A DNA stretch of 64,000 nucleotides from a virus (Duplodnaviria > Heunggongvirae > Uroviricota > Caudoviricetes): IMG/VR virus record IMGVR_UViG_3300028648_000132. One strand, given 5' to 3'. The notes beneath the pieces are model-generated. The model did not search any database. It saw nothing but the letters and a program-made list of their open reading frames with translations, and was not told where the DNA came from. The position numbers and the translations under genes were made by a program. This document shows, one piece after another, positions 1 to 64,000 of the stretch. Each line of letters begins with the position of its first letter. Within the stretch, counting starts at the first letter, position 1.

Positions 1-167
1 GAACCGGATGTCCAGACGGTTTGGGCGCGGGCGTAGCCGCCGCCGGTCGACTCGTTGGAGGGTGTCTGTGAGGTTCCGGGTGCGCCGGTCGCGCACCCAA
101 ACCAGTTGCCTAGTGCCTTCCAGGCGTCGGCGAGGGATTGCCGCGTCTGGGGTACTTGAATTGCCAT
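1..167 (-). CDS. hypothetical tail-region protein, N-terminal fragment; the gene continues past the window start
   Basis: ATG at 167..165 is preceded by a GGAGA RBS that overlaps the stop of the upstream minor tail gene. The frame stays open to position 1 (MAIQVPQTRQSLADAWKALGNWFGC...). Confidence 0.45.
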   Translation of the reverse strand, partial: MAIQVPQTRQSLADAWKALGNWFGCATGAPGTSQTPSNESTGGGYARAQTVWTSG

Positions 168-175
168 GTGGTCTC

Positions 176-1309
176 CTATTGCCTTGCGTAGAAGTGGGCT
201 TCGCCGCGGGCACCCGCGTTGCCGTTGCTGAATGCGCCGCCGCCCTTGCCACCCGAGCCGGGGGCGACGCCGTCGCCGGTGCCGCCGGTGTAGGTCTGGC
301 CGTTGAGGGAGACGTCGCGGTTGGAGTTGGCGTTTCCGCCGCCGACGGGGTCGCCGGACTGTGTGCCGACGCCGCCGCGTCCCGTTGCGCCAGGTGCGGT
401 GACGAGGGTGGAGCCGTTGACGATGCCGGTTGTGGGGCCACCGTTGCCGCCGTTACCTCCCCCGGTGCCCGCTGTGCCGCCGACACCGATGGAGCCGGTG
501 ATTTGTGTCGCCGTCCATGGGAAATGGACGCCGCGTTCCCAGGTTCCGTACACCCATTGGCCGCCGTCGCCGCCCTGTGCAGGGGTAAAGGAGAATTGGG
601 CGCCGCCACCGCCACCCCCACCGGGCAGGTAGGCATAGTCGATGTACCGGCACCAGTACGGGATGTTGTAGGTGTAGGACCCGGTCGCCGTGATGTCGGT
701 GCGTACCGGGGACATCGCCGGGAACGCCGCCCCGCACTGGAGCGTGCCGGTTGCGGCGAATGCCGCACCTAGTTGGTACTTCTGGGCTACTTGGACAGCC
801 AGCGTGCCTGCACCGGCGAGGGCCGCGCCCAGGGCGTACGCCTGCGCTACCTGTGCGGCCAAGGTACCCCCGCCGCCGAATGTGGCGCTTCGGGTGAACT
901 GTTGGAGTAGTTGTGCCGACAGCGTGCCTGCACCAGCGAGTTGCGCCAGACGGTCCAGGCGCACCCGTGCATCTACTGACATGCTGCCGGTGCCAGCCAA
1001 GGCGGCCGTACGTTGGTACAGCTGTCGGACGTCGGCCGCCAGTGCGCCTGCCCCGTTGTATCCCGCTGTAATGCCGTATATCTGGGAGACCTGGGCGTTG
1101 AGGGTGCCCGCTCCCGCCATATCGGCACCGACGGTGTACACCTGCGCAACGTCGACGGCCATGGTGCCCTCGGCGCTCAGGGCGGCCGTTCTATCGGGTA
1201 TCCAGAACCAGCCAGTGACCGGATCTTGCTGCTGCGTTTGTGGTGGTTCTTTCCACCAACCCAGTTGCGGCTCTGATGATTCCGGTTGCGGGTTGGTGGT
1301 CCAACTCAT
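176..1309 (-). CDS. minor tail protein, glycine-rich, with internal tandem ~20-aa repeats
   Basis: 377-aa ORF with long poly-Gly/GNGG stretches and six consecutive repeats of the form GAGTLxAQVxQxYxLGAAxA. It sits at the distal end of the tail gene block, and its TAG stop at 176-178 overlaps the next gene's RBS. Confidence 0.7.
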   Translation of the reverse strand: MSWTTNPQPESSEPQLGWWKEPPQTQQQDPVTGWFWIPDRTAALSAEGTMAVDVAQVYTVGADMAGAGTLNAQVSQIYGITAGYNGAGALAADVRQLYQRTAALAGTGSMSVDARVRLDRLAQLAGAGTLSAQLLQQFTRSATFGGGGTLAAQVAQAYALGAALAGAGTLAVQVAQKYQLGAAFAATGTLQCGAAFPAMSPVRTDITATGSYTYNIPYWCRYIDYAYLPGGGGGGGAQFSFTPAQGGDGGQWVYGTWERGVHFPWTATQITGSIGVGGTAGTGGGNGGNGGPTTGIVNGSTLVTAPGATGRGGVGTQSGDPVGGGNANSNRDVSLNGQTYTGGTGDGVAPGSGGKGGGAFSNGNAGARGEAHFYARQ

Positions 1310-1474
1310 CTACGGACCGGCGAATCCTATGCAGGAGACCATCTGACCGTCTGCGTCGTTGGTGCCGGTGATTTGTATCCAGTTGGGTGGGTTGGTTTTC
1401 CCGTCGGCGTCCAGGCCGCCGCGCACGGCGGTGAAGGTGATGCCGGGCAGTTCAGGCATGGTGAATGTAGTCAT
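1310..1474 (-). CDS. small hypothetical protein (54 aa), not in the ORF track
   Basis: ATG at 1474 with an AGAGAGAGG RBS 22 nt after the upstream stop. Its TAG stop abuts the ATG of the following gene. Sequence: MTTFTMPELPGITFTAVRGGLDADGKTNPPNWIQITGTNDADGQMVSCIGFAGP. Confidence 0.4.
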   Translation of the reverse strand: MTTFTMPELPGITFTAVRGGLDADGKTNPPNWIQITGTNDADGQMVSCIGFAGP

Positions 1475-1496
1475 CGCTGATGCCTCTCTCTGGTGG

Positions 1497-4013
1497 TTAT
1501 GCGATGCGGCGGCCGTCGAATGTGGCTATGCCGGATAGCGCTGTGATGCTTCGTGAGACAACGGTTTCCGAGCCGGTTGAGCCGTTGGACCGTATGTCGT
1601 AGTCGACCGCGATGAATCCTGGCTGCACGACATCTCCCGCCACCAGCGGGATTTCGAAGGCGCAACCCGACGGGATAGCGCCGGTGATGCGGGTGCCGTT
1701 CTTGTACACCACCCAGTAGGGCACGGATGTGCCCTTGGCGGTGACCGATCGGTAGGTGGTGTTGATGCGGTAGAGGCCGGTGGTGGTGATTTCGATGCGG
1801 GCTGTGCCCAGGTCGTCGAGGGTGACGTCGGTGGTGTAGTCGTTGAATGTGAAGAAACCGGACGGGAACGCACCGGAAGAATAGGGGCCGTAGGTGACGT
1901 CGGCGGTGCTATCTCGTCTGATGCTCCACGAATTTGACATCGAGAATCCTGCTCCCGCAGAGGTGTAATCGGACATCGCGAACGCGGCGACCCGGTAGGA
2001 GTCGTAGGTGAAAAACGGGCTCGCCCGCTGCACGCTGAACATCGAATACCGGTATGCCGCACCGATGCTGATGGTGTTGCCCGCGTCGGTGGCGGAGAGG
2101 ACCTGTCGGCCGTTGACGCGCACGAAGTAGTTGGTGCCCGCGCAGCGGATCTCGATGCGCGCGCCCTGCTTGACCGCCGAGAGCCCCGTCTGGAGCGTTA
2201 GGGGTGCGCTGAACGACCAGCTGGTACCCGAGCGGGTGAACTTGCCGATGCGGATCTCGCCCTCTTTGGCCAGGCAGTAGGCGCCCTGTGTGCGGCCCGA
2301 GTCGCATCGGATATAGACACCGGAGTAGTAGTTGCCATTTTGGGTGTCGCCCAACACAAATGACGCTGACTGGCCATCGGTGGCGTAGGTGTAGTTCGGG
2401 CTGGCGAAGAAGTACCCGTCGGAGTTGCCGTTCTTGACGCCCGCGTACCCCGAGTCCCCGCGAATAGTCACGTCTCCGGGGTTGGGTCCGGTGGTCCAGT
2501 CTGTCGAGTTCAGTGCGGCGCCGTCGGCGCCGGAGAAGGTGAAGCTGTAGCTGTTGCCGCCGCCGGTGTTCTGCTCGGTTTCCTGCTCCTGCAACGTGGT
2601 TTGCGCCGCGATTGCGCTCTTGAGTGCGTCGCGCGAGAGGCCGAGCAGCGATAGCAGTGATTCCTTGGCCTGGTTGATCTGCTCGCCGATGGTTCCCGTT
2701 GTGCTCGTGCCTGTTCCGTCGGCGCCAGTTTTGACGCCGGTCAGCATGTCGCCGAGGTTGCTGACCAGATCGTTGACCCGGCCCATGTCGAAATTGCCGA
2801 CCACGTCGCCCGCGTTCAGTGTCCCGCCAGCGGTGAGCTTCTGAGTCTTGTTGTTGCTCAGCCCGAACCAGTCCTTGACGGCCTGGATGGTCGAGTTGAT
2901 GGGTGTGACCACAAGCCCGCCGAAGATGTCCCGTATCTGGTTCAGCTGGGCGTTGAGGTCGGGGAGATCGGTGACCTTGGTCTGCGGGAGTAGCGGGATG
3001 TTGCCTAGGCCGAGCAAGCCCAGTATCTCTGCTGCGTCGATCTTGCCGTCAGCAGTGATTGCGGCGAGACGGTTTTGGATGTCGCCGATTTCGGCGTTGA
3101 CCTGACCGGCGACGGTGTCGAAGAACTCCTTGAAGCGGTCCAGTCCGACCTTGTGCGCCAGCTCCTCCAGGGCATTGCCAATGTCGGTGCCGAACTGCTC
3201 CAGCTGGGTGACAAGATCCTGCACGTAGTCCTGCGGGAGCTTCCCGGTCTTCCAGGTATCGGCGTCGTCGAACCACACGGCGCCTGCGGTGACGTCGCCG
3301 GTCACTAGGAGCGTGGTGCGGACTTCGTCGACGCCAGTGTCGGGCACGGTGTAGGTGCCGTGCAGCTCCACCCATCCGCTGCTGTCGGCCGCCGTCGGCT
3401 GGTGCTGGGCAACGACTGTCGACGAAACAGGGTTACCCGCCAGGTACGAGGTGACGATCAGCCGGATGGGGTTGGTGCCAGCACCAGCGGTAAGGCCCTG
3501 CCAGCGGGTGAATACCTCCAGTTCCAGGTGCTGCTTCTTGGCCACCGGTATGGCGTTGGAGTGCAGGTATTTTGCGACCCCTGCCATGACGGCCTTGACC
3601 GATCCCAATGGGCTGGTGCGGCCGATGGTGCCGTCCCACAACCAGTCCGGGTTGTCGACGACCGCGGCGTCGGTGTCGAAGCCGCCGTTGAGTAGCAGGT
3701 TCGGGAACCACTCGCCGATCTGTGACAGGGGGATGAGCGGCAGCAGTCCGGGCTTGATCCACGACAGGACGTTCGCAATGCCCTTCTTCAGCTCGTCCAG
3801 CCACTCGATGATCTCGGGGATGGGGTTGGTGGCTATACCCAGCAGGGAGTCGATGAGCCGTTGGAGTTCCTTCTGGATCATCACCGGCAGCTGCTTGAGG
3901 ACATCGCCGAGGTTGTTGATGGTCTTCTTGAGCGCCGGGTCCTGGGCGAGTTGGTTGGTCGGGTCGTATTCCGTCTTGAAGTTCTGTGGGACCAGATCGA
4001 CTGACCGAGGCAT
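1497..4013 (-). CDS. minor tail protein (838 aa)
   Basis: Start chosen at MPRSVDLVPQNFK (ATG at 4013), which overlaps the TAA of the upstream gene (TAATG). The upstream 68 codons of the track ORF are Arg/His-rich junk. Large beta-rich C-terminus typical of actinophage minor tail proteins. Confidence 0.7.
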   Translation of the reverse strand: MPRSVDLVPQNFKTEYDPTNQLAQDPALKKTINNLGDVLKQLPVMIQKELQRLIDSLLGIATNPIPEIIEWLDELKKGIANVLSWIKPGLLPLIPLSQIGEWFPNLLLNGGFDTDAAVVDNPDWLWDGTIGRTSPLGSVKAVMAGVAKYLHSNAIPVAKKQHLELEVFTRWQGLTAGAGTNPIRLIVTSYLAGNPVSSTVVAQHQPTAADSSGWVELHGTYTVPDTGVDEVRTTLLVTGDVTAGAVWFDDADTWKTGKLPQDYVQDLVTQLEQFGTDIGNALEELAHKVGLDRFKEFFDTVAGQVNAEIGDIQNRLAAITADGKIDAAEILGLLGLGNIPLLPQTKVTDLPDLNAQLNQIRDIFGGLVVTPINSTIQAVKDWFGLSNNKTQKLTAGGTLNAGDVVGNFDMGRVNDLVSNLGDMLTGVKTGADGTGTSTTGTIGEQINQAKESLLSLLGLSRDALKSAIAAQTTLQEQETEQNTGGGNSYSFTFSGADGAALNSTDWTTGPNPGDVTIRGDSGYAGVKNGNSDGYFFASPNYTYATDGQSASFVLGDTQNGNYYSGVYIRCDSGRTQGAYCLAKEGEIRIGKFTRSGTSWSFSAPLTLQTGLSAVKQGARIEIRCAGTNYFVRVNGRQVLSATDAGNTISIGAAYRYSMFSVQRASPFFTYDSYRVAAFAMSDYTSAGAGFSMSNSWSIRRDSTADVTYGPYSSGAFPSGFFTFNDYTTDVTLDDLGTARIEITTTGLYRINTTYRSVTAKGTSVPYWVVYKNGTRITGAIPSGCAFEIPLVAGDVVQPGFIAVDYDIRSNGSTGSETVVSRSITALSGIATFDGRRIA

Positions 4014-5416
4014 TAGACCGGCATGACCTCGACGTAAAGCTGGGCGTTGGCCTTGTCGAACAGGTAGGCACCGGCCAGGCCATCGTTGTAGAGGTTGACG
4101 TAGACGGTTCCCTGGTTGCCGGTGTGGTTGGGCGGCACCAGGGCGTAGGTGTTGTCCGGCGTGATGGCCATGGTGGGGTCGGACGGTGTCGACGCGTGCG
4201 GCGACATGTGCGCCCACTGGGACGTGTTACCGAAGCCGCGGGCAATGAGTTGGCCGGAGGTGGGGTGACCCAGTCGGACCTCGCAGCCGATGATGAGCGG
4301 GTCCTGGTCCAGCTCCACACCGGTCGCCTTGATCTTGCCGAACACAATCGGCTTCCACGGGAATGGTTGCGCAGGAATGGCAAAGGACCCGATGGGTGCC
4401 CGGGTGGAGAAGCCCTGGAAGTTGGTGAACGCGGCCTCGGGCACGGTGAACGGCCTGGGCAGGATCGATCCAATGGACATGGGCCGCCACTTACCGGATG
4501 CCCCGATGTTCTCGTCGAAGCCCAGGACCTGGAGGTGCTGCGGCGGTGTGGACATGTCGACGTCCGGGGCCTGCCCGAGGCTGGCGGCAGGACCTTGCGG
4601 GCCGCGCGGCACCTTCAAGTACAGGCGGCAGGACGGCGCGTACGGGGAGCCGGTCTGGTGAACGTATGAGTCCTGGGCGCCCTCTGGTGGGAGAAGCTCA
4701 ACGCTCCAACTGATCTGAGGCACCGGCCCCGGCGGGCCTTCCGATCCCATCATCAGGATGCGGTACTCGGTGCCGAACCAGATGTAGGCGCGAGACCCGA
4801 TGAGGTTGGTGACGCCCTCCTGCTCTGTGGTCACGACCACGGACGGGCTGGTGCCGCCGGTGGGTGTACCGGTCATCTGCGGCTGCCCGATGCCTGCTTT
4901 GGAACCGGCGAAGGTCACGGTGTATGGGCCGCCGGGGTTACCGACAACCTCGACGTCGCCAGTCGAGACATTGGGCAGAGCAACCAGTGCGTCCTCGAAG
5001 GCCTGGGCGGTGGCGTTACCGGCGATAGATGCGGTCGGCTGGCCGTCGTACGCGAGGGTGAAGGAGGTGGGGCCACCGTTGAGCGTCACCGTCTGTACCT
5101 CGTTGACGGTGGCGTAGTGGTTCATGATCCAGTACTTGCCGATGTCCTCGTCGATGTCCTGGAGGTTGGTCGGCAGGTCCTCCGGGTCGTCGATCAAGGA
5201 CTTCTGGAGGCGTAGCGCGAAGGCGTTGGTACCGGCCGGACCCTGCGGCCCCATGAGAGCGGGAACCACCAAAGTCGCCTGATCGCCTTGGATTTCCATG
5301 GTGACCGCGTACTGGTCCGGTGTCGCACCGTCGGACACCACGGCATAGATGTGGGTGTTGGTCAGCAGCGACTTGAGGTACACCATCAGGCCGATGGGTG
5401 GTACCGGTGCAGTCAT
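4013..5416 (-). CDS. minor tail protein with a short collagen-like G-x-y stretch
   Basis: 467 aa. Strong AAGGAGGA RBS upstream of the ATG at 5416. Contains the motif MGPQGPAGTNAF. Located between other minor tail proteins. Confidence 0.75.
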   Translation of the reverse strand: MTAPVPPIGLMVYLKSLLTNTHIYAVVSDGATPDQYAVTMEIQGDQATLVVPALMGPQGPAGTNAFALRLQKSLIDDPEDLPTNLQDIDEDIGKYWIMNHYATVNEVQTVTLNGGPTSFTLAYDGQPTASIAGNATAQAFEDALVALPNVSTGDVEVVGNPGGPYTVTFAGSKAGIGQPQMTGTPTGGTSPSVVVTTEQEGVTNLIGSRAYIWFGTEYRILMMGSEGPPGPVPQISWSVELLPPEGAQDSYVHQTGSPYAPSCRLYLKVPRGPQGPAASLGQAPDVDMSTPPQHLQVLGFDENIGASGKWRPMSIGSILPRPFTVPEAAFTNFQGFSTRAPIGSFAIPAQPFPWKPIVFGKIKATGVELDQDPLIIGCEVRLGHPTSGQLIARGFGNTSQWAHMSPHASTPSDPTMAITPDNTYALVPPNHTGNQGTVYVNLYNDGLAGAYLFDKANAQLYVEVMPV

Positions 5417-6025
5417 CTAGTCCTCCTTGGGACGGGGTGCGTCGGTGTAGCGGACCTCTGCCTTCGTGCGCCATTCGGCGGTAACGACCGGCCCCTCGCC
5501 GTCACGGCGGGCAGCTAGGCCGCGGACGTCGGGTGGGCGGAGTCGGTCGTCGCTGTAATCGCCTGGCTGTAGGTCGCGTTCGGCGTCGTCGGGGGCGTTG
5601 ACGTCCACCCATGTGCACGCGTTCTCATAGATGCCTGGTCCATGCATGCGGCGCTTCTTGATGTGCGCGGTGGCAGTGCGGCGGAATCCGTAAAGCACTG
5701 CGGTCCAGGCGATTGCGAGGATGGTGGCGGACATGTGGTTGAGGTCGTGGACGCGCCCGTTTTGGTCGACCGGGTACTCCATGACCTCCAGCAGCTCCAG
5801 GTATGCGCGCTGTATCTCGCGCATTTCCGCGACCTTCGCGGCCTGCTCGATGTCCAGGCCGGCATCGAGGCCGACCTGCATATCTGGTGTGAGGTCGGCA
5901 ATTTCGGCGTCATCTGCCGCCGCACAGACGGCGAGGTCGCGCGGGGACAGGGCGGCGTCGGCCACTGGAGGGGGCACCTGGTCTGCCGGTACGCGGTGGG
6001 CCTTGCCCGGCCGGTCGGCGGCCAT
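5417..6025 (-). CDS. hypothetical tail-region protein
   Basis: ATG at 6025 overlaps the stop of the upstream gene (TGATG). The track ORF's first 15 codons start at a TTG and are probably not translated. Confidence 0.5.
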   Translation of the reverse strand: MAADRPGKAHRVPADQVPPPVADAALSPRDLAVCAAADDAEIADLTPDMQVGLDAGLDIEQAAKVAEMREIQRAYLELLEVMEYPVDQNGRVHDLNHMSATILAIAWTAVLYGFRRTATAHIKKRRMHGPGIYENACTWVDVNAPDDAERDLQPGDYSDDRLRPPDVRGLAARRDGEGPVVTAEWRTKAEVRYTDAPRPKED

Positions 6026-7860
6026 CAGAAGATGGTTCCTTCGCCAAGGAATTGGGACAGGGTCGTCCAAACGGCCTGCAATGCACGAAGACCCCGCGCT
6101 GCGGGGTCTTCTTTGTCGCTGTCGTCGCCGATCGCCAGTTGCACTGTGACCGGCTCATTTCGGGACCACGTTCGCTTTATGGCGGTGATCTGGTCGACGA
6201 AGATGATGCCGCCCTGCTCGAACCCGGCCCGGTCGCCCAGGCCGATGTCGATGTCTATGGCGTGGGGTCGACCATTGACGACCTTGACCGTAAAGCCCTG
6301 CCAGGCGCGGGTTTTGAAGTGTCCAACGCGCATGGTGACGACGCCAGACAGTGTGTAGGCGGTGCCGCCGCCCTTCTCGAAATGCTCCTGCCAGGCCATG
6401 TCGCCGGTCCAGAGCGCGCGCCGCGGATCGGTGAAGCGCATCCAAGCCAGCAAAGTATTGTCCAGCTGCCCTTGATAGAGGTTGTCCAAACCTTCGGTGC
6501 CTGGCTGCTGGTAGGCGCCTATTGCATAGTTGATCACCTGCGCTAGTTGCGACAGCGCATATCTGATAGCAAATGTCTGGGCTTGGTTAACAATCTGCGG
6601 GCTACGGGAGCCCGTCATCACCGTTTTGACCGGCCCCTTATGTTGTCGCCGCTCTGACTCGATGATCCCGCTGAATTGGCCGTCGTACCAGATGGTTTTC
6701 GGCTTCTCCGGTGCAACGCCCAGCAGCTTCCGGAACACCGGATCGGTCTCGCCATCACCGTCCTCATCGAGGTTGATGAGGGTTTCGGTGATCATGTCGT
6801 CCAACGTGGCGCCGATGAGGTTGATGACACCGTCGGCCGCCGTTCCGGTCGGGCCGGTCACCCCCGACTTGTCCTCGATGGCGAAGACGATGCAGTTGCG
6901 GTGCGGCCGGGTGACATCGTTGACCGCCTCCTCAGCGACGGTGCCCCGCACCAGGTCTACGAGTTCGGTGTGTGGGGAGTCCTTGTCTTCCTTGAGCCAG
7001 GTGTAGGCGCGGAAGTCGCATCCCGCGTCCTTCAACATGTCGTTCATCGCCGCGTGCCAGTCCGTCCATGCCGCGCCGACGACAGAGAGGCGGGACTGGT
7101 CCAGGAGCGGGTTGACGAAGGCGACTTGGAGCGGCCAAGACAGTGGGTCGAGTCCACTGATGCCGCCGTTGAGCCAGCCGAAGGGGTTGAAGACATTGGT
7201 CGGGATGGACAGGAGCGGGAAGAACAGCCGCGCCAGGTTGATGAACATGGACGCGGACAGGATGGTGCGGGTATTGCCTGGTAGCACCCACATTTTCGGC
7301 AGCTGGACCTCGGGAGGAAACACGGGGTTGGCGGCGAAAAGCAGGTTTTTCGCATGCTGCCGGTTGCTGATGGCCTCCAGCTCCAGCGTGTGGACGCCGG
7401 ACGAGTCACGCTTGGCGTTGATGCCGGTGACCTTCCCGCCCCACCGGGTACGCCAGGTGGCCTGTGTGGGGATGGGGTCGACGACTAGGTGCAGGTCCTC
7501 GTGGATTTTGGTCTGTTGGAGGATGAAGTCTGTGAGCCAGTTGTCGTACCGCAGTACAACATTGGCCTGACCGGAGTCCGAGTGCATCTCCTCGACGGAC
7601 GCCAGCCGCTCGCCCGCAATCTGGGCGATAGGGTCCATGTTCTTGTCGAAGAGGCGCAGCATGGGTCGCTGGCGTGCCGCGCCTTCGATGGCGTCGCGTC
7701 GGCCGCGCAAGTACTTGTAGGCCGACATGGGGTCGGTGGCCGGGTCCGGCTTCGTGGGCCGATTCAACGTGTCTACGAGGGCGTCGTTGAGCCACCGGGT
7801 GAACTCCAGTGGCGCTGTTACTAATCCGTGCTGTACGCCATCTAGGAGTGCGCTAGTCAC
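6025..7860 (-). CDS. minor tail protein (611 aa)
   Basis: GTG start at 7860 immediately follows the upstream stop and has an AAGAGG RBS. Large protein in the tail block downstream of the tape measure. Confidence 0.7.
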   Translation of the reverse strand: MTSALLDGVQHGLVTAPLEFTRWLNDALVDTLNRPTKPDPATDPMSAYKYLRGRRDAIEGAARQRPMLRLFDKNMDPIAQIAGERLASVEEMHSDSGQANVVLRYDNWLTDFILQQTKIHEDLHLVVDPIPTQATWRTRWGGKVTGINAKRDSSGVHTLELEAISNRQHAKNLLFAANPVFPPEVQLPKMWVLPGNTRTILSASMFINLARLFFPLLSIPTNVFNPFGWLNGGISGLDPLSWPLQVAFVNPLLDQSRLSVVGAAWTDWHAAMNDMLKDAGCDFRAYTWLKEDKDSPHTELVDLVRGTVAEEAVNDVTRPHRNCIVFAIEDKSGVTGPTGTAADGVINLIGATLDDMITETLINLDEDGDGETDPVFRKLLGVAPEKPKTIWYDGQFSGIIESERRQHKGPVKTVMTGSRSPQIVNQAQTFAIRYALSQLAQVINYAIGAYQQPGTEGLDNLYQGQLDNTLLAWMRFTDPRRALWTGDMAWQEHFEKGGGTAYTLSGVVTMRVGHFKTRAWQGFTVKVVNGRPHAIDIDIGLGDRAGFEQGGIIFVDQITAIKRTWSRNEPVTVQLAIGDDSDKEDPAARGLRALQAVWTTLSQFLGEGTIF

Positions 7861-8874
7861 CTACCGAGACCTCTTATAGCGTTGCGGCAGTATCGCGGTG
7901 ACCTTTGCGTGGGGGTCGCTGTGCTTGACCCTGATCTGTGCGACATGCCTGGATGGGACTGATGCCTGGAACCGCTTGTCGAACCGCTTCCACACCGGCT
8001 CACCGGTCGCTGCCAGGTCGTGGAGCAGGAAGTCCAATATCTTTGAGCGCCTGGCGATCTGGTAGAAGATGTTGTCGACCGGGTCGTTGGACGCTGTGAG
8101 AGTCCGTTCCCTCGGGTCGGTGTCGACGAGGACGTATCCGTCCGACGGCGCGATGAGCGGCAGCTCGACCATGCGTCCGCTGTCGCCGTCCTCGACCCAG
8201 CAGCGTCCGGGCGGGACGATGAACTGGGTGAAGGACTCCAGATCGCCGCGGTTGGGCAATACGATGACGCCTTCTCCGTTGCCGCCGAATTGTGCTGCGG
8301 TGGCAGGGTTGTTCTGCCATGTGGCCCAGATGGATGGCTTGCTGTAGTACGGCTTTTGCGCCAGCCACTTCATCGGCCACTTGGCGAAGTTGTTGCCGAA
8401 GGCGACGGGGTCCCGCTTCTGGCTGCCGCCTATGGTCTGGGCGGGCCGCACCCTGATCCAGCGCCACCCGGAGAAGCGGGTGTATATGCCGAGCCAGCCG
8501 TCGCGGTTCTCATCCTGGCCGCGGAACCAGCGGTCCTCGGCCATGCGGTACTGGAAGTTGTTGAACGGTGCGCCCTTACCGCCGATGGATACGGTGAAGT
8601 TGATTTCGCGTTTGAGGATGTTGGCCCGCTCGACGGTGGCCCCTAGCTCGTAGGCGCCTTCGGTCAGCAGCAGTTCGAATGGCCAGTGATGCTCGCCCTC
8701 GATGTCCTCGGACAGCTGGACGCCCTGGCGTCCGGCGTTGATGCCGCCGTACATGTCCGTGAAGTCCCCGTCGGGGGATATGTAGACGATGCGTGTGTCT
8801 AGGCCCTGTAGGGCCTTCGGCAGCTTGTCCCATTGGTCGTAGGCGGGGATCTCGGACTGCCGGATGAACTTCAC
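7861..8874 (-). CDS. minor tail protein (possible distal tail protein)
   Basis: 337 aa. GTG start overlaps the tape-measure stop (GTGA). It is the first gene after the tape measure, the usual position of a Dit-like protein. Confidence 0.6.
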   Translation of the reverse strand: MKFIRQSEIPAYDQWDKLPKALQGLDTRIVYISPDGDFTDMYGGINAGRQGVQLSEDIEGEHHWPFELLLTEGAYELGATVERANILKREINFTVSIGGKGAPFNNFQYRMAEDRWFRGQDENRDGWLGIYTRFSGWRWIRVRPAQTIGGSQKRDPVAFGNNFAKWPMKWLAQKPYYSKPSIWATWQNNPATAAQFGGNGEGVIVLPNRGDLESFTQFIVPPGRCWVEDGDSGRMVELPLIAPSDGYVLVDTDPRERTLTASNDPVDNIFYQIARRSKILDFLLHDLAATGEPVWKRFDKRFQASVPSRHVAQIRVKHSDPHAKVTAILPQRYKRSR

Positions 8875-11800
8875 GGCTTCGGCAGTCCCGTCATCCGGGT
8901 GTTCATCCGGTCGGGCGGCTTGACCAGTCCCCCTGGGTCGTTGATGGTGACGGGGCCGTAGAACGCGGCGCCGGTGGCGCTGTTGTTGTTGCTGTTCTGG
9001 TTGGTCGTGTAGTTGTTGTTGCCGGGGTTCTGGCTGTTGGGCAGGAAGTCTCCGACCTGCGGCAGTGCTGCTTGTAGTGCGTCACCGACGACGCCCATGC
9101 CGCCGTCGCCGAAGTTGAAGTCGCCGAGTCCGCCGTCACCGGGGCCGGGTGCGCCGCCAAGGCCGTGACGGTTGTTGCGCATGGCCTGGGTGCCCATGGG
9201 GTTCTGCTGCTGTTGCTGCGGTCCGCCGAATGCGTTCTTGAGCATTCCGCCAATGGCGTTGGCGCCGCCGGTGAACAGTTTGAAGATTCCCCAGTCCATG
9301 GGGTTGGAGAAGATGGAGCCGTCGAGGCCGAACATCTCCATGGCGCCGGACATCATGTCTTTGGCGAAGCTCTTGCCGTCCGGCCCGCTGCCGGGCTGCT
9401 GACCGTTCTGGCCGCCGCGCCCACGCGTGTCAGCGTCGTTGACCTGTTCCTGCTTCGTGGACAGGTCATCGAGGGCGTCCTTGTGTTCGCGCTGCGCCCT
9501 GGTCAACCGCTCCTCGGCTGCCGCCTGCTCGGACGGCTTCACGTTCTTCTTGCTCTGGAGTTCGTCGAGCTTTCGCTGCGCCTGCTCGACGTCGAACTGC
9601 TTGTCCTGCACCTTCTGCTCCGCATCGCGCAGCTGGCGGCGTTGCGCGGGGGACGCACCCCCGCCGCCCCCACCGGAGCCGTAGCCGCCTGCCCCACCGC
9701 CGCCACCGCCGGAGCCGTACATGCTGTAGCCGCCGCCTGCTGCCCCACTAGGCCAGCCGTCGGGATACATGGCGTTGACGGGGATGTACGCCTGGTTAGT
9801 GAACTGGGGGTCGTCTGCACCTGCGGCCCCCGCACCGACCGTGAACTTGCCGACCTTGCCACCAGATTCGGCGTTACGGCCATCAGGAAGGGTCACGGCC
9901 ATATGGCCGCCACCGGGGCCGCCGTTCTTCCACCCGACACGCAGGGTGCCAGCGGGACCGCGGCCCATGACTGCGCCGCGAGCGGCCAGCCAGTCCCCGG
10001 CGTTAGCCGTCGCCATGCGCTCGCCGTATGGGGGTTGACCGACGGCGGCGTTGACAAGGACAGAGGCTGCGCCGGAACAGTCGGTACCGGACGGGCCGTG
10101 GCCGCCCCGCACGTAGGGTGCGCCCGCCATGTCGTTGGCTGCGTCCTCGATTGAGATGGGGCCGCCGCCCGCGTATCCGGGTATGCCGGTCATGATGCGC
10201 AGGAAGTTGGCCGACGGTACCCAACCGCGGTTCATGGCATTGATCAGCGGCATGTTGTCCCGGGTGGACTGTGCGGTGTTGATCGACTCCTTGTTCGATA
10301 CCTTGATGAATTGTCCTGCTGCACCACCCATTACGCGGGCAAGGATGGAATCACTGGTGCCTGTTCCCTGGCCGCTGATGACTCCCCGGCCGTCGACGTG
10401 TCCGCCAGAGGCGCGGCCTGGGACCTGCCCGGCGAGGGTGGCCGCGTTGAACACGCCCTGCAATCCGGGCGGCAAGATCGCGCCGAGCGAGTTGGCCAGC
10501 TTGAGATCAATGGGCAGAGTTGCGGTCGTATTGTTGACCTTGTACACCAGGTCGTTGAAACGCTTCTGCGCCTCATCGGTTGCAGCAGTGACCTTTACGA
10601 TGCCACCAGGCAGTTGAGTGACGGTGTACCCGAGTTCTTCGAGCTTCTTTTTGGTCTCGTCGTACTTCGCCGGGTCGACCTTGAGGTCGATGGACTTGTT
10701 GTTCGGCACCGAGACGATGGCGGCGCCAAGGTCCTTGAACCTTGCGACGCCCACGTCGGTCGCCTTCCACAAGCCGTACTGTGCTTGTGCCATGTCCCGC
10801 AACGACTGTGCGCCCTTGTCTGTCTCGCGGCGCTGCTCGTTGACGTTCTGAGTCAGCGTGATAAGCGACTCATTGGCGTCGGGCATCGCGTCGATAATCT
10901 GTTGCAGTCCAACGAGGTTCTGGTCACCCGGGTTGGCTGCGCGGTACTTGGCGATCTTGCCGTTGACGGTGTCCCAGCCGTTGCCCTCCTTGATGAGGGC
11001 GTTGTACAGCTCATCGGAGGAGACGCCCATGGCCTGGTACTGCTGCTGGATTACGTTCCAGTCCAGCTTGGTGCCGCCGGACCCGGTGATGGAAACCTTG
11101 TCCAGGCCCTCTCGGACGCCCTTGTCCAGCGCCAGCTTTTTGATGATGTCGTATGCCTGTGCGTTGCCGGTGCCAGTTGCGGCGTCCACCAACATGTTTG
11201 GGTCGATGCCGAGGCCCTTGGCCCGCCCGATGTCGGTTGTCTTGTACGGGTCTTCCTTGCCGAATCGTTCGGCGGCCTTGCGGCGGGTCTCATCGGTGAC
11301 GCGACCGCTGTCCTGGTCCAGGGTGGCGCGTAGTTCCTCCTCAGCCTGCTTCTGCTCCTGCGCCTTCTGGGCCGCCTTCTGGTGGGCGTCGGCGATCATT
11401 CCCATAGCGAGGCCGACACCGGCGGCGGCGACGCCCCACGGGCCGCCGAGCATGGACAGGACGCCGGACCCGGCGAGCTTCATGCCGGTCATCGCTGCGC
11501 CAGCTGTCCCCGCGGTGCGGGAGAAGAACAGGGACCGGTCGGCGGCCTGGTTGTAGCTGTCCTTCATCTGTGTTGCCCAGCCGCGTTGCGCGCGTGTCGA
11601 TTCGCCAGCTGTGCGGGTCGTGTTCTCCATGGCCTGTTGCGCCTGCGTAGCAGGGGTGCGCCACCCGGCAAAGGCGGTGCCCCATGCCTGGGTGGCCTTG
11701 GCGGCAACCTGTAGGGCGGGTCCGGCCAGCTTCGACTTGAGGTAGAGGGCGGTGAGGACAGCGACGAGGCCGGTGGTGAGCCACTGGTTGTTGCCGAGGA

Positions 11801-13577
11801 TGTCGGCCACAAGTTTCAGCGGCGGCTCCAGCGCCTGCATGGCGAAACCTAGGGCGCGCCAACCTGCTACAGCGGTTGCACCGGCGCCCATTGCGATGGC
11901 CTTGGATGCGGCGGCTAGCGAGGGCGTCAGGTCCTTGGCGGCGCTGGAGATGTCGCGCCAGCCCTGCCGGATCTGGTCGACCGCGGTACCGCTGCCGCCA
12001 CCGCCGGTCCTGAGGTCACGCATCGCGTCGGCGGCCTTGTCCAGCCAGCCAGTCATCCCCCTACCGGCTGACTGCAAAGTCGGCGAAACCAGGTCGTACA
12101 GAGCCAGCTTCGCGCTCTCGGCGGTGTTCTTGAGTCCCTCGACAACCCCCGGTAGGCCCTGCATCTGCGCGGCGGCCATCTCGCTGGCACCACCGGCGCG
12201 GCCGACAGCCCGGAACATCTCGTCGAACATCTGGACGCCGCCACCGGCTGCGACCATGGCCGCGCGCATCGCGTCAGAGCCAAACAAGATGTTGGTGTCG
12301 GCCTGGAACTGCTCTTCGGTCATCCTCTTTGACGCTGCGGCAACCTGTTCCAGCATGGAGCGGTAGCCGACGAACTTGCCGGTGGTGTCGTACAGGGTCA
12401 ACCCCAGGCTTTCGATAGCGCCCTGTGCGGGGTTGCCCTGGTCAGTGATGGCCTGGAGGGAGGTCTTGATGAGGGTGCCTGCATCGGAGCCGCGGATACC
12501 GGCGTTGGCCAGAAGTCCGAGGGCAGTAATCGTGTCCTGGGCGGTCAGCCCGAAGCCGTGAGCGACGGCACCGGCCTGCTGAAGACCGAGGGCGAAGTCG
12601 CCGATGTCGCCGGTGGATGCGTTGGCGACGTTGGCCAACATGTCAGCCATATTGGCCGCCTGGTTGGCGTCCATTCCGAAGGCGTGAAGGGCATTGGCCT
12701 GAATCTTGGCTGCCTCTGCTGCGGATACCTGTGCGGCGGTTGCTAATTGCAGGGTGCCGCGAGCCGCGGACATGGACTGGTCGACGTCGAAGCCGCCCTT
12801 GGCGAGTTCGGTCATGGCCTGGGCTGCGTCGGAGGCCGACACACCGGCGAGCTGAGTGTCAGCGCCCAGCTCGCGGGCGCGCCGAGAAACGGCCGCCATC
12901 TGCTCAGGTAGTGCGCGGGTGACGCCCTGCATGGTGTTGAGCGCCGAATCGAACGAAAGGCCCGTGTCGACAACGCTTTTGACGGCAGCGATGAATCCGC
13001 CGCCTGCGGCCAGTGCGGCGCCGGTGTTGAGGGCGCGCTGGAAGCCCTGCGCGAAGCGGGCGCCGGAGTCCGACCCGTACGCCTCGGCCCGCATGATCAG
13101 CCCCGCACCGAACGGCATCTTGACCTGACTGGACGCCTGCGACTGCGCCTTCTGAGCACGCTCCAAGTCCCGGGTGACGCGGGTCAGGTTCTGTGTCGAC
13201 ACCTCCTGTGCGCGCCGCGCCCGCGCCACACCCTCCTCAGCAGTAGCCCGCTGAGTGGCTGTGGCCCTGCCCTTCTCGTTGAGTTCGTTGAGTCGTGTCT
13301 GGGCGACGGTGAGGCGTCCCGTGGCGTCCGCGTCTGCCTTCTTCGCGGTCGCCAGTGCCTTCTCGGCACGTTCGACCTGGCGGAGTGCGTCGACCGCCGA
13401 CTTGCCGCTGGCGGCAAGGTTGCGGGCCATGTCGGCACCCATGGTGCGGGTGGCACGGCCGAAGCGGCGTTCCGCGTCGCGGCCGATGCGTTCGACGCCC
13501 GCGGCAAGGCCCGACGCCTCGGGCATCAGGGGCACCCATACTTGCGCCAGTTCAACGGCGGCGACTGCTGGACTCAA
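8871..13577 (-). CDS. tail tape measure protein (1568 aa)
   Basis: Very long protein with an Ala/Gln-rich coiled-coil N-terminus and internal Gly-rich segments. TTG start at 13577 with an AAAGGAG RBS, overlapping the stop of the chaperone T frame. Contains an embedded Cys-His peptidase-like motif (GPSGTDCSGA...GGGHMAV). Confidence 0.9.
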   Translation of the reverse strand: MSPAVAAVELAQVWVPLMPEASGLAAGVERIGRDAERRFGRATRTMGADMARNLAASGKSAVDALRQVERAEKALATAKKADADATGRLTVAQTRLNELNEKGRATATQRATAEEGVARARRAQEVSTQNLTRVTRDLERAQKAQSQASSQVKMPFGAGLIMRAEAYGSDSGARFAQGFQRALNTGAALAAGGGFIAAVKSVVDTGLSFDSALNTMQGVTRALPEQMAAVSRRARELGADTQLAGVSASDAAQAMTELAKGGFDVDQSMSAARGTLQLATAAQVSAAEAAKIQANALHAFGMDANQAANMADMLANVANASTGDIGDFALGLQQAGAVAHGFGLTAQDTITALGLLANAGIRGSDAGTLIKTSLQAITDQGNPAQGAIESLGLTLYDTTGKFVGYRSMLEQVAAASKRMTEEQFQADTNILFGSDAMRAAMVAAGGGVQMFDEMFRAVGRAGGASEMAAAQMQGLPGVVEGLKNTAESAKLALYDLVSPTLQSAGRGMTGWLDKAADAMRDLRTGGGGSGTAVDQIRQGWRDISSAAKDLTPSLAAASKAIAMGAGATAVAGWRALGFAMQALEPPLKLVADILGNNQWLTTGLVAVLTALYLKSKLAGPALQVAAKATQAWGTAFAGWRTPATQAQQAMENTTRTAGESTRAQRGWATQMKDSYNQAADRSLFFSRTAGTAGAAMTGMKLAGSGVLSMLGGPWGVAAAGVGLAMGMIADAHQKAAQKAQEQKQAEEELRATLDQDSGRVTDETRRKAAERFGKEDPYKTTDIGRAKGLGIDPNMLVDAATGTGNAQAYDIIKKLALDKGVREGLDKVSITGSGGTKLDWNVIQQQYQAMGVSSDELYNALIKEGNGWDTVNGKIAKYRAANPGDQNLVGLQQIIDAMPDANESLITLTQNVNEQRRETDKGAQSLRDMAQAQYGLWKATDVGVARFKDLGAAIVSVPNNKSIDLKVDPAKYDETKKKLEELGYTVTQLPGGIVKVTAATDEAQKRFNDLVYKVNNTTATLPIDLKLANSLGAILPPGLQGVFNAATLAGQVPGRASGGHVDGRGVISGQGTGTSDSILARVMGGAAGQFIKVSNKESINTAQSTRDNMPLINAMNRGWVPSANFLRIMTGIPGYAGGGPISIEDAANDMAGAPYVRGGHGPSGTDCSGAASVLVNAAVGQPPYGERMATANAGDWLAARGAVMGRGPAGTLRVGWKNGGPGGGHMAVTLPDGRNAESGGKVGKFTVGAGAAGADDPQFTNQAYIPVNAMYPDGWPSGAAGGGYSMYGSGGGGGGAGGYGSGGGGGGASPAQRRQLRDAEQKVQDKQFDVEQAQRKLDELQSKKNVKPSEQAAAEERLTRAQREHKDALDDLSTKQEQVNDADTRGRGGQNGQQPGSGPDGKSFAKDMMSGAMEMFGLDGSIFSNPMDWGIFKLFTGGANAIGGMLKNAFGGPQQQQQNPMGTQAMRNNRHGLGGAPGPGDGGLGDFNFGDGGMGVVGDALQAALPQVGDFLPNSQNPGNNNYTTNQNSNNNSATGAAFYGPVTINDPGGLVKPPDRMNTRMTGLPKP

Positions 13578-14068
13578 CCGGTTACTCCTTTCTTCATTCC
13601 GATGACGCGACCGGGCGACTCGCCCAGCGCGTAGTTGGCTGCGCGTAGTCGCTCGAATTCCTCAAGTGACATCTCGTCGCAGGTGAGTAGCCCTGGCGGC
13701 GGTGGTCCTACCGGCCGTTCTGGCTGCGGCACAGGGGCGTTGGGGTCGACGCCCTCACGGGCGATGCGCTGGGGCATGGTGACCAGGCCCGCATGCTGCT
13801 CCATCTGGGCAGCGAGCAGGTGAGACTCCCGGGTCCACCCGCCGTGGATGGCGTGGTAGACCGCAGTGCCGGGGGGTGCGGCCAGCACGATGGACCCGAG
13901 CTTGGCGACAGGCAGCCGCCGGTCGTCGAAATCTGAGTCCTTGTCTAGCGATATGAGGTCGCGCTCGACCGCGTGCCAGTGCTGGCCGATGGCCCGGGTG
14001 AGCGCACCTATTCCCCCGCGGTCAGTTTCGAGTCGGCGAACCAGGCGTCGAACACGGCCTTGTACTCG
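13574..14068 (-). CDS. tail assembly chaperone, -1 frame extension (T part of a G-T frameshift product)
   Basis: The frame -1 relative to the upstream chaperone is open from the UGA at ~14069 through the chaperone stop to 13574. It ends by overlapping the tape-measure start. This is the canonical position of the G-T programmed-frameshift pair. Confidence 0.5.
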   Translation of the reverse strand, partial: RVQGRVRRLVRRLETDRGGIGALTRAIGQHWHAVERDLISLDKDSDFDDRRLPVAKLGSIVLAAPPGTAVYHAIHGGWTRESHLLAAQMEQHAGLVTMPQRIAREGVDPNAPVPQPERPVGPPPPGLLTCDEMSLEEFERLRAANYALGESPGRVIGMKKGVTG

Positions 14069-14406
14069 TCATCGTCGAGGCCGACGATGCGGACCTGGAT
14101 TTCCTTGGGCACCCCTGCCCAGTCCATCCACTCGAACGCCTGGAAGGTCTCGTCCAGTTGATATAGCGCCCACCAGAATTGGCGGGTAGGTGGGGTGATC
14201 TCCGAGTACTTCGGAAACTGCACGACATACCCGTCGCTGGTCGTGAATTCGAACAGGGCTGTGCCGTCGGGGTACGGAGAAGGTGCCCCCGCCGAAGCGG
14301 GGGCCTCCTTCGTCTCGTCCACCGGTGCGTCGGCCGCCGCTGGTGCGGTTGCCTTCTTCGCCCCCGTCTTGCGGGGCGATGCCTTGCGCGCGGTGGTGGT
14401 GCTCAA
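14008..14406 (-). CDS. tail assembly chaperone (G)
   Basis: 132 aa between the major tail subunit and the tape measure. Acidic C-terminus (FEFTTSDGYVVQFPKY...DDDEYKAVFDAWF). ATG overlaps the major tail stop (ATGA). Confidence 0.75.
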   Translation of the reverse strand: MSTTTARKASPRKTGAKKATAPAAADAPVDETKEAPASAGAPSPYPDGTALFEFTTSDGYVVQFPKYSEITPPTRQFWWALYQLDETFQAFEWMDWAGVPKEIQVRIVGLDDDEYKAVFDAWFADSKLTAGE

Positions 14407-14984
14407 ATCGTCACCACGCCGTCGTTCCAGTACTGGTAACCGTGGTTACCGTCGGCGTCAGGGAACGGCTTGAGCGTGCACTCGTAGGCCGCCAGTTCCG
14501 AATGCGTCCACTTGATGGGCGCGACGGCGGTGATACGACCGATCGGGATGACCAGGCGCATGGAGATCAGGTTGTAGAAGCCGTCGAAAACCCAGGCGCC
14601 TGTGTCCAGGAGCTTGGCGTTCAGTTCGGCCTTGATCTCGGTGCCGGACGTGGTGCTGGCGGGGGTGACGGTGACGTTGGATGCACCGTGCACGGCCTTC
14701 TGCACGTCGACGTTGTTGACCTGGAGCAGCTTGAACTTGATTTCCAGGCCGTACTTTTCCTGGAGCACCGCGACCAGGTCGCCACCCCAGTTGTACTCTT
14801 CCTGGTTCGACCGGTCCTCGGTGCGTTCCAGGCCGTCCTTGCCGACGTGGCCAAGGTTGTTGAAGGCCACGGCGGGGGCGCCGATAGCGGTGGTCGGCAA
14901 GGTGGTGCCGACCGGTGCACGCAGGACGCCGCCGGTGACCCGCGGGGACGGGGCGGCCAGCTCCAGCACATTGTTGAGAGCCAT
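14403..14984 (-). CDS. major tail protein
   Basis: 193 aa with a GAGAGGA RBS, immediately upstream of the chaperone/tape-measure genes. Beta-rich sequence of the size and position typical for a siphovirus major tail subunit. Confidence 0.75.
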   Translation of the reverse strand: MALNNVLELAAPSPRVTGGVLRAPVGTTLPTTAIGAPAVAFNNLGHVGKDGLERTEDRSNQEEYNWGGDLVAVLQEKYGLEIKFKLLQVNNVDVQKAVHGASNVTVTPASTTSGTEIKAELNAKLLDTGAWVFDGFYNLISMRLVIPIGRITAVAPIKWTHSELAAYECTLKPFPDADGNHGYQYWNDGVVTI

Positions 14985-15060
14985 GCGGGGCTTTCCTCTC
15001 GTGATATGCGAAAGGCCGCCCCGGATGGGACGGCCTGATCTCCCGCGCGGGGGCGGTGAG

Positions 15061-15498
15061 TTATGGGGTGATGGGTGAGCCGATGGGCTGGCCCTGGACG
15101 CGCCAGGTGACCATCGACCGGTACCGGGGTGTCGCCACGTTCGGGTCCTTCGACTCGTGCGTCAGGCTCGTGGCGCGTGCCCAGACGACGTACCAGGTGT
15201 CGATGGTGAGGCCGGTTGCGGCGTCCATGAGTGCTGTCGCGGTCCGCGAGATGTTGGACGCTTCAACCTCATCCGGGTGATAGCCGAACAGAATGAGGTC
15301 TAGGTCCCATTCGAGGAGGTTGGCTCGGGAGCCGCCGCCGAACTCGACTCGCAGGAACCCGTCGGGCAGCGTCGTGTCGGTGCGGGTGGGCGGCAGTTTA
15401 GAGCCGACTGGAACCGTCAGGGCGGGTTGGGGTGTCAGGTACGTGACGGCCAGGGCCACCATGTCGGCGGGCAGCATGGCCGGATACAGGGCGGGCAT
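15061..15498 (-). CDS. head-to-tail joining protein (tail terminator-like)
   Basis: 145 aa. ATG overlaps the upstream stop. Lies in the connector block between the capsid and major tail genes. Confidence 0.5.
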   Translation of the reverse strand: MPALYPAMLPADMVALAVTYLTPQPALTVPVGSKLPPTRTDTTLPDGFLRVEFGGGSRANLLEWDLDLILFGYHPDEVEASNISRTATALMDAATGLTIDTWYVVWARATSLTHESKDPNVATPRYRSMVTWRVQGQPIGSPITP

Positions 15499-15803
15499 CA
15501 GCGGCCCCGTAATCCTGCGATCAGCTTGAGGAGACGCGCGTTGGCCGCGTCGTCTCGGCGGGCTGCATAGGATGCGGCGACGATGAAGATACGTGGACGC
15601 TGCGTTTTTGGATCACGTTGCACGACAATGTCGTAGCCGTCCGGCAGTCCCTCGGCGGCCTGGCGCGCTATCTGCTCGACGTATGCTCCGTACGCGTGCC
15701 GGATCTTGCGGAAGCCAGCCATGTTGTACTTGATGCGTACGGCCACTAGCCAACCCGCTTGAGAGAGATTTCGCCGCCGAACATCCGCGAGTACTTCCGC
15801 CAT
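15498..15803 (-). CDS. head-to-tail joining protein (neck/tail completion-like)
   Basis: 101 aa in the connector block. Overlaps the upstream gene by 58 nt; an alternative start is Met28 at 15722. Confidence 0.45.
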   Translation of the reverse strand: MAEVLADVRRRNLSQAGWLVAVRIKYNMAGFRKIRHAYGAYVEQIARQAAEGLPDGYDIVVQRDPKTQRPRIFIVAASYAARRDDAANARLLKLIAGLRGR

Positions 15804-16123
15804 GGCCCGTTACGCCAGTCACCGTCCGCTCCCATACCGACGACATCGAAGCGGGCGCCGTGGATGTCGACCTGATCCTGGGTTTTGTAGACGCTCGGGT
15901 CCTTCACCAACATCGTCAACTCGGCGATGTGCCGGGCCACGTACTCCGGCGCCACCGGCTCGACTCTGTCGGCGGCGCGTTCACCGCGGGGGTAGAACGC
16001 CATTGCCCGCCGGGGTGTCGGGGTCTGTGCCACGCCGCCAACGGTGTTGCCGTGCAGGTTCTTACCCGTTGTCGCGCTGTACGGGTAGTGCGCGATGTCG
16101 TAGGGCTCGGGGATGATGCTCAC
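15746..16123 (-). CDS. head-to-tail joining protein (head closure-like)
   Basis: GTG at 16123 overlaps the stop of the upstream adaptor (GTGA). The upstream 137 codons of the track ORF are Arg-rich artefact. Confidence 0.45.
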   Translation of the reverse strand: MSIIPEPYDIAHYPYSATTGKNLHGNTVGGVAQTPTPRRAMAFYPRGERAADRVEPVAPEYVARHIAELTMLVKDPSVYKTQDQVDIHGARFDVVGMGADGDWRNGPWRKYSRMFGGEISLKRVG

Positions 16124-16674
16124 GCGATGGCCTGGATGCGGTAGTCCGCCAGCCGGGACCGGTGGTCGTCGTTGAGCGACAGGCCCGCCGTGCCCTTGAA
16201 TTTGATGCGGAACGGGCCGCCGGTGGCCTCGGTCGCTACCGATGACGGCAGCTCGATGCCGCTGGAGGCCAACTCCAGGATTACCGCCTTCACGGCCAGC
16301 GGTACCTCCGGGTAGCCGTGGGTGAAAGTGACTTCGGCGTAGCGGGGGGACGGCAGTCCGAACACTGGCCAGTACCGGCCGCGCGGCCAGGTGGTGCGGG
16401 TTCGGGTAATGAATCCCGCCTCGTCCCAGTCGTATTCGTCTGGTTCGAGTACCTGGCCGTCGACCTTCACGGACTCGACATCGGTGACGTGCAGGGAGTG
16501 CAGCATGATGATGCCGCGCTCCCCTATCTCGCATCGCCGGTCGACCTCGCGACGCGACGGTGCGATGTGCCAGTCGCAGTAGTCCCGCACCGCCGATTCA
16601 GCGGCGTCTAGGAACCACTGCGGGTCACCGGCCTCGAACTTGCCGAGGTCAGTTGTCGTTACCAGGTCCGCCAT
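16120..16674 (-). CDS. head-tail adaptor/connector protein
   Basis: 184 aa, the first connector gene after the capsid region, with the size and order typical of HK97-like phages. Confidence 0.5.
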   Translation of the reverse strand: MADLVTTTDLGKFEAGDPQWFLDAAESAVRDYCDWHIAPSRREVDRRCEIGERGIIMLHSLHVTDVESVKVDGQVLEPDEYDWDEAGFITRTRTTWPRGRYWPVFGLPSPRYAEVTFTHGYPEVPLAVKAVILELASSGIELPSSVATEATGGPFRIKFKGTAGLSLNDDHRSRLADYRIQAIA

Positions 16675-16999
16675 TAGCGGCCTTGGTCTCCTCGGTCTTC
16701 ACCTGTGCCGGTGCAGATTCCGCCTTCGCAGGGGCCTTGGCGGGAGCAGGCTTGGCGGGCTTGGCGGATGCGTTCTCGGATGCGGGCGGGGTTGCCTTCT
16801 CCGGTGCCGCTGCGGCGGCCTTGTTTTCCACCGGCGAGATGACCTCGACGACGTCGGCGTCATCGCCGGGTTCGGTGCGCCACTCGGCGAGCTTGGCGTC
16901 GATGGCGGCGGTGTCTTCGCCGAGGCACGCCAGTAGCTCGCGCTTCGTCTCCAATGCGGCGACGGTGTCGGCGACGGCGTCACGCTTCTTTACTGCCAT
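16649..16999 (-). CDS. hypothetical protein with an Ala/Pro/Lys-rich C-terminal tail
   Basis: GAGGAG RBS before the ATG at 16999. 116 aa with the low-complexity C-terminus AKPAKPAPAKAPAKAES. Lies just downstream of the capsid gene. Confidence 0.5.
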   Translation of the reverse strand: MAVKKRDAVADTVAALETKRELLACLGEDTAAIDAKLAEWRTEPGDDADVVEVISPVENKAAAAAPEKATPPASENASAKPAKPAPAKAPAKAESAPAQVKTEETKAANGGPGNDN

Positions 17000-17043
17000 G
17001 GGATTTCAGCTCCTCTGTTGTTGTCGTGTCGGGGTGCTTGGCG

Positions 17044-17077
17044 CACCCACCGCCCCGGGGTTACGGGGCGGTGGGTG
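17044..17077 (-). terminator. GC-rich stem-loop (14-bp stem) just downstream of the capsid gene; no U-tract
   Basis: Perfect inverted repeat CACCCACCGCCCCG / CGGGGCGGTGGGTG, 14-48 nt after the capsid stop at 17091. Likely an mRNA-stabilising hairpin rather than a terminator. Confidence 0.4.
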
Positions 17078-17090
17078 GCCTAGCGGTGGG

Positions 17091-18470
17091 TCAGAAAGCG
17101 GGCGGGGTCAGTCCGCCGATCTCGACCACGGACTGCGGGTAGCGCCCGGCGGTGAAGGCCAGGTAGCCGTACACCTGGAGGCACACCGTCAGGTTCTTCG
17201 CGCCCGGCTCCGGCAGAGTGCGGGTACGGATACCCGACTCGAACAGCAGCAGGTCCGCGGAGCGCTGCACGTAGACAACGTCCTCGTTGGTGCCGGTGCC
17301 GTATGCGGTGCCGATGTTGGGGTCGGTCACCACGGGCAGGCCCTGGAGCTGGCCGACCACCTGCTGGGACGCAACGGCGTCCAGGGTGGCCACGGCGTTC
17401 TGCGGCGCGTTGGCCGCGGGCAGAACGAGCGGACGCTGGTCTCCGTCCAGCGACGCGGTGAGCCAGCCCCAACGGCGGGGGTGCATCACGATGTGCGTCG
17501 GCGGCAGGAACCGGCTGGTGTGGACCCGTTGGATGGCGTCGGCGATGGCCGCGTAGAACGAGGCCACGGTCAGCGCGGTGATGGCGATGGTGCCGATGCC
17601 CGGGGTGTTGTGAACACCCAGGACGTGGCCGCCGCTGCCGGACCCAGCCAGGGTCTCCAGGTCCAGCTTGGTGCCGAAGTCGGCAATCAGATCCTGGAAG
17701 ACCACCTCGTCGAAGTTGACGGGCGACTGGTCCAGCAGCTGGATTGCGACGTCCTGCTGACCGGCGACGGTCCGCACCTTGGCCTCGATGAAGTTGTCAT
17801 CGAGGTCCTGCTCGGTGACGGCCGCATTGTCGGCGGACTGGACAGCAGTAGCGGTCCCCGCGGTGACCTTGGGGATGTTGATGCTGTCGGTGCCACCAGG
17901 CAGCGGCTGCGACGTGACCAGGTTGGCGTAGGCGCGGCCAGCGCGCGCCAGGGGCACGTACTGGTTGACCAGCCAGGCCGGGGGCACGAAGTAGCCGCCG
18001 TTGCCGTCGGTGCGGTCCAGGTCGCGGTACTCGGAGTCGCTGGCGACGTCCTGGGCGTGACGCTGGAGCCGTTCCAGGCTCTTGCCGTTGGGGTCCATGT
18101 TCCGCTGGACCCGCATGAGGTCCTGGAGGTAGGACCGGCCGTTGCCCTTGACGTAGGCGGCTGCCTCCTTGACCGACTCGACCCGGGCCTGTGCGCGACG
18201 GACCTTGGCGGCCTCGTCGCTCAGCTTGCCGGACCGCTCGATTTCGTCGGACAGCTCCTGGATGCGCTCGTTGTAGCCCGCGATCTCGCCCTGCTTGGCC
18301 TTGATCTCGGCGGACTTGGCGCGGAACTCGACGTCTTCCTCAGGGGTGAGGTCCTGGCGAGCCTCTTCCTTGACGATGTCGGTGATGGCCGTCCGCTTCG
18401 CGAGCAGGGTTTCCAGCTCGGACTCGGCCTTGGCACGCAGCTCCATGAGCCGCTTGAGACGTTCCTCCAT
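17091..18470 (-). CDS. major capsid protein (HK97 fold) with an N-terminal scaffold-like coiled-coil domain
   Basis: 459 aa from MEERLKRLMELRAK. The N-terminal ~150 aa is coiled coil (a delta-domain analogue), followed by a capsid-like body. There is no separate scaffold gene, and the gene follows the protease as in HK97. Confidence 0.8.
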   Translation of the reverse strand: MEERLKRLMELRAKAESELETLLAKRTAITDIVKEEARQDLTPEEDVEFRAKSAEIKAKQGEIAGYNERIQELSDEIERSGKLSDEAAKVRRAQARVESVKEAAAYVKGNGRSYLQDLMRVQRNMDPNGKSLERLQRHAQDVASDSEYRDLDRTDGNGGYFVPPAWLVNQYVPLARAGRAYANLVTSQPLPGGTDSINIPKVTAGTATAVQSADNAAVTEQDLDDNFIEAKVRTVAGQQDVAIQLLDQSPVNFDEVVFQDLIADFGTKLDLETLAGSGSGGHVLGVHNTPGIGTIAITALTVASFYAAIADAIQRVHTSRFLPPTHIVMHPRRWGWLTASLDGDQRPLVLPAANAPQNAVATLDAVASQQVVGQLQGLPVVTDPNIGTAYGTGTNEDVVYVQRSADLLLFESGIRTRTLPEPGAKNLTVCLQVYGYLAFTAGRYPQSVVEIGGLTPPAF

Positions 18471-18584
18471 GGAGGTTCGTTCCTTTCGTGGATGCCCTTG
18501 GGGGCGTTTGGATTTGCAATGGGGGCGGCCCGAGCGGGGCACCGGCGGCCCCGAGCGGGGGCGGGCCGTTCGACCCGGCGCACG

Positions 18585-18611
18585 AAAAAGGCCCCCGGGG
18601 TGTCGGGGGCC
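18585..18611 (-). terminator. intrinsic terminator between the protease and capsid genes (minus-strand orientation)
   Basis: 8-bp GC stem GGCCCCCG / CGGGGGCC with a 6-nt loop, followed on the minus strand by UUUUU. Confidence 0.5.
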
Positions 18612-18663
18612 TTGCGGTTGGTGCGTCGGGCGGAATTTGTGGGGCGCCTAGTGGCGCCGGGTG

Positions 18664-19548
18664 TTACTGGTCGATGACTGCAAGCGCGTCGTTGAGGGAC
18701 AGCACGGAGCCATCCTCGGACGCAAAGCCCTGGCGAGCCATGGCCTCTCGTAGCGACATGCCCTTAGCGGCATCGTCATCGGATCGAGATTGCATGATCT
18801 GGGCTGCGGCAGCCGCGGCGTCTGCGGCCATGCGGGCAGTGTCATGGGCCGCCTGTACGGCGGCAACCTTGTCGATGCTGCCAAGGGAGTTCAGGACAGC
18901 GCGTGCTCGGCGGAGAAGTTCCCCGTCGGAACGGATTTCAGCGAGCGCGCCGGGGTCGCAGTCGGCCAGGAACGCGAGGGCCTGGTCGACTGATTTGAGT
19001 TCGGCGCTGGTGGTGGGGTTGGCACCGAAGTTGACCACGGACACATCTCCCTTGTGTAGCGAGACCTCGGTGATGGTGCGAAGGGCGTAGTTGTCCTCCG
19101 GGAAGTCCTCGGTGCACTCCCACTTCTGGCCCTTCACGCGGAACGCGAAGGACATCTCGTCCATGTCCTTGCGGCGCATCTTCGGCTCCAGCCGTTGCAC
19201 GTCGGGATCGGACCGGTCGAGCTGGGCCGTGACCTTGAGGCCGTGCCGGTCGACGCCGAGCTGGAGGGTGTCGGACTTGGTGCGCGCCAGCGGCATGCCC
19301 TCGTGGTTGATGAGCAGGTGCAGGTCCGGCTTCTCACGGAGGGTGTTGGTGAAAGCGGCCTTGTCCAGCTGCTCGATCCAGCCGCCAGCGTCGGGGCCGC
19401 CGTACATCTCGTACGGCTCGAAGGTCGACGCGTACCCGGTGAGGGTGATGGTGTCGCTGTCCTCGCGGACTTCGAACGACGACGTCCGGCGGTGCTCCCA
19501 GACGTCCTTGCGATTGTCGCGGTCGGCGCGAATGGTGTTGGTGGTCAT
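18664..19548 (-). CDS. prohead (capsid maturation) protease, HK97 family
   Basis: 294 aa containing HLLINHEGMPLARTKSDTLQL, which is typical of the S78/HK97 protease family. ATG overlaps the portal stop. Lies between the portal and capsid genes. Confidence 0.8.
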   Translation of the reverse strand: MTTNTIRADRDNRKDVWEHRRTSSFEVREDSDTITLTGYASTFEPYEMYGGPDAGGWIEQLDKAAFTNTLREKPDLHLLINHEGMPLARTKSDTLQLGVDRHGLKVTAQLDRSDPDVQRLEPKMRRKDMDEMSFAFRVKGQKWECTEDFPEDNYALRTITEVSLHKGDVSVVNFGANPTTSAELKSVDQALAFLADCDPGALAEIRSDGELLRRARAVLNSLGSIDKVAAVQAAHDTARMAADAAAAAAQIMQSRSDDDAAKGMSLREAMARQGFASEDGSVLSLNDALAVIDQ

Positions 19549-20852
19549 TGGTCCTCCTGTCCCGTGCCTTCTTCGTCCTCATCGGGTTCGTCGGCCGGTT
19601 CTTCTTCGGGGGTCTCGTCGTCCTCTGGTTCTGGCTCCGCCGCGGATGTCCCGGGTGGGTCCGGGGGTGTCCAGCCGAGGGGCGCCATGTTGGTGGGTTG
19701 CAGCCGGATGTCGCCGCCCTCCACGGGTTCCATGTCCTCGCGTTCGCGGATGTCGTTGACGCTGTAGACACCGGCGTCACGACCGGCCTTGTAGGACGTC
19801 CACAGGGACTTGATGTCGCCGCGGAGCAGGTCGTTGACGTCGAACTTCACGAAGACACCGCGCGGTAGCAGTGTCGACAGCTGCTGCTCGATGCAGGTGA
19901 GCCAGGGGCGCAGGGTGTACCGGACGAAGCCGGTGGACTGCTGCTCGATGCCGGTACCCCATGACGTCGTCTTCTCGGTGTCGCCGATCATGTGGGGCGG
20001 GATACGGAACAGCATGGCAATCTCGCCTCGCTGGTACTTACGGGTTTCCAGGAATTGGGACTCGTTGGGAGATATGGCGATTGGGCGCCACTTCACCCCG
20101 CCCGACAAGATGGCGGGGCGGCGACGGCCGCCGTGGCTGGCGATCCATTGCTGTTGCAGGTTCTTGGTTGCCGTCGCGTCTAGGACGAGGTCTGTCTCAA
20201 GGACCGAGCTGGGGTTGGCTGAGTCGCGGAAGTAGTTGAGGCCGTAGCGTTCTGCGGCAAGGGCGATGCCCACGGCTGCTGCTGCGCGCTGCACGGGGGA
20301 CAGCCCGAGGGCCGCTCCGGCGATGGGGTAGCGCTTGATGTGGAGGATGTCGGAGCGGTTGACCTTGCTGCCTTCAACGTAATAGTTGGGGTTAGGCCAC
20401 CGATCTTTGTCAGGCATCTCCACCGTGATGCAGTCGGGATGGACGGGCATAACACCGCGGGGCCGGTCATCGGGTCCGCGGGATGTTATGTAGCCGTAGC
20501 CATTTCCAGTTACAGCCAGTGCTTCAACCAGCATCCATACCCAGTCGAAGACCGTGTTTTCGACGTACGGCTGCTGGACAATAACGGGTTGGGGATCGAG
20601 GGCAACCTTGGTCTTGCCCTGGCGCCGGTACGCAACTAGCGGCAAGGCGGCGATGGTGTCGGCGAGAAGCGTTACGCAGGCGGTGAATGCGGCGACCTGC
20701 ATCTCGCGGGTACCGGTAGGGGTCATGGACCCGTACCCGTACATGCCATTCATCGCGGCGTCTTCGGCCGGGGTGGGCACGAACGACGAGCTGGTGATGG
20801 CCCGCTCCTCCACCGCGGGTGCACCGGTGAAGATGCGGGACAGGAAGCTCAC
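19545..20852 (-). CDS. portal protein
   Basis: 435 aa with an acidic C-terminal tail, directly downstream of the terminase genes. Conserved portal core (FRIPPHMIGD). GTG start overlaps the upstream stop. Confidence 0.85.
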   Translation of the reverse strand: MSFLSRIFTGAPAVEERAITSSSFVPTPAEDAAMNGMYGYGSMTPTGTREMQVAAFTACVTLLADTIAALPLVAYRRQGKTKVALDPQPVIVQQPYVENTVFDWVWMLVEALAVTGNGYGYITSRGPDDRPRGVMPVHPDCITVEMPDKDRWPNPNYYVEGSKVNRSDILHIKRYPIAGAALGLSPVQRAAAAVGIALAAERYGLNYFRDSANPSSVLETDLVLDATATKNLQQQWIASHGGRRRPAILSGGVKWRPIAISPNESQFLETRKYQRGEIAMLFRIPPHMIGDTEKTTSWGTGIEQQSTGFVRYTLRPWLTCIEQQLSTLLPRGVFVKFDVNDLLRGDIKSLWTSYKAGRDAGVYSVNDIREREDMEPVEGGDIRLQPTNMAPLGWTPPDPPGTSAAEPEPEDDETPEEEPADEPDEDEEGTGQEDQ

Positions 20853-21022
20853 TGCTCAGTCCGCCGCTCACGGCCAGGAGGCGGGTCTATTGCCAAACCT
20901 ATTGCTACACAACCTATTCCAGTGACAATTAGCCCCGCCGGGGGGTAAATTACCCACACGCCAGCGACAATCGCGAAGATTCCTAGCAGCTCAACGAGCG
21001 TTGCTACAGCAAACCTGATCAC
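20849..21022 (-). CDS. small membrane protein (57 aa, two TM helices), not in the ORF track
   Basis: GTG overlaps the TerL stop (GTGA), and its TGA overlaps the portal GTG (GTGA). Hydrophobic sequence VIRFAVATLVELLGIFAIVAGVWVIYPPAGLIVTGIGCVAIGLAI.... Confidence 0.45.
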   Translation of the reverse strand: MIRFAVATLVELLGIFAIVAGVWVIYPPAGLIVTGIGCVAIGLAIDPPPGRERRTEQ

Positions 21023-22629
21023 TCAAACTCCCCTCGTTCCCATCGCGCGATCTCCTCGTCGTCGGGCCATTCATGGATTTCAGGTACCGGGTCGGGTACC
21101 GGTATCCCTTTGGATTCGGCCCACGCCGCGGCGGCGCAGGCAACTAGCGGTGACGCATCGACCGGGCTTCCCTTGCGGTCGAATACCCATGCGTCGCCTA
21201 GTGATTTCGCTGCGGCGGATGCGGCGGCTGTGTCGAGCGCTGCTTGCGGCCGGTGCTTGATTCCGCGTTGCACGAGGCCGTCGTAGAAGTCGCCACATGC
21301 CTTAGCGAGGTCTGGGCCGCCCCACTCCAGCACCGGGATTTCGGCCTTTTCCATGCCCTCGATCAGCCCGGAGGCTGGCGCACCGCGTACCTGTACAGCC
21401 ACCGCGACGAACTTTCCGGCGCGTGTGGAGTCGGTGAACCACGGGATGATCCAGTCGGTTCCGCGTCCGGCCTTCACGACCTCGACGTGCAGAAGGCCAT
21501 CCGCGCGGCGCGCCGCGATGGCGATATATGCGCGCGAGCGTTGGAAGTTGACGTCTACGGCAGCCCACACAGGCGCCCCCTCAGCCCTGCGTGAGTCCGG
21601 GTCCATCGTTTCCGCCCAGTGCTCGGGCTCGATGATTCCGGGCAACAAGGTGTCGACCCATTGGCATAGGTGCTCGGTTTTGAATCCGGCGATGTCGCCG
21701 CGCTTCGCCTCGTACTTGGCGGCCAGGGACTCCTCGTCGTGGCCCGGCAGCCAGCCGAGGGCTGGGTTGGCCATGGGCCACACCGACCGGTTACTCGGCT
21801 CGGCGTCGTCCGGTGCTGACCACTCGAAGAGGCCGGTGCTGGTGCCGTCGGTGTCCCGCCGGTAGATGTCCTCTAGGCAGCCCTGCCGGACGGAACGAAG
21901 CACCATGGAGCGCGTGTCACCGGCGTTGGAGGCACAGACCACCTGGCTGTTCGGCCGGGCAGTAGTGGTCGGGACTATGGCATCCCAGGCCAGCCAGTCG
22001 TGGTGCTCGCGCAGCTCGTCCAGCTGCGCGAGATCGACGGAGAAGGAACGGCCGCCCTTGCGGTTTGCGGCGACCGCGCGCCATGACCGGCGGCCGGTCA
22101 GCAGCATTCGGTGCTTGCCGTTCGTCTGTACGTGCTTGACGAATTCCCGCTTGAGGGCTGGGCATTCGTCGACGTTGATGACAACTTCGCCCAGCGTCGC
22201 CTCGGCGTACTCCAGGCCCTGCGCGGCGATCAGAACCGTCTTGGCCGCCGGTGGCTTCCCGGCCATCGGGTGGCCGGTCTTATTGAGGTACAGGCGCCAG
22301 AGGCCGAGGCCGCGCAGCCACTGGGTTTTGCCGTTCTGGCGGGCGATCAAAATGCAGACGGTGCGGAACCTGAATCCGGTTCCGTTGGCGCCCTTCTCCA
22401 GGGCGTGGATGTAGAGCCACTTCTGGTACGGCAGAAGTTCCCAGTTGACGACGTTTTCGAGGAAGTCGATGCAGCCGAAACCCCACGAGGTAGCGGGGTT
22501 TAGACCACACCCGCATTCGCAGGTTTCGGGGAGGTCGGGGTCGCAGTGGTCAGCTAGGGGTGGGGTGAACAGCCTGGGGACTGTGTGTCCCCTAAGCGTT
22601 CTGTCGAGAACGCCACTGGTCGAGGTCAC
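21019..22629 (-). CDS. terminase large subunit
   Basis: 536 aa. ATPase Walker A-like motif ARQNGKTQWL, followed by an acidic nuclease-fold C-terminal half. The N-terminus carries a Cys cluster. Confidence 0.9.
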   Translation of the reverse strand: MTSTSGVLDRTLRGHTVPRLFTPPLADHCDPDLPETCECGCGLNPATSWGFGCIDFLENVVNWELLPYQKWLYIHALEKGANGTGFRFRTVCILIARQNGKTQWLRGLGLWRLYLNKTGHPMAGKPPAAKTVLIAAQGLEYAEATLGEVVINVDECPALKREFVKHVQTNGKHRMLLTGRRSWRAVAANRKGGRSFSVDLAQLDELREHHDWLAWDAIVPTTTARPNSQVVCASNAGDTRSMVLRSVRQGCLEDIYRRDTDGTSTGLFEWSAPDDAEPSNRSVWPMANPALGWLPGHDEESLAAKYEAKRGDIAGFKTEHLCQWVDTLLPGIIEPEHWAETMDPDSRRAEGAPVWAAVDVNFQRSRAYIAIAARRADGLLHVEVVKAGRGTDWIIPWFTDSTRAGKFVAVAVQVRGAPASGLIEGMEKAEIPVLEWGGPDLAKACGDFYDGLVQRGIKHRPQAALDTAAASAAAKSLGDAWVFDRKGSPVDASPLVACAAAAWAESKGIPVPDPVPEIHEWPDDEEIARWERGEFE

Positions 22630-23044
22630 TCACGTTGTCACCGGTGGCGTCGCCGCTGCCCTCGGTGCTCTCGTCGTCTTCGTTGCCGTCGGGGTCCGGC
22701 GGGTCTCCGCCGCCGACCCGGCTTCCGGCGGCTGGCTCAAGCCCGAATAGCCGGGCCTCCTGCTGGGCGACGCGGCGGCAGTGTTCCGCGGATCGGGTGT
22801 CACCGGCGACAGCGCGCGGGTAGTGGGCGGCCCACAGTGCCTCCAGCCGCTCCAGGTAGACGTCGAATGCCTTGTCGCGGAGCAGGTCGCGCCGCTCTGA
22901 CTTCGCCATCTCGCGGCGCACCGCCTTGTGGCAGGCGGCCAGGGTGTTGTAGCCGCAGGCCTCCTGGATGGCGCGGAAGGACTTACCGGCGATGAACAGC
23001 CGTACCGCCTTCATGTCCCGTTCCAGGCGTTCGGCGGCGCGCAC
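22592..23044 (-). CDS. putative terminase small subunit (HTH)
   Basis: 150 aa immediately upstream of TerL, with an HTH (KSFRAIQEACGYNTLAACHKAV) and an acidic C-terminus. Confidence 0.5.
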   Translation of the reverse strand: MRAAERLERDMKAVRLFIAGKSFRAIQEACGYNTLAACHKAVRREMAKSERRDLLRDKAFDVYLERLEALWAAHYPRAVAGDTRSAEHCRRVAQQEARLFGLEPAAGSRVGGGDPPDPDGNEDDESTEGSGDATGDNVSDLDQWRSRQNA

Positions 23045-24501
23045 TAGTCGCGGCCGTCCTCATCGGCCGGGGGGTCGATGACCATCTGGACCTCGCCGCA
23101 CCGGCGGGCGGCCCGTTTCCGGTCGCCCTTCACCAACACGAGGATGTCCTGGTGGGTCCGTCCCAGCGAGCGGCCCTGCGTGAACTGCTTGGCGGCCGTG
23201 AATCGGTTGGAGCCAACCGCCTGCACGAGCACGGCGTCGTTGGCCAGCTTCATATCGGCCTCCCCGGCAGCGCGCTGCACGAGTGCCCGCATGTCCCTCA
23301 GGTCTCCGCGCTTGTCGCGGACGGACCCGACGACCAGGCAGGCGAAGGAGTCGTCGATGAGCACGCGCGCCACCTCCCCGATGGTCTCGATGAACGCCTG
23401 GTCGAATTCGGCCGTCGACATGGCGGATAGGTCCGCTGGGTCCTTGGAGTACTGCTCCAGGTCGTAGTACGGAGGGCAGCCGATCATCATGTCGAAGGAG
23501 TCAGCGGCGAAGGACTTGAGCAGCTCCCGGGAGTCGCCCTGCACCCATTCCGGCCGCGGGCCGGGGTTGTACAGGTTCGGCTCGACCGCCGCCCACTGCT
23601 CGTCGTTCTCTGCGATCTGGTCTGCCGACAGGTCTATGCCGCGGTACCGGCGGCCGATTGCGGACGACACGATGCCGCGGACGCTGCCACCGGCCCACGG
23701 GTCGATCACCGCGGCGCCGGGCGGGGAGAACCAGGTCACCAGCAGCTCCGCCAGCACGGGGTCGAACACCGAGACGTGACCGCCCTCGTACTGCTTGAGC
23801 TGGTCGCCGTATCGCTCGATGATCTCGTCGTCGGCCAGGGTCCGGCCTAGCTTGGCCTCGGCGGTGTTCTTGACCTGGTACCAGTTCTTGTAGACCGTCT
23901 GGGCTGCCTGGTAGGCCATCTGTCCGGCGACCGCGCGGCCCTCGACCGACGCGATGCCGAGGGCCTTCCACGCCCTGCCCCGGTCACGCCACTGCCCCTG
24001 CCGGGAGTCCAGCACCGACAGCGGAGGCACACCGAACCGCTCGGCCAGCGTCGCCTTGGCGCCCTCGGTGTCCCCCTCGCCCGGGTTCAACTCGGCCGCC
24101 AGCTCCTCCAAGTCGGCCGCCGAGTACCCGGTGCCGTCCAGCTCATCCAGGCCCTCAAGGAGCGCCAACAGTTCGGCAGTGTCGTAGTCACCGAGGTCGG
24201 ACAAACGGTTGTCGGCCGCGACGATGGCCTTGGCCTGCTGCTCGGACACATCCAGCAACGTGGCGCTGATCGTGTCCCAGCCCAGCTTGCGGGCGGCCAG
24301 CAGGGTGTGGTTGCCCGCCAGCACCTCCATGGGCCGTCCGGTCTTAGTCCCTGCGTTGACGACAATGGGCCGGTACTGGCCGTGCCGGGACAGCGACCGG
24401 ACGATGGCGTCAACCTGGCCCCGGCGCGGATTGCCGGCAAAAGTCCTCAGGTCCGTCACAGCAAACACTCGGACGACCAGGTCCTCGGGGGTCATCGCCA
24501 T
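23044..24501 (-). CDS. DNA methyltransferase fused to an N-terminal ParB-like nuclease domain
   Basis: AdoMet-binding motif I DPWAGGSVRG and catalytic motif CPPYY, consistent with an N6A/N4C-type MTase. N-terminal ParB-like region (RPIVVN...AGNHTLLAARKLGW). Start taken at Met18 (MAMTPEDL). Confidence 0.75.
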   Translation of the reverse strand: MAMTPEDLVVRVFAVTDLRTFAGNPRRGQVDAIVRSLSRHGQYRPIVVNAGTKTGRPMEVLAGNHTLLAARKLGWDTISATLLDVSEQQAKAIVAADNRLSDLGDYDTAELLALLEGLDELDGTGYSAADLEELAAELNPGEGDTEGAKATLAERFGVPPLSVLDSRQGQWRDRGRAWKALGIASVEGRAVAGQMAYQAAQTVYKNWYQVKNTAEAKLGRTLADDEIIERYGDQLKQYEGGHVSVFDPVLAELLVTWFSPPGAAVIDPWAGGSVRGIVSSAIGRRYRGIDLSADQIAENDEQWAAVEPNLYNPGPRPEWVQGDSRELLKSFAADSFDMMIGCPPYYDLEQYSKDPADLSAMSTAEFDQAFIETIGEVARVLIDDSFACLVVGSVRDKRGDLRDMRALVQRAAGEADMKLANDAVLVQAVGSNRFTAAKQFTQGRSLGRTHQDILVLVKGDRKRAARRCGEVQMVIDPPADEDGRD

Positions 24502-24680
24502 GTGGATTCCGTCAACTTTCGTCGGGGGGGGAGGACACAAGCCGGGCGGCATGGGCCTCGGCTAGGCGTTTGAAGTTTCGGAGCCCCCTTACCCCTCTGG
24601 TTGGCCCTGAGACGGCCGTTCGTGGGGTCGCCGGTGTCATAGGTCCTCTGTGGCACAGGGGCGTACAGGGCGTTTCAGCG

Positions 24681-25433
24681 TTACCACTGCTCTGAGGGCA
24701 TACCGATGTCGATGTGGGCGTCGTCGGTGCCGCGTTTGAGGTTGCAGTCGCGGTGGGAGGGCCGGAGGTTGTTGACGTCCATGGCCAGCTCGGGGCGTTC
24801 CTTGACTGGTGCGGCGTGGTCGGCGTTGAAGACATCGGGGTGGTAGGGGTCGGTGATGGTGTAGTCGATGGGGCGGTGGCAGATCCAGCAGGGTGCGCCG
24901 GTGGTGCCGTCGTCGTTGGTGTGGTGGGCGCAGGCGGTGCGGAAGTCGGCGACGAGCTTGCGGTAGGCGCGGGAGCGTGGGCGTCCGTCTGCGTCCAGGC
25001 CGGGTACGGCGGCGGGGTCCACGGGTGTGGTGGGTGCTTCGTCGTGGGTCTCGTACCAGTGGCGTGCTGCCTGCTGGATGTTGTGGGGCCGCTGCTGCTG
25101 GGCGCGGGCGAGCACAACGTCCTTGCCGGGGTTGATGGTTACGACCTCTGCGCCCAGCGCCCGGTACTTGGTGAGCAGGGCCTCGCTGGGTGTGGAGTGG
25201 ATGACGTACACGTCGGTGGTGGCGATCAGCAGTACCGCGGTGTCTATGGCTGCCTGCCGGGCTGCCTTCGTTACGGCCTTCACGTGCTCGGGGTGGCTGT
25301 GGGGGTCACCGCTGGGCGGGGTGAGGACGTTGGCGATGGCGTCGTAGTCGATGGTGATGTCGCCGGGCTGGGCGTTGGCCTGCACCCACGTTGACTTGCC
25401 TGCGGCGGGTGGACCGGTCACCACGTACAGCAC
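24681..25433 (-). CDS. P-loop kinase-like NTPase fused to an HNH endonuclease domain
   Basis: Walker A GPPAAGKST at the N-terminus. C-terminal HNH motifs CWICHRPIDYT...ADHAAPV...HRDCNLKRG. Confidence 0.7.
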   Translation of the reverse strand: MLYVVTGPPAAGKSTWVQANAQPGDITIDYDAIANVLTPPSGDPHSHPEHVKAVTKAARQAAIDTAVLLIATTDVYVIHSTPSEALLTKYRALGAEVVTINPGKDVVLARAQQQRPHNIQQAARHWYETHDEAPTTPVDPAAVPGLDADGRPRSRAYRKLVADFRTACAHHTNDDGTTGAPCWICHRPIDYTITDPYHPDVFNADHAAPVKERPELAMDVNNLRPSHRDCNLKRGTDDAHIDIGMPSEQW

Positions 25434-25581
25434 TAGACGCCCTCAGATAGGAGTGGTGTGTGGGTGTGCGCGTGGTCGTTGAAGTTCCCTGTGACGGTGA
25501 TCTGGCTGCATGTGGCGCAGTGCAGTACCGCGCCGTTAGTGCACGGGTACCAGACCCATGGGCCTGGGCAGCCGGTCAGCA

Positions 25582-25836
25582 TCAGCGCAACCACCGGAGC
25601 AGGCGCAGCAGTGGCCGCTTCCAGCGGGGCGCCGTGAGGTACCGCACGGTGTCGTGTAGCTCAGTGATGAGCTTGTGGGCGCGGGTGATCGGGTCCTGGC
25701 CGGGTGCAGGGCAGGTGGGTGGTTGTAAGTCAGGTGTAAGTCCGTCGGTGACGTGGACCCATGAATATTTCTTGCCGCTGATGTGGTCGATGTAGACGAC
25801 GCCGTTGATGACGACGCCTACGCGCTGGCCGGTCAT
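25582..25836 (-). CDS. hypothetical protein
   Basis: 84-aa ORF in an operon of co-directional genes. Its stop overlaps the start of the downstream gene. Confidence 0.4.
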   Translation of the reverse strand: MTGQRVGVVINGVVYIDHISGKKYSWVHVTDGLTPDLQPPTCPAPGQDPITRAHKLITELHDTVRYLTAPRWKRPLLRLLRWLR

Positions 25837-26267
25837 CAGTGGAGGCCTACGGGCTTGTGGCCGCGGACGTCGGCGTCACCGGGGCAGCCAGTGCACAAGG
25901 CGTCAGGGCCGCCGAGCCATTCGGGTGCCGGGTGCTCGCACTTGCCGTCGGCGTGGGCGGGGTGGCCGCAGTACCCGCACGGGGGGCTACTGGTGTCGGC
26001 CTCGGGTCGCTCCACGGTCGCCACGAACTCGTAGAACGTGTACTCAGCCAGCGGTCGGTCGAGGCGTTCGGCGGCGAGGTAGGCGCCAGTCCTCGGGTCT
26101 GTCGGCAGGGCGTCAACCGGGACTGTCGACTCGGTGAAGTCGACGACGGTGAGGCCGTCAGCCGCCGCGGTGGTCTCGAATGACTCGCGGGAGTGCCAGC
26201 GCACCTGATCCAGGTCCATGTCGGGAAGTACCGGGATGACGGCGCGGAGCTGGCGCTGATTGCTCAC
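25836..26267 (-). CDS. hypothetical Cys/His-rich protein
   Basis: 143 aa with C-terminal CGYCGH...CEHP...CTGC clusters. Confidence 0.45.
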   Translation of the reverse strand: MSNQRQLRAVIPVLPDMDLDQVRWHSRESFETTAAADGLTVVDFTESTVPVDALPTDPRTGAYLAAERLDRPLAEYTFYEFVATVERPEADTSSPPCGYCGHPAHADGKCEHPAPEWLGGPDALCTGCPGDADVRGHKPVGLH

Positions 26268-26704
26268 CAGAACAACCGATCATCGGCGCGCGGCGCGTGA
26301 TAGATACGGGCGGGCGGCCCGTACAGCAGCTCGCGCGGTACCGGTACGTCATCGAACACGTAGGTGTCCACGCGCAGGCGGGGCGAGCACGTGGAGCCAA
26401 TCGAGCGGAAGTGGACACGGCCGCCGGAGCGGTGCCGGACGGACGGATCACCATTCCGTCGAGACACCCGGTCGAGTACGTCCACCCCAGGCACAAGGTG
26501 CTCATCCAGCAGACGGCGGAAGGTGTCGGTGGCCACGGTCCAATCGAACGCCTCATACAGGACGGTGCGACCGCGACGAATCTCACCGGCAACGAGGTCG
26601 AGCAGGACGTGCGTCTTGCCGTGCATGCGGTCACCGCTGACCGTGACCACAGTGACCTTCGGGCCAGCAACGGCATCCTGGTGGACCTGCTCCGCAGTGG
26701 TCAC
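26264..26704 (-). CDS. small P-loop NTPase
   Basis: Walker A-like GDRMHGKT and Walker B-like TYVFDDV. Confidence 0.45.
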   Translation of the reverse strand: MTTAEQVHQDAVAGPKVTVVTVSGDRMHGKTHVLLDLVAGEIRRGRTVLYEAFDWTVATDTFRRLLDEHLVPGVDVLDRVSRRNGDPSVRHRSGGRVHFRSIGSTCSPRLRVDTYVFDDVPVPRELLYGPPARIYHAPRADDRLFW

Positions 26705-26982
26705 GCGTGGCGGTCCTGGATGACGGTCTGGTGGGCGTTGGCGATCGGCTCCCGCGAGACCTCACGGGCGATGGCTGCGTTGCCCCACATCAGGACTTCC
26801 TCCAGCTTGGTCAACGCGAGGGACTTCTCGCGGCCCGGCGGGAGGATGGTGTCTAGGTCGTGGGCCAGTTCCCGGCACTTGCCGCGGATGGTCTCGTGGC
26901 TGGTGACCTGCTCAGGGTCGGGTCGGTGGTAGTTGAACCGGTGGTCGATGTCTGCGTGGCTGGTGGGGGTGCTGTGGAACAT
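26701..26982 (-). CDS. hypothetical protein
   Basis: Start at MFHSTPTSH with an AAGGAGA RBS; an alternative start is 27018. The upstream ~225 codons of the track ORF are Arg/Pro/Ser junk. Confidence 0.45.
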   Translation of the reverse strand: MFHSTPTSHADIDHRFNYHRPDPEQVTSHETIRGKCRELAHDLDTILPPGREKSLALTKLEEVLMWGNAAIAREVSREPIANAHQTVIQDRHA

Positions 26983-27077
26983 GGCTGGGTCTCCTTGGAG
27001 CCATAGGTTGCAGGTCATGGTCAGACCTGCCTCGTTGATCACTGCTCGCAGCAGCGGGTCGTGGAGGGCGGGTTGGG

Positions 27078-27449
27078 TCAGCACAGGTAGCACTTCTTCT
27101 TGGTGTGGTCGTGCTGGCGTCGGTGGCAGCCGGGGCATGTGCCGCCGAGCTGCTGGCCGCAGTGCCCGCACACCTCGGGGGCGCGCGGTGCCGGTGCGGC
27201 AGGGGTGGGCAGTGTGAGGAGCAGGGTGTAGAAGGTCAGCGGCTGGGACGCCGGATATGCCATGCCTGCGGCGGTGGCCACGACGTCGGGGGTGAGGAGG
27301 TCGGGGTCGGTGGTGATCACCACGGGCTTGCAGCGGCGGCCCTTGCGGGACTGCCCCGGTGTGATGATCTGCCAGCCGGTCAGGTCCAGTAGGTCGGCCA
27401 GCCGCTCGCCGTCCTCGCGGCTGCGGGCGACTACGACACCGGCGCGCAT
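27078..27449 (-). CDS. zinc-ribbon protein
   Basis: ATG at 27449 overlaps the upstream stop (ATGA). C-terminal CGHCG...CPGC motif. Confidence 0.45.
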   Translation of the reverse strand: MRAGVVVARSREDGERLADLLDLTGWQIITPGQSRKGRRCKPVVITTDPDLLTPDVVATAAGMAYPASQPLTFYTLLLTLPTPAAPAPRAPEVCGHCGQQLGGTCPGCHRRQHDHTKKKCYLC

Positions 27450-27931
27450 CAGACGGGCGCCGGGTGGTTCTGGAACCAGCCCTCGTACTGCTGCGGCGTG
27501 AGGAACGGATACCGCTGCACCGTGGTGAGGTTGACCGTCCCACCACCGGTGGTGGGGGCGACGATGGCGAAGTTCCGCCATGACCGGTCACCGCGGTTGA
27601 ACACGATGTTGGAGAAGCTGATGTCGATGTACAGCGGCTGATCCCACGCCAGGAGCGGGGTGTTGGCGATGAGCTTGACGTTGACCGTGCCATCCAGCTG
27701 CTTCAACCGGCCTTCGTCGAGGCGGGCCGTGAAGGTGTCGAGCGCGAAGTCGGTGGGGCGTGGGTTGTACTCGGCGGCGCGGAACGCCCAGCCGGACGGC
27801 ACCCGGTACCGGAACAGGATGGTGCCGGTGACGGGCCGAATATCCGGCTCGTTGTCCGGGTCGGTCTGGCGGTCGGTGACACCTGCCCAGGTGTCGTAGC
27901 TGACCGTGAACGACTCTGGCAGAGCGCTCAC
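27449..27931 (-). CDS. hypothetical protein
   Basis: 160-aa ORF without an Arg-rich artefact, in an overlapping operon arrangement. Confidence 0.5.
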   Translation of the reverse strand: MSALPESFTVSYDTWAGVTDRQTDPDNEPDIRPVTGTILFRYRVPSGWAFRAAEYNPRPTDFALDTFTARLDEGRLKQLDGTVNVKLIANTPLLAWDQPLYIDISFSNIVFNRGDRSWRNFAIVAPTTGGGTVNLTTVQRYPFLTPQQYEGWFQNHPAPV

Positions 27932-28275
27932 TTGCCCTTGGCGCCCTTACCGGTGTCCGCCGCGGTGTCGTCCTCGCCGCCGGTAGCGGTGTACGCCTCG
28001 CCGGTGTGCACGGTCTCCAGCACCTCAGGGTCCTGGTTGGTGACGTCGCCTAGGTGGGCGTCCGGCGCGACGATGAAGGACTCCGGCGCCACGTCGTCGA
28101 GGCTGATGACGCCGTCCATGACGGTGCCGGTCGGGATGGCGGGGTCAGTGCGATGCCCGGACTCGATGGCGGCCAGGGTTACCGTGCCTTCCGCGGTGGT
28201 GTCGATGGTGTATTCGTCGACGTCCTGCAAGTAGATGACGCGGTCGTTGAAGCGGATCTCAAGGCGTGCGGCCAT
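27928..28275 (-). CDS. hypothetical acidic protein
   Basis: 115 aa, tightly overlapping its neighbours. Confidence 0.5.
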   Translation of the reverse strand: MAARLEIRFNDRVIYLQDVDEYTIDTTAEGTVTLAAIESGHRTDPAIPTGTVMDGVISLDDVAPESFIVAPDAHLGDVTNQDPEVLETVHTGEAYTATGGEDDTAADTGKGAKGK

Positions 28276-28603
28276 CAGGGTCTCCTAGGTTGGGGAAGAG
28301 GGACTTGAAGGGGATGGACGGGAGACCGCGTAGGCGTGAAAGCAGCTCAGTCACAATGGTTTTAGCGAGTTCGTCGAGCTTGTTGAGGCCAGTGCGGTCC
28401 AGGATTGCGCGGGTAACGGCGTCGGCGATCACGGGCAGCTTGTCGTCCAGCTCGCCGATTCGGGCGAAGACGCGGTCGAGTACTCGGTCAATGAGCTTGT
28501 CCAGCAGCCGGTCGACGAGTGTGTTTGATGGACGTTGACCGGGCAGGATCGAAGGATCGTCCATGCGTGTATCTCCCTGATTAGGAACGTGTTTGGGGTG
28601 CAC
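28259..28603 (-). CDS. hypothetical protein
   Basis: 114 aa. First gene after a 415-bp non-coding region; an alternative start is Met14 at 28564. Confidence 0.45.
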   Translation of the reverse strand: MHPKHVPNQGDTRMDDPSILPGQRPSNTLVDRLLDKLIDRVLDRVFARIGELDDKLPVIADAVTRAILDRTGLNKLDELAKTIVTELLSRLRGLPSIPFKSLFPNLGDPDGRTP

Positions 28604-28896
28604 CGGGCCTAGTTACCCGTTCGGCCGTGACGCGATAGCTGCCCAGCTTGTTCCACGCGAGGGCAAATGGCGGCCCGGTGCACCGGCCTTGGGGCTTCCC
28701 GCCAGCGCGGCGCAGCGCGCCCTCACCCCCAAGGAGTTGGGGCGTCCTGGGCGTCGGAGTACCACCCGCCCGACAGGCCGGGCGGCGATGTGGTGGCGTA
28801 CCTGGTGACCCTGGCGCCGGGCATGCGGCGAACCTGGGGTCGCGCGCTTACCGGCAGTATCAGCGGTACCGGGTTGACGCGGCGCGGGGGCGGGAA

Positions 28897-28938
28897 GCGG
28901 ATAAACGAAACGCCCCCGGGGTGAGGTCCGGGGGCGTT
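28897..28938 (-). terminator. strong intrinsic terminator (11-bp stem) in a 415-bp intergenic region
   Basis: AACGCCCCCGG-GGTGAGGT-CCGGGGGCGTT, followed on the minus strand by a UUCGUUUAU tract. Confidence 0.5.
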
Positions 28939-29018
28939 CAAGGCACAGCGGTGCCAACGACATATGTATAACACGTGATACGGGCGCAGGCCCGTACGCA
29001 GGTCAGACGGTGTGTCGG

Positions 29019-29405
29019 TCAGCCGGTATATGGGAATCCCCGCCACAGCCGGGCGCACTGGCGGTTGATCTCAAGCTGGGTCTGTTCGGCGGAGCGGGCC
29101 GCCCGCCAGAGCACGTCGCCGAAGAACTGGATCACGTCGGCAGGGACAGGTGTTTCCCGGTAAGTGTGGAGCAGCTGATCGAGCGACGCTGTCATGGCGT
29201 CGAGGCTGCTGACCCCGACTGACTCGGCGATGCGTTCAAGCTGACCGAACGCCTGGTAGTCGGGGTCTCTGCGGACCTCGGCCTCAAGCTGGAGCACCCG
29301 CTCCGCGGCCTCGTGCAACTCCCCTGCATTCCATGTCAGCGCCATGTCAACATGGTGCCAGACTGTGTCCGAGGCGTCTCCGGGCCGCGAGGAACGTCTC
29401 CACAA
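29019..29405 (-). CDS. hypothetical protein
   Basis: Helical protein of 128 or 108 aa (alternative start Met21 at 29345), directly downstream of the membrane protein gene. Confidence 0.45.
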   Translation of the reverse strand: MWRRSSRPGDASDTVWHHVDMALTWNAGELHEAAERVLQLEAEVRRDPDYQAFGQLERIAESVGVSSLDAMTASLDQLLHTYRETPVPADVIQFFGDVLWRAARSAEQTQLEINRQCARLWRGFPYTG

Positions 29406-29426
29406 CTAGGGGCCTACACGGTAGAG

Positions 29427-30020
29427 CTATCGCCCGTCGTCGGGGTCGGTCGGCTGCCCCGGTAGCTCCCGTAGTCGTTTGTCTAGCTCCAGTGCTTCCC
29501 GCTGGTTCCTGATGTCCTCGGCCATGATGCGCACAGCCCGTTCGCGCCTGGCGAGGTCGGCGTCCTTTTGCTCCTGCTCCAGTTGGAACTCGGCGCGGTC
29601 GTTGGCAATCGTCTTCTCCCTGAGTGCTTCCTGCGCCAGCAGCTTGGCGGTGTGCCCGTCGGTCAGATCGAACGACAACCGACTCAGCCTGTGGCCCATC
29701 CACATCGCGTAGCTGCCGAATACGGCCGACGCGCTGAAAACGGCAGGGTTGAGGCCAAGGACCAGGGTCGCTATACCACCAACAACGACGGCCGCTGCGC
29801 CAAGGAGAAACAGAGCCGTCGATAAGCCCCGGGTTAAACGTGAGTGCTGCGCTAGCTGCTTCGCAACCTCGTGGAACGCGCCCACGGAGATGGTGGCAGC
29901 CAGCCCGCCCCCAAACGTTGCCAGGAGGAGCACCTGTAGCCAGGACGGCATCCCAAGCTCGGAGTTCCCGCCCTGGCCGTCTGCCAGTAGAACCGTGACG
30001 CTCTCCAACCCGGCGTACAT
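29427..30020 (-). CDS. membrane protein with 3-4 TM helices and a C-terminal coiled coil
   Basis: 197 aa. Hydrophobic segments LQVLLLATFGGGLAATISVGAF and TALFLLGAAAVVVGGIATLVLGL, followed by charged coiled coil EQEQKDADLARRERAV. Confidence 0.55.
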   Translation of the reverse strand: MYAGLESVTVLLADGQGGNSELGMPSWLQVLLLATFGGGLAATISVGAFHEVAKQLAQHSRLTRGLSTALFLLGAAAVVVGGIATLVLGLNPAVFSASAVFGSYAMWMGHRLSRLSFDLTDGHTAKLLAQEALREKTIANDRAEFQLEQEQKDADLARRERAVRIMAEDIRNQREALELDKRLRELPGQPTDPDDGR

Positions 30021-30026
30021 CAGGAT

Positions 30027-30326
30027 CTATCGGGGCCTGTTTAGGGCTTCGTCGACCATCTGCCTGAGGTCAGGGCTGGGCGGTTCGACCGCCTCGATTC
30101 TCTCCAAGTCACGGGGCGCATAGGTGAACCAGCGCGGTGTCCTCGGGGTGGGGTTGGGCGGCACCAGCGGATTGTCAATAAGTTGTTGCTTGGTGCCGTT
30201 GGGGTCATGGACTAGCAGGCTCCCGTCCGCGAGTATTAGCCACTGCGCCCCGGTGCCGAACTGGTCGTATATCGGGTTGTCGTAGCGGTAGACCTTGATC
30301 CCGATGTAAGCCTCAGTCATGGCCAC
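30027..30326 (-). CDS. hypothetical protein
   Basis: Compact 99-aa ORF. Confidence 0.45.
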   Translation of the reverse strand: MAMTEAYIGIKVYRYDNPIYDQFGTGAQWLILADGSLLVHDPNGTKQQLIDNPLVPPNPTPRTPRWFTYAPRDLERIEAVEPPSPDLRQMVDEALNRPR

Positions 30327-30344
30327 AACCTACCGGGGAAACGC

Positions 30345-31100
30345 CTAGCTCGGCTGTTCGGCTGCTAAATGCATTGCGAGGAGCGCGGCGGCGACGGTGG
30401 GTGCATCGTCGGCGGCAAGGGGTGTGGGTATGCCGGACAGCGCGAGCCGGTTGCCACGCGGGGTGCGGTCCAAACGGACGGCGCCGTCCGCCCACGGCTG
30501 GCCGCCCAGCGGCACCCGGACCGACTCGGACCCGTACTCGTCCAGCCCCACCTCCGGCAGCTCCACTAGCAGACAGCCAGCCGCCTGGAGAAGCGACGGG
30601 AGGACCGCCGCTATGCGGGCCGCGACCTGCTCCGGCGTATAGACCAGTGTGGTGGGGTGGGTATCGCCTAGGCGGGTTTGCGTGGTGCCAAGCAGGTTGG
30701 GTACACCCGCAATGGCCTGGCTGATCTTTGCCTCAATACGGCGTGCCATGTCCACTGTCCTATCAGCTGCCACCGACAGAGGGATCGCGCGCCGACCAGC
30801 GCGTGGTGCCGGTGCAGCGTTGATGGCGTTGATCGCTGCGGCGGCGACCTGGTCCATATCCAGCTCTATCGCGGTCATGTCGATAACCGACCGGTCGCGG
30901 TCGACATGCCCGAATCGTTCAGCCTGCCGCTCCAGCTCCACCCAGATCCCGTCCCGCACCCGGGCGACCTCGTCAGCCATCGGCGCGGCCATGTCGAGTA
31001 CTGATGTAACGATCTGCATAGTCGTCATATCCTTCGCGTGGCCTGTAGGTGTAGCCACCCATCGGTGAGTCTTCTGCGCGAGGGTCGGCCACGCGAACAC
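30345..31100 (-). CDS. hypothetical protein
   Basis: 251 aa by the track; the start is probably internal (Met25 at 31028). Ala-rich. Confidence 0.45.
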   Translation of the reverse strand: MFAWPTLAQKTHRWVATPTGHAKDMTTMQIVTSVLDMAAPMADEVARVRDGIWVELERQAERFGHVDRDRSVIDMTAIELDMDQVAAAAINAINAAPAPRAGRRAIPLSVAADRTVDMARRIEAKISQAIAGVPNLLGTTQTRLGDTHPTTLVYTPEQVAARIAAVLPSLLQAAGCLLVELPEVGLDEYGSESVRVPLGGQPWADGAVRLDRTPRGNRLALSGIPTPLAADDAPTVAAALLAMHLAAEQPS

Positions 31101-31160
31101 CCGATATGTGCATCCATGGCGCTGGGTCAGAACCCTTGGTTTGGCCCTCCTCAGGGTTGG

Positions 31161-31607
31161 CTACGTCCATGGGTTGTCGTACCTCCAGTTGTGCATGTCT
31201 TCGCCGGGGTGGACGTGGTCGCCCCGGCGGGTTATCTGCTGCCATTCCAACGGGATACGAAGGAGTGGGGGTCGTCCGATGAGTAGGTCCAATGCCTTCA
31301 AACGTTGTGGCACAACACGTGTCGGTGGGTAGAAGTTGATGTTGTTCGGGTCGGTCAGCACCACGTTGTAGGCGGACGGCCAGACGTCTTGTGTGTAGCC
31401 GTCGCGCAGCTCGATAGTGAGGTAGAAGCCCCTGCTAAAGCCCTTGTTGTCGAAGTCGACGTGTTGCACCACGTTGACCAAGCCGCGCTCCTCCGCAGTC
31501 CTGCTGCTACGGATATTGGGACCGAGGCGCCACCAGCAGTCGGCGGGGCCGGGCAGTCGACGCGCGATCACCGACCGCGGCGCGGGGGCGGGCAGGTTGT
31601 CGGTCAC
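31161..31607 (-). CDS. hypothetical protein
   Basis: GTG at 31607 overlaps the upstream stop (GTGA). The upstream Arg-rich part of the track ORF is artefact. Confidence 0.45.
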   Translation of the reverse strand: MTDNLPAPAPRSVIARRLPGPADCWWRLGPNIRSSRTAEERGLVNVVQHVDFDNKGFSRGFYLTIELRDGYTQDVWPSAYNVVLTDPNNINFYPPTRVVPQRLKALDLLIGRPPLLRIPLEWQQITRRGDHVHPGEDMHNWRYDNPWT

Positions 31608-32344
31608 CGATGCCCCAACCCTGCGAAGCGTAGATGCAGTTGAACGGCACCGCCTTTGATACGGAACCATGCGAAAACCCCGTAGGTGGGGTGGGTGAAC
31701 AACTCCACATAGCTGTCCGCCAGGTCCGGAATCGAGGTATGGAGCAGACGTACGCCAGGACGCGCACCGTACACGGCTGCGCACGGGACGACGTGCGTCA
31801 GATACTGGCCGCCGACCCGTATCCGAAGCCAGAGCATGTCTGTTTCATGGCTATAAGACGACTCACACCTGATGTCGACCGTCCGGTGGTGGCTCGGACG
31901 GAGCCGGTACACCTCGGGTGTCTCAACTGCTCGGTACTCGGCGGGCACCAACTCAGCGATAACGAGCGTGAAATATGTTGGGAGGGGGCGATCATCTAAT
32001 AGGTGCGGTGGCTCGGACGACTCCGCTGGGCTGTCGATACGGAAACGACCCAGCGGGACGCTGCGATCCGCACGAATACCAAAGCCACCGAACGTCCGTG
32101 ACGGCTCGCCTTCATAGTGGCTGGCGTACACGTCCCCGGGTCGGCGGTCGGTGTCGGTTACCGCGCTGGCTTTCAGCCCGGTAGCGCCGGGGCAGCCGTT
32201 GGTCGCTAATCCGTGCCACCCGTTGCCGCATTTGGGGCAGGTGTCCTGGTTGATGTTGTGGTCGTACCCCGAGGATTCCTGCTCCAGCTGCTCGTCGACG
32301 AGCGCGGCTATCGCGTCGACGACATCGGCCTCCGGGTTCCTCAC
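31604..32344 (-). CDS. hypothetical protein with a CPKCG zinc knuckle
   Basis: GTG at 32344 overlaps the upstream stop (GTGA). 246 aa. Confidence 0.45.
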   Translation of the reverse strand: MRNPEADVVDAIAALVDEQLEQESSGYDHNINQDTCPKCGNGWHGLATNGCPGATGLKASAVTDTDRRPGDVYASHYEGEPSRTFGGFGIRADRSVPLGRFRIDSPAESSEPPHLLDDRPLPTYFTLVIAELVPAEYRAVETPEVYRLRPSHHRTVDIRCESSYSHETDMLWLRIRVGGQYLTHVVPCAAVYGARPGVRLLHTSIPDLADSYVELFTHPTYGVFAWFRIKGGAVQLHLRFAGLGHR

Positions 32345-32649
32345 CGGTGCGCTGCCTCCCAGGCGCGGAACCGCTCCCACATGGCCATCGCCGGGAGGTC
32401 GCGCGGGTAGGTGGGCTCGCCGTCGAAGATGTGCAGCGCGGTGTAGCCGGGCGCGAAGTGGGTGAGGCCGGTCTGGCTGAACACACCGCCGCCGTAGGCG
32501 TCGCCCTCGATCTCCCACTCAACGACCGGGCGGGCGTCTGGTCCCACGATGACGATGCGCTCGATGACCGTGGTGTCGGCGATGCGGTGAGCCAGTTGCA
32601 CCAGACGCCACGCCAGCCACCGGTGGAGACCTATCTCCCGAATCACCAC
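32341..32649 (-). CDS. hypothetical protein
   Basis: 102-aa ORF. Confidence 0.45.
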   Translation of the reverse strand: MVIREIGLHRWLAWRLVQLAHRIADTTVIERIVIVGPDARPVVEWEIEGDAYGGGVFSQTGLTHFAPGYTALHIFDGEPTYPRDLPAMAMWERFRAWEAAHR

Positions 32650-33074
32650 GGCCTCTCCCTGGCCAGTCCGGCTAAGTGGGCGGCCGCAGCAGCGATAGCA
32701 TCGAAGGCATCGGCGGCCGTGCCGATGTCGACTTTGCCGACGGAATCCTTAAGGTGCTTAACGTTTCGGCGCATCACAGCCTTCGCCCCGGCCGCCACCG
32801 CCCGCGGGTCGTCGGCACGGAACACGTAGGCGGCCGAGGAGTCCCATCGCCCGCGGGACCAGCGTTCGTAATGATCTTCGCGCTGACGGTAGTCGGAGCG
32901 ATGCACGCGCTCGAGTTCCGCACCGTTTGTATCGGCGATGACGATGTCGCGGGCCAGTACGCGGCTCACAACACCCACCTGTACTACGTCAGCGTGGTGG
33001 CGGTTGGATGTCACTACGACGACGTTGGCGCCCACCATCATCCAGCCAGGCAAGCCGTCGGCGGCATTCGTCAT
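32643..33074 (-). CDS. hypothetical protein
   Basis: ATG at 33074 overlaps the upstream stop (ATGA). 143 aa. Confidence 0.45.
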   Translation of the reverse strand: MTNAADGLPGWMMVGANVVVVTSNRHHADVVQVGVVSRVLARDIVIADTNGAELERVHRSDYRQREDHYERWSRGRWDSSAAYVFRADDPRAVAAGAKAVMRRNVKHLKDSVGKVDIGTAADAFDAIAAAAAHLAGLARERPW

Positions 33075-33463
33075 GGTGCGACCACGGTGATGATGGGCTT
33101 GCCGGGCATCATGTCGGCTAGCTCGGTCAACGGGTTGATGCGCTTGTGCGCGTCCCCGCCCAACGGTGTGACGGCCAGTTCGGCCCCGTGCACCTTTTCC
33201 AGGTTGGCCAGGCAGGTCATGTAGGCGTCTGCATCTGGCAGTTCGGGTACGTCGACGTCGGCCAGTTGGGGGTGTTGCGCCAGCAGTGCTGGCTTGCATT
33301 CGCCTGCGGCGCGGGGCAATTGGTGGGTGAAGAGGTTGTCGCCGGTCATGTAGTTGAGGAGTTGGTAGATATCGCCGATGTCAGCTACCAGGAACACGTC
33401 TGTGGTGACGGTCAGGATGGCGCCCAGGCCGAAGGTGCGCGGGGTGGGTGCGGTCACGGTCAT
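33071..33463 (-). CDS. hypothetical protein
   Basis: 130-aa ORF with no extension artefact. Confidence 0.5.
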   Translation of the reverse strand: MTVTAPTPRTFGLGAILTVTTDVFLVADIGDIYQLLNYMTGDNLFTHQLPRAAGECKPALLAQHPQLADVDVPELPDADAYMTCLANLEKVHGAELAVTPLGGDAHKRINPLTELADMMPGKPIITVVAP

Positions 33464-33793
33464 CTAGTCTTCTCCGGCGGCGTTGGGGGCCTTGATGTTT
33501 GGCCAGTAGATGACGGTGCGGCGGCCCATGCTGTCGGTGTAGGTGGGCAGCGACCAAATACGGTCGACGAGATCTGCGACGTCATCGTCGGCGCCTGCCA
33601 GGACGTAGGCCAGCTCTGCGGTGACCGCGGGGGTGAGGTTGGAGTCGTCCAGGACGACGGCCAGGCATTCCTTGCCGTACATGCCTCGCCCGCTGTAGTC
33701 CGTTCGGACAGTGGGTAATTCGCCGTCGCCAGCGTAGTTGTTGAGGCTGTCCTCGAAGGAGGTCAGCTGCTCGGCGGTCAGGGTCTCGTTCAT
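33464..33793 (-). CDS. hypothetical protein
   Basis: 109 aa. Its ATG lies 11 nt downstream of an AT-rich GTATAG-N4-CTATAC palindrome. Confidence 0.5.
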   Translation of the reverse strand: MNETLTAEQLTSFEDSLNNYAGDGELPTVRTDYSGRGMYGKECLAVVLDDSNLTPAVTAELAYVLAGADDDVADLVDRIWSLPTYTDSMGRRTVIYWPNIKAPNAAGED

Positions 33794-33803
33794 GAGATAA
33801 ACT

Positions 33804-33819
33804 GTATAGTTAGCTATAC
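33804..33819. promoter_or_regulatory. 16-bp palindrome GTATAGTTAGCTATAC (operator and/or -10 element) immediately 5' of the gene 33464-33793
   Basis: AT-rich dyad in a 68% GC genome. It shares the core AGCTATAC with three other sites (36836, 37257, 37305). Confidence 0.4.
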
Positions 33820-33832
33820 GTTATGTCGAGCG

Positions 33833-33946
33833 TTAGTCGGCGCGGATAACCGCGATGATCACGGCCGTCATGCAGAGCACCGCGACGACAAGGACGACCG
33901 CGGCGGGCCAGCCGTTCAGGCTCTGGAGTGGGGTGTTGAAATCCAT
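33833..33946 (-). CDS. small membrane peptide (37 aa)
   Basis: MDFNTPLQSLNGWPAAVVLVVAVLCMTAVIIAVIRAD, a single TM helix. The upstream part of the track ORF is artefact. Confidence 0.35.
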   Translation of the reverse strand: MDFNTPLQSLNGWPAAVVLVVAVLCMTAVIIAVIRAD

Positions 33947-33963
33947 TGCGGCGTCTGCCTTCC

Positions 33964-34194
33964 TTACCTGGTGACGTGTTGGGCGGTTGGGGTGCGGCCG
34001 TCGAGAATTTTCTGGATCAGGCCCGGGCTGCACGTCACCGCTGCGGCCAGCGTGGCGTAGGTCCACTTCTCTCGTTCGGTGGTCCACAGCTCGCGAACTA
34101 GCCGGTCCCGTTCGTACCGGTGTTGTTCGCCGACGCGGGAGGCATCACGCTGCAACCGGTGATGCTCCCGCGCCTGCTGTGCCCTTGGGTCCAC
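33964..34194 (-). CDS. small putative DNA-binding protein
   Basis: 76 aa with an HTH-like stretch (KWTYATLAAAVTCSPGLIQKIL), immediately downstream of the Ro60-like gene. Confidence 0.4.
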   Translation of the reverse strand: MDPRAQQAREHHRLQRDASRVGEQHRYERDRLVRELWTTEREKWTYATLAAAVTCSPGLIQKILDGRTPTAQHVTR

Positions 34195-34200
34195 GCGTTC

Positions 34201-35916
34201 CTACAGTCCGGCCGAGAAGTCCGAGATCAACTGCGGGACAGCCGAGTCGAAACCAGACACGTCGAGCTGGCCGGGGTCGGCGGGGTCGGCGATGGTGAAG
34301 CGGGTTGCCGTCATGCCGACAACGATCAGGCGGGCGTTGATGCCCATCTTGTTGCGGTAGTCGCGGAGCGCCTGGTGCGGGTGGACGTCGCCGAACCAGG
34401 TCTCGTTGTCGGTGATGACCACGAACGTGTCGAACTCGCGCTTGGACTGCTGCGCCCACAGCATCGGGAGTGCGCAGTCTGTGGCGCCGAAGCTGAGTCC
34501 GGCGGTGTACCGGCACACGTCGTCGAGGCGACGGCGCGGTGTGATGTCCAGCGGGGTGAGTAGGTGCTGGGACCGGTAGCCGTAGCCCGAGCGCGCGGCC
34601 TGTCGGCCGTCGGTGAAGCCGACGACTTCGTGGTCCGGCTCGACGTTGGCGGTGACGAGCGCGAGCGCGGCTGCGGCCTCGCGGCATGTCAGCGGCATAC
34701 CCGAGATCGCGGCGCCCATGGAGCCGGACACGTCCAGCGCCAGCAGGGTGCGCATGCCCGACGGCTCCACCGCGCCGTAGGCGTTGTAGAACGCAGCGTC
34801 CAGGGCATCCACGACCTTGCGTTCCGGCGTCCAGGTGGAGTCGCCGCGCGCCGAACGCCCGGACGCATAGGTGCGCTGTGCGATCAGGACGTTGACCGGG
34901 TGGACGCGGCCCTTTCGTAGACGGTCGGCGTCCTGGAGCTGAGCAACGACACGATCCAGATATTCACCATGCAGGACCCCATGCCGGGTCAGCCGCGGCA
35001 GTTGGCGCATCAAAGCCGTCTGCGGCAGACCATGCTCAATCAGCGCTTCCCACACAGCCGTGAAGTTGAGCGCGACGTCTGGCAACGCTTCCCAGGGAAG
35101 GCCGTTGCCACGTCGAATGATGCTCACCCATTCCTTGGGTTGGGTGGCGCGCTGGGCGTCCTCGAAGTCCTCGATGATCGCCAGGGGGTGGTCGACCGCC
35201 AGATCGACATTCGGCAGCTTGGGCCGGGAGGCGTTGCGCTCCCCTGCCTTCAACTGCTCGGCGGTGAGGGGCTGAACCTTGCCGATGTAGTCGTTCAGGC
35301 CCTTGCCGACTGCCCAGTTGAAGGCGAGGCGGCGGGCCGGGTCCGCCGTGGCGGGGCCGGACAGGCGTAGGAGGTCCCGGTGCATCCAGCCTTCGCGCTG
35401 CCGGTACTTGACCAGCTGGTAGGCGAGACGGTCGACGGGCTTGTCGAGGTACCAGCCGCCGACGGCGCGCTGCATGGCGCGGCCCCACCCGCGGAACTGC
35501 TCCATGTACTTGACGAACGTGTACAGCTGGGTGCCGGTGCGGGCGACCGTGGGCAGGGCTGCCGCGGCGGCGCGGCGGCCGTCGACGTCCTCTGCTGCTG
35601 CGGCGATAGCGAGGGCGAACAGGGCCGGGTTCTGTCGGGGCGCGCGTCCGGCCACCGATACCTCGACGATGTGCTGGACGAGGTGGACCGGGTCGGCCGC
35701 TGCTGCGCGGAACACCACCGCCGCGGTGTCCTTAGTCAGGTCGGCGGCGTTGGTGTAGTAGGTGCCGCCGTCGGTGCCGAGGGTGAGGAAGCGGTGCAGC
35801 AGCGTCTCGTCGTCGATGGTGAAGGTGTAGCCACCGGCGGAGTTCTTCACCTGCCGGGGGTCCGCCTGCTGCGACTGCGGCGTCTTACGGGTTCCGATAG
35901 TGGTGAGAACGTCCAC
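34201..35916 (-). CDS. rsr: Ro60/Rsr-like ribonucleoprotein (TROVE domain plus C-terminal vWA domain)
   Basis: 571 aa. C-terminal vWA domain with the MIDAS motif LALDVSGSMGAA, and a long helical TROVE-like N-terminal region. GTG start with an AAGGAGA RBS. Immediately adjacent to tRNA-like ncRNA modules, the arrangement described for rsr/Y RNA loci. Confidence 0.8.
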   Translation of the reverse strand: MDVLTTIGTRKTPQSQQADPRQVKNSAGGYTFTIDDETLLHRFLTLGTDGGTYYTNAADLTKDTAAVVFRAAAADPVHLVQHIVEVSVAGRAPRQNPALFALAIAAAAEDVDGRRAAAAALPTVARTGTQLYTFVKYMEQFRGWGRAMQRAVGGWYLDKPVDRLAYQLVKYRQREGWMHRDLLRLSGPATADPARRLAFNWAVGKGLNDYIGKVQPLTAEQLKAGERNASRPKLPNVDLAVDHPLAIIEDFEDAQRATQPKEWVSIIRRGNGLPWEALPDVALNFTAVWEALIEHGLPQTALMRQLPRLTRHGVLHGEYLDRVVAQLQDADRLRKGRVHPVNVLIAQRTYASGRSARGDSTWTPERKVVDALDAAFYNAYGAVEPSGMRTLLALDVSGSMGAAISGMPLTCREAAAALALVTANVEPDHEVVGFTDGRQAARSGYGYRSQHLLTPLDITPRRRLDDVCRYTAGLSFGATDCALPMLWAQQSKREFDTFVVITDNETWFGDVHPHQALRDYRNKMGINARLIVVGMTATRFTIADPADPGQLDVSGFDSAVPQLISDFSAGL

Positions 35917-35947
35917 CGTGCATCTCCTTGGTAGGGGTGCGGGCGGC

Positions 35948-36030
35948 GCGAACGTGTGTGGGGCTGCCGGGGTTTGTCATCCATGTGAGGGAGGGGTTAA
36001 CCGACTGCGATCCTGCTCGTGCCACCCGTG
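35948..36030 (-). ncRNA. degenerate Y-RNA-like stem (module 0), without a tRNA-like domain
   Basis: Carries the conserved 5'-strand motif variant AGGATCGCAGTCGGTTAAC and a 3'-strand CACACACGUUCG that pair over a short internal loop. Lies between rsr and module 1. Confidence 0.3.
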
Positions 36031-36048
36031 AGGGGCTATTGGGCGGGT

Positions 36049-36168
36049 GATGTGAACGTGTGTGTGCTGACCGGGATTTCGCTTTTACACCCGCACTAGG
36101 TGCGGGCGACAGGGATTGAACCTGCATTACCAATTGAGTGATAACCGACCGAGCGTCCTGTTCACATC
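36049..36168 (-). ncRNA. Y-RNA-like (YrlA-like) ncRNA module 1 with a tRNA-like domain
   Basis: 9-bp closing helix GAUGUGAAC / GUUCACAUC. Conserved motif GUGAACAGGACGCUCGGUCGGUUAUC, a D-loop-like CAAUUGGUAAUG, T-arm GCAGG-UUCAAUC-CCUGU, and a closed acceptor-like hairpin CCCGCAC-CUA-GUGCGGG. Confidence 0.5.
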
Positions 36169-36217
36169 GGGTTGTCTGTCGTGCGCGTAGGTGGTGTGGG
36201 CGTGTGGGGTGCCGACC

Positions 36218-36332
36218 GGCGTATGTGGACAATTGCCTCTACCAATTGGGCTACACCCCGCGAGCGAGGTGGTGGGGCTCGAACCCACACCTGACTGTTT
36301 TGGTAACCGACCTGCGTCCTGTCCACACCGCC
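36218..36332 (-). ncRNA. Y-RNA-like ncRNA module 2 (permuted tRNA-like)
   Basis: Conserved motif, then T-arm GUGGG-UUCGAGC-CCCAC, an acceptor-like hairpin CACCUCG/CGGGGUG closed by a short loop, then UA plus a D-arm-like GCCCAAUUGGUAGAGGC. Closing helix GGCGGUGUGGAC / GUCCACAUACGCC. Confidence 0.5.
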
Positions 36333-36363
36333 TGCGCGCGTGCGTCTGCTGGTGTCTTGAGGT

Positions 36364-36497
36364 GGTGTGAGCGTGTGGGTGTCGTCCGGGTTTTAGCGCT
36401 CTAGGCCGCTGAGCTACAACCACTTTCGTGGCTGGCGGGATTCGAACCCGCGTCTCTCTCATGAAAGGAGATAACCGAACGAAGTCCTGTTCACACC
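36364..36497 (-). ncRNA. Y-RNA-like ncRNA module 3 (permuted tRNA-like; best preserved)
   Basis: Conserved motif, an anticodon-like hairpin UCUCC-UUUCAUG-AGAGA, T-arm GCGGG-UUCGAAU-CCCGC, acceptor 3' strand CAGCCAC, a GAAA loop, acceptor 5' strand GUGGUUG, then UA and a canonical D-arm GCUC-AGCGGCCUA-GAGC. Closing helix GGUGUGAAC / GCUCACACC. Confidence 0.55.
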
Positions 36498-36510
36498 GTG
36501 CTACGTATGG

Positions 36511-36665
36511 AGTTGTGTTGGGTGATGGGGCGAACGTGTGTGTGCTGACCGGGTTTAAGCGCTCTACCAACTGAGCTACAGCCGGGGGTTGGCTGGCGGG
36601 ACTCGAACCCGCGACCTCTCCATTAGCAAGTGGTAACCGATCTGCGTCCTGCTCGCACCATCTGG
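36511..36665 (-). ncRNA. Y-RNA-like ncRNA module 4 (permuted tRNA-like)
   Basis: Conserved motif, T-arm GCGGG-UUCGAGU-CCCGC, an acceptor-like hairpin CAGCC-AACCCCC-GGCUG, then UA and a canonical D-arm GCUC-AGUUGGUA-GAGC. Closing helix GAUGGUGCGAGC / GUUCGCCCCAUC. Confidence 0.5.
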
Positions 36666-36687
36666 TGTTTATGTTGTGGTTTGGGGG

Positions 36688-36808
36688 CGACGTGAACGTG
36701 GTTGGCGCTGGACGGGTTTGGCTCCATTTCCCCGCTTGGCTCGGGGCGTTCTAACTTGAACTACGGGGCGTGGCCCCGAGATAACCGACCTGCATCCTGT
36801 TCACGTCG
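36688..36808 (-). ncRNA. Y-RNA-like ncRNA module 5 (divergent internal hairpins)
   Basis: Perfect 10-bp closing helix CGACGUGAAC / GUUCACGUCG. Carries the conserved motif, but internally has GC hairpins (CUCGGGGC...GCCCCGAG) instead of a clear T/D pair. Confidence 0.4.
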
Positions 36809-36835
36809 TCCGTTGTTTTGTTGTCTGAAAACGAA

Positions 36836-36853
36836 GCTATACCGCGGTATAGC
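36836..36853. promoter_or_regulatory. perfect 18-bp palindrome GCTATACCGCGGTATAGC between the secreted-protein gene and the ncRNA array
   Basis: A hairpin/operator candidate containing the AGCTATAC core. It is followed on the minus strand by a U-rich stretch (UAUAGCUUCGUUUUCAG), so it could act as a terminator for the upstream gene and/or as a promoter/operator for the array. Confidence 0.4.
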
Positions 36854-36907
36854 GGTGCGGCAACAGGATTCCGGGGTGGCTGTATAGCCGCTCGGTAGCC
36901 GCGACCA

Positions 36908-37246
36908 TCACTTTCCGGCGCCAGCGCCTCCGCTCGCCGAGGACCCACCGCTACCTGCGGACCCGCTACCAGCGCTGTTGCCTCCACTTTCACCCGCGCC
37001 TGGACTTGCCGGACCTGTAGGTGGATGGTGTTGGCCCTCAGGGCATTCCGGGTCCTCTGGGGGTTTGTATCCGCCGCCACCTGCTGGGGTGAAGGGTGCG
37101 GGTCGGGCACCCAGGCATGTCTTGGCGTCTGTCGCGGCGTACAGGCAACGCTCTGGGAATGCGGAGGCCGTTGTAGTTGGGAGTGCCGTGAGGGCGGCGA
37201 TGGCGGTAGCAATGAAGGCAATGCGTTTTGCACTAAGGCTTTTCAT
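36908..37246 (-). CDS. small secreted protein (signal peptide, Gly/Ser/Pro-rich)
   Basis: Start at MKSLSAKRIAFIATAIAALTALPTTTASA, a predicted signal peptide. 112 aa. The upstream 111 codons of the track ORF are artefact. Sits next to a divergent promoter region. Confidence 0.55.
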   Translation of the reverse strand: MKSLSAKRIAFIATAIAALTALPTTTASAFPERCLYAATDAKTCLGARPAPFTPAGGGGYKPPEDPECPEGQHHPPTGPASPGAGESGGNSAGSGSAGSGGSSASGGAGAGK

Positions 37247-37256
37247 GACTCGAAAC

Positions 37257-37320
37257 GTATATAGAGCTATACACATAAGCAAGGCTGTTACGGCTTGTTC
37301 TTTCGTATAGTGAGCTATAC
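37257..37320. promoter_or_regulatory. divergent promoter/operator region with two GTATA(T/G)-N4-CTATAC palindromes
   Basis: GTATATAGAGCTATAC at 37257-37272 and GTATAGTGAGCTATAC at 37305-37320, with the shared 10-mer GAGCTATACA. Both lie between the minus-strand secreted-protein gene and the plus-strand island. TATAGT/TATAGC are -10-like. Confidence 0.4.
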
Positions 37321-37330
37321 ATTCTGAGTC

Positions 37331-37582
37331 ATGGCAAGAGTGACACTCACAGCGAAAGCGCGGATGCGCGCCAACAAGCGCCGCGTCATGTCGGCACTCC
37401 GCAACGCCGGTATGCCGCTCCTGGTCGACAACCGCGACGGCATCTGGCGCCTCTATTTCATCGGCACCGACGACACCGGTGTCGAGCTGGAGCTGATCCT
37501 GGTCCCACACGCCACCCAGGACTGGACCTGGGTATGTATCCACGCCATGCCCACCAAGTACCGGAAAGGAGGGGCACAATGA
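37331..37582 (+). CDS. putative BrnT-like (DUF4258-like) toxin
   Basis: 83 aa. N-terminal LTAKARMRANKRRVMSALRNAG resembles the HAxeRMxeRgIs opening of DUF4258/BrnT toxins. First gene of the plus-strand island; its stop overlaps the next ATG (ATGA). Confidence 0.4.
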   Translation: MARVTLTAKARMRANKRRVMSALRNAGMPLLVDNRDGIWRLYFIGTDDTGVELELILVPHATQDWTWVCIHAMPTKYRKGGAQ

Positions 37583-37773
37583 CCCTCATGAGCAGTCACA
37601 GCGAAGCCGACCTCAAGCGCCTCACCTTCGGCGATGACCTGGTCGTCGACGACATCGACCTCGACAAGGACGAGTTCCTTGTCGGCGACGGCGTCCGGCT
37701 GACCAACGACGCGGCAGACAAGATGGCCGATGAGACTTTGGCCGAGGTCCGACGCCAGAACATCCGACCGTGA
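37579..37773 (+). CDS. putative BrnA-like (DUF4415-like) antitoxin
   Basis: 64 aa from MTLMSSHSEADLKRLTFGDDLVVDDIDLDKDEF. The DDIDLDKDEF segment resembles BrnA N-terminal motifs. Translationally coupled to the upstream gene. Confidence 0.35.
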   Translation: MTLMSSHSEADLKRLTFGDDLVVDDIDLDKDEFLVGDGVRLTNDAADKMADETLAEVRRQNIRP

Positions 37774-38105
37774 CCGGCCCTGACGTCGCTGCACCGCGGG
37801 ACATCGTTGCCGACAGCCTCGGTGGTGGATGGCCACAGGCAGATGCTGCACTGGACGCGCTCGACCGCGCCGGATATGCCGTAGTAGCCAAGGTGTGGGT
37901 CGCGCAACTCGAACTGATCGAGCACCGCGGCGGTTGGATCGGCGTCTACGTCACCCCAGAAGGCGCCGCCGCGGCCCTGGTCAAGTGGGCGCGCGGTGTT
38001 GGCGTCCCGATCGAGCACTACGACCCTGCGACCGGGTCAGAAATACTGGACGAACACCCCGAGATAGAAACGTACGGCGTCTCATATGTGGAGGTGGAGC
38101 GATGA
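37770..38105 (+). CDS. hypothetical protein
   Basis: 111-aa ORF in the plus-strand island. Confidence 0.45.
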   Translation: MTGPDVAAPRDIVADSLGGGWPQADAALDALDRAGYAVVAKVWVAQLELIEHRGGWIGVYVTPEGAAAALVKWARGVGVPIEHYDPATGSEILDEHPEIETYGVSYVEVER

Positions 38106-38410
38106 AGTGGACCTGCGAGCGGCCCGGCCGCTGGACCGGCACCGACGGCGCCAACACCGCCACCGCCATACGCATGCGCGAAGGCATGATCGGCTGCAAC
38201 GAATGGATGTGGGTCACTAAGGTCAACGGCGAGCACATCACCAATGCGGATGGGCTCCGCGAGGCGAAGCGGGCTGTGTCCGAGCGACTTAGCGGCACAA
38301 ACCTACATGCCGCGCGACGAGCCGCTGCCGAGCAAGGCGCGGCAATCGGTGAACGTCAACGACTAGGGCTGGCGCCAACCCGTGCGGAGATCACCCGTGC
38401 AGAATCGTGA
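38102..38410 (+). CDS. hypothetical protein
   Basis: ATG at 38102 overlaps the previous stop (ATGA). The upstream 91 codons of the track ORF are Arg-rich artefact. Confidence 0.45.
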   Translation: MKWTCERPGRWTGTDGANTATAIRMREGMIGCNEWMWVTKVNGEHITNADGLREAKRAVSERLSGTNLHAARRAAAEQGAAIGERQRLGLAPTRAEITRAES

Positions 38411-38600
38411 ACTCATAGAGCAGGCCGTGAGCGAATACGGGTGGGCAACTGAGAAACCCACCATCTACGCGCCGATGTTGTACAAGTACACCAAGGCAGG
38501 CCGCCATCCGGTGCTGGTTATCTACGACATCCACGGCGATCTGGACGGCGAGATGATTGTGACGGCCGACGAAATCGTGGCTGAACTGTCCAGCAACTAA
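38397..38600 (+). CDS. hypothetical protein
   Basis: GTG start at 38397 (VQNRELIEQAVSEYGW...). Its end converges on the stop of the minus-strand early operon at 38597. Confidence 0.4.
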   Translation: MQNRELIEQAVSEYGWATEKPTIYAPMLYKYTKAGRHPVLVIYDIHGDLDGEMIVTADEIVAELSSN

Positions 38601-39031
38601 ACGTCATCCGGCGGCCAGTAGATACGGGCGTCCAACCGCTGCTGCTCCTCGGGGGTTGTGGGTGCTGGCGGGTCGTTGTTCCGCATGTAGCGCTCCCACG
38701 CGGAACGGCGGCGAGTCTCGGCGTGGTGCTTCTCAGCGGCCTTCCGGGCGGCGCGTAGGTCGTTGCCGCAGTAGAGGTCCCGGGATGACGTAATAGCGTC
38801 CCAGTCGGTCGACCCTGGCGCGTATTCAGTGATCCAGCAGCGTTTGACTATCTCGGTGGTGGTGTTGGTCGGCGGGTCCCAGAGGGTGTACCCGGTTGTT
38901 CGCGGCAACAGGGTGTAGGTCCCGCCGACTTCGTCGCGGTGGTGGGCGACCCACAACCAGCGGCCCTTGTGCCAACGGTCCTCGACTCGTTTCCATGCCA
39001 GGGTGACGTCGACGAAGGCGATGCCGGTCAT
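38597..39031 (-). CDS. hypothetical protein
   Basis: ATG at 39031 overlaps the upstream stop (ATGA). 144 aa. Last gene of the early operon. Confidence 0.45.
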   Translation of the reverse strand: MTGIAFVDVTLAWKRVEDRWHKGRWLWVAHHRDEVGGTYTLLPRTTGYTLWDPPTNTTTEIVKRCWITEYAPGSTDWDAITSSRDLYCGNDLRAARKAAEKHHAETRRRSAWERYMRNNDPPAPTTPEEQQRLDARIYWPPDDV

Positions 39032-39372
39032 GCTGTTCCGCCACTTTGGGGTATCTCGATGGCCGACGCCACCATGTACTTGACCTCTGCCATGTGCCGC
39101 TCGAACCGTTCGCGCTGGGCTTTCTCGTAGGGGCGTTCTACGCGTTGGGTTGGCCAGTCGGGCTCCATGATGCGGCGTTGGGCCTCGGCTTCGGCGGCCT
39201 CCATGACGCCGGTGATCCACCTGCCGTCGTTGATCAATGGCCGGGCGTCGGCGGGCAGCGTCTCCACCGTGTCGCGGCCATTGGTGGACGGTTCGCATTT
39301 GTAGAAGCCGCCCCAGTTGTCGAGCTGCCAGAAGATCTGGCCTGACGGGGTGGCCCATAGTTCCCAGATCAT
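39028..39372 (-). CDS. hypothetical protein
   Basis: 114-aa ORF. Confidence 0.45.
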   Translation of the reverse strand: MIWELWATPSGQIFWQLDNWGGFYKCEPSTNGRDTVETLPADARPLINDGRWITGVMEAAEAEAQRRIMEPDWPTQRVERPYEKAQRERFERHMAEVKYMVASAIEIPQSGGTA

Positions 39373-39794
39373 GCGCTGGTGCCTCCCTGTCGGCGGACGC
39401 GTTGACGGGTCAGGTAGGACAGCACGTCGGCGACGTTGTATTCCGGTTTGCCTTCCTGCCCTGCCCGTTCGGTTATGCCGTCACCCAGTCCTTTTCGGCG
39501 CCTGTATGCCCAGTTTCGGACCTGGTGCTCGGTGAGTTGGACGATGTGGGCGAGGTGGATGACGAGGTCGGCGGCCGACAACCACGCCTCCTGGTCGACA
39601 GGGGCGACAGATGGCACCGCCCAGTAGACGCCGAGGTCTTGCCAGTACCTGTCACGTTCTATGAGGGCCTGCATTGGGTCGATGATGCGTCCGGCCGCGA
39701 CGTCTTCAAGGAGCTGGCGGTAGGACAGGGCGACACGTTTCGCCTTGTCCTCGCGGCTGTCGCCGGTCCACTTCCAAACCTTCTGATCAGTCAT
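39369..39794 (-). CDS. HTH DNA-binding protein (MerR/Xis-like)
   Basis: 141 aa with an HTH stretch LAHIVQLTEHQVRNWAYRRR. Confidence 0.45.
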   Translation of the reverse strand: MTDQKVWKWTGDSREDKAKRVALSYRQLLEDVAAGRIIDPMQALIERDRYWQDLGVYWAVPSVAPVDQEAWLSAADLVIHLAHIVQLTEHQVRNWAYRRRKGLGDGITERAGQEGKPEYNVADVLSYLTRQRVRRQGGTSA

Positions 39795-39877
39795 AGTCGT
39801 GCCCTATCGCTGGGCTGCGGCACACGTGGTGTGTCCCGTCTCTGGGTTCCATGGAAGCAGGTGCCGGGTACGCGGTT

Positions 39878-40198
39878 TCATGCGTCGCTGCTCCGTCCGC
39901 CGAAGGTCAGCAGGATGCCAGCCATGGTGAGCCAGTCGTGCGCTGTCTCGCCGTCGTTGATGCGGTTGAGCATTTGGTCGACCAGCATCAGGCACAGGCG
40001 TCGGCGGGCCGGGTAGGTAACCCAGCGTTGGCGCGGGAACTGCGGTACCTGCGTGACGGTGTCGGCGCATACCAGCGCGGTGTCGACGGTGTACTTGGTT
40101 GGCGGGGACAGCATGTCCAGCCAGTCGGAGAAGTCTGGCATAGCTGGGATGCTGGCGGCCACGGCCTCGGCGTACCGGCGGTAGACCCGGGTCTCCAT
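39878..40198 (-). CDS. hypothetical protein
   Basis: Start at METRVYRRYAE. The upstream part of the track ORF is artefact. Confidence 0.4.
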   Translation of the reverse strand: METRVYRRYAEAVAASIPAMPDFSDWLDMLSPPTKYTVDTALVCADTVTQVPQFPRQRWVTYPARRRLCLMLVDQMLNRINDGETAHDWLTMAGILLTFGGRSSDA

Positions 40199-40227
40199 AA
40201 CGTGCAGGTCCTCCACCGCGGCGCCGG

Positions 40228-40584
40228 TCACGTGGTCCGCCCGGCGCTGACGACCTTGTGCCGGGTGATGCTGCGGTAGTCCCACGACCCCGGCTCCAGC
40301 CCTGAATACCACGCCTGGGCGGTGCTCTCGTCACCGAACACCACTTGCAGCCGGGAGCCGCCCTGGAGGGCGGTGCCGCCGCCCTGGTACCCCAACCAGA
40401 CCTCCTGCGTGGTGCCCTGGTTGGCAGCGAACCGGAGGAAGGCGGCGTAACAGGTGGCGCACCACCAGTACTTCTCACCCTTGGCGCCTGCGTGCGCGCC
40501 GCGCTCATAGTCCCGGGAACTGGTGGACTCGGACCCGCACCGGTCGCATTTGTAGATCGTGCTGACGACCGTCTGGACACCCAT
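40228..40584 (-). CDS. zinc-ribbon protein
   Basis: 118 aa with CDRCGS...CATC. Confidence 0.45.
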   Translation of the reverse strand: MGVQTVVSTIYKCDRCGSESTSSRDYERGAHAGAKGEKYWWCATCYAAFLRFAANQGTTQEVWLGYQGGGTALQGGSRLQVVFGDESTAQAWYSGLEPGSWDYRSITRHKVVSAGRTT

Positions 40585-41621
40585 CAGTTGCCGCCCGACG
40601 GTGTGGTCTGCCGCTGCTCGGGTGTCTGGTGCGGTACCAGCCCGTCGTTGAGGATCGTGGTCACCTTGTCCACGACCAGCCGTCCGGCGCCTGCCTCGTC
40701 CAGCAGTGGCTCGTCGGCGACACGCTGGACCATCTCGTTAATGCCGTCGAGGCGCCAGTATGCCTCGGCTAGTAGGTGTTTGAGTTGGTCGAGTAGTTGC
40801 ATGTTCTTCTCCCGTTCTTCGAGTTCGCGCATGAGGTCGATGACGCCACGCTGGAGCCAGGGGTATTCCCGTTCCCCGTATGTCCGGCCGCAGGTGGTGC
40901 AGTCGTATTGGCTGGTGCCGTCCCAGCGGCCGACGGTGTATGCGCCGCACTGCTGGCCGTCCCGTTTGACCGCGGGGCAGGGCATGGCGGAGTGGTGTCG
41001 GAGACGGGGTAGGCCGAGGGCCTGATAGACGTTGCGGGACAGCTCGATTAGTTGGAGGGCTATGTCGATGCCGTCGCGGTCTACGAGGTGGCGGGGTTGC
41101 CCGTGCTGGGGATGCCAGCCCTCGTCGCCGTCGGGTACGCGGCCCCAGACGAGCATGGGTTGGGCGGGCTGGGCTAGGAGTACGTCCAGGTTTTCGCTGA
41201 CGACGGCGACGGAGCGGGCGACTACCTGGCGTTGGTGGACGGTGAAGCCCTGGCGGCCGTGGCGCTGCCTGCCGGTCAGGTTCATCGCGTGCTCCACCAT
41301 TTCCGCGGCCCGGTCGGCGGTCTCGACGATGTCGCGTTGGAGTGCGTCGCGTTGGGTGTTGAGGTTGATGGCTGCGGTGGCGGTCATGGTGACACGAGCG
41401 CGGTCGACGTACACACGTTCGCCGATGCCCTCGTGGAGCCGGTCCCAGTCCCGGGGTAGTCCGTTCACGGCGTACCGGAGGCGGGTTAGGCAGCCGCCGC
41501 AGACCACACCGTCGGCAATGAGTTGGCCGGAGGGTGCGTCGTCTTCGTCGACGACGGTTGACCAGTCGTGATTGATGCATCGGTGTCCGAACGCGCAGCG
41601 GTGCGGATCACGTTGCGTCAC
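40584..41621 (-). CDS. hypothetical Cys-rich protein (346 aa)
   Basis: GTG at 41621 overlaps the upstream stop (GTGA). Multiple CxxC pairs. Confidence 0.45.
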   Translation of the reverse strand: MTQRDPHRCAFGHRCINHDWSTVVDEDDAPSGQLIADGVVCGGCLTRLRYAVNGLPRDWDRLHEGIGERVYVDRARVTMTATAAINLNTQRDALQRDIVETADRAAEMVEHAMNLTGRQRHGRQGFTVHQRQVVARSVAVVSENLDVLLAQPAQPMLVWGRVPDGDEGWHPQHGQPRHLVDRDGIDIALQLIELSRNVYQALGLPRLRHHSAMPCPAVKRDGQQCGAYTVGRWDGTSQYDCTTCGRTYGEREYPWLQRGVIDLMRELEEREKNMQLLDQLKHLLAEAYWRLDGINEMVQRVADEPLLDEAGAGRLVVDKVTTILNDGLVPHQTPEQRQTTPSGGN

Positions 41622-41944
41622 AGGGTTACTCCTATCAGGCAGTCGAGGTGGATGTAGTCGTGGTTGGGCACAAGGACGTTTGGCACGGGTGGCCCGGTCA
41701 GGACGGGTATGCATCGTTGGTCGTCGTCGATCTGCTGGCCGCACCTGAGACAGGCTGTCGCGGGCAGCTCCTGGCCTGGTTCAAGGAACCAGATGCGGCC
41801 CTGGTGTTTGATCCAGCGGCGCCCGCACCCCGGGCACGTCCAGCCGTAGCCTTGCAACACCATGGCCACGTCCGGGGTGTACTGGCCGCAACCGCACAGG
41901 ACGGGTGCGCCTGCGCTGCTCACTGCGCCTCGTCCTGTTCCCAT
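41618..41944 (-). CDS. zinc-ribbon protein
   Basis: Start at MGTGRGAVSS (an alternative start is 41862). Motifs CGCG...CPGCG...CLRCG. Confidence 0.4.
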   Translation of the reverse strand: MGTGRGAVSSAGAPVLCGCGQYTPDVAMVLQGYGWTCPGCGRRWIKHQGRIWFLEPGQELPATACLRCGQQIDDDQRCIPVLTGPPVPNVLVPNHDYIHLDCLIGVTL

Positions 41945-42372
41945 GAATTGCGGCACGTGATGCAGGTGCGGAGGACGTACCTGCGGTGCGGGAACTCGGC
42001 GGTTAGCGGGCTGTCCCACCACGTCTCGTATTCGGGTATCTCGACCTGGTGCGCTGCCTGGGTGTCGCATTGGGTGCAGGTGTCGAAGGCATGGAATTGC
42101 AGAGCGATTCGGTATGGGTGGGTCTTGCGTGCGAACCAGTGGCCGTCGTTGTCGCGGGCTTTCGGCGGCCATACGGCGATCTCCACTATGGTGCCGGTGA
42201 CGTTGAAGGGCAGGTCCAGGATGTCGCCGGGGTGCAGGGTGTCGGTCAGCCTGGCGCGGACCAAGTCGTCGTGTGCGAGGTTCAGGCGGAAGGGTATTGG
42301 CCACTTCTTACCGTTGCGGTGCAACGTAACTGGGGTGGTCGGATCGTCCAGACGAACGGTCTGATAGGTCAC
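41920..42372 (-). CDS. hypothetical protein with a C-terminal zinc ribbon
   Basis: GTG at 42372 overlaps the upstream stop (GTGA). Confidence 0.45.
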   Translation of the reverse strand: MTYQTVRLDDPTTPVTLHRNGKKWPIPFRLNLAHDDLVRARLTDTLHPGDILDLPFNVTGTIVEIAVWPPKARDNDGHWFARKTHPYRIALQFHAFDTCTQCDTQAAHQVEIPEYETWWDSPLTAEFPHRRYVLRTCITCRNSWEQDEAQ

Positions 42373-42980
42373 TGCTGCCTCCAAGTCTGTCCACACTCCG
42401 TGCACTCCCGGGTAACCGAGCCGGGGTCCTGGGTGCATGGCTGTATGTAGTGGGTGTTGATGAATCCGCAACGGGGGCAGGCGCATTGTGCGGCGAACTC
42501 AGATACGCGGTAGGTGTCGGGTCGGGTCGGTTTGGCTATCTCGGGTGCGCCTAGGACCTTGTATCCCTGGCCGAGCCAGAGGTATGCAACCTCGCTCGTG
42601 CGGTCCCACCACCACTTGCCGATGTGGTCGGTGGCGGCGTTGACCATGCTGGGCAACTCGTCGTAGGAGTCGACCTCGCCGAACATGTACAGGGGCTGGC
42701 CAGTACCGGAGCGGGCAAGTAGTGCACGCCGTAGCGGGTTCGGTTCGACTCCGACCCAGCGCTGGCCGCCGATGTTCACGTCGCCGACGATGGTGTGTGC
42801 GGCGATGCTGCCGCGGCTGGCCTGCACCGTGATGGTCCCGCCAGCCTGGATCGCGACGGAATTGTCTCCGGAGATCTGGATCTGGTTGCCACGTCGGCGC
42901 AGTCCGAGCGTCAACAGGTATGCGGTGAATCCGCCACTAGCCGCAAGGAATAGCGCCATGGCCTCAAGAAGCACGCTCAC
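42369..42980 (-). CDS. membrane-anchored protein with a C-terminal zinc ribbon
   Basis: GTG at 42980 overlaps the upstream stop. N-terminal TM helix VLLEAMALFLAASGGFTAYLLTLGL. C-terminal CACPRCG...CTECG. Confidence 0.45.
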   Translation of the reverse strand: MSVLLEAMALFLAASGGFTAYLLTLGLRRRGNQIQISGDNSVAIQAGGTITVQASRGSIAAHTIVGDVNIGGQRWVGVEPNPLRRALLARSGTGQPLYMFGEVDSYDELPSMVNAATDHIGKWWWDRTSEVAYLWLGQGYKVLGAPEIAKPTRPDTYRVSEFAAQCACPRCGFINTHYIQPCTQDPGSVTRECTECGQTWRQQ

Positions 42981-43294
42981 GACGCCAACCCCCGCGGCCG
43001 GTTGTTGATGCGCGCTAGCTCCATGCCCTGTCGCTCCAGTTCCTCCCGCTCTGCCGCGCGCAGGTACGCGCTCTGCAACTGGAGGACGACGTGCCGGATG
43101 GCGTCCTGCTGGGTGTCGACGCAGGCGATGGGGTGCTGCTCCCACGGCCGCCATATGCACCATTGCGGCGACGCGGCGAGCACGTCGTCAGGTCGCGCGG
43201 ACCAGTCGCGACGCTGCCAGGGTGTCTGTTCACCGTCCTGTGCTTTGCGTATGCGCCAACGCTTTAGCTGCTCCGGAGTCCACTCACGGTGCAT
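42977..43294 (-). CDS. hypothetical protein
   Basis: Start at MHREWTPEQLKRW. The upstream Ser/Thr/Arg-rich 114 codons are artefact. Confidence 0.4.
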   Translation of the reverse strand: MHREWTPEQLKRWRIRKAQDGEQTPWQRRDWSARPDDVLAASPQWCIWRPWEQHPIACVDTQQDAIRHVVLQLQSAYLRAAEREELERQGMELARINNRPRGLAS

Positions 43295-43688
43295 TGAAAA
43301 CCTCCTCGTATTTGCGTACGTCGCGGACGATGTGTGATGGCTTGACCACCGGCGCCTGGCACGTAGAGCACATGGGTATGACGCCAGCACGAGTAGCGGC
43401 AACCATGCGGTCGCGCACCTCCCACTGGGCCGCCATCCACAGCGCCCGTGCGCAATTCGTGCACAACAGGAACACCTCGTTGCCGAACTCGTCCGCCTCC
43501 TCGCCGTCGCAGTTGTCCAGGACGTGTATCGAGACGACCGCGGTGACCGGCCGCCTGCACATGTGTTGTGGGTGCTGGCAGGTGGGGCGGCGGCCGACGA
43601 ACTGGTCGTTGAGCCCGACCAGCTGGGCATCGACAAGGGCCGCGATCTGCTCGTCGGTGAGCCGACCGTCGGTCATGGCCACTGCCAC
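43284..43688 (-). CDS. hypothetical Cys-rich protein
   Basis: 134 aa with motifs CQHPQHMC and CTNC...CSTC. Confidence 0.45.
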   Translation of the reverse strand: MAVAMTDGRLTDEQIAALVDAQLVGLNDQFVGRRPTCQHPQHMCRRPVTAVVSIHVLDNCDGEEADEFGNEVFLLCTNCARALWMAAQWEVRDRMVAATRAGVIPMCSTCQAPVVKPSHIVRDVRKYEEVFNAP

Positions 43689-43885
43689 CCGCCAATCGCC
43701 CTGAATGCCTCGTGCAGGTGCCAGGACGCCGACTTGAGCAGGTCCTGCGCTTCCTTGTCTCCGATGGCAACAGTGGCCCGCTTCATGTCGATCTCAGCGA
43801 GGGTGATCTGCCGGAGCATGTTGTGCCGCGCGTACTCGTGGAAGATCTCTGGCTGATGGGTCGTCGTGTGCTCACTGGCGTTCAT
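43673..43885 (-). CDS. hypothetical protein
   Basis: 70-aa ORF. Confidence 0.4.
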   Translation of the reverse strand: MNASEHTTTHQPEIFHEYARHNMLRQITLAEIDMKRATVAIGDKEAQDLLKSASWHLHEAFRAIGGWQWP

Positions 43886-44826
43886 CCGGCCGCCTTCTGG
43901 TCGTCGGTGGGTCGTGGGACGAGCTGTAGGGGTTTACGGCACGTGCAGGGCAGGACGCCGGAACCGTCGTCGGCCTCGATCCAGCCGCCGCCCTGGCAGC
44001 GGGTGCACGCCTCGCGGCGGGCCAGTGCTTCGGCTCGGTCTGCCTTCTGGCGGTCCGCGGCGTCGCTGGCGGCGGCCTCGGATGCCAGCCGGGCTGTCAT
44101 GCAGTCGCGGCAGTTTGGGGGATGTGGGTCGTTGATGTGCTTGGGGCAGCGGGTGGGCGCCTCCCCAACGTAACCACCTACCCAAGGTGACCCCTTCCCC
44201 CTCCCCTTCCCCTTCCCCCTAGTGATCCCGATGCCATCGGAATGGCATTCCAATGGCACATCGGATTGCGGTGGGTTTTCGATGCCATCGGGGTCGGTTT
44301 CAGATGGCATCGAAATGCCATCGAGGTCACTGTCTGTGGGCGTTGGGTCGTCGTCCGGCCTTGGGTCTGTCGGGGTGCCGTCTGGACCCGGGCCAGATGG
44401 GTCGATCTGGTTGGCGACGTTCACCGCATCGGTACGACGGGTGCGCCGCAACTCGGCCGCCAGCACCACACGTAGGACCGGGGATTCGACGGCCTGGGCG
44501 CATTTCAGGGCGTTCGCGAATAGGTACTTGTGTTTGAGGACGCCGTCGTTGCGTATGTACGAGCGGACCAACAGTTCCTCGGTGTCCTCGTCGTAGGCCA
44601 CATAGAGGTGCTCGGCGAGTTCGTTTGTAGCGCGGCGTACATCGGCGACGCTGGTGTGGTCGCAGCCCTTCGCCCACTTGCTTAGTTGCAGCGGCAGGAC
44701 ACCGGCATTGTTCACATTCGGCTGCGACAGCAGGAGCATATACATGCGCTGCGCCTCCACGGATCGCTGCTGAAAGTCTTTGTCCCGCCATATGATTGTC
44801 AGAATCCGACCATGGTCGCGCGGCAC
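43882..44826 (-). CDS. putative replication initiator/organiser protein carrying internal iterons
   Basis: GTG at 44826 with an AAGGAGA RBS. N-terminal wHTH-like domain (ILTIIWRDKDFQQRSVEAQRMYMLLL). Low-complexity linker encoded by a repeat cluster. C-terminal Cys-rich domain. Confidence 0.45.
   Translation of the reverse strand: MPRDHGRILTIIWRDKDFQQRSVEAQRMYMLLLSQPNVNNAGVLPLQLSKWAKGCDHTSVADVRRATNELAEHLYVAYDEDTEELLVRSYIRNDGVLKHKYLFANALKCAQAVESPVLRVVLAAELRRTRRTDAVNVANQIDPSGPGPDGTPTDPRPDDDPTPTDSDLDGISMPSETDPDGIENPPQSDVPLECHSDGIGITRGKGKGRGKGSPWVGGYVGEAPTRCPKHINDPHPPNCRDCMTARLASEAAASDAADRQKADRAEALARREACTRCQGGGWIEADDGSGVLPCTCRKPLQLVPRPTDDQKAAG
44191..44324. repeat. iteron-like repeat cluster (about six copies of RATGSCATY on an ~11-bp register) plus a (CCCCTT)n hexanucleotide repeat, lying within the initiator-like coding sequence
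   Basis: GATGCCATC at 44230 and 44281, GATGGCATC at 44303, and AATGCCATC / AATGGCATT / AATGGCACA at 44314 / 44241 / 44252. Spacings are 11, 11, 29, 22 and 11 bp. CCCCTT appears five times at 44191-44220. Confidence 0.5.
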
Positions 44827-44828
44827 AG

Positions 44829-45212
44829 CTATGTCTCCTTCTGGTTGGCTAGTTCTAGTAGGACGTCCGCGTGGCAGGAGGCGTCGAGTCGACACCAGCA
44901 GCAGAGGTCGTGGCCGCGGAGAAGTGGCACCAGATCCTCCACGCGTTTCATGGAGCCAAGTAGCCAGTGGCGGTATAGGCGCACTGCGTAGTTACTCGCC
45001 CACTCGTGTGTCCCGGTGCCCTGAAAGAACTTTCCGGGTCCTGCGACGGTCCAGACACGTACACGGCGGGCACCCAGTAGGTCCGGCTCTGTCCCGGCGC
45101 ACACGACCTTGAACGGGTTGCCCCATCGCGATGGCCGGGCAACTACTATCGCGCCTTCCGGTTTCCGCCACCCTGCGCTACGCCGCAACTGGATACGTTG
45201 GGGCATGCTCAC
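44829..45212 (-). CDS. DUF4326-like phage protein
   Basis: 127 aa with GWRKPEGAIVVARPSRWGNPF, a signature common in small phage proteins of this family. Confidence 0.5.
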   Translation of the reverse strand: MSMPQRIQLRRSAGWRKPEGAIVVARPSRWGNPFKVVCAGTEPDLLGARRVRVWTVAGPGKFFQGTGTHEWASNYAVRLYRHWLLGSMKRVEDLVPLLRGHDLCCWCRLDASCHADVLLELANQKET

Positions 45213-45955
45213 CAGCCGAACTCCGTGGGCACGTACACCTGGGTCTGCGACCGGATGAAGCCAGTGTCTAAAGGCGGCTGGTCGGACTCCGTGACGCGTA
45301 TCAGGAGGCGCCAGCCGCGGGTCTCAGCCGGGGTAGCGGTGTGGATGTTCCACCAGTCCCACGACATCCATTGCGCCAGTGGAGCGTCCAGGAAGTCGTC
45401 GTTACCCATTCGTGGTGCTGCCGCGTTCACCTTCTGAGTCAGCTCGCGGTACAGGCCGGAGTCCCCACTGTGCTCCAGGCCGACGACGTACGGGTGCCGC
45501 ATGAACCGTGTGGGGCAGTCGTTCCCGATATGGACGGTGTGGAACCGGGGCCGGTAGCCCCGCGCCTCCAGGAGAGCTTGGTGCGCCAGCGATGGAGCCC
45601 CGGTGTTGGACGCGCTGGCCGACATAAGGCTGGCTTCGCCGGGATTGTCTGCGTTACGCCGCGGTACGCCGTCGGTGTGCCAGCCGGGTATCGCCGGGAT
45701 GAACCCGGGCAGCAGCAGCGACACCTTCGTGTCGACGTGCACGTGTGTGTGATCGCCGACAATGGGCGCCCGCTCCAGGCACCGCCGGACAGCGGGGCCG
45801 CCGAACAGGACGGCGTTCTGGAGGCTGGCGCGTTCCAGGTTGGGGGTTGCCGGTATGCACTTGAGGTCGGCGTAGTCGAAGAAGTCGACGACCGGACCTG
45901 GTTGCACGGGGCGGGAGTTGAATGTGTACGACGCGGTCACTGGGTCACGGCCCAT
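45209..45955 (-). CDS. hypothetical protein (possible metal-dependent enzyme; HVHVD...H pattern)
   Basis: 248-aa ORF. Confidence 0.45.
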   Translation of the reverse strand: MGRDPVTASYTFNSRPVQPGPVVDFFDYADLKCIPATPNLERASLQNAVLFGGPAVRRCLERAPIVGDHTHVHVDTKVSLLLPGFIPAIPGWHTDGVPRRNADNPGEASLMSASASNTGAPSLAHQALLEARGYRPRFHTVHIGNDCPTRFMRHPYVVGLEHSGDSGLYRELTQKVNAAAPRMGNDDFLDAPLAQWMSWDWWNIHTATPAETRGWRLLIRVTESDQPPLDTGFIRSQTQVYVPTEFGW

Positions 45956-46353
45956 TCCACGGGATGGACGGTCCAGCTGAAACCTGGCAGCTCCGTGCTG
46001 CTGTCTACCTCCAGTTGCGCGTCACTGGGGGGTTGAATCACTAACCAGGTCAATCGCTTCTCGGCGGCCGAGTAGTAGCGGCGGGCCAGGCGTCCGTCTG
46101 TGTGGACGGCCACGCTGCCCTCGGCGTAGCCCAGGCGCTTGACGTTGAGGGCGCGGAGCAACCCGACCACTAGGTGTTTGGCGGTGTTGTGCTCCAGCTT
46201 CTTCGGGAAGTCGGGTACCTCCTTCTGTAGCCAAACGATCATGGCAGCCAGCTCGGTGTCGCTAACGGTCACACGGCCGTCTAGATATTCAGGTGGAGCT
46301 TCCGGCGGGGTCTGGACCGGTGCGCCAGTGTCCAATGTCGCGTTGAGGTTCAC
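45937..46353 (-). CDS. hypothetical protein
   Basis: 138-aa ORF. Confidence 0.45.
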   Translation of the reverse strand: MNLNATLDTGAPVQTPPEAPPEYLDGRVTVSDTELAAMIVWLQKEVPDFPKKLEHNTAKHLVVGLLRALNVKRLGYAEGSVAVHTDGRLARRYYSAAEKRLTWLVIQPPSDAQLEVDSSTELPGFSWTVHPVEWAVTQ

Positions 46354-46706
46354 GCTGTCTCCTTGTCATGGGTTGCGTTGCCGGACATGGGCGCCCAGCT
46401 GAGCAGCCCATGGTGGTTGCTGCGGTAGTTGTCGACGGCCGCCTGTGCCCTATCTCGGCTGTAGTCCATGGATGTCCACCACTCGACGTCGTGCCAGACG
46501 TCCCGTAGCGCCTTCATCTGCTCGGACTCCCACGCGGTGAACGCCTCGTTAATGCGGGCGATGAGGGCACGGGTGTCCCGGGCGGCGCGAGTACCCGGAA
46601 AGGACGAGTCGAGGGCGTCAGCCATGTCGTTGAGGGTGGACATATGGCACATGACTTCGTCTAGGTCGTCCGAGTACAGGTAGTTGAAGCTGCCGCCGCT
46701 CACCAC
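46350..46706 (-). CDS. hypothetical protein
   Basis: 118-aa ORF. Confidence 0.45.
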   Translation of the reverse strand: MVSGGSFNYLYSDDLDEVMCHMSTLNDMADALDSSFPGTRAARDTRALIARINEAFTAWESEQMKALRDVWHDVEWWTSMDYSRDRAQAAVDNYRSNHHGLLSWAPMSGNATHDKETA

Positions 46707-46749
46707 TGGGCTCCCAGCTGCTCTAGGTCGGACATGAAGCAGACCATCG

Positions 46750-47667
46750 TCATGCCGCCTTCGCCTCCGGATATTCGCGCGGAAACTGTTCGGGCCACTC
46801 GCTGGGGTCGCCGCCCTTGCGGTCGTTGAGTTTCAGAGCGCGCGCCAGGTGCTCGCCGTACTGCTTCATGTGGAACGCGACACCGGCCGCCTCACATTGG
46901 TCACGGAGCTGCTTGGCCCAGTCGAGGTGCATTGGCCGCGCACCAGGGCCGGACTCACCGCCGACGATCATCCAGTCGATACCGCGGTCGAACTCGTCAC
47001 GGGCGAGCAGCCCGGTAGTCGCAGTGTCGATCAGTCCCAGCAATGGCTCGGCACTGACGAACCGCACAGCGGCCGGTGTGTCGTACAGCGCAGGGAGCCG
47101 AAGCTCTGCCCGCTTCTGGTCCTCGGCGCTCACACCCAGCCACACGTTCGGCAGCGGCCACACAATGTCATCGCCCCGCGGCCATTCCAGGCGCTCCTCA
47201 CTAGCGCGCCGGTTATCGACGGCGTTGCGCACCATCGCTTCCAGGCTCAGCCCTGCCCCGGTGCCGCTGAGGTCGCGGGAGGTCATGATCGAACGCATGC
47301 GTCCATGGCGCTTGGTGAGGAGCTGGAATGTGTGTTGCGGCGCCAAGGCCATGACGGCGTACACCTGCGCAATGAACACGTCAGACACCCTGTCGTGGAA
47401 CAGATCAGACATGCTGTTGACGAAAATACGGCGTTGACGTGTCCACCGGAGCGCCTGGTCTAGTGCAGTCGGGTGAACCGTGAGTCCGAAGCCTGGGCCT
47501 GACGTCCTCGGGTCTCCGTCTGCCTGGTACCGCGGAGATCCCATGGCCTTCAACCGCTTTGCCAAGGTCATGGCGTAGCAGTTGTCGCATCCGGGCGACA
47601 CCTTGTTACATCCGGTTGTCGGATTCCAGGTGGCATCTGTCCATTCGATGCCTGTTTTGTCCCCCAT
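46750..47667 (-). CDS. phage Gp37/Gp68-family (DUF5131) protein
   Basis: Start at MGDKTGIEWTDATWNPTTGCNKVSPGCDNCYA, the hallmark N-terminus of this family. ATG overlaps the upstream stop. Confidence 0.65.
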   Translation of the reverse strand: MGDKTGIEWTDATWNPTTGCNKVSPGCDNCYAMTLAKRLKAMGSPRYQADGDPRTSGPGFGLTVHPTALDQALRWTRQRRIFVNSMSDLFHDRVSDVFIAQVYAVMALAPQHTFQLLTKRHGRMRSIMTSRDLSGTGAGLSLEAMVRNAVDNRRASEERLEWPRGDDIVWPLPNVWLGVSAEDQKRAELRLPALYDTPAAVRFVSAEPLLGLIDTATTGLLARDEFDRGIDWMIVGGESGPGARPMHLDWAKQLRDQCEAAGVAFHMKQYGEHLARALKLNDRKGGDPSEWPEQFPREYPEAKAA

Positions 47668-48281
47668 CAGAACGGCACCTCCGCAGTCCCAGCCTCCATC
47701 AGGCGCAGCTTGTTGAGCATTTGCCAGTTCCACCGGGCGTCGGAAAGAGCGTCGTGGGCGGTATCAGGTTTCGGCACAGTGCCGCCGCTGACGCCGAGGC
47801 GGTCCATCTCCTGCTTGAGGTCCAGGGTGTACATGGGCATGAACCGCGGGTGGTGAATCATCCGGCCCCATAGCTGGCACAGGGCCACGTGGTCGTAGGC
47901 GCCGTAGTACGCCCAGAGCACTGGCAGCTCATCAACGGCGACGGCCTCGTCTCGGTCGGCGAGGTCGCCGACGATGAGCTGGCGAACCTCGTTGGCAATT
48001 ACCCACTTTGGTTTGACCAGCGGGGAGCGCATGTCGATGCCGCCCCACGACCAGCCGGTATCGCCGAATCCTTGACGCTTCTTCACCTGCCCGGTGGAGT
48101 GTGTGGGCAGGTGACGTACGACGTTGTCCATCAGCCAGTCGTCCTTGCGGATACGGTCCCAATCGGCCTCGCTGTTGACGGCGTAGTACTCGCGGCCGTC
48201 TTCGCACACGATGCCGATTGAGATCAGGTCGATGGTGCGACCGTCTTCCAGGAACTCGGTGTCGTAGCAGTAAATGGTCAT
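47667..48281 (-). CDS. DnaQ-like 3'-5' exonuclease (DEDDh)
   Basis: Start at MTIYCYDTEF, with Exo I (DTE) and Exo III (HDALSDA) motifs. The upstream 100 codons are artefact. Confidence 0.65.
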   Translation of the reverse strand: MTIYCYDTEFLEDGRTIDLISIGIVCEDGREYYAVNSEADWDRIRKDDWLMDNVVRHLPTHSTGQVKKRQGFGDTGWSWGGIDMRSPLVKPKWVIANEVRQLIVGDLADRDEAVAVDELPVLWAYYGAYDHVALCQLWGRMIHHPRFMPMYTLDLKQEMDRLGVSGGTVPKPDTAHDALSDARWNWQMLNKLRLMEAGTAEVPF

Positions 48282-48490
48282 CACTCGCTCGTTTCTGCGG
48301 GGTTTTCGGCCCATGGCTGGTAGTGCTCGGGGCAGCGGATGCCGCCTTGGCCGCCCAAGTCGATGGCGATCATGGCGGGGGTGGTGCAGTCGGTTATCCC
48401 GCACGGTCCGAGGTCGCTGTCGGCGACGATGAAGGTGATGCCGTCCCCGGATTGGTATGTGCCGGTGCGGATGTTGACGGTGTTGGCCAT
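48281..48490 (-). CDS. hypothetical protein
   Basis: Start at MANTVNIRTGTYQ (69 aa). ATGA-type overlaps on both sides. Confidence 0.4.
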   Translation of the reverse strand: MANTVNIRTGTYQSGDGITFIVADSDLGPCGITDCTTPAMIAIDLGGQGGIRCPEHYQPWAENPAETSE

Positions 48491-48693
48491 CAGGTGCCCG
48501 TTTCGACTGGGTGCAGTTCGTCGCGCTTGTACCAGCGGAACGCATCGGGAACCCGCTTGGCGGCGTCGGGGTGGTCGGCATCGGCTAGCAGGTAGTACTC
48601 GCCCTCGGCCCCGACACGAGGCGCGACATGGACGCGGTAGACCTTCTTGCCCCCTCTGATTCGCACCAACCTGTTGCGGGGTATTCGCTTCAT
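48490..48693 (-). CDS. hypothetical protein
   Basis: Start at MKRIPRNRLVRIRGG. ATG overlaps the upstream stop. Confidence 0.4.
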   Translation of the reverse strand: MKRIPRNRLVRIRGGKKVYRVHVAPRVGAEGEYYLLADADHPDAAKRVPDAFRWYKRDELHPVETGT

Positions 48694-49010
48694 CGTGGTG
48701 TCCTTCGGGGGTGTGCAACTTCGGTGTGTTGCAGGTCGCGGTAGCACCAGGGTTGGCCGGACTCGCGGTGGTACCAGTGACCGCCGTTGTGCATGTGTTG
48801 ATAGATGGCTTCGCCACACTCGTCGCAGACCGGCTCGGCATCCGGGTCTAATTCGGCGGGCTCGTCCGTCTCGAATTCGCGGGCGGTGTTGAGGTGGCCG
48901 AGCGGGCAGTGGAATGGCGACCCGCCAAGCCACAGCGGCACACCAAAATACGTGTCGCATTGGTCGCAAATAACCGCCGTCAGAACGATCTTCACCTTGA
49001 TCTGTGGCAT
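48690..49010 (-). CDS. zinc-finger protein
   Basis: Start at MPQIKVKIVLTAVICDQCD. Motifs CDQCD...CPLGH...CDECG. Confidence 0.4.
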   Translation of the reverse strand: MPQIKVKIVLTAVICDQCDTYFGVPLWLGGSPFHCPLGHLNTAREFETDEPAELDPDAEPVCDECGEAIYQHMHNGGHWYHRESGQPWCYRDLQHTEVAHPRRTPR

Positions 49011-49477
49011 CAGTCTTCCTCCGGTCGTACTTCGACGGATGGGGTGACGTCGTGGCCAGTGCCCTTGTGGTGGCCGTCGGCCCATAGGTCGCGGTCGTCC
49101 TCGGTGCCAAACGGGAGATTCATATCGACGCACTCCTGGCAGGTGGCGAGGTAGTACACCGCGGGGCGGCCAGGGAATACCGTTGGCAGGTTGACCTTTA
49201 CGGCAGTAGCGGAGGCCAGGCGCTCCCCGTCAGCGTCCAGAGGCAGGGCCATGTACCCCACTCCATCGTCGCGCAGGGTCGCCTCCACGACGTACTGCTC
49301 GCTGACGTAAGCGCGGTGACCTTGCAGCGAGATGTGGCGGACGGCAAACGCTTCCGCTTGAACCTTGCCTACGTCGGTGCCTGGGAACGCCCAAGTTTGA
49401 CCGTCGCTGTCACCAGGTCCGGGCGGGCATACGGTGCACACGACGGCCCATTGCCGTTGTGTATCAATGATCTTCAT
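49010..49477 (-). CDS. hypothetical protein
   Basis: Start at MKIIDTQRQWAVVCTVCPPG. ATGA overlap with the upstream gene. Confidence 0.4.
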   Translation of the reverse strand: MKIIDTQRQWAVVCTVCPPGPGDSDGQTWAFPGTDVGKVQAEAFAVRHISLQGHRAYVSEQYVVEATLRDDGVGYMALPLDADGERLASATAVKVNLPTVFPGRPAVYYLATCQECVDMNLPFGTEDDRDLWADGHHKGTGHDVTPSVEVRPEED

Positions 49478-50442
49478 CGGTCCACATCGCTGTTGTGTTC
49501 GCTGTGCACGTGCTCGATGGCCTTGTTGGGGTCCGCGGTCCGCCAGTCGGGCCAGGTGCGCTGCTCGTTCCTGGTCTGCTTCGCAAGGATCGCGTCGATG
49601 ATCTGTTGCGGTTCCCACCCAGCGCGCCAGGCTCCGTCGAAGGCCAGGATGATGACGTCTACCCATTCGGAGATGTCGTCGGGGGCGTCCCGTATCTCGT
49701 TCAGCTCTTTGCCGATGTGGTCCAAGACGCCGTTGGTTCGGGCACCCGGGCCGAAGGTTGCGAGGCTGAATGCACGCTGTCGTGCCAGGTGTGCTGCGTC
49801 TATTACGCGGGTGGGTGACGTGCTCGGTCGCTGCTGTTCGTCCACCGTTGTGGGCTCACCGCAACCAGCCGCCCCGAACTCGTCCCATGGGATAAACCGG
49901 TCTACTTCGAATACCTCGCCCCGGTGGACGCGCATACGGTCTATGGCGTTGTCGACGTTGGTTTCGTCCGCGCGGTCCTTGCACCAGAACCCCCAGAGGC
50001 GTACCCGCCGCCCTGTCACGATGAGCGTCCAGCACGGGAGCTTGCGCTGATCGCGGCGCGCGAGGAACTGATTTGAGTGCGTCGCGGCCGGTACCAACTC
50101 CACGCGGTGTCGCCATGTGCCGGGCCGGAAGGCCAGCGGCCGGTCACCCCAGAACAGGCGCCACGGCTCCGGGGCGGACCGGACGGACCGACCCTCCTCA
50201 GTGACCTCCACGTACTGCCCCCACAACATCAGGGAGACGAACCACCAGGGGTGGTCGTGCAGGGCGCGGTCATCGTCGTCACGCAGGAACTTGTGGAGGT
50301 AGATGTTGAGCCACCGGTTGCGAGGGATTACGTACCAGCGCAATAGGTACGGCGCCTCGCCTTCGGCGCCGATTGGTTGGTGCGGTTCCAGGCGCAACCA
50401 CTTGCGGAGCCAGTGGTGGTTGTTGGGGCCGGTGGCGGTCAT
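49474..50442 (-). CDS. two-domain protein with a C-terminal MazG-like nucleotide pyrophosphohydrolase domain
   Basis: C-terminal GWEPQQIIDAILAKQTRNEQRTWPDW is typical of phage MazG-like/DUF550 proteins. Start at Met34, overlapping the upstream stop. Confidence 0.5.
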   Translation of the reverse strand: MTATGPNNHHWLRKWLRLEPHQPIGAEGEAPYLLRWYVIPRNRWLNIYLHKFLRDDDDRALHDHPWWFVSLMLWGQYVEVTEEGRSVRSAPEPWRLFWGDRPLAFRPGTWRHRVELVPAATHSNQFLARRDQRKLPCWTLIVTGRRVRLWGFWCKDRADETNVDNAIDRMRVHRGEVFEVDRFIPWDEFGAAGCGEPTTVDEQQRPSTSPTRVIDAAHLARQRAFSLATFGPGARTNGVLDHIGKELNEIRDAPDDISEWVDVIILAFDGAWRAGWEPQQIIDAILAKQTRNEQRTWPDWRTADPNKAIEHVHSEHNSDVDR

Positions 50443-50804
50443 CGCTTCTCCCCCGCCCCAACAACCCGTAGGTGTGTTGAAACCTGCGGTGTGACACCGT
50501 CCCAGCGGCACCATTGGCGCGCGCACGGCTGGCATACCCATAGCGGGTTACGTCCGTCGCTCTTGACGCGGTACACGCCCTGGCAGGTAGCGCACCGCAC
50601 CGCGGCCCCGAGGTATTCGGCGCTGGGCTGGACGACTTCTGTGTCCTGGGTGACGGTGGCCCGCATGCCGGTGATCGCGTCGGCCAGTGCTTCGGTATCA
50701 ACGCTCTGGACGTATGTCTCGACTCGGTTGGCTACTCCACGGAGGAGTCGGTTGGCGAGACCAGACGCTGCCTTCACCACACGTTCAATATCGTTGGTGG
50801 TCAA
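50439..50804 (-). CDS. hypothetical protein with a C-terminal zinc ribbon
   Basis: TTG at 50804 overlaps the upstream stop (TTGA). Motif CATCQ...CQPC. Confidence 0.4.
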   Translation of the reverse strand: MTTNDIERVVKAASGLANRLLRGVANRVETYVQSVDTEALADAITGMRATVTQDTEVVQPSAEYLGAAVRCATCQGVYRVKSDGRNPLWVCQPCARQWCRWDGVTPQVSTHLRVVGAGEKR

Positions 50805-51097
50805 TGCTTCTTCCCCTTGTGTCGGCGCTGGCGCCGGTTGCCGTCCGGGTGTGCCAACGGGATCTCGTCGCGCTGGTGGGCGCGTTGTGGTTGTGGGCGT
50901 GGGATAGACCGGAAGGTGACCTTTGTCTGGTCGGCCTCGGGGTCGTAGATCGCGGCCACGGGTGTGTAGAGGGCGCCGAACATGTCCGGTCCCCATCGCT
51001 GGTTGACACTCATGACGTGGTCGGCGATGTCGCCCCGGTAGTTGAGGGTGTTTCGTTTGGCGGTGGGGAACATGTCGGCCTGGGTGAGGGTGGCCAT
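50801..51097 (-). CDS. hypothetical protein
   Basis: 98-aa ORF. Confidence 0.45.
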   Translation of the reverse strand: MATLTQADMFPTAKRNTLNYRGDIADHVMSVNQRWGPDMFGALYTPVAAIYDPEADQTKVTFRSIPRPQPQRAHQRDEIPLAHPDGNRRQRRHKGKKH

Positions 51098-51375
51098 CAG
51101 GGCTCCTTGGCTGGGTCTAGGGCTTCAACGACCGGGTGGATGACCTGAGACGGGTCGAGGGTGATCGCGATTTCTGCTGTTATGGGCGAGAATTCAGCCG
51201 CGTCCACTGTCACCCCGACCTTGACGGTGATCTGGTCGCGCGCCAGCTTCGCCGGACGGTTGGCCCGGTATCCGGCGATGCGCAGGCCGTTGACGACCTT
51301 GAGTCCGTCGTCACCCATGCGCCAGCCGCGGGACGCCTCCAAGATCAGGTAGCCGGTGGCGGTGTGTGTGGTCAC
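51097..51375 (-). CDS. hypothetical protein
   Basis: GTG at 51375 overlaps the upstream stop (GTGA). 92 aa. Confidence 0.4.
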   Translation of the reverse strand: MTTHTATGYLILEASRGWRMGDDGLKVVNGLRIAGYRANRPAKLARDQITVKVGVTVDAAEFSPITAEIAITLDPSQVIHPVVEALDPAKEP

Positions 51376-51773
51376 CCGGCCGCCGCCTTCTCCTTGGCGG
51401 CCTGCTCCGCGGCCTTGATGTTGACCGCGTTCTCGATGATTGGGTCCATGTACGTGTACGCGTCCCCGGGCAACACGCTTACCTTCACCGTTTCGCCACG
51501 CACCTTCTGGACTGCATTCGCCCAGCGCCGCAACTTGGCGGTGTCGGCCAGCTGCTCCAACGAGGGGCAGGTGTTGTCGAGCCAGCTGTGCTGGTCGCGG
51601 AGGAACTTGCCGCACACGTCCTTCGCCCGCGGTATCTGATGCAGGAAGATCCGGTTGCCGGTCATGTGCGACAACAGGTCCTGCACCTGCACCACGGTGC
51701 AGATGGCGCCTTCGGGGAGTCCGTTGGTGACGGCTAACACCGCCACCAACGGGAACTCCTTCCTCCTGCTCAC
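51372..51773 (-). CDS. hypothetical protein
   Basis: GTG at 51773 overlaps the upstream stop. An internal AGGAGGAAGGAG sequence followed by TTG/GTG near 51746 is an alternative start. Confidence 0.4.
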   Translation of the reverse strand: MSRRKEFPLVAVLAVTNGLPEGAICTVVQVQDLLSHMTGNRIFLHQIPRAKDVCGKFLRDQHSWLDNTCPSLEQLADTAKLRRWANAVQKVRGETVKVSVLPGDAYTYMDPIIENAVNIKAAEQAAKEKAAAG

Positions 51774-52594
51774 AGCTCGCGGATCGTGTCGGGCGCGGGA
51801 CCGAACACGGACTTGATGACGGCCAGCTTCGCCACCTCGGCGTCGAACGCTGCGTCCTTGACGTCCCCGGCGCGGTCGAGCTTGTAGCCGAGAAGCAAGC
51901 CGTCCTGGCCGATGCGGAACCGCAGGCGCGCGGTGAGGTCGTACACGTCGCCGCGCTCGTAGACCGGGATGCGGAGGGTGAAGTGCTCGGGCACCTCGAT
52001 ATGTCCGCCCTTGCCGCCAGCGGTCGCGGTGGCCTCCTCCTTGTACTGGAACTGCACCTCGCCGGACTGGGTGCGGTGGCCGGACTGGAACTCGACCTTG
52101 CGCTTCGTCTGGAAGTTCTGCACGACCTCCATCAGGTCCGCCGCCGGTGGCGACGTGATGGAGGCTAGGCCGTCCTCGATGTGCTCGGCGAACGCAATCT
52201 GGTTGAGCAGCTTGCCGTCGGCTGCCGCCCAGTGGTTCCACTCGCGGGACAGCTGGAGCGCCACCACGATGCGGTGGTCACGCCAGCCCTTGTCGTTCAG
52301 TACCGCGGTGATGCGGCTGGGGCCGCGGTCGGCGTACGCGACGGCGTCGAGTTGCAGAGTGCCGTCGCTCAGCTTGTTGAAGCTGTCGACGTCCAGGACG
52401 GTGGTGGTGCCGCGGTCGCGGCGTGGGTTCGGCAGATACCGCTCCAGCGAGTCGAAATCGCGGTGTTCGTCGGAGTTGGTGACGTACGACAGGATGTGCT
52501 CGGTGTCGGGCACTACCTGCTCGGTGCGGTGCCGCTCCGCCGCGTTGGTGAGTTCGGCGACAGCGTCTGCCTCGGTGCGGATTTCGTCGGTCAT
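51770..52594 (-). CDS. hypothetical protein (possibly DUF2303-like)
   Basis: 274 aa, upstream of the recombination genes. Confidence 0.45.
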   Translation of the reverse strand: MTDEIRTEADAVAELTNAAERHRTEQVVPDTEHILSYVTNSDEHRDFDSLERYLPNPRRDRGTTTVLDVDSFNKLSDGTLQLDAVAYADRGPSRITAVLNDKGWRDHRIVVALQLSREWNHWAAADGKLLNQIAFAEHIEDGLASITSPPAADLMEVVQNFQTKRKVEFQSGHRTQSGEVQFQYKEEATATAGGKGGHIEVPEHFTLRIPVYERGDVYDLTARLRFRIGQDGLLLGYKLDRAGDVKDAAFDAEVAKLAVIKSVFGPAPDTIREL

Positions 52595-52597
52595 GGG

Positions 52598-52963
52598 TCA
52601 GGCTTCCTTTCGGATGTTCGTGGTGCTCTCGGCGACCGATTTCATGGACTCGAACTGGAGTTGCGCTGGGTCGGTGCGGGTGACGTTGCCCTCGCGGTCG
52701 ACGAACCACAGGGACACCTGGCGGTCGGCCTGCGGCGCCTTGACATTCACGTCGTCCTTGATGACCAACATGGAGGTGTTGGCCTGCTCAGAAACGCTGA
52801 GCTTCAACGTGAGTGACCCGGCCTTGCCGGTCGCTCGGACGGCGGCAACAACTTCCCTGAGCCCTTCGGACAGCTCGTCGTGTACGCGGCCCTTCTGTAG
52901 TTCCCGCAGGAAGTCAGCGAACGGGCGTACCCGGTCCTCGTCCTCGGGGGCTGGAGTGGTCAT
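52598..52963 (-). CDS. hypothetical protein
   Basis: Start at MTTPAPEDEDRVRPFADFL (121 aa). Confidence 0.45.
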   Translation of the reverse strand: MTTPAPEDEDRVRPFADFLRELQKGRVHDELSEGLREVVAAVRATGKAGSLTLKLSVSEQANTSMLVIKDDVNVKAPQADRQVSLWFVDREGNVTRTDPAQLQFESMKSVAESTTNIRKEA

Positions 52964-52989
52964 ATGGGCGGTGTTCCTTTCGTGGGGTG

Positions 52990-53877
52990 TTACTTGGTGG
53001 GTGCGGGGATGGTGGCGAGGGCGCCGGTGCCGGGCCAGCAGCCCCACGGCGACATGCCCTTGTCCAGTGCCTTTGTGATGCAGTTCTGCACAATCACGTT
53101 GGGGTCGTTGGACACTGACGAGGAGAGGATGCGGTTGGCTTCGGCCTGCTCGGTGGCCGTCTTCTTCGCCTGCTCGGCCTTCGCAGTGTTCGCACGCTCC
53201 GCGTTCAGCTCGTTGATACGGGCCTCGGTGCCGTCGTCGTAATCGATGGTGGGGACGGCGACGTCCAGGATGTCGACCTGGTCACCTACCAGGGCGCGCA
53301 GCTTCTCGGACGCATCCTTGGCGAACGCCTCCAGCGGTAGTCCGTTGGCCCACTTGGTTGCCAGCGGGTCGAGCTTCGAGAACACGTCGTTGAGAGAGAC
53401 CTGGAGGTTGCGGGTGATCAGGTTTGTGCGGACGTTGTCGAACGACCGGTACTGCACGTACAGCTCGTCGGCGGCGTCCTGTTTGATCTGCCAGCGCACA
53501 GATACGTCAGCGTCCGCGGTGGACGAGTTGCCCAGACGGACCTTGATGCGGCCGGTGCCCTCGTATTTGTCGATCTGGACTGCTGCGTCCATCTCATCGA
53601 CCGTCGCCCACGGCTTCTTCCAGTGCAGACCGTTGGACAGGGTGTCGCCGGACGGCTTGCCGAATACCGTCTCGATACCGACCTTGCGGGTACCAACGAC
53701 GGTGAAAGAGCCGATCACGAGGACGAAGACGGCGATAGCCAAGGCGATACCGCCAATGAACAGTGTCACTACGGGGCCATCAGCACGCCGGTTGAATCGG
53801 CGGCCGACAAGCCCGCCTAGTAGCAGCAGTATCGCAATACTGCCGAAGATCAGGAATGTTACGAATTCCCAGGACAT
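52990..53877 (-). CDS. SPFH/band-7 (prohibitin/HflK-like) domain membrane protein
   Basis: Start at MSWEFVTFLIFGSIAILLLLGGLV with an AAGGAGA RBS. Two TM helices, then an SPFH-like core (VGTRKVGIETVFGKPSGDTLSNGLHWKKPWATVDEMDAAVQ) and a coiled-coil tail. Confidence 0.65.
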   Translation of the reverse strand: MSWEFVTFLIFGSIAILLLLGGLVGRRFNRRADGPVVTLFIGGIALAIAVFVLVIGSFTVVGTRKVGIETVFGKPSGDTLSNGLHWKKPWATVDEMDAAVQIDKYEGTGRIKVRLGNSSTADADVSVRWQIKQDAADELYVQYRSFDNVRTNLITRNLQVSLNDVFSKLDPLATKWANGLPLEAFAKDASEKLRALVGDQVDILDVAVPTIDYDDGTEARINELNAERANTAKAEQAKKTATEQAEANRILSSSVSNDPNVIVQNCITKALDKGMSPWGCWPGTGALATIPAPTK

Positions 53878-53881
53878 TTGG

Positions 53882-55090
53882 TTAGTTCTCCTTGTTGTTG
53901 AGTGCGGAGATGATGTCTGCCGCTTCTGACTCGGACAGGTCATTGATGTCCGAGATTTCCCTGCCGATGACCGACCAGAGGTAGGTGTACGTTTCGACAG
54001 CGGATTCCTTGAGGCGGAACGAGTACTTGGCATTGGCGAGAAGGCCGCGGACAGTACCGATGTCCTTCTTCGTTGCCAGGTAATCGCCGCGGCTGTTGAC
54101 CTCTGCTGGGTCACCCTCGCCGGGTGTTCCGCTGCCGGACGGCGGGATGGGGTCACCGCCGTCCGGCGCGGGGACCTCCTCGGCCGCGGGTTCTGTAGCA
54201 CCCGCACCCTGTTCCGAGTGCGTCACAGTTTGTGCCAGATCGCCGGTGGTCGTTGCCGCGGGGTCCGTCTTGGGAGTGGCCTTTGTTTCCGTTGCACGGG
54301 CGGTGATTTCGTCCTGGGTGGACTGTGACGCGGGCGGGAATATCTCGCGCTTGTCCATGCCGTCGCGGGTGATGGAGGTGTATGTGATCCCCATCTGGGC
54401 GATGTCTCCGGCGTCCCAGGCGCCGCGCTTCTTCCCGATCCTGGCCTCCATCTGGGCCTCGGTGACGCCGAGTTCCTGACGGAACTTGCCGACCATGGTT
54501 TCGATGCGGTCCTTGAGGGGGACGCCTTCGCCCTTCACCAACGTGTTGCGGCACAGGTCCTGCGCCATCTCGGTGAACCACTTCGGCAGCACCGACGAAA
54601 TGCACTCGCGTACAGCGCGAGCACCGGCGTTGTTGTTGTTGTTCGTGATGTCGCCGAGGTCGTTTAGCTCCTCGCGGCGCCCCTGCTTCATGCGGGCGTG
54701 CGGCACAATGAACGTGCGCGTGGAGCGCGTGTTGGTCTGGACGTCCCAGGCGAACGCCTGGATCTCGGACTCAGCTTTGAGGTCGTCGCGGTGCAGCTCG
54801 TTGACGCCGTATTGCACGTTGCCCCACAGCCGGGCCAGCTCACGCATCAGGTGCACGGAGGGGCCGGTGCCGCGGCTGGGCACCTGGTAGAACGCCTGTA
54901 CCGCCATGGCCATGCGGCTGCACGCGTCCCGCATTTCCGCCTCTGCGCGCTGGAGGTCACGGGGAATCTGTTGCGCCACAATGACTGCTGACTGAACCTC
55001 GGCGACCGCGCGGGACTGTTCCACCGATGTGGCTTGGCTGATCGCAGTGCGGGGTGCGGCGGCGACGGGCTGGTACTGCGTGACGGTCAT
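53882..55090 (-). CDS. recT: RecT-family single-strand annealing protein
   Basis: 402 aa. N-terminal core GPSVHLMRELARLWGNVQYGVNELHRDDLKAESEIQAFAWDV resembles RecT. Adjacent to a YqaJ-type exonuclease gene. Confidence 0.65.
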   Translation of the reverse strand: MTVTQYQPVAAAPRTAISQATSVEQSRAVAEVQSAVIVAQQIPRDLQRAEAEMRDACSRMAMAVQAFYQVPSRGTGPSVHLMRELARLWGNVQYGVNELHRDDLKAESEIQAFAWDVQTNTRSTRTFIVPHARMKQGRREELNDLGDITNNNNNAGARAVRECISSVLPKWFTEMAQDLCRNTLVKGEGVPLKDRIETMVGKFRQELGVTEAQMEARIGKKRGAWDAGDIAQMGITYTSITRDGMDKREIFPPASQSTQDEITARATETKATPKTDPAATTTGDLAQTVTHSEQGAGATEPAAEEVPAPDGGDPIPPSGSGTPGEGDPAEVNSRGDYLATKKDIGTVRGLLANAKYSFRLKESAVETYTYLWSVIGREISDINDLSESEAADIISALNNKEN

Positions 55091-55986
55091 TAGTCAAGGT
55101 CTCCTTCTTGCTGGTAGATGGCGTAGCTGGGCAGGGATATGGAATTGATGTCCTGGCCGTAGTCCGGCCAGTGGTCGTTGGCGACGCATTGCGCGTAGAG
55201 GTCGATGGCCTTGCGGTTGCGTCGTCGGCCGAGATCTATTGCGGCTGGGTCTAGTTCGTTGACCGACACGAGGTAGGGCGGGCTCTTCGACTGGACGATG
55301 AACACGAAAGCGGCATCGTCAGCTATCTCGCATGCCGCTAGCCCGTCGAGGTACCAGGGCGCCTGCATGTGGTACCCGTATTCGGCTGCTGCCTTGGCGA
55401 AGTGACCCGGGTGCGCCGATGTCGAGGTCTTGTAGTCGACAACCACCAGGCGGTGGCGGCCCGGATTGGGTAGCCAGTCGGGCCGGAAACGCAGTCGCAC
55501 GCCAGTTTCAGGGTCGTGCCAGTACCCGGACAGCTCAGGTGTTCCGTCTGCCAGCAAGATGCGGGCAATGGGGTGCTCGCGAACCTTCGCGGCCATGGCC
55601 TTTGCCTCTGCGACATCGTCGATGTGCATCGGTATCTGGCCGTTAGCGCGGGCCTCCTTCGCCGCCTCCTTCCACATGGTGGTTGACGTCGGCGAGTCGG
55701 ACACCTTGCCGTCTTTCGTCAACCCGTGTTCCTTCGGGTCTAGCGCGACGATCTCCCCGCCCTCGCCGAGGACGTATAGGTGGGCGGCGTGGCCGAAGTC
55801 GTACTCCTTCTTAGGTTTCCGCGGCTGGTCCTGGTAGTGGCGGAATATCGCCGGGCATGCCGGTGCCAGAAGCGCGCGGGCACCGGAGGAGGACAGGCTG
55901 CCGCGGTCTGCGTGGTACGCCTCGTCGGGGATACCGGCATACATGCCGTCCACGGCGGGGATCAGCTTGGTGACGGCGGCGGTCAT
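55090..55986 (-). CDS. YqaJ/lambda-exonuclease-like (RecE-like) PD-(D/E)XK exonuclease
   Basis: Start at MTAAVTKLIPAVDGMYAGIPDEAYHAD, overlapping the upstream stop (ATGA). DxK motif VVVDYKTSTS. Confidence 0.65.
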   Translation of the reverse strand: MTAAVTKLIPAVDGMYAGIPDEAYHADRGSLSSSGARALLAPACPAIFRHYQDQPRKPKKEYDFGHAAHLYVLGEGGEIVALDPKEHGLTKDGKVSDSPTSTTMWKEAAKEARANGQIPMHIDDVAEAKAMAAKVREHPIARILLADGTPELSGYWHDPETGVRLRFRPDWLPNPGRHRLVVVDYKTSTSAHPGHFAKAAAEYGYHMQAPWYLDGLAACEIADDAAFVFIVQSKSPPYLVSVNELDPAAIDLGRRRNRKAIDLYAQCVANDHWPDYGQDINSISLPSYAIYQQEGDLD

Positions 55987-56333
55987 GCGTTGCGACCTTT
56001 CGGTAGGTAGTTGTCGTGCAGGTAGATGTCGTGCAGAGGCAGCGCGATGGGGGTGTCGTAGACGTCCTGGCCGTGGGTGAGGGTGAGTCCCACTGCTTCG
56101 GCGTCCGCCGGGTTGGTGGTGACCCAGTGGTGGCAGTCGCGGCACAGGTGGACGATGTTGGCCGGATGCCATCGGCCGCCCTGTGATCGGTTGCGGCGGT
56201 GGTGCATATCGGTGCCGTGTTCCTTGCCGCACCACTCGCACCAGCCCATTGACCGGCCGCCGACGTGGTCCCGGGTTAGGGCCTCTGTCCAGTCGGTGAT
56301 GTACGGCTCTGACCAGATGTCGTCGGCGGTCAC
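55983..56333 (-). CDS. HNH endonuclease
   Basis: GTG at 56333 overlaps the upstream stop (GTGA). Motifs CEWCGKEHGTDMHHRRNRSQGGRWHPANIVHLCRDCHHW. Confidence 0.55.
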   Translation of the reverse strand: MTADDIWSEPYITDWTEALTRDHVGGRSMGWCEWCGKEHGTDMHHRRNRSQGGRWHPANIVHLCRDCHHWVTTNPADAEAVGLTLTHGQDVYDTPIALPLHDIYLHDNYLPKGRNA

Positions 56334-56518
56334 GCCGCACTCCGCCGTTCCCAAAGGTGTTTGACGCGTCGGGTCCACGGCTCGCACAGGTCGAACTTCT
56401 CGTGGGACATGGGGCAACGCGCAATGCCGTGAGGGTCGCGGTGGAGCAGCACATTGCCGTTCCGTGTGCTGTACACGGTTGCTCCGCAGACTGGGCACCT
56501 GCGGCGCCGTGTACTCAT
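56330..56518 (-). CDS. zinc-ribbon protein
   Basis: 62 aa with CPVCG...CPMSH. Confidence 0.4.
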   Translation of the reverse strand: MSTRRRRCPVCGATVYSTRNGNVLLHRDPHGIARCPMSHEKFDLCEPWTRRVKHLWERRSAA

Positions 56519-56730
56519 TCGTCGCCACCAGGCGCCTCACGAAGCACTTTGTCTCGCACCCACTTACGTGCCGCCGCGCGGGCTGCGGCGGTAGTTGGGA
56601 ACGGCCCGGGGTGGAAGTGCACGTTGCCCTTGTTGGAGAACCAGCGCCAGCTCCAACCACTACCGTCGGTGCGTTCCTGGGTAGTAATGGCGCCGGGTAG
56701 CGGCTGGGACTTCTTACGTGCTGTGCTCAC
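56515..56730 (-). CDS. hypothetical protein
   Basis: GTG at 56730 overlaps the upstream stop (GTGA). 71 aa. Confidence 0.35.
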   Translation of the reverse strand: MSTARKKSQPLPGAITTQERTDGSGWSWRWFSNKGNVHFHPGPFPTTAAARAAARKWVRDKVLREAPGGDE

Positions 56731-57515
56731 GCTGCCACCACTCCCTTCTTGCGTAGCCGCTTGAGCCGTGCCTCGACGGATTCTGTTGTGACGCCCATGC
56801 GTTCGGCGATCTGGTCGTTGGTCAGACCGAGATCCGCGTAGTCGCGGTAAAGATCGATCCACACCACGGCGCCGTCCCGCGTATGAGGAGTTGCATCCGG
56901 GTCATCTATCTCCTCGTCGCACCAAGCGACCGGCGGTGCCCACCCATTGCGCACCGCCACACGACGTGCGACGTCGGACGGGCCAGGCAGCTCCTGTAGC
57001 TCGCGGTACAGTGCGTCGACCTCGCGGGCGCGGCTGACCGTGACCCGCTTGGTGAACCCCGTCGCTACTTTGGACAGGCCGCCCACGTCGATGCCCAGGC
57101 GTATCGACAGGTGCTGTTGCGACCACCCAATGGCTGCCAGTGCGAGGACTCGGCGGCGCGTTCCTGTCGCGTCGATCCGTGCCCCTGCTGCCATCTGCGG
57201 CCCAAATGGGCATACGGGTATCGGGATGGCGAGCACCGCGGCGCGGGTGGTTCGTTTCACCAGACGTTGGTCTTCCTGAGTCAGGAAGTCGATGGCCCGA
57301 TGGGTCACCCCGGCAAGCTCTGCGATGCGGGATATACCGACACCGGCCGCCATGAGGGCGAGAATGCGGGTCCGGGTGTCATCCGCCGGTACGTGCAGTG
57401 GGCTCCAACGACCGTTGGAGACAGCGAGTCGCCGGTACTTGGCGTAGTGGGTGGGGCACAGTCCGCGGGCCTGTACCAACTCGGTGCAGTTCGGGCGGGT
57501 GCATTCCTTCCTCAT
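56727..57515 (-). CDS. multi-HTH DNA-binding protein with an N-terminal Cys4 finger
   Basis: Start at MRKECTRPNCTELVQARGLCPTHYAKY (ATGA overlap). Several HTH-like segments, including the sigma-70 region 4-like IAERMGVTTESVEARLKRLRKKG. Confidence 0.5.
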   Translation of the reverse strand: MRKECTRPNCTELVQARGLCPTHYAKYRRLAVSNGRWSPLHVPADDTRTRILALMAAGVGISRIAELAGVTHRAIDFLTQEDQRLVKRTTRAAVLAIPIPVCPFGPQMAAGARIDATGTRRRVLALAAIGWSQQHLSIRLGIDVGGLSKVATGFTKRVTVSRAREVDALYRELQELPGPSDVARRVAVRNGWAPPVAWCDEEIDDPDATPHTRDGAVVWIDLYRDYADLGLTNDQIAERMGVTTESVEARLKRLRKKGVVAA

Positions 57516-57766
57516 GACGCACGGTTCCTGCGACGCGCTTTGCGGGCCGCGCGGTTCCGGCGTCGCCGACGCTGGACCTCCTCCGCAGGCACTGTTCCGG
57601 CGTAGGTGTTGGACTGCCGTTGCAGCCCCAGGAAGGTGGCGTATGCGAGGGTGTTGGTCTTGGCGGCTGCCTGCACCCGTAGCCGCTCCATGGGAGACAG
57701 CTCGCTCTTTGCGGTCTCGATGTTCTTGCGCTCCAGCTCGTGGTGTCGTGCGACGGGGTCGTTCAT
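57512..57766 (-). CDS. hypothetical protein
   Basis: Start at MNDPVARHHELERKNIETAK (84 aa). The upstream part is artefact. Confidence 0.4.
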   Translation of the reverse strand: MNDPVARHHELERKNIETAKSELSPMERLRVQAAAKTNTLAYATFLGLQRQSNTYAGTVPAEEVQRRRRRNRAARKARRRNRAS

Positions 57767-58389
57767 TGGTCCTTCCCGGGGTAGAGGCGGCGGAAGCACT
57801 CGACGGTCGCGCGGGCGTCTCCCAGCGCGGTGTGCTCGGCCTCGTTGGTGACGCCGAGTAGTTGGCACACCCCGGCGAGGCCGGGTATGTCGTCGGGTGC
57901 GATGTTGAGAGTGCCTGCGGCGTAGGCGCATACGTCTGCGAGACGGTGATGCCATGGCGCCTCCACACGAGTGCTGCCACCGGGTAGCCGCGGCTCCTGC
58001 TGGAGCAGCCACTCGTAACCGATCAGCAGCATGTCGGCGTCAAACCGGGGGTTTGCGCCTGCCAGGGTCTGCCCTTGTAGCAGCTCGAAAACGTCTTGGT
58101 AGCAGCGGATTGACGTGTCGCGGTCAAGCTGGTCCTTGTACAGGCCCTGCTCGTAGTACATGTTGATCCGCATGGCTTCCCGGTCTGCCTTGCCCAGCTC
58201 ATCTCCGGTAATGAAGGGCACGAAGCGGATTTCGCGGCCGGTCTTGAGGTTCACGGCCGCTACCTCGACTGGAAGGTGGACATTCCGGTCCAGTCCGGTT
58301 GTTTCCAGGTCGACGACCCACACGTCGCGGCTCACGCAGTCCTCCAGCGGGATGCCTTGGTATATAGGTCGATGAGTGGCTGATGCCAT
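57763..58389 (-). CDS. DnaQ-like 3'-5' exonuclease (DEDDh)
   Basis: 208 aa. Exo I VVDLETTGL and Exo III HTALGDARAT motifs. Confidence 0.65.
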   Translation of the reverse strand: MASATHRPIYQGIPLEDCVSRDVWVVDLETTGLDRNVHLPVEVAAVNLKTGREIRFVPFITGDELGKADREAMRINMYYEQGLYKDQLDRDTSIRCYQDVFELLQGQTLAGANPRFDADMLLIGYEWLLQQEPRLPGGSTRVEAPWHHRLADVCAYAAGTLNIAPDDIPGLAGVCQLLGVTNEAEHTALGDARATVECFRRLYPGKDQ

Positions 58390-58631
58390 GGGCAGTAGGC
58401 GGATACGGAGAGGGCGATGACCCGTCCGGCGGCCTGGTCGGTGAACCCCCGTTGGTTGAGCGCGAGCCCGATGCTGTTGATGCCGTGGAAGGTTGGGTCG
58501 GCGCCTACAACGACGCAGACTGCGCCGCCGATGTCATTGGCGACGTCGTTGACCCTGTCGGCCGACGCAGGCGCGGCGGTCGCTAGCGCCAGCCCGGCAG
58601 CCATGGCGACGGTAGGAAGTAGGCGCATCAT
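58332..58631 (-). CDS. small secreted protein (DUF732-like)
   Basis: Signal peptide MMRLLPTVAMAAGLALATAAPASA, then a conserved Cys pair. An alternative start is Met10. Confidence 0.45.
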   Translation of the reverse strand: MMRLLPTVAMAAGLALATAAPASADRVNDVANDIGGAVCVVVGADPTFHGINSIGLALNQRGFTDQAAGRVIALSVSAYCPWHQPLIDLYTKASRWRTA

Positions 58632-59242
58632 GCTGCGGCCTCCACCAGCGCCGCGAGATTACGCACGCGGGGAACGCGGTCCTTGTAGATGTCTGGATAC
58701 TCTTCGGCCCGACGCAGATAGCTATCGAGCGCGCCTCGGAATCCCTCGCGCTCTTCGGCGGTGAGTACCGACCACTCGTCCGGCAGGGCCACGGCGGCGT
58801 CGCCATAGATCGCGCTGCTTCCGAGGTTGCCCCCGGGGTCTGTGATCACAGTCAAACTGGCCCGGCGGTCGTAGAAGGCGGCCTTGTAGAAGACGTTGAC
58901 GCGTTCTACGCCGCGGTCGTCGACGATGGTTGAGTGCATGGCGTGTTCGCTGCCCTTGCGTGACCACCCCTCCGGGAGGGTGGCGTGGACGAACAGCGAG
59001 TCACTCTCGACACTTTCGCCGCGTTGGAATCCCCACTGTTCCAGAACATCCCAACCATTGATGTCGAGCAATTCGTCGCCCTCGCCTGACCACACCCGCC
59101 CGGCGTCGGCAGGGAGGAGGTCGGACTTGAGGAGCTGCTGTTGCCCGGACCGCTCCATACCCTCGATGTAATTGGAGGTGTTGCCGTCCAAGCAGCCAGC
59201 TAGGTGCTCGATGGGGTGGCGTTTCGAGGTGTTCTCAATCAT
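58628..59242 (-). CDS. hypothetical protein
   Basis: 204-aa ORF. Confidence 0.45.
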   Translation of the reverse strand: MIENTSKRHPIEHLAGCLDGNTSNYIEGMERSGQQQLLKSDLLPADAGRVWSGEGDELLDINGWDVLEQWGFQRGESVESDSLFVHATLPEGWSRKGSEHAMHSTIVDDRGVERVNVFYKAAFYDRRASLTVITDPGGNLGSSAIYGDAAVALPDEWSVLTAEEREGFRGALDSYLRRAEEYPDIYKDRVPRVRNLAALVEAAA

Positions 59243-59388
59243 GCTGCTGCACCCCAGATTTCGGCCGGGTCGCCGTGCTTGGCGGCTAGCTCGTCCCAGA
59301 TTGGGTTAGGACTTAGGGGCGTCGGCGGCGGTGTCGGTTGGACACCGAATAGTGCGCGGCGCCACCACTTGGTTTCGCGTACGGGCAT
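59239..59388 (-). CDS. small hypothetical protein (49 aa), not in the ORF track
   Basis: AAGGAGA RBS before the ATG at 59388. Its TGA overlaps the downstream ATG (ATGA). Sequence: MPVRETKWWRRALFGVQPTPPPTPLSPNPIWDELAAKHGDPAEIWGAAA. Confidence 0.4.
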   Translation of the reverse strand: MPVRETKWWRRALFGVQPTPPPTPLSPNPIWDELAAKHGDPAEIWGAAA

Positions 59389-59419
59389 GGTCGTCTCCTT
59401 GTGCTGGGTAGGTGGCTGT

Positions 59420-59776
59420 TCAGGTGAGTGCTAGTTGTTGACTGCCGCCGAGGCGGTAGTGCATTTCCGCGACCCCGTCGGGCGTTAGGTAAATCTGTTT
59501 GGGGCGTTCTTTGGTTTGTCCTGTGGGCGTTTGGTATCCGCCTCCGTCATGGAGTGCGAGGTACCCGAGGGTCACGGACTCGGCGTAGGCGATCCAGCGG
59601 TGGTCACGGCCGCGGAATATCCATTCCTCGCGGGCCATGGCGTCGAATAGTTGGTCGCGGCCGACGGCGATTGCAGGGTCGAGAGATAGGAGGCGCGCAG
59701 CCTCGGCGACTGTTTGGTCACCCGTGATGTCCGTGAGATGCATTGGCAGCTCTGGCCGTTGATGGATGCGCGCCAT
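59420..59776 (-). CDS. antirepressor-like protein (KilAC/ANT-like domain)
   Basis: Start at MARIHQRPELPMHL. Core DQLFDAMAREEWIFRG...LTPDGVAEMHYRLGG resembles ANT/KilA-C domains. Confidence 0.45.
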   Translation of the reverse strand: MARIHQRPELPMHLTDITGDQTVAEAARLLSLDPAIAVGRDQLFDAMAREEWIFRGRDHRWIAYAESVTLGYLALHDGGGYQTPTGQTKERPKQIYLTPDGVAEMHYRLGGSQQLALT

Positions 59777-59780
59777 GCCA

Positions 59781-59876
59781 TCACCGGGCCGCCATGACGT
59801 TGACCGTGAGGACGGCGCCGAGAAATGCGCCGAACAGCAGCATCCAGAACAGCGGGACCACAACCTCGCGGATCAT
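59781..59876 (-). CDS. small hydrophobic peptide (31 aa), not in the ORF track
   Basis: GGAGG RBS, ATG at 59876 (MIREVVVPLFWMLLFGAFLGAVLTVNVMAAR), a single TM helix. Confidence 0.3.
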   Translation of the reverse strand: MIREVVVPLFWMLLFGAFLGAVLTVNVMAAR

Positions 59877-60155
59877 CTACTTCGCCTCCAAGGTCCGCAG
59901 GGCGTCAATCAGCCGCGCTACGAGCGTGAGTACCCGGCGTGCCGACTGGAGGTCTGCGGTGTTGATATCGCCCCAGTCGACGCCGAGATCTCGCCTGGCA
60001 GTGGCGGTTAGGTCCACCTTGATATGCGCCGGGAGCATGTGTGTGGGGTGCACGATGCGTGCGACAACATCCATGGTGGGCCGGGGCCGGACGCTCGACT
60101 CTGTGCCATCGGTCGCCCAGTTGCCGCCTCCTCCGCACAACGGAACGGCGGTCAT
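59877..60155 (-). CDS. hypothetical protein
   Basis: 92 aa. ATG overlaps the upstream stop. Confidence 0.45.
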   Translation of the reverse strand: MTAVPLCGGGGNWATDGTESSVRPRPTMDVVARIVHPTHMLPAHIKVDLTATARRDLGVDWGDINTADLQSARRVLTLVARLIDALRTLEAK

Positions 60156-61015
60156 CGGAGTACTTCCTGTGTTGGTGCGCCGACGAGCTGCGGGAAGTTG
60201 GTCTTGTTCCAGCCTCCCTTGGGCTGCTGCAACCGGGCCACGTGGTGGTCGGATAGCCAGTGGTTGAAGGCGGCGACGAAATAGCCGATGGCCTCGGCGT
60301 CGGGCATATTGAAACCCTCGCCACGGATGCGGTCGAACCTGTTGCGCAGTGCAAGGATTGGCGAGCCGATTTCGAGGCCGACGCCGTCGAGGGTGCGTTG
60401 GAAGAATTCGGATGTGACCTCCACGCCGTGGATGCGGCCGATGCCCGCGTAGACGGCCATGATGAGTCCGCGGCGCGCCTTGATGCGCGTGTAGTGGGTG
60501 CCGCGCCTAATCAACTCAAAGGTGTCGGGGTTGGCGAGGGTCCACTCGACAATCTCAGAGCTAGTGACCGAGCCTGTGGCGCGGTCGGTGTAAAACCAGC
60601 CGCGCTCCCAGATGATCAGCGTCTTGACGGCTGATGCGTCGGACTTGGAGGCGGTGATGCCGGACAGGTTGAGTTGGTCGCTGGGTGACCGTTTGGTGCC
60701 CTGGTCCATGGTGATCTGGGTTTCGGGCGGCAGGTTGCGGACTACGACCGAGTCGACGGACACACCGCACAAGGAGATGGCGTGGAGGCGGTGCTGACCG
60801 TCCAGCAGGGCGCCCTCGGTATCGAATTTGATTGCCTCGCCGTTCATCTGCCAACGGCCTGCCTCCATGTCGGCGGCCAGCTGGATGACCTTGCGCTCGT
60901 TGAGGGGGCGGTTGTGGGTGTTGAACTTGAGGTACGCGTCGGCGGTTGGGCCGTCGATGGTTTCGATGTCCGTCGTGATGGCCGGTGGCCGGTGCAGCGG
61001 TATAGCATTCGACAT
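60152..61015 (-). CDS. ParB-like nuclease domain protein
   Basis: Start at MSNAIPLHRPPAITTD. Motif KFDTEGALLDGQHRLHA (ParB N-terminal DGQHR). Confidence 0.6.
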   Translation of the reverse strand: MSNAIPLHRPPAITTDIETIDGPTADAYLKFNTHNRPLNERKVIQLAADMEAGRWQMNGEAIKFDTEGALLDGQHRLHAISLCGVSVDSVVVRNLPPETQITMDQGTKRSPSDQLNLSGITASKSDASAVKTLIIWERGWFYTDRATGSVTSSEIVEWTLANPDTFELIRRGTHYTRIKARRGLIMAVYAGIGRIHGVEVTSEFFQRTLDGVGLEIGSPILALRNRFDRIRGEGFNMPDAEAIGYFVAAFNHWLSDHHVARLQQPKGGWNKTNFPQLVGAPTQEVLR

Positions 61016-61035
61016 GAAGCAACTCCTTGTTGTGG

Positions 61036-61950
61036 TTACGAGGGGAACTTCTCGATGACGCGTTGCAGCGCGTCTCGTGCGCGGACCAGGTCGCTCTTGC
61101 GTAGGGCGAGTTGGTCCGCGTTCTTGTCGAAGCGGTCGTCGGCCGCCAGTGCCTCTACCCGCTTCACCGCCTTCGTGACTGCCGTGGTGGCGTCGTCGAA
61201 GGAGTCTGTGATCGGTTTCCGGCGCGCTGGGGCTGGCGCTGGCTCGGGTTCCGGTTCTGCCGCGACGGGTTCTGTCAGGTCGTCGCAGTAGCGGTGGATG
61301 TCGTCGAACTCGTCGAAGCGTTCGTGGTCTTCCTGGGTGGCGTTGTCGTACAGCTCGATGCGGGCGCCGCAGGGGCATACGGCGAACGAGGTGAGGGTCG
61401 GCTGTACGCCGTCGGTCACGGGTGCGTTGTGCACGACTGAGTACCCGTCGCCGGAGATAAGTAGCGACGGGGTCAGTGGTGGCCCGGAGGCCGTCCCGCC
61501 GTGTGGCAAGTGGGCGGACTCCGGGTGGTCTTCGGTTGTGGGGAGGTCTGGCACGACGGCCAGGTGAGGGCGGACAGGCTGGGTGGACGCGTACGTCTTG
61601 CCGTCGGTGCCCATGACAGCCGCAGGTGCGGCAGATGCCGCGCCTGACAGGTCGCGGCGGACGGTGCGGTCATCGACTCCTATTGCGGAGCCGATTGCGC
61701 GTGTTGATAGGCCGAGGTCGCGCAGGGACTGCACTACCTCGCCGCGGGTCTCGCGGGGCAGCTTGAACCAGGTGGACCCGAACTCGCGTTCGCAGTAGAC
61801 GTCCCAGGTCGGGTATCCGAGAACTGCCCAGGCGCGGTCGGTGTAGGCCTTGGCGATGAGGTCCCAGGCCCGGTCAATTGTGGTGCGGATGCGCTCGGTG
61901 AGGTCACGAGCGGCCGAGGGGGACATGGCGGTGGCTGCGATGGTGCTCAT
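61036..61950 (-). CDS. HTH DNA-binding protein
   Basis: Start at MSTIAATAMSPSAARDL (ATGA overlap). HTH segment LRDLGLSTRAIGSAIGVDDRTVRRDL. Confidence 0.5.
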   Translation of the reverse strand: MSTIAATAMSPSAARDLTERIRTTIDRAWDLIAKAYTDRAWAVLGYPTWDVYCEREFGSTWFKLPRETRGEVVQSLRDLGLSTRAIGSAIGVDDRTVRRDLSGAASAAPAAVMGTDGKTYASTQPVRPHLAVVPDLPTTEDHPESAHLPHGGTASGPPLTPSLLISGDGYSVVHNAPVTDGVQPTLTSFAVCPCGARIELYDNATQEDHERFDEFDDIHRYCDDLTEPVAAEPEPEPAPAPARRKPITDSFDDATTAVTKAVKRVEALAADDRFDKNADQLALRKSDLVRARDALQRVIEKFPS

Positions 61951-62180
61951 GACGCGGCCTGTGCGTAGTCGTTGAGGTCGCGGGTGGCCTGGCGGGCCTG
62001 GGCGTAGAGGCGGACGGCCTGGTGGTCGAGCAGGTAGGTCTTGCCGACGAGTCGGGCGGGGATACGGCCGGAAACGGCGAGCGCCTGGAGAGTCCGTTTG
62101 GAGACGTTGTATGTAGTCGCGGCCTTGGTGACGGTGATCTCGTCTGGCTGCTCGGGTATCTCGGCGGTGGGTGCGGCCAT
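61947..62180 (-). CDS. Cro/excisionase-like HTH protein (first gene of the leftward early operon)
   Basis: Xis/MerR-type HTH TTYNVSKRTLQALAVSGRIPARLVGKTYLL. Start taken at the ATG at 62180; the track start at 62216 is a TTG. Divergent from the repressor gene across a 162-bp operator region. Confidence 0.55.
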   Translation of the reverse strand: MAAPTAEIPEQPDEITVTKAATTYNVSKRTLQALAVSGRIPARLVGKTYLLDHQAVRLYAQARQATRDLNDYAQAAS

Positions 62181-62342
62181 ACGCCCATCTTGCGCATATT
62201 CGCATAGTGCGCGCAAGCGCCTGCATTGAAGTTTTCGCAGTTAGGGAACTTATTGGCCTTTAGCAGCAATCAGCCGGTGTTTGCGGATTGGGCTATTTCG
62301 TACCACCTTGCGAGTGTGCGCGTACGCGCATAGCATGCGCAT
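62181..62342. promoter_or_regulatory. divergent immunity control region with operator-like dyads
   Basis: Two related dyads: CGCATAGTGCGCGC (~62201-62215) and CGCATAGCATGCGC (~62326-62340). Also a perfect 14-bp palindrome TGCGCGTACGCGCA at 62317-62330 and recurring GCGCATA heptamers, one of which overlaps the repressor start codon. Confidence 0.45.
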
Positions 62343-62645
62343 ATGACCGTTGCATACGAAACCGGGACTATCCCCCCAATGCGTCTGCGATACCGCCTAC
62401 AGATCGCACGGGAAGAAGCCCAACTAGATCAAAGGCAACTGGCCGACATGATGGGCGTCGGCCGGTCGGTAATTGGCAATTGCGAAAAGGGTCGGACCGT
62501 CCCTAAAAAGATCGTCCTCAACGCCTGGGCATTGGCCTGTGGAGTGCCAGTAAGTTGGCTAGCCGAGGGCGAAGGTGAGCAGCCGCCGGAGGGCGACGGG
62601 CCGTCTGTGGTGCGCCCGAAGGGATTCGAACCCCTAACCTTCTGA
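62343..62645 (+). CDS. immunity repressor (XRE-family HTH), prophage form with its C-terminus encoded across attR inside host tRNA-Arg
   Basis: 100 aa with the HTH LDQRQLADMMGVGRSVIGNCEKGRTV. Transcribed divergently from the cro-like gene. The last ~12 codons (VVRPKGFEPLTF*) are read from the tRNA-Arg gene. Confidence 0.6.
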   Translation: MTVAYETGTIPPMRLRYRLQIAREEAQLDQRQLADMMGVGRSVIGNCEKGRTVPKKIVLNAWALACGVPVSWLAEGEGEQPPEGDGPSVVRPKGFEPLTF

Positions 62646-62683
62646 TCCGTAGTCAGATGCTCTATCCGTTGAGCTACGGGCGC
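62608..62683 (-). tRNA. tRNA-Arg (anticodon ACG), CCA encoded; integration site (attR overlaps its 3' end)
   Basis: Cloverleaf: GCGCCCG-UA-GCUC-AACGGAUA-GAGC-A-UCUGA-CUACGGA-UCAGA-AGGUU-AGGGG-UUCGAAU-CCCUU-CGGGCGC-A-CCA. Confidence 0.9.
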
Positions 62684-62730
62684 TTACTATTCAATTGTTG
62701 CAGGTCAACAGGTTTGGCCTGCAGACCGAC

Positions 62731-62819
62731 GCGGAGGCGAGAGGATTTGAACCTCCGGTCCCCCGTAAAGGGGACAACTCATTAGCAGTGAGTCCCATTC
62801 GGCCGCTCTGGCACGCCTC
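62731..62819 (-). tRNA. tRNA-Ser (anticodon GCU), type II with a long variable arm
   Basis: GGAGGCG acceptor, D-arm GCCAGAGCGGCCGAAUGGGAC, anticodon loop CUGCUAA, and a long variable arm before the T-arm GGAGG-UUCAAAU-CCUCU. Coordinates are approximate to +/-1 nt. Confidence 0.85.
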
Positions 62820-62956
62820 CTGAACTTCCTGAGCGGGACTCCGGACCCATAAAAATGGATCCCGAACCGCCGAGGGCACAGAGTACAGGGCCGCGCGCCC
62901 CAAAGGCAAAGCCGTTGGTCGTCATCGGGCCCCACGTGCCCCGATAGTCTGGTCAC

Positions 62957-64000
62957 GTGCCCGCACGACTTCGCCCCGAACTGACCGAACTACCGGCCTA
63001 CACACCGGGCCGAAACGTCCCCGGCGCCATCAAGCTCGCCAGTAATGAGACCGTGCAGGAGCCGCTGCCGAGCGTGCGGGCCGCCCTCGCCGAGGCGGGG
63101 TCGCTGATCAATCGGTACCCCGATAATGGCTACGCCGAGCTGCGCTCGCACCTGGCCAAGCACGTCGACATGCCGCCCGAGCACATCGCGGTGGGGTGCG
63201 GGTCGGTGAGCCTATGCCAGCAGCTGGTCCAGATCACCGCAACGGTGGGCGACGAGGTGCTGTTCGGCTGGCGGTCCTTTGAGACCTATCCGTTGGTGGT
63301 GCGGGTCGCGGGGGCGACTCCGGTGCAGGTACCGCTGGTCGACCACACCTATGACCTCGCCGCCATGGCGGCCGCCGTAACCGACGTCACCCGGCTGATC
63401 TTCGTCTGCAACCCCAACAACCCGACCGGCACCGTGGTGCGGCCCGCCGAACTGCGGCGGTTCGTCGAGTCGGTGCCGCCGCATATCCTGATCGCGATCG
63501 ACGAGGCCTACGTCGAGTACGTACGCGAGGACTTCACCGACAGCCTCGCACTGGTGCGTGAGCACCCCAATGTCGTTGTCTTACGCACCTTCTCAAAGGC
63601 ATACGGCCTGGCGGGGCTGCGAGTCGGCTACGCGGTCGGCGATCCCGATGTGATCACCACACTGGGCAAGGTGTACGTACCGTTCAGCGCGTCGAGCCTG
63701 GCGCAAGCTGCCGCGGTGGCTTCCCTCGGCGCCGCCGAAGAGCTGCTCGCGCGCACCAATGACGTTGTCACCGAACGCGCCCGGGTGACCAGTGCGCTGC
63801 GGGAAGCCGGCTATCAGGTGCCGCCGTCGCAGGCGAACTTCGTGTGGTTGCCGCTGGGCGAGCGCTCCACCGAATTCGCGCAAGCCTCCGCCGAGGCCCG
63901 AATCATTGTGCGCCCCTTTGGAACCGATGGCGTCCGGGTGACCATCGGAGCACCGATGGAAAACGACGCGTTCCTGAAGTTCTCGCGCGCCTGGCGCTAG
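62957..64000 (+). CDS. hisC: histidinol-phosphate / aromatic amino-acid aminotransferase (class II PLP), host gene
   Basis: 347 aa with a GTG start. The PLP-lysine motif FSKAYGLAGLRVGY and NPNNPTG are typical of the HisC family. The synteny with tRNA-Arg and tRNA-Ser resembles the mycobacterial hisC2/pat locus. Confidence 0.85.
   Translation: MPARLRPELTELPAYTPGRNVPGAIKLASNETVQEPLPSVRAALAEAGSLINRYPDNGYAELRSHLAKHVDMPPEHIAVGCGSVSLCQQLVQITATVGDEVLFGWRSFETYPLVVRVAGATPVQVPLVDHTYDLAAMAAAVTDVTRLIFVCNPNNPTGTVVRPAELRRFVESVPPHILIAIDEAYVEYVREDFTDSLALVREHPNVVVLRTFSKAYGLAGLRVGYAVGDPDVITTLGKVYVPFSASSLAQAAAVASLGAAEELLARTNDVVTERARVTSALREAGYQVPPSQANFVWLPLGERSTEFAQASAEARIIVRPFGTDGVRVTIGAPMENDAFLKFSRAWR

What the first reader, a model, noticed from the sequence alone, without database searches (positions are those of the whole stretch)
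37247..38600. Oppositely oriented accessory island with a putative BrnT/BrnA-like toxin-antitoxin pair, converging end-to-end with the early operon
Five plus-strand genes interrupt the otherwise minus-strand genome. They are driven from the palindrome-bearing divergent promoter. The first two are translationally coupled (ATGA overlap). They resemble a DUF4258/BrnT-type toxin (N-terminus LTAKARMRANKRRVMSALRNAG) followed by a DUF4415/BrnA-like antitoxin (DDIDLDKDEF...), in the toxin-first order typical of that family. The island's last stop (38600) overlaps the last stop of the ~24 kb leftward early operon (38597) with no intervening terminator. Lytic early transcription would therefore collide with island transcription. 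This is the kind of locus that encodes prophage-mediated defence or addiction.
Basis: inference. Interest (0 to 1): 0.55.

Follow-up and report, generated by a model that had tools for sequence, protein, structure and literature searches.

The report
Prophage toxin-antitoxin pair, truncated antitoxin
This is a real but already annotated toxin-antitoxin gene pair in a Mycobacteroides prophage: the toxin belongs to the BrnT/RelS RNase family, and the new detail is that its antitoxin has lost the usual DNA-binding half.

Summary
Five overlapping plus-strand ORFs (37331-38600) sit inside a minus-strand prophage of Mycobacteroides salmoniphilum (cluster MabK type, about 92% identical to prophiGD43A-5). 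They start at an 84-bp divergent region with two 16-bp palindromes. They end with stop codons overlapping the last gene of the ~24-kb early operon, and no terminator lies between.

Gene 2 is homologous only to the acidic N-terminal half of the ~105-aa antitoxins that normally follow this toxin family. The ribbon-helix-helix DNA-binding domain is absent and has left no remnant. Both genes are under purifying selection.

Genes 3-5 are a variable cassette of unknown function, absent from the close relatives.

The palindrome is not specific to this module. It marks at least six accessory-gene promoters in the related prophage.

GenBank relatives already annotate the pair as "BrnT-like toxin" and "antitoxin", and Dedrick et al. 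2021 mention it. Interest is modest.

The parts
37331..37582 (+). g1: 83-aa basic (pI 10.3) BrnT/RelS-like RelE-fold toxin
37579..37773 (+). g2: 64-aa acidic (pI 4.3) antitoxin, N-terminal neutralising domain only, no RHH. It overlaps g1 by ATGA and is preceded by GGAGG at 37568-37572.
   Evidence: It matches positions 6-55 of a 111-position profile built from partner antitoxins, at 42.7 bits. The partners carry RHH_1 or RHH_5 domains. No RHH remnant was found. pN/pS is 0.14-0.27.
37770..38105 (+). g3: 111-aa acidic protein of unknown function; first gene of the variable cassette
   Evidence: PHROG 30044, unknown function. The only homologues are hypothetical proteins in phages NM241, 32HC and Rem711. 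Absent from prophiGD43A-5 and prophiT37-1.
38102..38410 (+). g4: 102-aa basic protein of unknown function
   Evidence: PHROG 9162 and 30295, unknown function. The N-terminal 63 aa resemble Giles gp46-type hypothetical proteins.
38397..38600 (+). g5: 67-aa (or 72 aa from GTG 38382) acidic protein of unknown function. Its stop overlaps the stop of the convergent gene.
   Evidence: Called as 67 aa in the source genome. No phage homologue. Present in Mycobacteroides genomes.
37305..37320 (.). Palindrome GTATAGTGAGCTATAC, lying in the spacer and overlapping the -10 of the predicted toxin promoter. The predicted promoter is -35 TTGTTC at 37295-37300 and -10 TACATT at 37318-37323, followed by 7 nt and then the ATG, which implies a leaderless mRNA.
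   Evidence: The arms are conserved and the central 4 nt vary in relatives. The promoter reading is my inference from the sequence.
37257..37272 (.). Palindrome GTATATAGAGCTATAC in the predicted promoter of the divergent minus-strand ORF. On the minus strand: -35 TTGCTT at 37282-37277 and -10 TACGTT at 37259-37254, followed by 7 nt and then the ATG at 37246.
36908..37246 (-). Divergent 112-aa ORF with a signal-peptide-like N-terminus, 4 Cys and a Gly/Ser/Pro-rich tail. It is unannotated in the relatives and in the source genome.
   Evidence: The ORF is intact in all three prophages, with a 9-nt in-frame indel in T37-1. GC3 is only 0.56, so whether it codes is uncertain.
38597..39031 (-). Last gene (144 aa) of the ~24-kb early operon, converging on the island
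   Evidence: It is homologous to prophiGD43A-5 gene 48.
33804..33819 (.). Third copy of the palindrome (GTATAGTTAGCTATAC), 10 nt upstream of the ATG (33793) of a minus-strand 109-aa gene that heads a long gene run

Best explanation
g1-g2 is a type II toxin-antitoxin module carried by a cluster-MabK-type prophage of Mycobacteroides.

Toxin. g1 is a small basic RelE-superfamily RNase-fold toxin of the BrnT/RelS lineage. By homology with M. tuberculosis RelS, which cuts 16S rRNA inside the anti-Shine-Dalgarno sequence, it most likely arrests translation by cleaving RNA. The exact target is not shown here.

Antitoxin. g2 is the acidic toxin-neutralising N-terminal domain of the family's usual antitoxin. 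It is translated from a strong ribosome-binding site that is coupled to the toxin's stop codon, so it is probably made in excess and blocks the toxin by direct binding. It has lost the C-terminal ribbon-helix-helix domain that related antitoxins carry, so it probably cannot repress its own operon.

Regulation. The toxin promoter carries a 16-bp palindrome that is shared with other accessory-gene promoters of the prophage. The predicted promoter has a -35 element, a 17-nt spacer, a TACATT -10 element and then 7 nt before the ATG, which implies a leaderless mRNA. This suggests that a separate prophage or host regulator controls transcription.

Passenger genes and role. g3-g5 are passenger genes in a recombination-prone slot between the module and the converging early operon. 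The likely biological role is defence against other phages, or stabilisation of the prophage.

Shown here: the gene structure, the fold and family of the toxin, the truncation of the antitoxin, the distribution of the palindrome, and purifying selection.

Inferred: toxicity, neutralisation, RNA target, promoter and leaderless start, the regulator, and the role.
For: Toxin
- PHROG 'toxin' at E 2e-35.
- AF2 pLDDT 88.3, with a strand-helix-helix-four-strand-helix order of elements.
- A profile of 77 family representatives hits RelS (9sdc_C) at E 3.4e-8. hhalign gives 95.9% probability, and the SARKH and IHA motifs align.
- RelS is experimentally a toxin that cleaves 16S rRNA and is neutralised by its downstream partner (PMC13284704).

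Antitoxin
- In 39 of 43 related loci the toxin is followed by a ~100-127-aa protein with an acidic N-domain, an RRRNLVPGRKSLSG-like linker and an RHH domain. The two genes often overlap by 4 nt.
- g2 aligns to profile positions 6-55 only, at 42.7 bits and up to 52% identity. It stops at RRQNIRP, exactly where the linker begins.
- No RHH remnant exists in any frame of the window or of the two relatives.

Selection and conservation
- pN/pS is 0.05-0.11 for g1 and 0.14-0.27 for g2.
- The two proteins have opposite charge: pI 10.3 for g1 and 4.3 for g2.
- The pair is conserved in hundreds of Mycobacteroides contigs.

Palindrome
- Three copies in the window against 0.28 expected, each exactly 10 nt before an ATG.
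- Half-sites are conserved and the central 4 nt vary between prophages.
- prophiGD43A-5 has six copies, all intergenic, and none in the 20-kb stretch of the early operon that was searched.
Against: - Two of the four residues essential for RelS toxicity differ: K9 corresponds to M12 and H10 to R13. His is found at that column in 57 of 77 family members and Arg in 12. Activity and target may therefore differ, or activity may be lost.
- There is no Pfam, NCBIfam or PADLOC hit for either protein.
- The antitoxin modelled alone is low-confidence (pLDDT 54), and no model of the complex could be made.
- The consensus promoter scan found no promoter in the region. The promoter and the leaderless start are my own reading of the sequence.
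- Dedrick et al. report that most of prophiGD43A-5 outside the polymorphic-toxin locus is transcriptionally silent in the lysogen. Lysogenic expression of this module is therefore unproven.
Confidence: 0.68

Rival explanations
1. The module is a decaying, non-toxic remnant. The toxin has lost catalytic residues, the antitoxin has lost its DNA-binding half, and the pair persists only as hitch-hiking prophage DNA.
For: K9/H10 of RelS correspond to M12/R13. The RHH domain is deleted, and the deletion ends within ~10 nt of a recombination junction. The operon is flanked by a cassette in flux.
Against: Both ORFs are intact and under purifying selection. They are conserved at 94-100% identity in hundreds of contigs across M. 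abscessus, M. chelonae and M. salmoniphilum. The His-to-Arg change is shared with Gordonia phage and G. soli homologues that keep a full-length RHH antitoxin, so it is a subfamily trait and not decay. H71 and R78 are conserved.
Confidence: 0.17
2. The toxin is a lytic-cycle tool and not a lysogen function. On this view the module is switched on together with other palindrome-bearing promoters after induction. It then helps shut off host translation. Convergent early transcription and the antitoxin tune the timing.
For: One palindrome heads the long gene-55-onwards run that leads towards the packaging genes. Most of the related prophage is reported silent in lysogens. The island lies among early lytic genes.
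Against: Another palindrome lies upstream of the WXG/polymorphic-toxin/immunity operon, which is expressed in the lysogen. Other M. abscessus prophage toxin-antitoxin pairs in the same kind of position are strongly transcribed in lysogens. The orientation opposite to the lytic operons is typical of lysogenically expressed accessory genes (established knowledge).
Confidence: 0.1
3. g1-g2 is not a poison-antidote pair. Instead it is an RNA-processing accessory linked to the adjacent Ro/Y-RNA module, for example a nuclease with its regulator acting on the phage's tRNA-like or Y-like RNAs.
For: The island lies ~700 bp from a cluster of YrlA-like and tRNA-like RNAs and a TROVE/Ro gene. The toxin has an RNase fold.
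Against: Homologous toxin-antitoxin pairs occur in many actinobacterial chromosomes and in Gordonia phages without any Ro gene nearby. The architecture is that of a canonical type II module.
Confidence: 0.03

Closest known systems
prophiGD43A-5 genes 50/49 and prophiT37-1 genes 47/46 (GenBank MW584167, OQ417969; Dedrick et al. 2021, PMC8092301)
   Same: This is the same module. The toxin is 98-99% identical and the antitoxin 89-97% identical. The position and opposite orientation among early genes match, as do the palindromes. The genes are annotated 'BrnT-like toxin' and 'antitoxin', and the paper mentions the pair as a toxin-antitoxin system transcribed opposite to the early lytic genes.
   Different: The window carries three extra downstream genes (37784-38637) that those prophages lack. 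The published annotation starts the toxin at the internal GTG. It does not note the missing RHH domain, the link to RelS, or the shared palindrome.
RelS-RelI (Rv2663-Rv2664) of M. tuberculosis, PDB 9SDC (PMC13284704)
   Same: The toxin belongs to the same family: profile E 3.4e-8 and hhalign 95.9%. Both are small, with the toxin gene first. In both, the antitoxin has no demonstrated DNA binding and neutralises through acidic residues lying across the basic face of the toxin (RelI D8 and D12). In RelS the residues H64 and R69/K71 are needed for toxicity, and their counterparts are conserved here (H71, K76/R78).
   Different: RelI is an unrelated 85-aa HTH/ClpC2-like protein, and g2 shows no similarity to it. 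RelS K9 and H10, both essential, correspond to M12 and R13 here. Pairwise similarity is limited to 21 residues. RelS-RelI is chromosomal, whereas this module is in a prophage.
BrnT-BrnA of Brucella abortus (PDB 3U97) and the Salmonella homologue 7VD7
   Different: Identity is 12-15%. There is no Pfam BrnT_toxin or BrnA_antitoxin match. The antitoxin here lacks the RHH domain altogether.
Gordonia phage Eyre gp31/gp30, PhrostedPhlake gp39/gp38, and chromosomal pairs in Actinomycetota (loci L005-L045)
   Same: The toxin is 62-65% identical and has the same ARxR motif in place of ARKH. The antitoxin N-domain is homologous. The genes often overlap by 4 nt. In the two phages the pair lies close to the integrase and immunity repressor genes, oriented opposite to the tail genes beyond it.
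   Different: Their antitoxins are full length (~100-127 aa) with a C-terminal RHH domain.
Toxin-antitoxin systems whose antitoxin lacks a DNA-binding domain and that are regulated by a separate protein (paaR2-paaA2-parE2; omega-epsilon-zeta). This comparison is from my own knowledge.
   Same: The antitoxin is reduced to a neutralising peptide, and transcriptional control is expected from another protein.
   Different: No regulator gene is part of the operon here. g3-g5 are not conserved with the module. The proteins are unrelated in sequence. The regulator is unidentified.

Membership tests
BrnT/RelS-like toxins (RelE superfamily) | RelE/RNase-T1-like fold: an N-terminal strand and helices packed on a four-stranded antiparallel sheet | tested here: met
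BrnT/RelS-like toxins (RelE superfamily) | Significant sequence relationship to an experimentally characterised member | tested here: met
   The profile of 77 representatives hits RelS (9sdc_C) at E 3.4e-8 and 36.4 bits. hhalign gives 95.9% probability and E 5e-9 over 63 columns.
BrnT/RelS-like toxins (RelE superfamily) | Match to Pfam BrnT_toxin (PF04365) above the gathering score | tested here: not met
   g1 has no hit at E<=1, and none of the 77 family members hits at E<=0.01. RelS itself reaches only 13.2 bits against a cut-off of 34.5.
BrnT/RelS-like toxins (RelE superfamily) | Residues essential for RelS toxicity (K9, H10, H64, R69) | tested here: inconclusive
   H64 corresponds to H71 (His in 75 of 77 members). 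R69/K71 correspond to K76/R78 (Arg at R78 in 57 of 77). However, K9 corresponds to M12 and H10 to R13, where 57 of 77 members have His and 12 have Arg.
BrnT/RelS-like toxins (RelE superfamily) | Growth arrest on expression, relieved by the adjacent gene; RNA cleavage | not testable with these tools
   This needs expression in mycobacteria and mapping of RNA ends.
DUF4258 (PF14076) | Match to the Pfam model | tested here: not met
   g1 has no hit. Only sub-threshold hits appear among the 77 members: one at E 0.0033, and P0046 at E 0.014 and 16.1 bits against a cut-off of 25.
BrnA-type antitoxin (DUF4415, PF14384) | C-terminal ribbon-helix-helix DNA-binding domain | tested here: not met
   g2 covers only positions 6-55 of the 111-position partner profile. 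The RHH portion of that profile (about positions 56-111) hits RHH proteins in the PDB and Pfam RHH_1 in 17 of 31 partners. No RHH remnant exists in any frame.
BrnA-type antitoxin (DUF4415, PF14384) | Match to the Pfam BrnA_antitoxin model | tested here: not met
   g2 has no hit. None of the 31 partner antitoxins hits at E<=0.01.
Antitoxins partnered with this toxin family in Actinomycetota | Homologous acidic N-terminal domain (D-[VI]-D-L-D ... G-x-R-L-T ... A-E-x-L-A-E-V-R-R-R-N-L), encoded immediately downstream of the toxin | tested here: met
   42.7 bits against a profile built without g2. Identity reaches 52%. g1 and g2 overlap by ATGA.
Three-component toxin-antitoxin systems with a separate regulator (paaR2-paaA2-parE2, omega-epsilon-zeta) | A dedicated regulator gene within the operon | tested here: not met
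   g3-g5 have no DNA-binding domain hits and are absent from relatives that keep the module and its palindromes.

The most novel reading that the evidence does not exclude
The module may be a RelS-type toxin-antitoxin system that has given up self-regulation and is wired into a prophage-wide set of accessory-gene promoters sharing one palindrome.

The toxin would be made from a leaderless mRNA, while the antitoxin depends on a strong Shine-Dalgarno site. If the toxin removes the anti-Shine-Dalgarno end of 16S rRNA as RelS does, its activity would cut off synthesis of its own antitoxin. It would spare its own mRNA and the other leaderless accessory-gene mRNAs. That would make a self-locking switch that reprograms translation towards leaderless prophage genes. 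The neighbouring Ro/Y-RNA module could then belong to the same theme of RNA damage and repair.
Probability: 0.08. Interest if true: 0.7.

Novelty: new member of a known kind. Interest (0 to 1): 0.3.

Why it matters
The practical gains are three.

- **A link to RelS.** The analysis ties a widespread 'hypothetical protein' pair of M. abscessus-complex prophages to RelS. RefSeq names neither gene. RelS is the recently characterised toxin that cleaves 16S rRNA.
- **A family-wide antitoxin pattern.** Across Actinomycetota the RelS family is normally paired with an antitoxin made of an acidic N-domain and an RHH domain. M. tuberculosis RelI and the truncated Mycobacteroides version are both departures from that pattern.
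- **A candidate shared regulator.** The 16-bp operator is common to the toxin-antitoxin module, the polymorphic-toxin locus and other accessory genes. Prophage-encoded toxin-antitoxin systems influence phage susceptibility, which matters for phage therapy of M. abscessus.

None of this overturns current understanding.

Tried and rejected
- **Family libraries.** Pfam, NCBIfam and PADLOC scans of all island proteins found nothing meaningful.
- **PDB by sequence.** Searches with the single toxin sequence and with the six-sequence profile were uninformative. Only the 77-sequence profile reached RelS.
- **Viral fold library.** The fold search against BFVD gave nothing.
- **AlphaFold database.** The clustered AlphaFold library (afdb50) was unavailable.
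- **Locus search.** The 77-sequence alignment was too diverse for the locus search, so I used a 14-sequence subset instead.
- **Antitoxin against solved structures.** The antitoxin profile found neither RelI nor BrnA.
- **Antitoxin model.** The antitoxin folded alone with low confidence (pLDDT 54), so I did not use the model.
- **RHH remnant.** A search for an RHH domain or remnant in all six frames of the window and both relatives was negative.
- **g3.** Only one near-identical homologue turned up in the large protein database, so no useful model could be built.
- **g4.** Similarity between g4 and an unannotated ORF in prophiGD43A-5 is marginal (E 0.015) and I make no claim from it. A cluster member labelled DUF2188 did not match that family in Pfam.
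- **Promoter scan.** The consensus scan found no promoter, so the promoter model rests on my manual reading.
- **A rejected idea.** I considered that g3 might supply the missing DNA-binding function. I rejected this because relatives keep the truncated antitoxin and the palindromes without g3.
Full report
**Source and setting.** The window is an integrated prophage of Mycobacteroides. All five island proteins are found with exactly these sequences in M. salmoniphilum CCUG62472 (GCA_004366875.1, contig PECJ01000008.1). The DNA is about 92% identical to the cluster MabK prophages prophiGD43A-5 and prophiT37-1 of M. abscessus, in reverse orientation. In those records genes 2-48 form a 24.2-kb early operon. 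It ends head-on against a two- or three-gene block on the other strand, annotated 'BrnT-like toxin' and 'antitoxin'. Dedrick et al. 2021 list prophiGD43A-5 among prophages whose toxin-antitoxin system lies within early lytic genes and is transcribed on the opposite strand (PMC8092301).

**The observation.**
- There are five plus-strand ORFs from 37331 to 38600, with ATGA, GTGA and ATGA overlaps. An independent gene call lists the same five genes, and their GC3 of 0.70-0.85 is typical of coding sequence here.
- The final TAA (38598-38600) overlaps the stop of the converging 144-aa gene (38597-38599).
- No terminator-like site lies at the junction, and the junction RNA folds no better than shuffled sequence (z = 0.2 and 0.4).
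- The same stop-to-stop overlap occurs in prophiT37-1 with a different last gene. In prophiGD43A-5 an unannotated plus ORF overlaps the converging gene by 47 nt. End-to-end convergence is therefore a recurrent feature of this slot.

**The toxin.** g1 has no Pfam, NCBIfam or PADLOC match, but it matches PHROG 36779 'toxin' at E 2e-35.
- An exhaustive HMMER search found 123 cluster representatives. Their alignment shows three motifs: S-A-R-K/R-H, G-x-D-D-R-G-x-E-L-E-I and I-H-A-M-P-T-x-Y-R.
- The 77-sequence profile hits a single PDB sequence, 9sdc_C, at E 3.4e-8; hhalign gives 95.9%. 9SDC is RelS (Rv2663) of M. tuberculosis. That work describes RelS as a BrnT-like toxin of the RelE superfamily that cleaves 16S rRNA between C1520 and U1521 in the anti-Shine-Dalgarno sequence. 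K9, H10, H64 and R69 are essential for its toxicity (PMC13284704).
- In g1 the counterparts are M12, R13, H71 and K76/R78. At the H10 column 57 of 77 family members have His and 12 have Arg. The Arg variant is shared with Gordonia phage and G. soli homologues.
- The family lies between two Pfam models without reaching either. RelS scores 13 bits on BrnT_toxin, and one member scores 16 bits on DUF4258.
- The label 'BrnT-like' is therefore justified by fold and by homology to RelS. Membership of the Pfam families is not met, and the catalytic set is only half conserved.

**The antitoxin.** g2 has no library match. It shows no similarity to RelI or to any solved antitoxin.
- Context resolved what it is. 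I collected 41 chromosomal loci from Actinomycetota and two Gordonia phages that encode relatives of the toxin.
- In 39 of these 43 loci the toxin is followed by a protein of ~100-127 aa, often with a 4-nt overlap. That protein has an acidic N-terminal domain, a linker resembling RRRNLVPGRKSLSG and a C-terminal ribbon-helix-helix domain. Pfam RHH_1 matches 17 of 31 of them and RHH_5 matches 13, but none matches BrnA_antitoxin. The C-terminal part of their profile hits RHH repressors and antitoxins in the PDB.
- g2 aligns to the N-terminal domain only: profile positions 6-55 of 111, 42.7 bits, up to 52% identity. It ends at RRQNIRP, exactly where the linker starts.
- No trace of the RHH domain is found in any frame of the window or of the two relatives.
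- Homology between the window and the relatives breaks about 10 nt after the g2 stop. The truncation point therefore coincides with a recombination junction.
- The truncated form is conserved at 86-100% identity in many Mycobacteroides genomes, plus one 63%-identical member. Both genes show purifying selection: pN/pS is 0.05-0.11 for g1 and 0.14-0.27 for g2, from small counts.
- The two proteins have opposite charge, pI 10.3 and 4.3. g2 modelled alone gives a low-confidence structure with a single C-terminal helix. That would fit a domain that folds on binding, but it is not evidence for it.

**The rest of the island.** The stretch 37784-38637 (g3-g5) is absent from both relatives. They carry 351 and 231 bp of other sequence there. 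g3 and g4 have only 'hypothetical protein' relatives in a few mycobacteriophages, and g5 has none. None of the three has a domain hit. I regard them as passengers in a variable slot, not as parts of the toxin-antitoxin module.

**Promoter and palindromes.** The 84-bp divergent region holds two 16-bp palindromes with the pattern GTATAG-N4-CTATAC.
- A third copy lies at 33804-33819. That makes three copies in the window against 0.28 expected.
- Each copy ends exactly 10 nt before an ATG: the toxin, an unannotated 112-aa ORF that looks secreted, and a 109-aa gene that heads a long run of genes.
- Across the three prophages the half-sites are invariant while the central four bases differ, as expected for the binding site of a dimeric protein.
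- Read by hand, each site fits one layout: a -35 element (TTGTTC, TTGCTT or TCGACA), a 17-nt spacer, a -10 element TAC(A/G)(T/G)T, and then 7 nt before the ATG. This is the geometry of a mycobacterial leaderless mRNA, with the palindrome filling the spacer. It is inference; the consensus scan found no promoter.
- The complete prophiGD43A-5 record has six copies, all intergenic. The three additional copies lie upstream of gene 109, of the gene-113 / WXG / polymorphic toxin / immunity operon, and of gene 115. The 20-kb stretch of the early operon that I searched has none.
- The polymorphic-toxin locus of that prophage is reported to be expressed in the lysogen from prophage promoters.
- The palindrome is therefore not an operator specific to the toxin-antitoxin module. 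It marks a class of accessory-gene promoters that probably share one regulator, still unidentified. Since the antitoxin lacks a DNA-binding domain, this fits control of the module by the prophage and not by itself.

**Mechanism.** The most likely picture is a working type II module. The toxin is translated from a leaderless mRNA. The antitoxin is translated from GGAGG 6 nt upstream of its ATG, coupled to the toxin's stop codon, and blocks the toxin by direct binding. The toxin inhibits translation by cutting RNA, possibly rRNA as RelS does. Transcription is set by a regulator that acts on the shared palindrome. When the 24-kb early operon fires it would read antisense through the island, because nothing stops it. 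That could lower synthesis of the labile antitoxin and release the toxin. This step is speculation. Toxicity, neutralisation, target, start site, regulator and biological role are all untested.

**Rivals.** A decaying remnant is the main alternative, given the changed K9/H10 positions and the lost RHH domain. Purifying selection, wide conservation, and the fact that the Arg variant also occurs with full-length antitoxins argue against it. A lytic-phase role and a link to the neighbouring Ro/Y-RNA module are possible but weakly supported.

**Verdict.** The finding is real and mostly correctly interpreted, but the module is already annotated and mentioned in the literature. Three points add to that record: the assignment to the RelS family, the truncated antitoxin without an RHH domain, and the shared promoter palindrome. 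These make it an interesting member of a known kind and not something new in kind.

Noticed in passing
window 34201-35916 (-) and 36210-36640 (-): A Ro/TROVE-type RNA-binding protein gene is followed by an array of Y-RNA-like and tRNA-like elements. Rfam YrlA hits lie at 36527-36640 (43 bits, E 8.5e-8, below the gathering score), 36398-36454 and 36210-36313. A tRNA-model hit lies at 36427-36585. ARAGORN calls no tRNA there, although the relative annotates a tRNA-Thr. The direct repeat 36634-36670 / 36782-36818 (76%) suggests a further degenerate unit.
   Followed up: partly
window 36908-37246 (-): This is an unannotated 112-aa ORF. It has a signal-peptide-like N-terminus, four Cys and a Gly/Ser/Pro-rich tail, and is transcribed divergently from the toxin from a mirror-image promoter. 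It is intact in all three prophages, with a 9-nt in-frame indel in one. It is missing from GenBank and RefSeq annotations, and its GC3 is atypical at 0.56.
   Followed up: partly
window 33804-33819; L053 22102-22117, 26201-26216, 26657-26672 (prophiGD43A-5): The palindrome GTATAG-N4-CTATAC marks six intergenic promoter-like sites in the MabK prophage. One lies upstream of the lysogenically expressed WXG/polymorphic-toxin/immunity operon, where it forms a 22-bp perfect palindrome. Four of the six are 7-10 nt from an ATG, which suggests leaderless mRNAs. A short TetR-like HTH gene next to the integrase (gene 116, outside the window) is a speculative candidate regulator.
   Followed up: partly
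window 36836-36853: An 18-bp perfect palindrome, GCTATACCGCGGTATAGC, is built from the same half-sites in swapped order. On the minus strand it is followed by TTCGTTTTC, just downstream of the 112-aa ORF. It looks like a terminator, or possibly another binding site. A further half-site lies at 36882-36888.
   Followed up: no
window 37784-38637; L001 5085-5435; L002 5058-5288: The slot between the antitoxin and the converging early operon holds different cargo in each prophage: three genes, an unannotated 84-aa ORF, or a 53-aa gene. The left junction is ~10 nt after the antitoxin stop. In every case the last plus-strand ORF abuts or overlaps the 3' end of the converging gene. g3, g4 and g5 alternate acidic, basic and acidic (pI 4.4, 9.8, 4.6).
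   Followed up: partly
window 37331 versus GenBank starts (L001 4641, L002 4632): The published annotations start the toxin at an internal GTG (80 aa). The ATG at 37331, 10 nt after the palindrome, gives 83 aa and fits a leaderless start. Some genomes carry an upstream extension to 95 aa (P0001).
   Followed up: no
window 62608-62820 and right end: Host tRNA-Arg and tRNA-Ser genes lie at the prophage boundary. The related prophage integrates at a tRNA site (attB-1), and its attP lies inside the immunity repressor gene.
   Followed up: no

Follow-up and report, generated by a model that had tools for sequence, protein, structure and literature searches.

What is an array of short repeats doing inside the coding sequence of a protein that looks like a replication initiator? 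The question is raised by one gene in a 64-kb window (the whole stretch of DNA analysed, 64,000 nucleotides), where a first-pass annotation had noticed iteron-like repeats beside a C-rich tract. Our answer, which comes from sequence comparison, is that the array and the adjoining G-run tract are likely to be the replication origin of an M. abscessus prophage, and that the repeats are likely iterons for the N-terminal domain of the very protein in whose gene they lie. That an origin may lie within an initiator gene is known already from lambda and from RepA_N plasmids; our literature search found no paper describing one in this initiator family. The features concerned are collected in Table 1.

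Table 1. Features of the initiator gene and of the DNA elements within it (window coordinates).
Feature	Position	Strand	Sequence	Remark
Initiator gene	43882-44826	-		314 aa; GTG start at 44824-44826; stop codon counted in
Shine-Dalgarno-like element	44834-44839	-	AGGAGA	7 nt 5' of GTG, within the end of the upstream gene; read from sequence
N-terminal winged-helix domain code, aa 1-145	44392-44826	-		Presumed iteron reader
Disordered linker code, aa 146-222	44161-44391	-		Contains every origin-like DNA element
C-terminal Cys-rich domain code, aa 223-314	43882-44160	-		pLDDT ~85-90
Iteron copy 1 (gene order)	44313-44323		AAATGCCATCG (on + strand)	Encodes D-G-I; least conserved among close relatives
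Iteron copy 2	44302-44312		AGATGGCATCG	Encodes S-M-P-S, other frame than copy 1
Iteron copy 3	44280-44290		CGATGCCATCG	11-bp palindrome except centre
Decayed iteron slot	44269-44279		CGGTGGGTTTT	Shares 11-bp register with copies 1-3
Degenerate iteron copy 4	44251-44261		CAATGGCACAT	Encodes V-P-L; invariant in 10/10 clade members
Iteron copy 5	44240-44250		GAATGGCATTC	Encodes E-C-H-S, third frame
Iteron copy 6	44229-44239		CGATGCCATCG	Encodes D-G-I
G-run tract	44191-44220	-	AGGGGGAAGGGGAAGGGGAGGGGGAAGGGG (coding strand)	30 purines, five runs of 4-5 G
Conserved post-tract element	44161-44190	-	TCACCTTGGGTAGGTGGTTACGTTGGGGAG (coding strand)	

Is the protein an initiator at all? The coordinates and length given for the initiator-like gene were correct, and its product matches the PHROG 3171 profile "replication initiation protein" (a label that is an annotation, not an experiment) with an E value of 1.4e-68, residues 1-290 aligning to profile positions 1-304 of 331. 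Its identity to gp36 of prophiGD43A-5 and to gp34 of prophiT37-1 is 93-94%. Pfam yielded no significant family for the protein (E<=1) or for 70 homologues (E<=0.1), and sequence-profile searches of NCBIfam and the PDB with the initiator returned nothing relevant. The usable AlphaFold2 model was built with a 70-sequence alignment; a single-sequence model (mean pLDDT 43) was discarded. In it the N-domain is ordered at residues 10-145 (pLDDT >90), the linker is disordered at about 150-222 (pLDDT <55) and the Cys-rich C-domain is ordered again at 223-300, which agrees with the earlier description of a wHTH-like and a Cys-rich domain on either side of a linker. A Foldseek search of the PDB gave generic winged-helix matches alone (E >= 0.16) and did not single out the RepA_N fold. 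The C-domain contains the motifs C227/H230/C239/C242 and CxxCxGxG...CxC at 274-296, which could be zinc binders to judge from their sequence, and residues 272-294 give a weak match to an Anti-TRAP/DnaJ-type zinc finger.

The motif RATGSCATY occurs exactly six times in the window, at 44230, 44241, 44281, 44303, 44314 and 56165, whereas shuffled windows contain 1.29 on average and none of 100 shuffles reaches six. The array thus consists of five exact copies in 93 bp plus one degenerate copy (44230-44322). Of the six 9-mers counted originally five are exact, and the sixth, AATGGCACA at 44252-44260, is merely degenerate, its last two positions being off the pattern. A recount of the start-to-start spacings gives the same 11, 11, 29, 22 and 11 bp as before, and the autocorrelation of the array peaks at lags 11, 22 and 33 (0.47, 0.44 and 0.40). 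Since 29 is not a multiple of 11, we describe the array as two 11-bp registers, 44229-44261 and 44269-44323, which are 7 bp out of step, and not as a single phased face; the suggestion that the copies share one helical face is right within each block and wrong across the break. In L094, a relative with 73% identity, the slot homologous to the decayed one at 44269-44279 has an intact copy, AAATGGCATCG. The repeats fall at gene nucleotides 504-598, i.e. aa 168-200, in the part of the linker with pLDDT <55, so their placement within linker code stands, and the copies occupy three reading frames in both orientations. The window contains no second array of the motif, only the lone 9-mer at 56165. 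A scan for CGATGSCATCG with two mismatches gave 74 matches against 30 expected, but the extra sites are scattered, GC-rich and codon-like, and codon bias is lost in dinucleotide shuffles; hence we did not accept them as sites.

Several comparisons show that the constraint on the repeats acts at the level of the DNA and not of the peptide. When synonymous codons were permuted, none of 2000 permutations reached five copies (mean 0.75). Asp is coded by GAT at four of its six positions in the linker, compared with two of 25 elsewhere. Among clade members, 2 of 36 positions vary in the iteron cores as against 13 of 58 in the spacers (p=0.04). Further, the motif is kept in relatives of 51-73% identity despite their differing linker peptides, and the centre of the palindrome flips freely between G and C: the core of copy 2 is invariant in 10 clade members and has its central base flipped in L094, and the central base of copy 3 is flipped in L019 and L021. 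The linker peptide probably acts as no more than a passive tether whose sequence follows from the DNA elements.

The family to which the gene belongs is large and uncurated (about 2,000 clusters at 50% identity and E<=1e-10); it is found in 344 sequenced phages of Mycobacterium, Gordonia, Arthrobacter and other hosts, and its members come from prophages that integrate as well as from phage genomes of many clusters. We sampled it by 36 lineage representatives of actinobacteriophages. All of these show the layout in some form, and almost all have a motif of their own, 7-9 bp long, in the same place and with a periodicity of 11-12 bp, in arrays of 3-11 copies at about nucleotides 420-600. Repeats absent from, or poorly conserved in, homologous genes had been named beforehand as evidence against an origin, and phased arrays are there, at the same position. 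In the linker code of 31 representatives the period-3 signal is lost (0.22), and lags 11-12 stand at 0.37 versus 0.25-0.32 in the N-domain code. The same architecture with different motifs extends to lineages with as little as 27-50% N-domain identity, and at least seven motif classes are clearly recurrent. In most lineages the copies are direct, not inverted. A search of PLSDB found a homologue in just three records, all large actinobacterial "plasmids", and no natural mini-replicon.

If the N-domain reads the repeats, a change of motif should leave a trace in that domain. In a set of 28 genes, for which the statistics ignore kinship, the alignment column that is most informative about motif class is that of His99 (mutual information 1.36 bits): the residue is H in 8 of 10 ATGSCAT genes, Q in 13 of 15 AACCCTT genes and Y in all three AACCGTT genes. 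The exceptions are two distant ATGSCAT lineages, L077 and L081, which have Asn there. Two others, L012 and L026, combine His/Tyr with ATGSCAT iterons despite 68-73% identity to L009 and L010, which are of the AACCCTT type. Hence, in these alignments, the finding that motif type tracks one N-domain residue holds even against the overall phylogeny. We infer that the predicted binding specificity depends in part on residues about 97-103, His99 and Tyr101 above all; H99/K100/Y101 would favour CGATGSCATCG over GAACCCTTC, and the substitutions H99Q/K100P/Y101N would shift this preference.

The tract next to the array had been described as (CCCCTT)5. Five 6-nt units are indeed present, but they are imperfect, since two of them read CCCCCT: the + strand at 44191-44220 runs CCCCTT, CCCCCT, CCCCTT, CCCCTT, CCCCCT, i.e. 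30 consecutive pyrimidines. The encoded peptide is RGKGKGRGKG. With five runs of 4-5 G and loops of 1-2 nt, the tract has the canonical G-quadruplex motif (at least four runs of at least three G on one strand, loops of 1-7 nt), and ViennaRNA with G-quadruplex terms (RNA parameters) gives a four-layer G-quadruplex of about -44 kcal/mol. We therefore predict for the tract a G-quadruplex as well as a polypurine potential. The 30-mer that is richest in G within the gene comes directly after the iterons in 22 of 36 lineages. The bias in codon use is strong: GGG makes up 66% in tracts versus 19% elsewhere (p 1e-18), and AGG 58% versus 5.6% (p 8e-12). The tract peptide is chemically variable (GKGK, GEGE, GVGE, RVRV, GTGT) and the G-runs persist. 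None of the 10 third positions of the tract varies, nor do any of the 20 in the tract plus the next 30 nt, compared with 75 of 237 in the domain code (p=0.001). Those next 30 nt are an element in their own right, with one of 30 positions and none of 10 third positions varying in the clade, and related strings follow the tract in distant lineages. On this comparative evidence the tract is a conserved DNA-level element, maintained through rare GGG and AGG codons. It had been taken for a slippage-prone repeat that stays in frame. Tracts of five or six units do stay in frame, but slippage is not the whole of it given the conservation. As to the proposed comparison of copy numbers, the number of units does differ among close relatives, being five in most of those more than 90% identical and six in L014 and L021. 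In at least three lineages the tract runs C-rich on the coding strand.

How does this layout compare with known origins? In lambda the origin iterons lie inside O, in the linker code between a DNA-binding N-domain and a C-domain that recruits the helicase loader; these iterons have internal dyad symmetry, four of about 19 bp are followed by an AT-rich region, and the phage relies on the host replisome. The prophage gene shares with lambda O the iterons in the initiator's linker code and the near-palindromic sites. Unlike ori-lambda it has 6-8 sites, each 9-11 bp long and spaced 11 bp apart, and it lacks an AT-rich region, in place of which stands a G-run/polypurine tract. Pfam gave no match of the initiator to lambda O-type families (Phage_rep_O and relatives), and no P-like helicase-loader gene was recognised adjoining the initiator gene. 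Thus the original likening to ori-lambda is apt as far as placement goes, but the RepA_N plasmids are the nearer precedent. In pSK41 and pSK1 Rep and in pAD1 RepA the repeats are central in rep and encode a linker, which is the placement seen here. The 319-aa Rep of pSK41 binds four Rep boxes in the middle of rep; the ori encodes its central domain, a linker that the protein can do without, and DnaG is bound by its C-domain (PMC5703833). Nevertheless the prophage initiator does not match PF06970 and has no detectable sequence relationship to RepA_N proteins, which are theta initiators of Firmicutes plasmids, whereas the present replicon is that of a phage or prophage of high-GC Actinobacteria; its Cys-rich C-domain with possible zinc-binding motifs is also unlike theirs.

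Putting these comparisons together, we picture initiation as follows. The linker code bears six near-palindromic 9-11-bp sites CGATG-S-CATCG (ancestrally about 7-8) in two 11-bp registers. N-domains would bind contiguous sites and oligomerise along the DNA, as the covariation suggests. If pSK41 Rep and lambda O are a guide, the resulting nucleoprotein complex would distort neighbouring DNA and the C-domain would recruit the host replisome (helicase and/or primase). Such recruitment fits the annotation of the close relative prophiGD43A-5, which shows no helicase, primase or polymerase in the first 45 kb, early region included (the record continues for about 31 kb); when ten neighbouring genes were scanned against PHROG, no helicase, loader or primase was recognisable either.

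The same binding could serve another purpose. Repeats bound by the encoded protein may act in autoregulation or copy control, by roadblock or handcuffing, with the true origin elsewhere, and the evidence for binding (DNA-level constraint and covariation) applies equally to this possibility. Plasmid iterons also have control roles (PMC5703833), and there is no AT-rich unwinding element beside the array. We nevertheless think such a purely regulatory role unlikely. The intragenic array does serve as origin in both systems that share this layout, pSK41/RepA_N and lambda O; the window offers no second motif array, just one isolated 9-mer at 56165; and the G tract and post-tract motif that accompany the array would not be needed by a simple operator.

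A function in the mRNA is, in our opinion, quite improbable. RNA hairpins and an RNA G-quadruplex would pause ribosomes or tune translation or stability, and could set the ratio of N-domain-only to full-length protein. Synonymous-site constraint suits selection on RNA as well as on DNA, the four-layer G-quadruplex is predicted in the tract, and coding-sense RNA from 44185-44335 folds better than shuffles (z -2.6). This fold we attribute to the inverted copies instead of a conserved RNA structure; since copies are direct in most lineages, conserved hairpins are not maintained. The central G/C flips in the palindromic cores are without compensation elsewhere, neither the 11-12-nt spacing nor the covariation with a DNA-binding domain has an RNA rationale, and the mRNA of some lineages carries a C-rich tract.

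That a disordered, weakly constrained linker simply gathered short slippage duplications accords with the changing unit number of the G tract among close relatives and with some decayed slots, but it is hardly credible for an 11-nt unit that is not a multiple of three, with copies in three frames, cores better conserved than spacers, third positions more conserved than in folded domains, rare codons used systematically, and an architecture that recurs with different motifs whose type tracks an N-domain residue. Equally far-fetched is another cis site, a partition centromere for ParB-like proteins or a packaging (pac) site: such sites are likewise short repeat arrays, and prophiGD43A-5 encodes two ParB-like nuclease-domain proteins, but the array is always inside the initiator gene and co-varies with its N-domain, the gene lies in the relative's early region about 23 kb from the terminase gene, and the family spans integrating prophages and phage genomes of many clusters.

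If the locus is an origin, where would it open? By a nearest-neighbour stability scan, nothing AT-rich or of low stability adjoins the array; the gene is least stable, in 20- and 40-bp windows alike, within the N-domain code, and the iteron region is only moderately unstable. Given that no AT-rich unwinding element is detectable, the G-run tract may be the opening site. The conserved G-run/polypurine tract might serve initial strand opening or single-strand binding, which is the least certain step of our scheme. Possible routes are non-B DNA (G-quadruplex or triplex) and a transcription-coupled R-loop, the latter because in transcription of the initiator gene the G-rich strand is the non-template one. 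The lineages with a C-rich coding strand speak against any mechanism that needs a G-rich non-template strand. GC skew shows no switch at the site and is uniformly positive at 2-kb resolution, which is uninformative in a genome transcribed largely one way. G-blocks that lie on the non-template strand close beside a replication start are familiar from the persistent hybrid of ColE1 RNA II. They are found by the replication start at mitochondrial CSB II too, where the stable RNA:DNA hybrid or G-quadruplex formed on transcription serves to prime or open the origin (PMC3488243, PMC4176368). The G-blocks are alike, and the analogy is for the G tract alone; the prophage tract, by contrast, lies inside a protein-coding gene beside putative protein-binding iterons, and on the other strand in a few lineages.

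It is tempting to go further and speculate that in high-GC actinobacteriophages G-runs in the initiator code replaced the AT-rich element, that such origins fire via non-B DNA (a G-quadruplex or a transcription-coupled R-loop), and that origin specificity across the family comes largely from one or two residues (position 99/101). Here the 11-bp-phased initiator filament would nucleate non-B DNA nearby, and initiator expression and origin opening would be mechanically coupled. As a whole this proposal is doubtful, and we offer it tentatively.

Should the origin at this locus be confirmed, origins would become readable from sequence in hundreds of actinobacteriophages and in M. abscessus prophages, aiding the interpretation of induction and coverage data and the engineering of therapeutic phages. 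It would also be a tractable case of an origin that opens at about 65% GC and has no AT-rich element, for which opening the conserved G-run tract is the obvious candidate. The family would supply initiator/iteron pairs already diversified in nature, which fall into at least seven motif classes and point to a candidate specificity residue; if position 99/101 does set specificity, compatible mycobacterial replicons could be designed by a simple recognition code, and the pairs could seed compatible mycobacterial shuttle vectors.

Vectors of this kind have been made from cluster A phages by Wetzel et al. (PMC7157519), who cite lambda. The cluster A RepA proteins (Miko, Rachaly, Jeeves; pMSC262/pMF1 type) are actinobacteriophage initiators with the same SEA-PHAGES function name, and for them the authors proposed an origin just upstream of, or within, repA (PMC7157519). 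They have a helix-turn-helix at residues 95-132, are related to mycobacterial plasmid RepA and yielded no repeated motifs to their authors (PMC7157519), and they serve extrachromosomal prophage maintenance, whereas the element in the window is an integrated-type prophage. By its published description cluster A RepA appears to be a different family with a different architecture; without reported repeats, we do not count the Miko-type protein as experimental support for the present one. Homologues of our initiator in many actinobacteriophages are labelled "RepA-like replication initiator" or "replication initiation protein", and in the nearest M. abscessus prophages the initiator gene is annotated merely as a DNA-binding protein.

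The iteron-like cluster that the first-pass annotation proposed in the linker of the initiator gene stands out in the window: RATGSCATY has six matches in the 64 kb, five of them inside 44230-44322, and the shuffled window gives a mean of 1.29 and never reaches six. Of the six copies claimed there, five are exact and one is degenerate, and the spacings of 11, 11, 29, 22 and 11 are borne out when read from the window sequence. Written as 11-mers, the units follow the near-palindromic pattern CGATG-S-CATCG and are set in two 11-bp registers with a 7-bp offset, and a slot of the second register that has decayed in the window is intact in a 73% identical relative (L094). Contiguous 11-bp sites would imply that initiator molecules pack side by side on the DNA, in two short blocks. 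The gene is part of a leftward, tightly packed operon in an actinobacterial prophage (window GC about 65%), and the DNA of 43000-46000 is 93% identical to the Mycobacterium abscessus prophage prophiGD43A-5 and 92% to prophiT37-1.

Selection on the repeats acts at the level of DNA rather than peptide. The copies span three reading frames (D-G-I three times, S-M-P-S, V-P-L and E-C-H-S), and permutation of synonymous codons within the gene yields a mean of 0.75 ATGSCAT copies, five being reached in 0 of 2000 permutations. Asp is written as GAT in 4 of 6 linker codons versus 2 of 25 elsewhere in the gene. The relatives L094-L098 (51-73% protein identity) retain ATGSCAT copies in a linker whose peptide is mostly different. 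Across ten distinct genes from the clade of the window, 2 of 36 core positions vary as against 13 of 58 in the spacers (p=0.04), and third codon positions vary at 5 of 33 sites in the repeat region versus 41 of 145 and 34 of 92 in the folded domains. At the central base, G and C are exchanged in copy 2 of L094 and copy 3 of L019 and L021, which fits a palindromic site whose centre is unread.

The arrangement is a property of the family. We sampled 86 homologous loci taken from genomes and IMG/VR, 5 by exact protein look-up and 7 GenBank phages, and condensed them to 36 lineage representatives, nearly all of which have a short motif repeated 3-11 times at gene nt ~420-600, just past the N-domain, in both orientations and mostly spaced by 11 or 12 nt. 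The identity of the motif depends on the lineage. The commonest is GAACCCTTC (for example in Gordonia phages GAL1, Portcullis and ViaConlectus); the prophiGD13-2 group has GAACCCTG, other lineages have AACCGTT, AACCCAT, ATCCCGA, ACCCTATC or GATACCC, and ATGSCAT is carried by the window clade, L094-L098, the Nocardia prophages L012 and L026 and the distant metagenomic lineages L077 and L081. Classes differ by one or two substitutions (GAACCCTTC, GAACCCATC, GATGCCATC), and each comes close to a 9-bp GA-N5-TC dyad. In the mean of 31 representatives, base autocorrelation at lag 3 is 0.22 in linker-coding DNA versus 0.32 in the domains, a loss of the codon signal, and at lags 11 and 12 it is 0.365 and 0.377 versus 0.25 and 0.32 in N-domain-coding DNA; in the window linker, lags 11, 22 and 33 give 0.47, 0.44 and 0.40.

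The neighbouring tract, first read as (CCCCTT)5, is better described as 30 unbroken pyrimidines, and the suggestion that it changes its unit number in frame was right: most close relatives have five units, L014 and L021 have six, and L094-L098 have 4-5. It too is a conserved DNA element. The G-richest 30-mer of the gene lies directly downstream of the array in 22 of the 36 representatives, usually as 4-6 runs of 3-5 G. The encoded peptides are chemically inconsistent (RGKGKGRGKG, GRGDGVGEG, GVGEGVGEGE, GEGEGEGEG, TGTGTG) and in the prophiGD13-2 and L033 groups even the frame is shifted (RERVRVGV, GEREGVREG), with the G-runs kept in all. GGG makes up 66 of 100 Gly codons in the tract versus 76 of 395 elsewhere (p 1e-18), and AGG 15 of 26 Arg codons versus 38 of 680 (p 8e-12). 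In the window clade, the tract and the following 30 nt have 0 of 20 variable third positions versus 75 of 237 in the domains (p=0.001). No ATGSCAT-group member with fewer than four G-runs was seen; an intramolecular G-quadruplex needs a minimum of four, and ViennaRNA, run with quadruplex terms, predicts that the tract forms a four-layer G4. In three lineages the run tract at the same position is C-rich on the coding strand (listed units TACCCCC x4, CCCCTG/CCCCTA and CAACCCG x4 for L085, L078 and L091); therefore the strand of the element has been flipped, which argues against a strictly transcription-oriented opening mechanism.

Coordinates of the features discussed, in window positions unless a locus or gene numbering is named
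Feature	Position	Strand	Remarks
Initiator gene, window	43882-44826	minus	314 aa; GTG start; AGGAGA 7 nt upstream
Initiator gene, nearest relatives L001 and L002	6001-6945 in each		
First repeat register	44229-44261		
Second repeat register	44269-44323		
Decayed slot	44269-44279		
Degenerate sixth copy	44252-44260		AATGGCACA
Octamer	44221-44228		ATCACTAG
G tract	44191-44220		coding strand AGGGGGAAGGGGAAGGGGAGGGGGAAGGGG
Post-tract block	44161-44190		coding strand TCACCTTGGGTAGGTGGTTACGTTGGGGAG
Inverted-repeat arms	43822-43832 / 44817-44827		TGTGCCGCGCG / CGCGCGGCACA
C-rich tract, L085	gene nt 567-593	coding	
C-rich tract, L078	gene nt 633-660	coding	
C-rich tract, L091	gene nt 585-615	coding	
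(CG/CA)n run, L009	gene nt ~655-700		
(CG/CA)n run, L026	gene nt ~660-700		
(CG/CA)n run, L007 (ViaConlectus)	gene nt ~607-640		
(CG/CA)n run, L006 (Portcullis)	gene nt ~634-660		
(CG/CA)n run, L059	gene nt ~595-615		
tRNA Ser-GGA	11909-12007	+	
tRNA Arg-ACG	62608-62683	-	
tRNA Ser-GCT	62731-62820	-	

The 30 nt that follow the tract vary at 1 of 30 positions, and at 0 of 10 third positions, among 10 clade members, and distant lineages whose iterons differ have similar strings (GTAGGTGGTTACGT, TCACCTTGGGG, ACTCAAGTTGGGGAG) behind the tract. The block could be a third element of the origin, or else a conserved peptide (WVGGYVGE). Downstream of the G tract, several lineages have a Z-DNA-prone (CG/CA)n run of alternating purines and pyrimidines, which encodes an ARAHARARTRE-like peptide and is not present in the window gene. 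Between the last iteron and the G tract, the linking octamer is kept across ATGSCAT-type lineages (L094-L098, L026) despite a varying flanking peptide, as ATCACTAC in L097 and L026, and in most of these lineages it contains CTAG, a tetranucleotide usually rare in bacteria. A perfect 11-nt inverted repeat brackets the gene, one arm over its GTG start and the other within the 70-aa gene downstream; the chance expectation for the 1.1-kb stretch is about 0.14 such pairs.

The window protein matches PHROG 3171, "replication initiation protein" (E 1.4e-68); Pfam and NCBIfam models match neither it nor 70 homologues. In an AlphaFold2 model built with a 70-sequence alignment, residues 10-145 form a winged-helix N-domain (pLDDT >90), the linker (~150-222) is disordered (pLDDT <55) and holds both iterons (aa 168-200) and G tract (aa 203-212), and the C-domain (223-300) is a confident long helix with a Cys-rich hairpin. 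When aligned N-domains are labelled by motif class, in what is a small sample, the column of window His99 has the highest mutual information (1.36 bits; the next has 0.99): His in 8 of 10 ATGSCAT genes, Gln in 13 of 15 AACCCTT genes and Tyr in 3 of 3 AACCGTT genes. Tyr101 versus Asn splits the classes likewise, giving the signatures L-K-H-K-Y-L-F, x-K-Q-P-N-x-L and x-R-Y-P-N-I-L. Phylogeny does not simply account for this: L012 and L026 share 68-73% identity with the AACCCTT-type L009 and L010 but only 58-62% with the window protein, and still have His/Tyr together with ATGSCAT iterons. In the opposite case, L025 has Gln/Asn although, of the AACCCTT-type proteins, it is the one most similar to that of the window (68%). 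The exceptions are the ATGSCAT-type L077 and L081, with Asn at position 99. The covariation is the strongest, if indirect, indication at hand that the N-domain reads the repeats of its own gene.

We consider 44161-44323 to be probably the replication origin of the prophage, with the six repeats as its iterons, since the layout matches that of two established systems, lambda and pSK41. In phage lambda the iterons lie within the O gene linker. In the staphylococcal plasmid pSK41, the N-domain of the 319-aa Rep binds four Rep boxes centrally within rep, and its C-domain binds DnaG (PMC5703833). The working, an origin inside the initiator gene, would be that of RepA_N and lambda O, but the window system is not a demonstrable member of either, as the sequence features that define them were not found in it; it differs in its short-dyad iterons at 11-bp spacing and in having a conserved G-run block and no AT-rich element. 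This G-run, polypurine tract would be the best candidate for the duplex-opening or single-strand-binding element. Non-template-strand G-runs stabilise the RNA:DNA hybrid at the replication start of ColE1, and do so at mitochondrial CSB II (PMC3488243, PMC4176368); both are analogies for the window tract.

The chief alternative, a less likely one, is that the array has an autoregulatory role instead of one in initiation. Neither an AT-rich or low-stability stretch flanking the array nor a switch of GC skew at it was found, and no helicase, loader, primase or polymerase was recognisable in the ten neighbouring genes scanned or in the first 45 kb of prophiGD43A-5. That segment reaches from the early region to the terminase and portal genes, with ~31 kb of the record beyond it; it encodes RecE/RecT, a DnaQ-like exonuclease, two ParB-like nuclease-domain proteins, a Ro-like RNA-binding protein and a BrnT toxin/antitoxin pair, and its lack of annotated helicase, primase and polymerase points to dependence on the host replisome. 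We found no publication on the replication origin of this initiator family. For the "RepA" phages of cluster A, Wetzel et al. found no repeats and suggested a possible origin in or just upstream of repA (PMC7157519), but that RepA appears to be a different, plasmid-type one.

The family is large and uncurated, and its specificity covariation can be tested directly; the findings are relevant to the biology of M. abscessus prophages and to the design of mycobacterial vectors. An N-domain search retrieved 2,755 cluster representatives at E<=1e-3 (1,963 at E<=1e-10), the match being almost always N-terminal in proteins of 250-420 aa, and tblastn found homologues in 344 phage records (Gordonia 150, Mycobacterium 145, Arthrobacter 41, plus others). 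Many are annotated as "RepA-like replication initiator" or "replication initiation protein"; the two nearest relatives, prophiGD43A-5 gp36 and prophiT37-1 gp34, are labelled only "helix-turn-helix DNA binding protein" and could be upgraded to replication initiator. The two tRNA genes at about 62.6-62.8 kb could be carried by the phage itself or lie near the prophage end or attachment site. In PLSDB only three plasmid records have an N-domain homologue, NZ_CP079864.1 (49 kb, Mycobacterium sp. SMC-2), NZ_CP027794.1 (92 kb, Prescottella equi) and NZ_CP036456.1 (90 kb, Streptomonospora litoralis), and these may be extrachromosomal prophages or phage-plasmids using this replication module.

Follow-up and report, generated by a model that had tools for sequence, protein, structure and literature searches.

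The right end of the window, by which we mean the whole 64,000-nt stretch of DNA that was analysed, is with high confidence the attR junction of a MabK-type temperate phage inserted at attB-1, the tRNA-Arg(ACG) gene of M. abscessus, and the ORF that crosses this junction is taken with the same confidence to be the prophage form of an integration-dependent immunity repressor. Comparison at the sequence level shows that the attP core lies inside the repressor gene (rep), that integration splits the gene and makes its stop codon, that the tail of the gene and the integrase gene (int) are moved away, and that the tRNA is rebuilt. The features at and around the junction, in window coordinates, are as follows.

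62343-62645, plus strand: predicted prophage-form immunity repressor, with an HTH domain at about residues 18-79 and a C-terminus (...VVRPKGFEPLTF) encoded by the att core
62610-62644, no strand assigned: attR common core of 35 bp, GTGCGCCCGAAGGGATTCGAACCCCTAACCTTCTG, found in both the phage attP and the M. abscessus attB
62643-62645, plus strand: TGA stop codon made at the junction, TG coming from the core and A62645 being the first host-only base
62608-62683, minus strand: intact tRNA-Arg(ACG) of the host, of which the core takes in the last 35-37 nt at the 3' end
62646-64000, plus strand: host M. abscessus flank, comprising the rest of tRNA-Arg, a tRNA-Ser(GCU) and an aminotransferase gene
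62731-62820, minus strand: tRNA-Ser(GCU) of the host flank
62957-64000, plus strand: class I/II aminotransferase (Pfam Aminotran_1_2)

The ORF at 62343-62645 starts with ATG and specifies 100 aa. A preliminary description of this DNA had assigned it to the HTH_XRE repressors, and profile searches bear this out: the product matches Pfam HTH_3 (E=2e-10), HTH_31, HTH_19 and Phage_CI_repr, as well as PHROG 2328 'transcriptional repressor' (E=2e-30), of whose 128-position profile it spans positions 1-101 only. Its identity is 96% to the repressor of prophiT37-1, 73% to that of GD43A-5, 61-66% to Bipper gp51 and 51-54% to the Cluster G (Angel) gp33, and homology to the BPs/Angel gp33-type repressor family (PHROG 2328) covers both the HTH domain and the core-encoded segment. 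An in-frame TAG stands at 62334-62336, three codons 5' of the ATG, where T37-1 and GD43A-5 have TAC; an N-terminally extended repressor of the kind annotated in relatives (a 138-aa protein; a 392-nt misc_feature in T37-1) is thus ruled out for the window, which supports ATG 62343 as the true start. The repressor mRNA may be leaderless, as no Shine-Dalgarno-like sequence is obvious 5' of this ATG.

The tRNA-Arg(ACG) gene was located at 62608-62683 on the minus strand by ARAGORN and scores 71.6 bits with Rfam, against a gathering score of 29. As the preliminary description had noted, the repressor ORF reads into it; the overlap amounts to 38 nt (62608-62645), with the ORF antisense to the tRNA, and takes in the CCA end, the 3' strand of the acceptor stem, the T arm, the variable loop and the 3' side of the anticodon stem, so that the ORF ends 3 nt before the anticodon (62648-62650). 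The 35-bp core was set by comparing the empty M. abscessus site, attR and attL, and lengthens to 37 bp (62608-62644) when the M. salmoniphilum copy of the prophage is used. From 62610 to 64000 (1391 nt) the host flank is 100% identical to M. abscessus CP065263.1, in which the site is empty: there an AHSA1-family gene (...gcggatga) is followed by GTGCGCCCGAAGGGATTCGAACCCCTAACCTTCTG and then by atccgtag... and the remaining tRNA-Arg, while in the window phage sequence (...ccgtctgtg) stands directly before the 35-bp core. Since the host flank is identical and phage sequence borders the core exactly, the insertion was precise, and because the empty site shows precise insertion at this place the overlap of ORF and tRNA is not coincidental. 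The aminotransferase protein encoded in the host flank is present in thousands of M. abscessus assemblies.

The same comparison shows what integration contributes to either gene. The tRNA is intact at attR, and the empty-site tRNA is identical to it save for nucleotides at the CCA position, in keeping with the earlier proposal that the insertion reconstitutes the tRNA 3' end. In M. abscessus without the prophage, the tRNA-Arg gene does not encode the CCA (...GGGCGCAC-TCA; the empty site reads ...CACTCA), and in the lysogen the phage-derived bases at 62608-62610 give ...GGGCGCAC-CA, so that the tRNA gene gains an encoded CCA end upon integration. With respect to the repressor, the preliminary description had considered its last ~12 codons and its stop codon to be host-derived. 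This needs correction for the codons, which are those of the core carried by the phage attP: they are not of host origin because virions of Bipper, Angel, Weirdo19 and Arri carry the core in their genomes. What holds is the host contribution to the stop codon, where A62645 alone is host-only; the phage-form counterpart of this TGA codon is TGG (Trp).

A single copy of the core occurs within the 64,000-nt window, and attL therefore lies outside it; the ~92% identity to the 76-kb MabK prophages places attL roughly 12 kb to the left. A leftward walk by exact-protein look-ups reached near-identical copies of the prophage in four independent assemblies (M. salmoniphilum PECJ01000008.1, M. abscessus ERZ24842353 and two Logan assemblies). 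The attL was read from these copies and not from the window's own genome, since the repeated core interrupts short-read assemblies. Relative to the window, the PECJ copy has 3 mismatches in 11.3 kb on the left and 2 in 10.3 kb on the right, and the first 1165 nt of the window show no mismatch in three of the copies and one in the fourth (L020). In all four, attL consists of the core followed by GTCAGTAGTTCGAAACCC..., with the repressor frame open for 35 more codons (WSVVRNPLTCIDAEPTDLVEHRSRRRAAELEADAA, then stop). In the near-identical copies, rep is followed after a gap of 125 nt by an adjacent tyrosine integrase gene (334 aa, PF00589) on the same strand; no terminator-like site was seen between rep and int on their strand. 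The integrase ends ...LPPIYPGS and does not carry an ssrA-like -AA tag. In the PECJ prophage, which is 74,309 bp long, the attL and attR cores are identical over exactly 37/37 bp, with no extension on either side.

By homology, the window coordinates would be about -11.66 kb for attL and about -11.4 to -10.4 kb for int, and the attL of the source strain would read the 35-bp core and then GTCAGTAGTTCG... in frame. In the near-identical copies the integrase thus lies where the preliminary description had expected it, beyond the position of the window's left edge at the opposite end of the prophage, 125 nt past the repressor tail, and the attL core agrees with the tRNA segment at attR (37/37 bp in the M. 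salmoniphilum copy, 35 bp against the M. abscessus attB). Scanning genome contigs with the GD43A-5 integrase returned integrases of 45-59% identity in Rhodococcoides, Rothia, Nocardia and one Mycobacterium MAG. At the Rhodococcoides kyotonense locus, the core is followed by a tail ending -DNAA just 5' of int. In two Rothia genomes (L010 5857-6795, L011 1552-2547) the frame through the tRNA-Arg core (VVRPKGFEPPTFCSVPS...) stays open into the integrase CDS, with no separate tail ending -AA; this could be a fusion frame of the rep tail and int, or a coincidence.

When the phage half of attR is fused to that of attL, the result is an in-frame repressor of 135 aa, 35 residues longer than the 100-aa prophage form and ending -ELEADAA. 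The core (62610-62644) lies inside the ORF in the repressor reading frame, and the frame of the reconstructed attP remains open for 35 codons past it. [quoted passage not shown] The tail of prophiGD43A-5 is nearly the same and also ends -EADAA. The virion relatives Bipper, Angel, Weirdo19 and the Gordonia phage Arri each have the tRNA-Arg core within the annotated repressor CDS, int next on that strand, and a divergent cro/RDF-like gene 5' of rep. Their repressors have 129 aa (Bipper gp51, ending -CDAA), 136 aa (Angel gp33, the BPs-type Cluster G repressor, ending -KAS), 135 aa (Weirdo19, -RAA) and 137 aa (Arri, -AAA). Among the related phages at the tRNA-Arg core, which the preliminary description had proposed to search for, is thereby Cluster G (Angel/BPs type), which serves as the prototype for integration-dependent immunity. 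All of the checks suggested in that description thus turned out in its favour.

A wider survey separates the copies by the kind of sequence that carries them. Those on long bacterial contigs stop at ...RPKGFEP[LP]TF, with 99-103 aa, save for one annotated as 138 aa from an upstream start, and those on phage genomes and short metagenomic contigs go on with W or C and 17-70 further residues, mostly ending -AA, -VA, -SA or -AS. The database word-index search with the 135-aa form scored 77 candidates only, so that the size of the family is underestimated, and tblastn of phage genomes gave 188 records. The Arri repressor (L025 2080-2255) reads the core in another frame (..GCARRDSNP.. versus the mycobacterial ..VRPKGFEP..), from which it follows that the core is conserved as DNA, for the tRNA and for Int recognition, and not as protein.

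The attL of prophiT37-1 (L002 4170-4211) is without one G right after the core (CTTCT-GTTAGG versus CTTCTGGTCAGT). Its reconstructed phage-form repressor would end after one extra codon (..TFC*), and the homologous tail (..VRNPLTCIDTEPTDL...TAAA*) remains open in the +1 frame; the misc_feature of its GenBank record owes its length, a multiple of 3, solely to the presence of both core copies in the record. The 1-nt deletion may have arisen by an error in sequencing, or T37-1 may be a tag-less variant that occurs naturally. The deletion implies that the tail is not strictly maintained in every MabK member.

The remaining elements of the switch lie to the left of the repressor gene, within the prophage body.

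62181-62342, no strand assigned: repressor/cro intergenic control region of 162 bp, with the repeats TGCGCATATTCGCATAGTGCGCGCA and TGCGCGTACGCGCATAGCATGCGCA
61947-62180, minus strand: divergent Cro-like gene, 77 aa (Pfam HTH_17; PHROG 7506, an RDF PHROG)
59420-59776, minus strand: antirepressor (KilAC/ANT domain) of the early lytic operon (Pfam ANT, E=4.5e-10; 'antirepressor' in prophiT37-1)
8871-13577, minus strand: tape measure gene, 1568 aa
1-62609, minus strand: MabK-type prophage body, with nearly all genes on this strand

Two TGCGCRTA-rich blocks of the 162-bp region are conserved in prophiT37-1 and prophiGD43A-5 and partly in Bipper, and four of the seven TGCGCRTA sites in the window fall in or at the edge of 62181-62342. 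These blocks are candidate operators or promoters. A simple consensus scan of the rep-cro region found no sigma-70 promoter, and the assignment as candidate operators or promoters consequently derives from the conserved repeats only. The Cro-like gene is labelled 'excise' or RDF in GenBank relatives and occupies the same position as Bipper gp52 and Angel gp34; its match to an RDF PHROG has a parallel in BPs-type phages. The ANT-domain antirepressor may counteract the repressor at induction. Leftward from here, the prophage body carries early genes and then structural genes as far as the tape measure and minor tail proteins; in the near-identical copies, lysis genes, a polymorphic-toxin cassette, int and attL follow to the left of the window.

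Two other tRNA-like sequences occur in the prophage body. ARAGORN called a tRNA-Ser(GGA) at 11909-12007 (plus strand), antisense inside the tape measure gene and below the Rfam gathering score, which is probably a false positive. At 36427-36620 (minus strand) Rfam reports a 159-nt 'tRNA' of 36.9 bits in which 100 nt replace the anticodon arm, with no ARAGORN call; the segment consists of alternating fragments of tRNA 3' halves and 5' halves (GCGGGTTCGA[G/A]TCCCGCCAGCC twice; GCTGTAGCTCAG / GTTGTAGCTCAG), and prophiGD43A-5 annotates a tRNA-Thr at its counterpart. A phage tRNA array that was disrupted or rearranged may account for this segment.

Integration-dependent immunity of BPs, Brujita and Charlie was reportedly described by Broussard et al. 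in Mol Cell in 2013. Its defining features are given in a review, and we took them from there (Hatfull, 2022; PMC9262239) and from work on M. abscessus prophages (Dedrick et al., 2021; PMC8092301); BPs, Brujita and Charlie are also summarised elsewhere (PMC9635641). In the prophage described here, integration splits rep at the core and leaves its 5' 300 nt at attR, where the first host base past the core converts TGG to TGA; the 35-codon tail and int end up ~74 kb away at attL, and the tRNA 3' end is rebuilt from the core. Such a junction stop codon has been described for both MabK (PMC8092301) and BPs (PMC9262239). By analogy with BPs, Brujita and Charlie, the long phage-form repressor would be unstable through its ssrA-like tail and would confer no immunity, and the truncated 100-aa form would be stable, bind operators in the 162-bp rep-cro region and silence the lytic operon. 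As only the truncated form would be stable and repressing, immunity would require integration. Degradation of the 135-aa phage form is predicted here from its homology to the BPs-type gp33 and from its tag. One element of the canonical decision circuit, a tagged integrase, is missing from this prophage, whose Int ends ...IYPGS.

This missing tag bears on how far the canonical circuit extends to MabK-type phages. It is conceivable, though we consider it doubtful, that they represent a functional variant in which Int is without ssrA-type control, the decision is set elsewhere and only the repressor keeps a removable tag; Int would be free of such proteolytic control because it is untagged and encoded 125 nt downstream of rep. 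Were this so, the ANT antirepressor or a small regulator next to int could set the lysis-lysogeny decision, the prophiT37-1 frameshift would be a natural 'tag-less' mutant with a dispensable tail, and the near-identity of the M. abscessus and M. salmoniphilum copies would indicate very recent cross-species spread.

Improbable, in our view, is the more radical reading that the split-gene architecture is real but the switch is independent of ssrA-type tail proteolysis, the long form being inactivated in another way or active without integration, with the lysogeny decision left to other factors, for instance the antirepressor or a regulator beside int. It draws on the lack of an -AA tag on Int, which PMC8092301 also reports, on the presence of an ANT-domain antirepressor, on the prophiT37-1 frameshift, which removes the phage-form tail from a prophage whose attP was nevertheless obtained by PCR, and on the Cluster G repressors (Angel ends -KAS), which are said to use other degradation signals (PMC8092301). 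However, the tail is in frame and ends -DAA in four assemblies and in prophiGD43A-5, and the tails of the family vary but mostly keep small C-terminal residues (-AA, -VA, -SA), which suggests selection on the terminus.

Integration-dependent immunity is to be set against two further readings, for which we see next to no room. That an ordinary CI-type repressor lies beside attR and overlaps the tRNA by chance, with attP downstream of a complete repressor gene, might be entertained since many temperate phages have a repressor near int/attP and a 38-nt overlap alone could be coincidental; it is refuted by the 35 further open codons in the reconstructed attP, by the core inside the annotated repressor CDS of virion relatives, and by a stop codon that is present only in the integrated state. 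A decayed prophage remnant, with a repressor shortened by deletion and a non-functional ORF, has nothing in its favour beyond the short length of the ORF and is rejected in view of the exact att cores and precise insertion, the near-identical copy of 74.3 kb with structural, lysis and int genes, the intact HTH domain, and the excision of the close relative prophiT37-1 (PMC9934374).

PECJ01000008.1, labelled M. salmoniphilum, carries its 74.3-kb prophage at the same tRNA-Arg, with 2-3 mismatches per 10-11 kb relative to the window, in a host flank that is clearly unlike that of the window (aminotransferase of 371 aa versus 347 aa). Such near-identity suggests that the prophage crossed between species very recently, or else that the assembly is mixed or mislabelled. 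Other M. abscessus genomes have a different integrative element at the same tRNA-Arg core (L019 12899-21185; L031, L032 and L035, ~1-9650), which encodes a 387-aa tyrosine integrase and an HTH_17 gene and in some copies also capsid, HNH and tape measure genes. In ERZ24842353 this other element stands in tandem, abutting the attL core of the MabK-type prophage.

The system, the prophage cluster and the attachment site are already known; new here are only a third MabK variant and the near-identical M. salmoniphilum copy, by which a known system gains one sequence variant and one host species and the understanding of it is unchanged. The main value of the analysis is correct annotation: the right end of the window holds the attR of a MabK-type prophage, with the 100-aa ORF as its predicted active immunity repressor. 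For immunity markers, the truncated 100-aa form should be cloned and not the 135-aa form, a point also made in PMC8092301; the same form is the target for deletion where lytic derivatives are engineered for phage therapy against M. abscessus (PMC8092301).

The closest known systems are the MabK prophages themselves. Dedrick et al. (2021, mBio; PMC8092301) count Cluster MabK, with attB-1 as its site, as one of the M. abscessus prophage groups that use integration-dependent immunity, so that the use of the system by this type of prophage has already been described. They report that the first bacterial base forms the repressor stop codon in MabK, that the tRNA is transcribed towards the truncated repressor, and that ssrA-type tags are missing on MabK integrases, an exception shared with MabC, MabN, MabO and MabH; the window prophage agrees on all three points. 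Its counterparts prophiGD43A-5 (MW584167) and prophiT37-1 (OQ417969) have the same gene order and ~92% nucleotide identity over the compared regions (92% to both over 1-12000, with 100% coverage; 93% in the immunity region, 61900-62644, with 93% coverage). MabK prophages, including the GD43A-type lysogen, use the same tRNA-Arg attB-1 site and likewise have an Int without an -AA tag, and the GenBank records of both annotate a split 'immunity repressor' at the prophage ends. PCR on both culture and supernatant detected the attP of prophiT37-1 (Amarh et al., 2023, PLoS One; PMC9934374). The window represents a third MabK sequence variant, in which the N-terminal part of the repressor is T37-1-like and the tail and int are GD43A-5-like; in the near-identical copies of the window prophage the frame continues past the core without the shift of T37-1.

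BPs (Cluster G), Brujita (I1) and Charlie (N) similarly have attP inside rep, followed by a tyrosine int, and a divergent cro-like gene. In Cluster G, too, attB is the 3' end of tRNA-Arg, and the core is essentially the 35-bp core of Angel; the BPs-type systems share the conversion of TGx to TGA at the junction, with a prophage form of ~100 aa and a phage form of ~135 aa. In contrast to the BPs type, the genome here is 74 kb and not ~42 kb, the junction codon is Trp (TGG) and not Cys, Int is untagged and encoded 125 nt from rep, whereas int overlaps rep there, and an antirepressor gene is present. Cluster Y (Bipper gp51/gp50, Cracklewink, Typha) resembles the window prophage in genome size (75-78 kb), in a repressor of 61-66% identity with an identical 36-bp core inside rep, in a phage form of 129 aa ending -CDAA with int downstream after a gap, and in conserved blocks of the rep-cro intergenic region. 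It differs in that its members were isolated as virions on M. smegmatis, in a tail that is unrelated past the first residues, and in DNA similarity that is patchy elsewhere. Lambda-type CI/Cro/CII switches likewise pair an HTH repressor with a cro-like gene transcribed in the opposite direction, and their tyrosine integrase acts at a tRNA-type att site. However, attP of lambda lies outside cI, and immunity and integration are separable there, whereas in the prophage described here integration physically splits the repressor gene.
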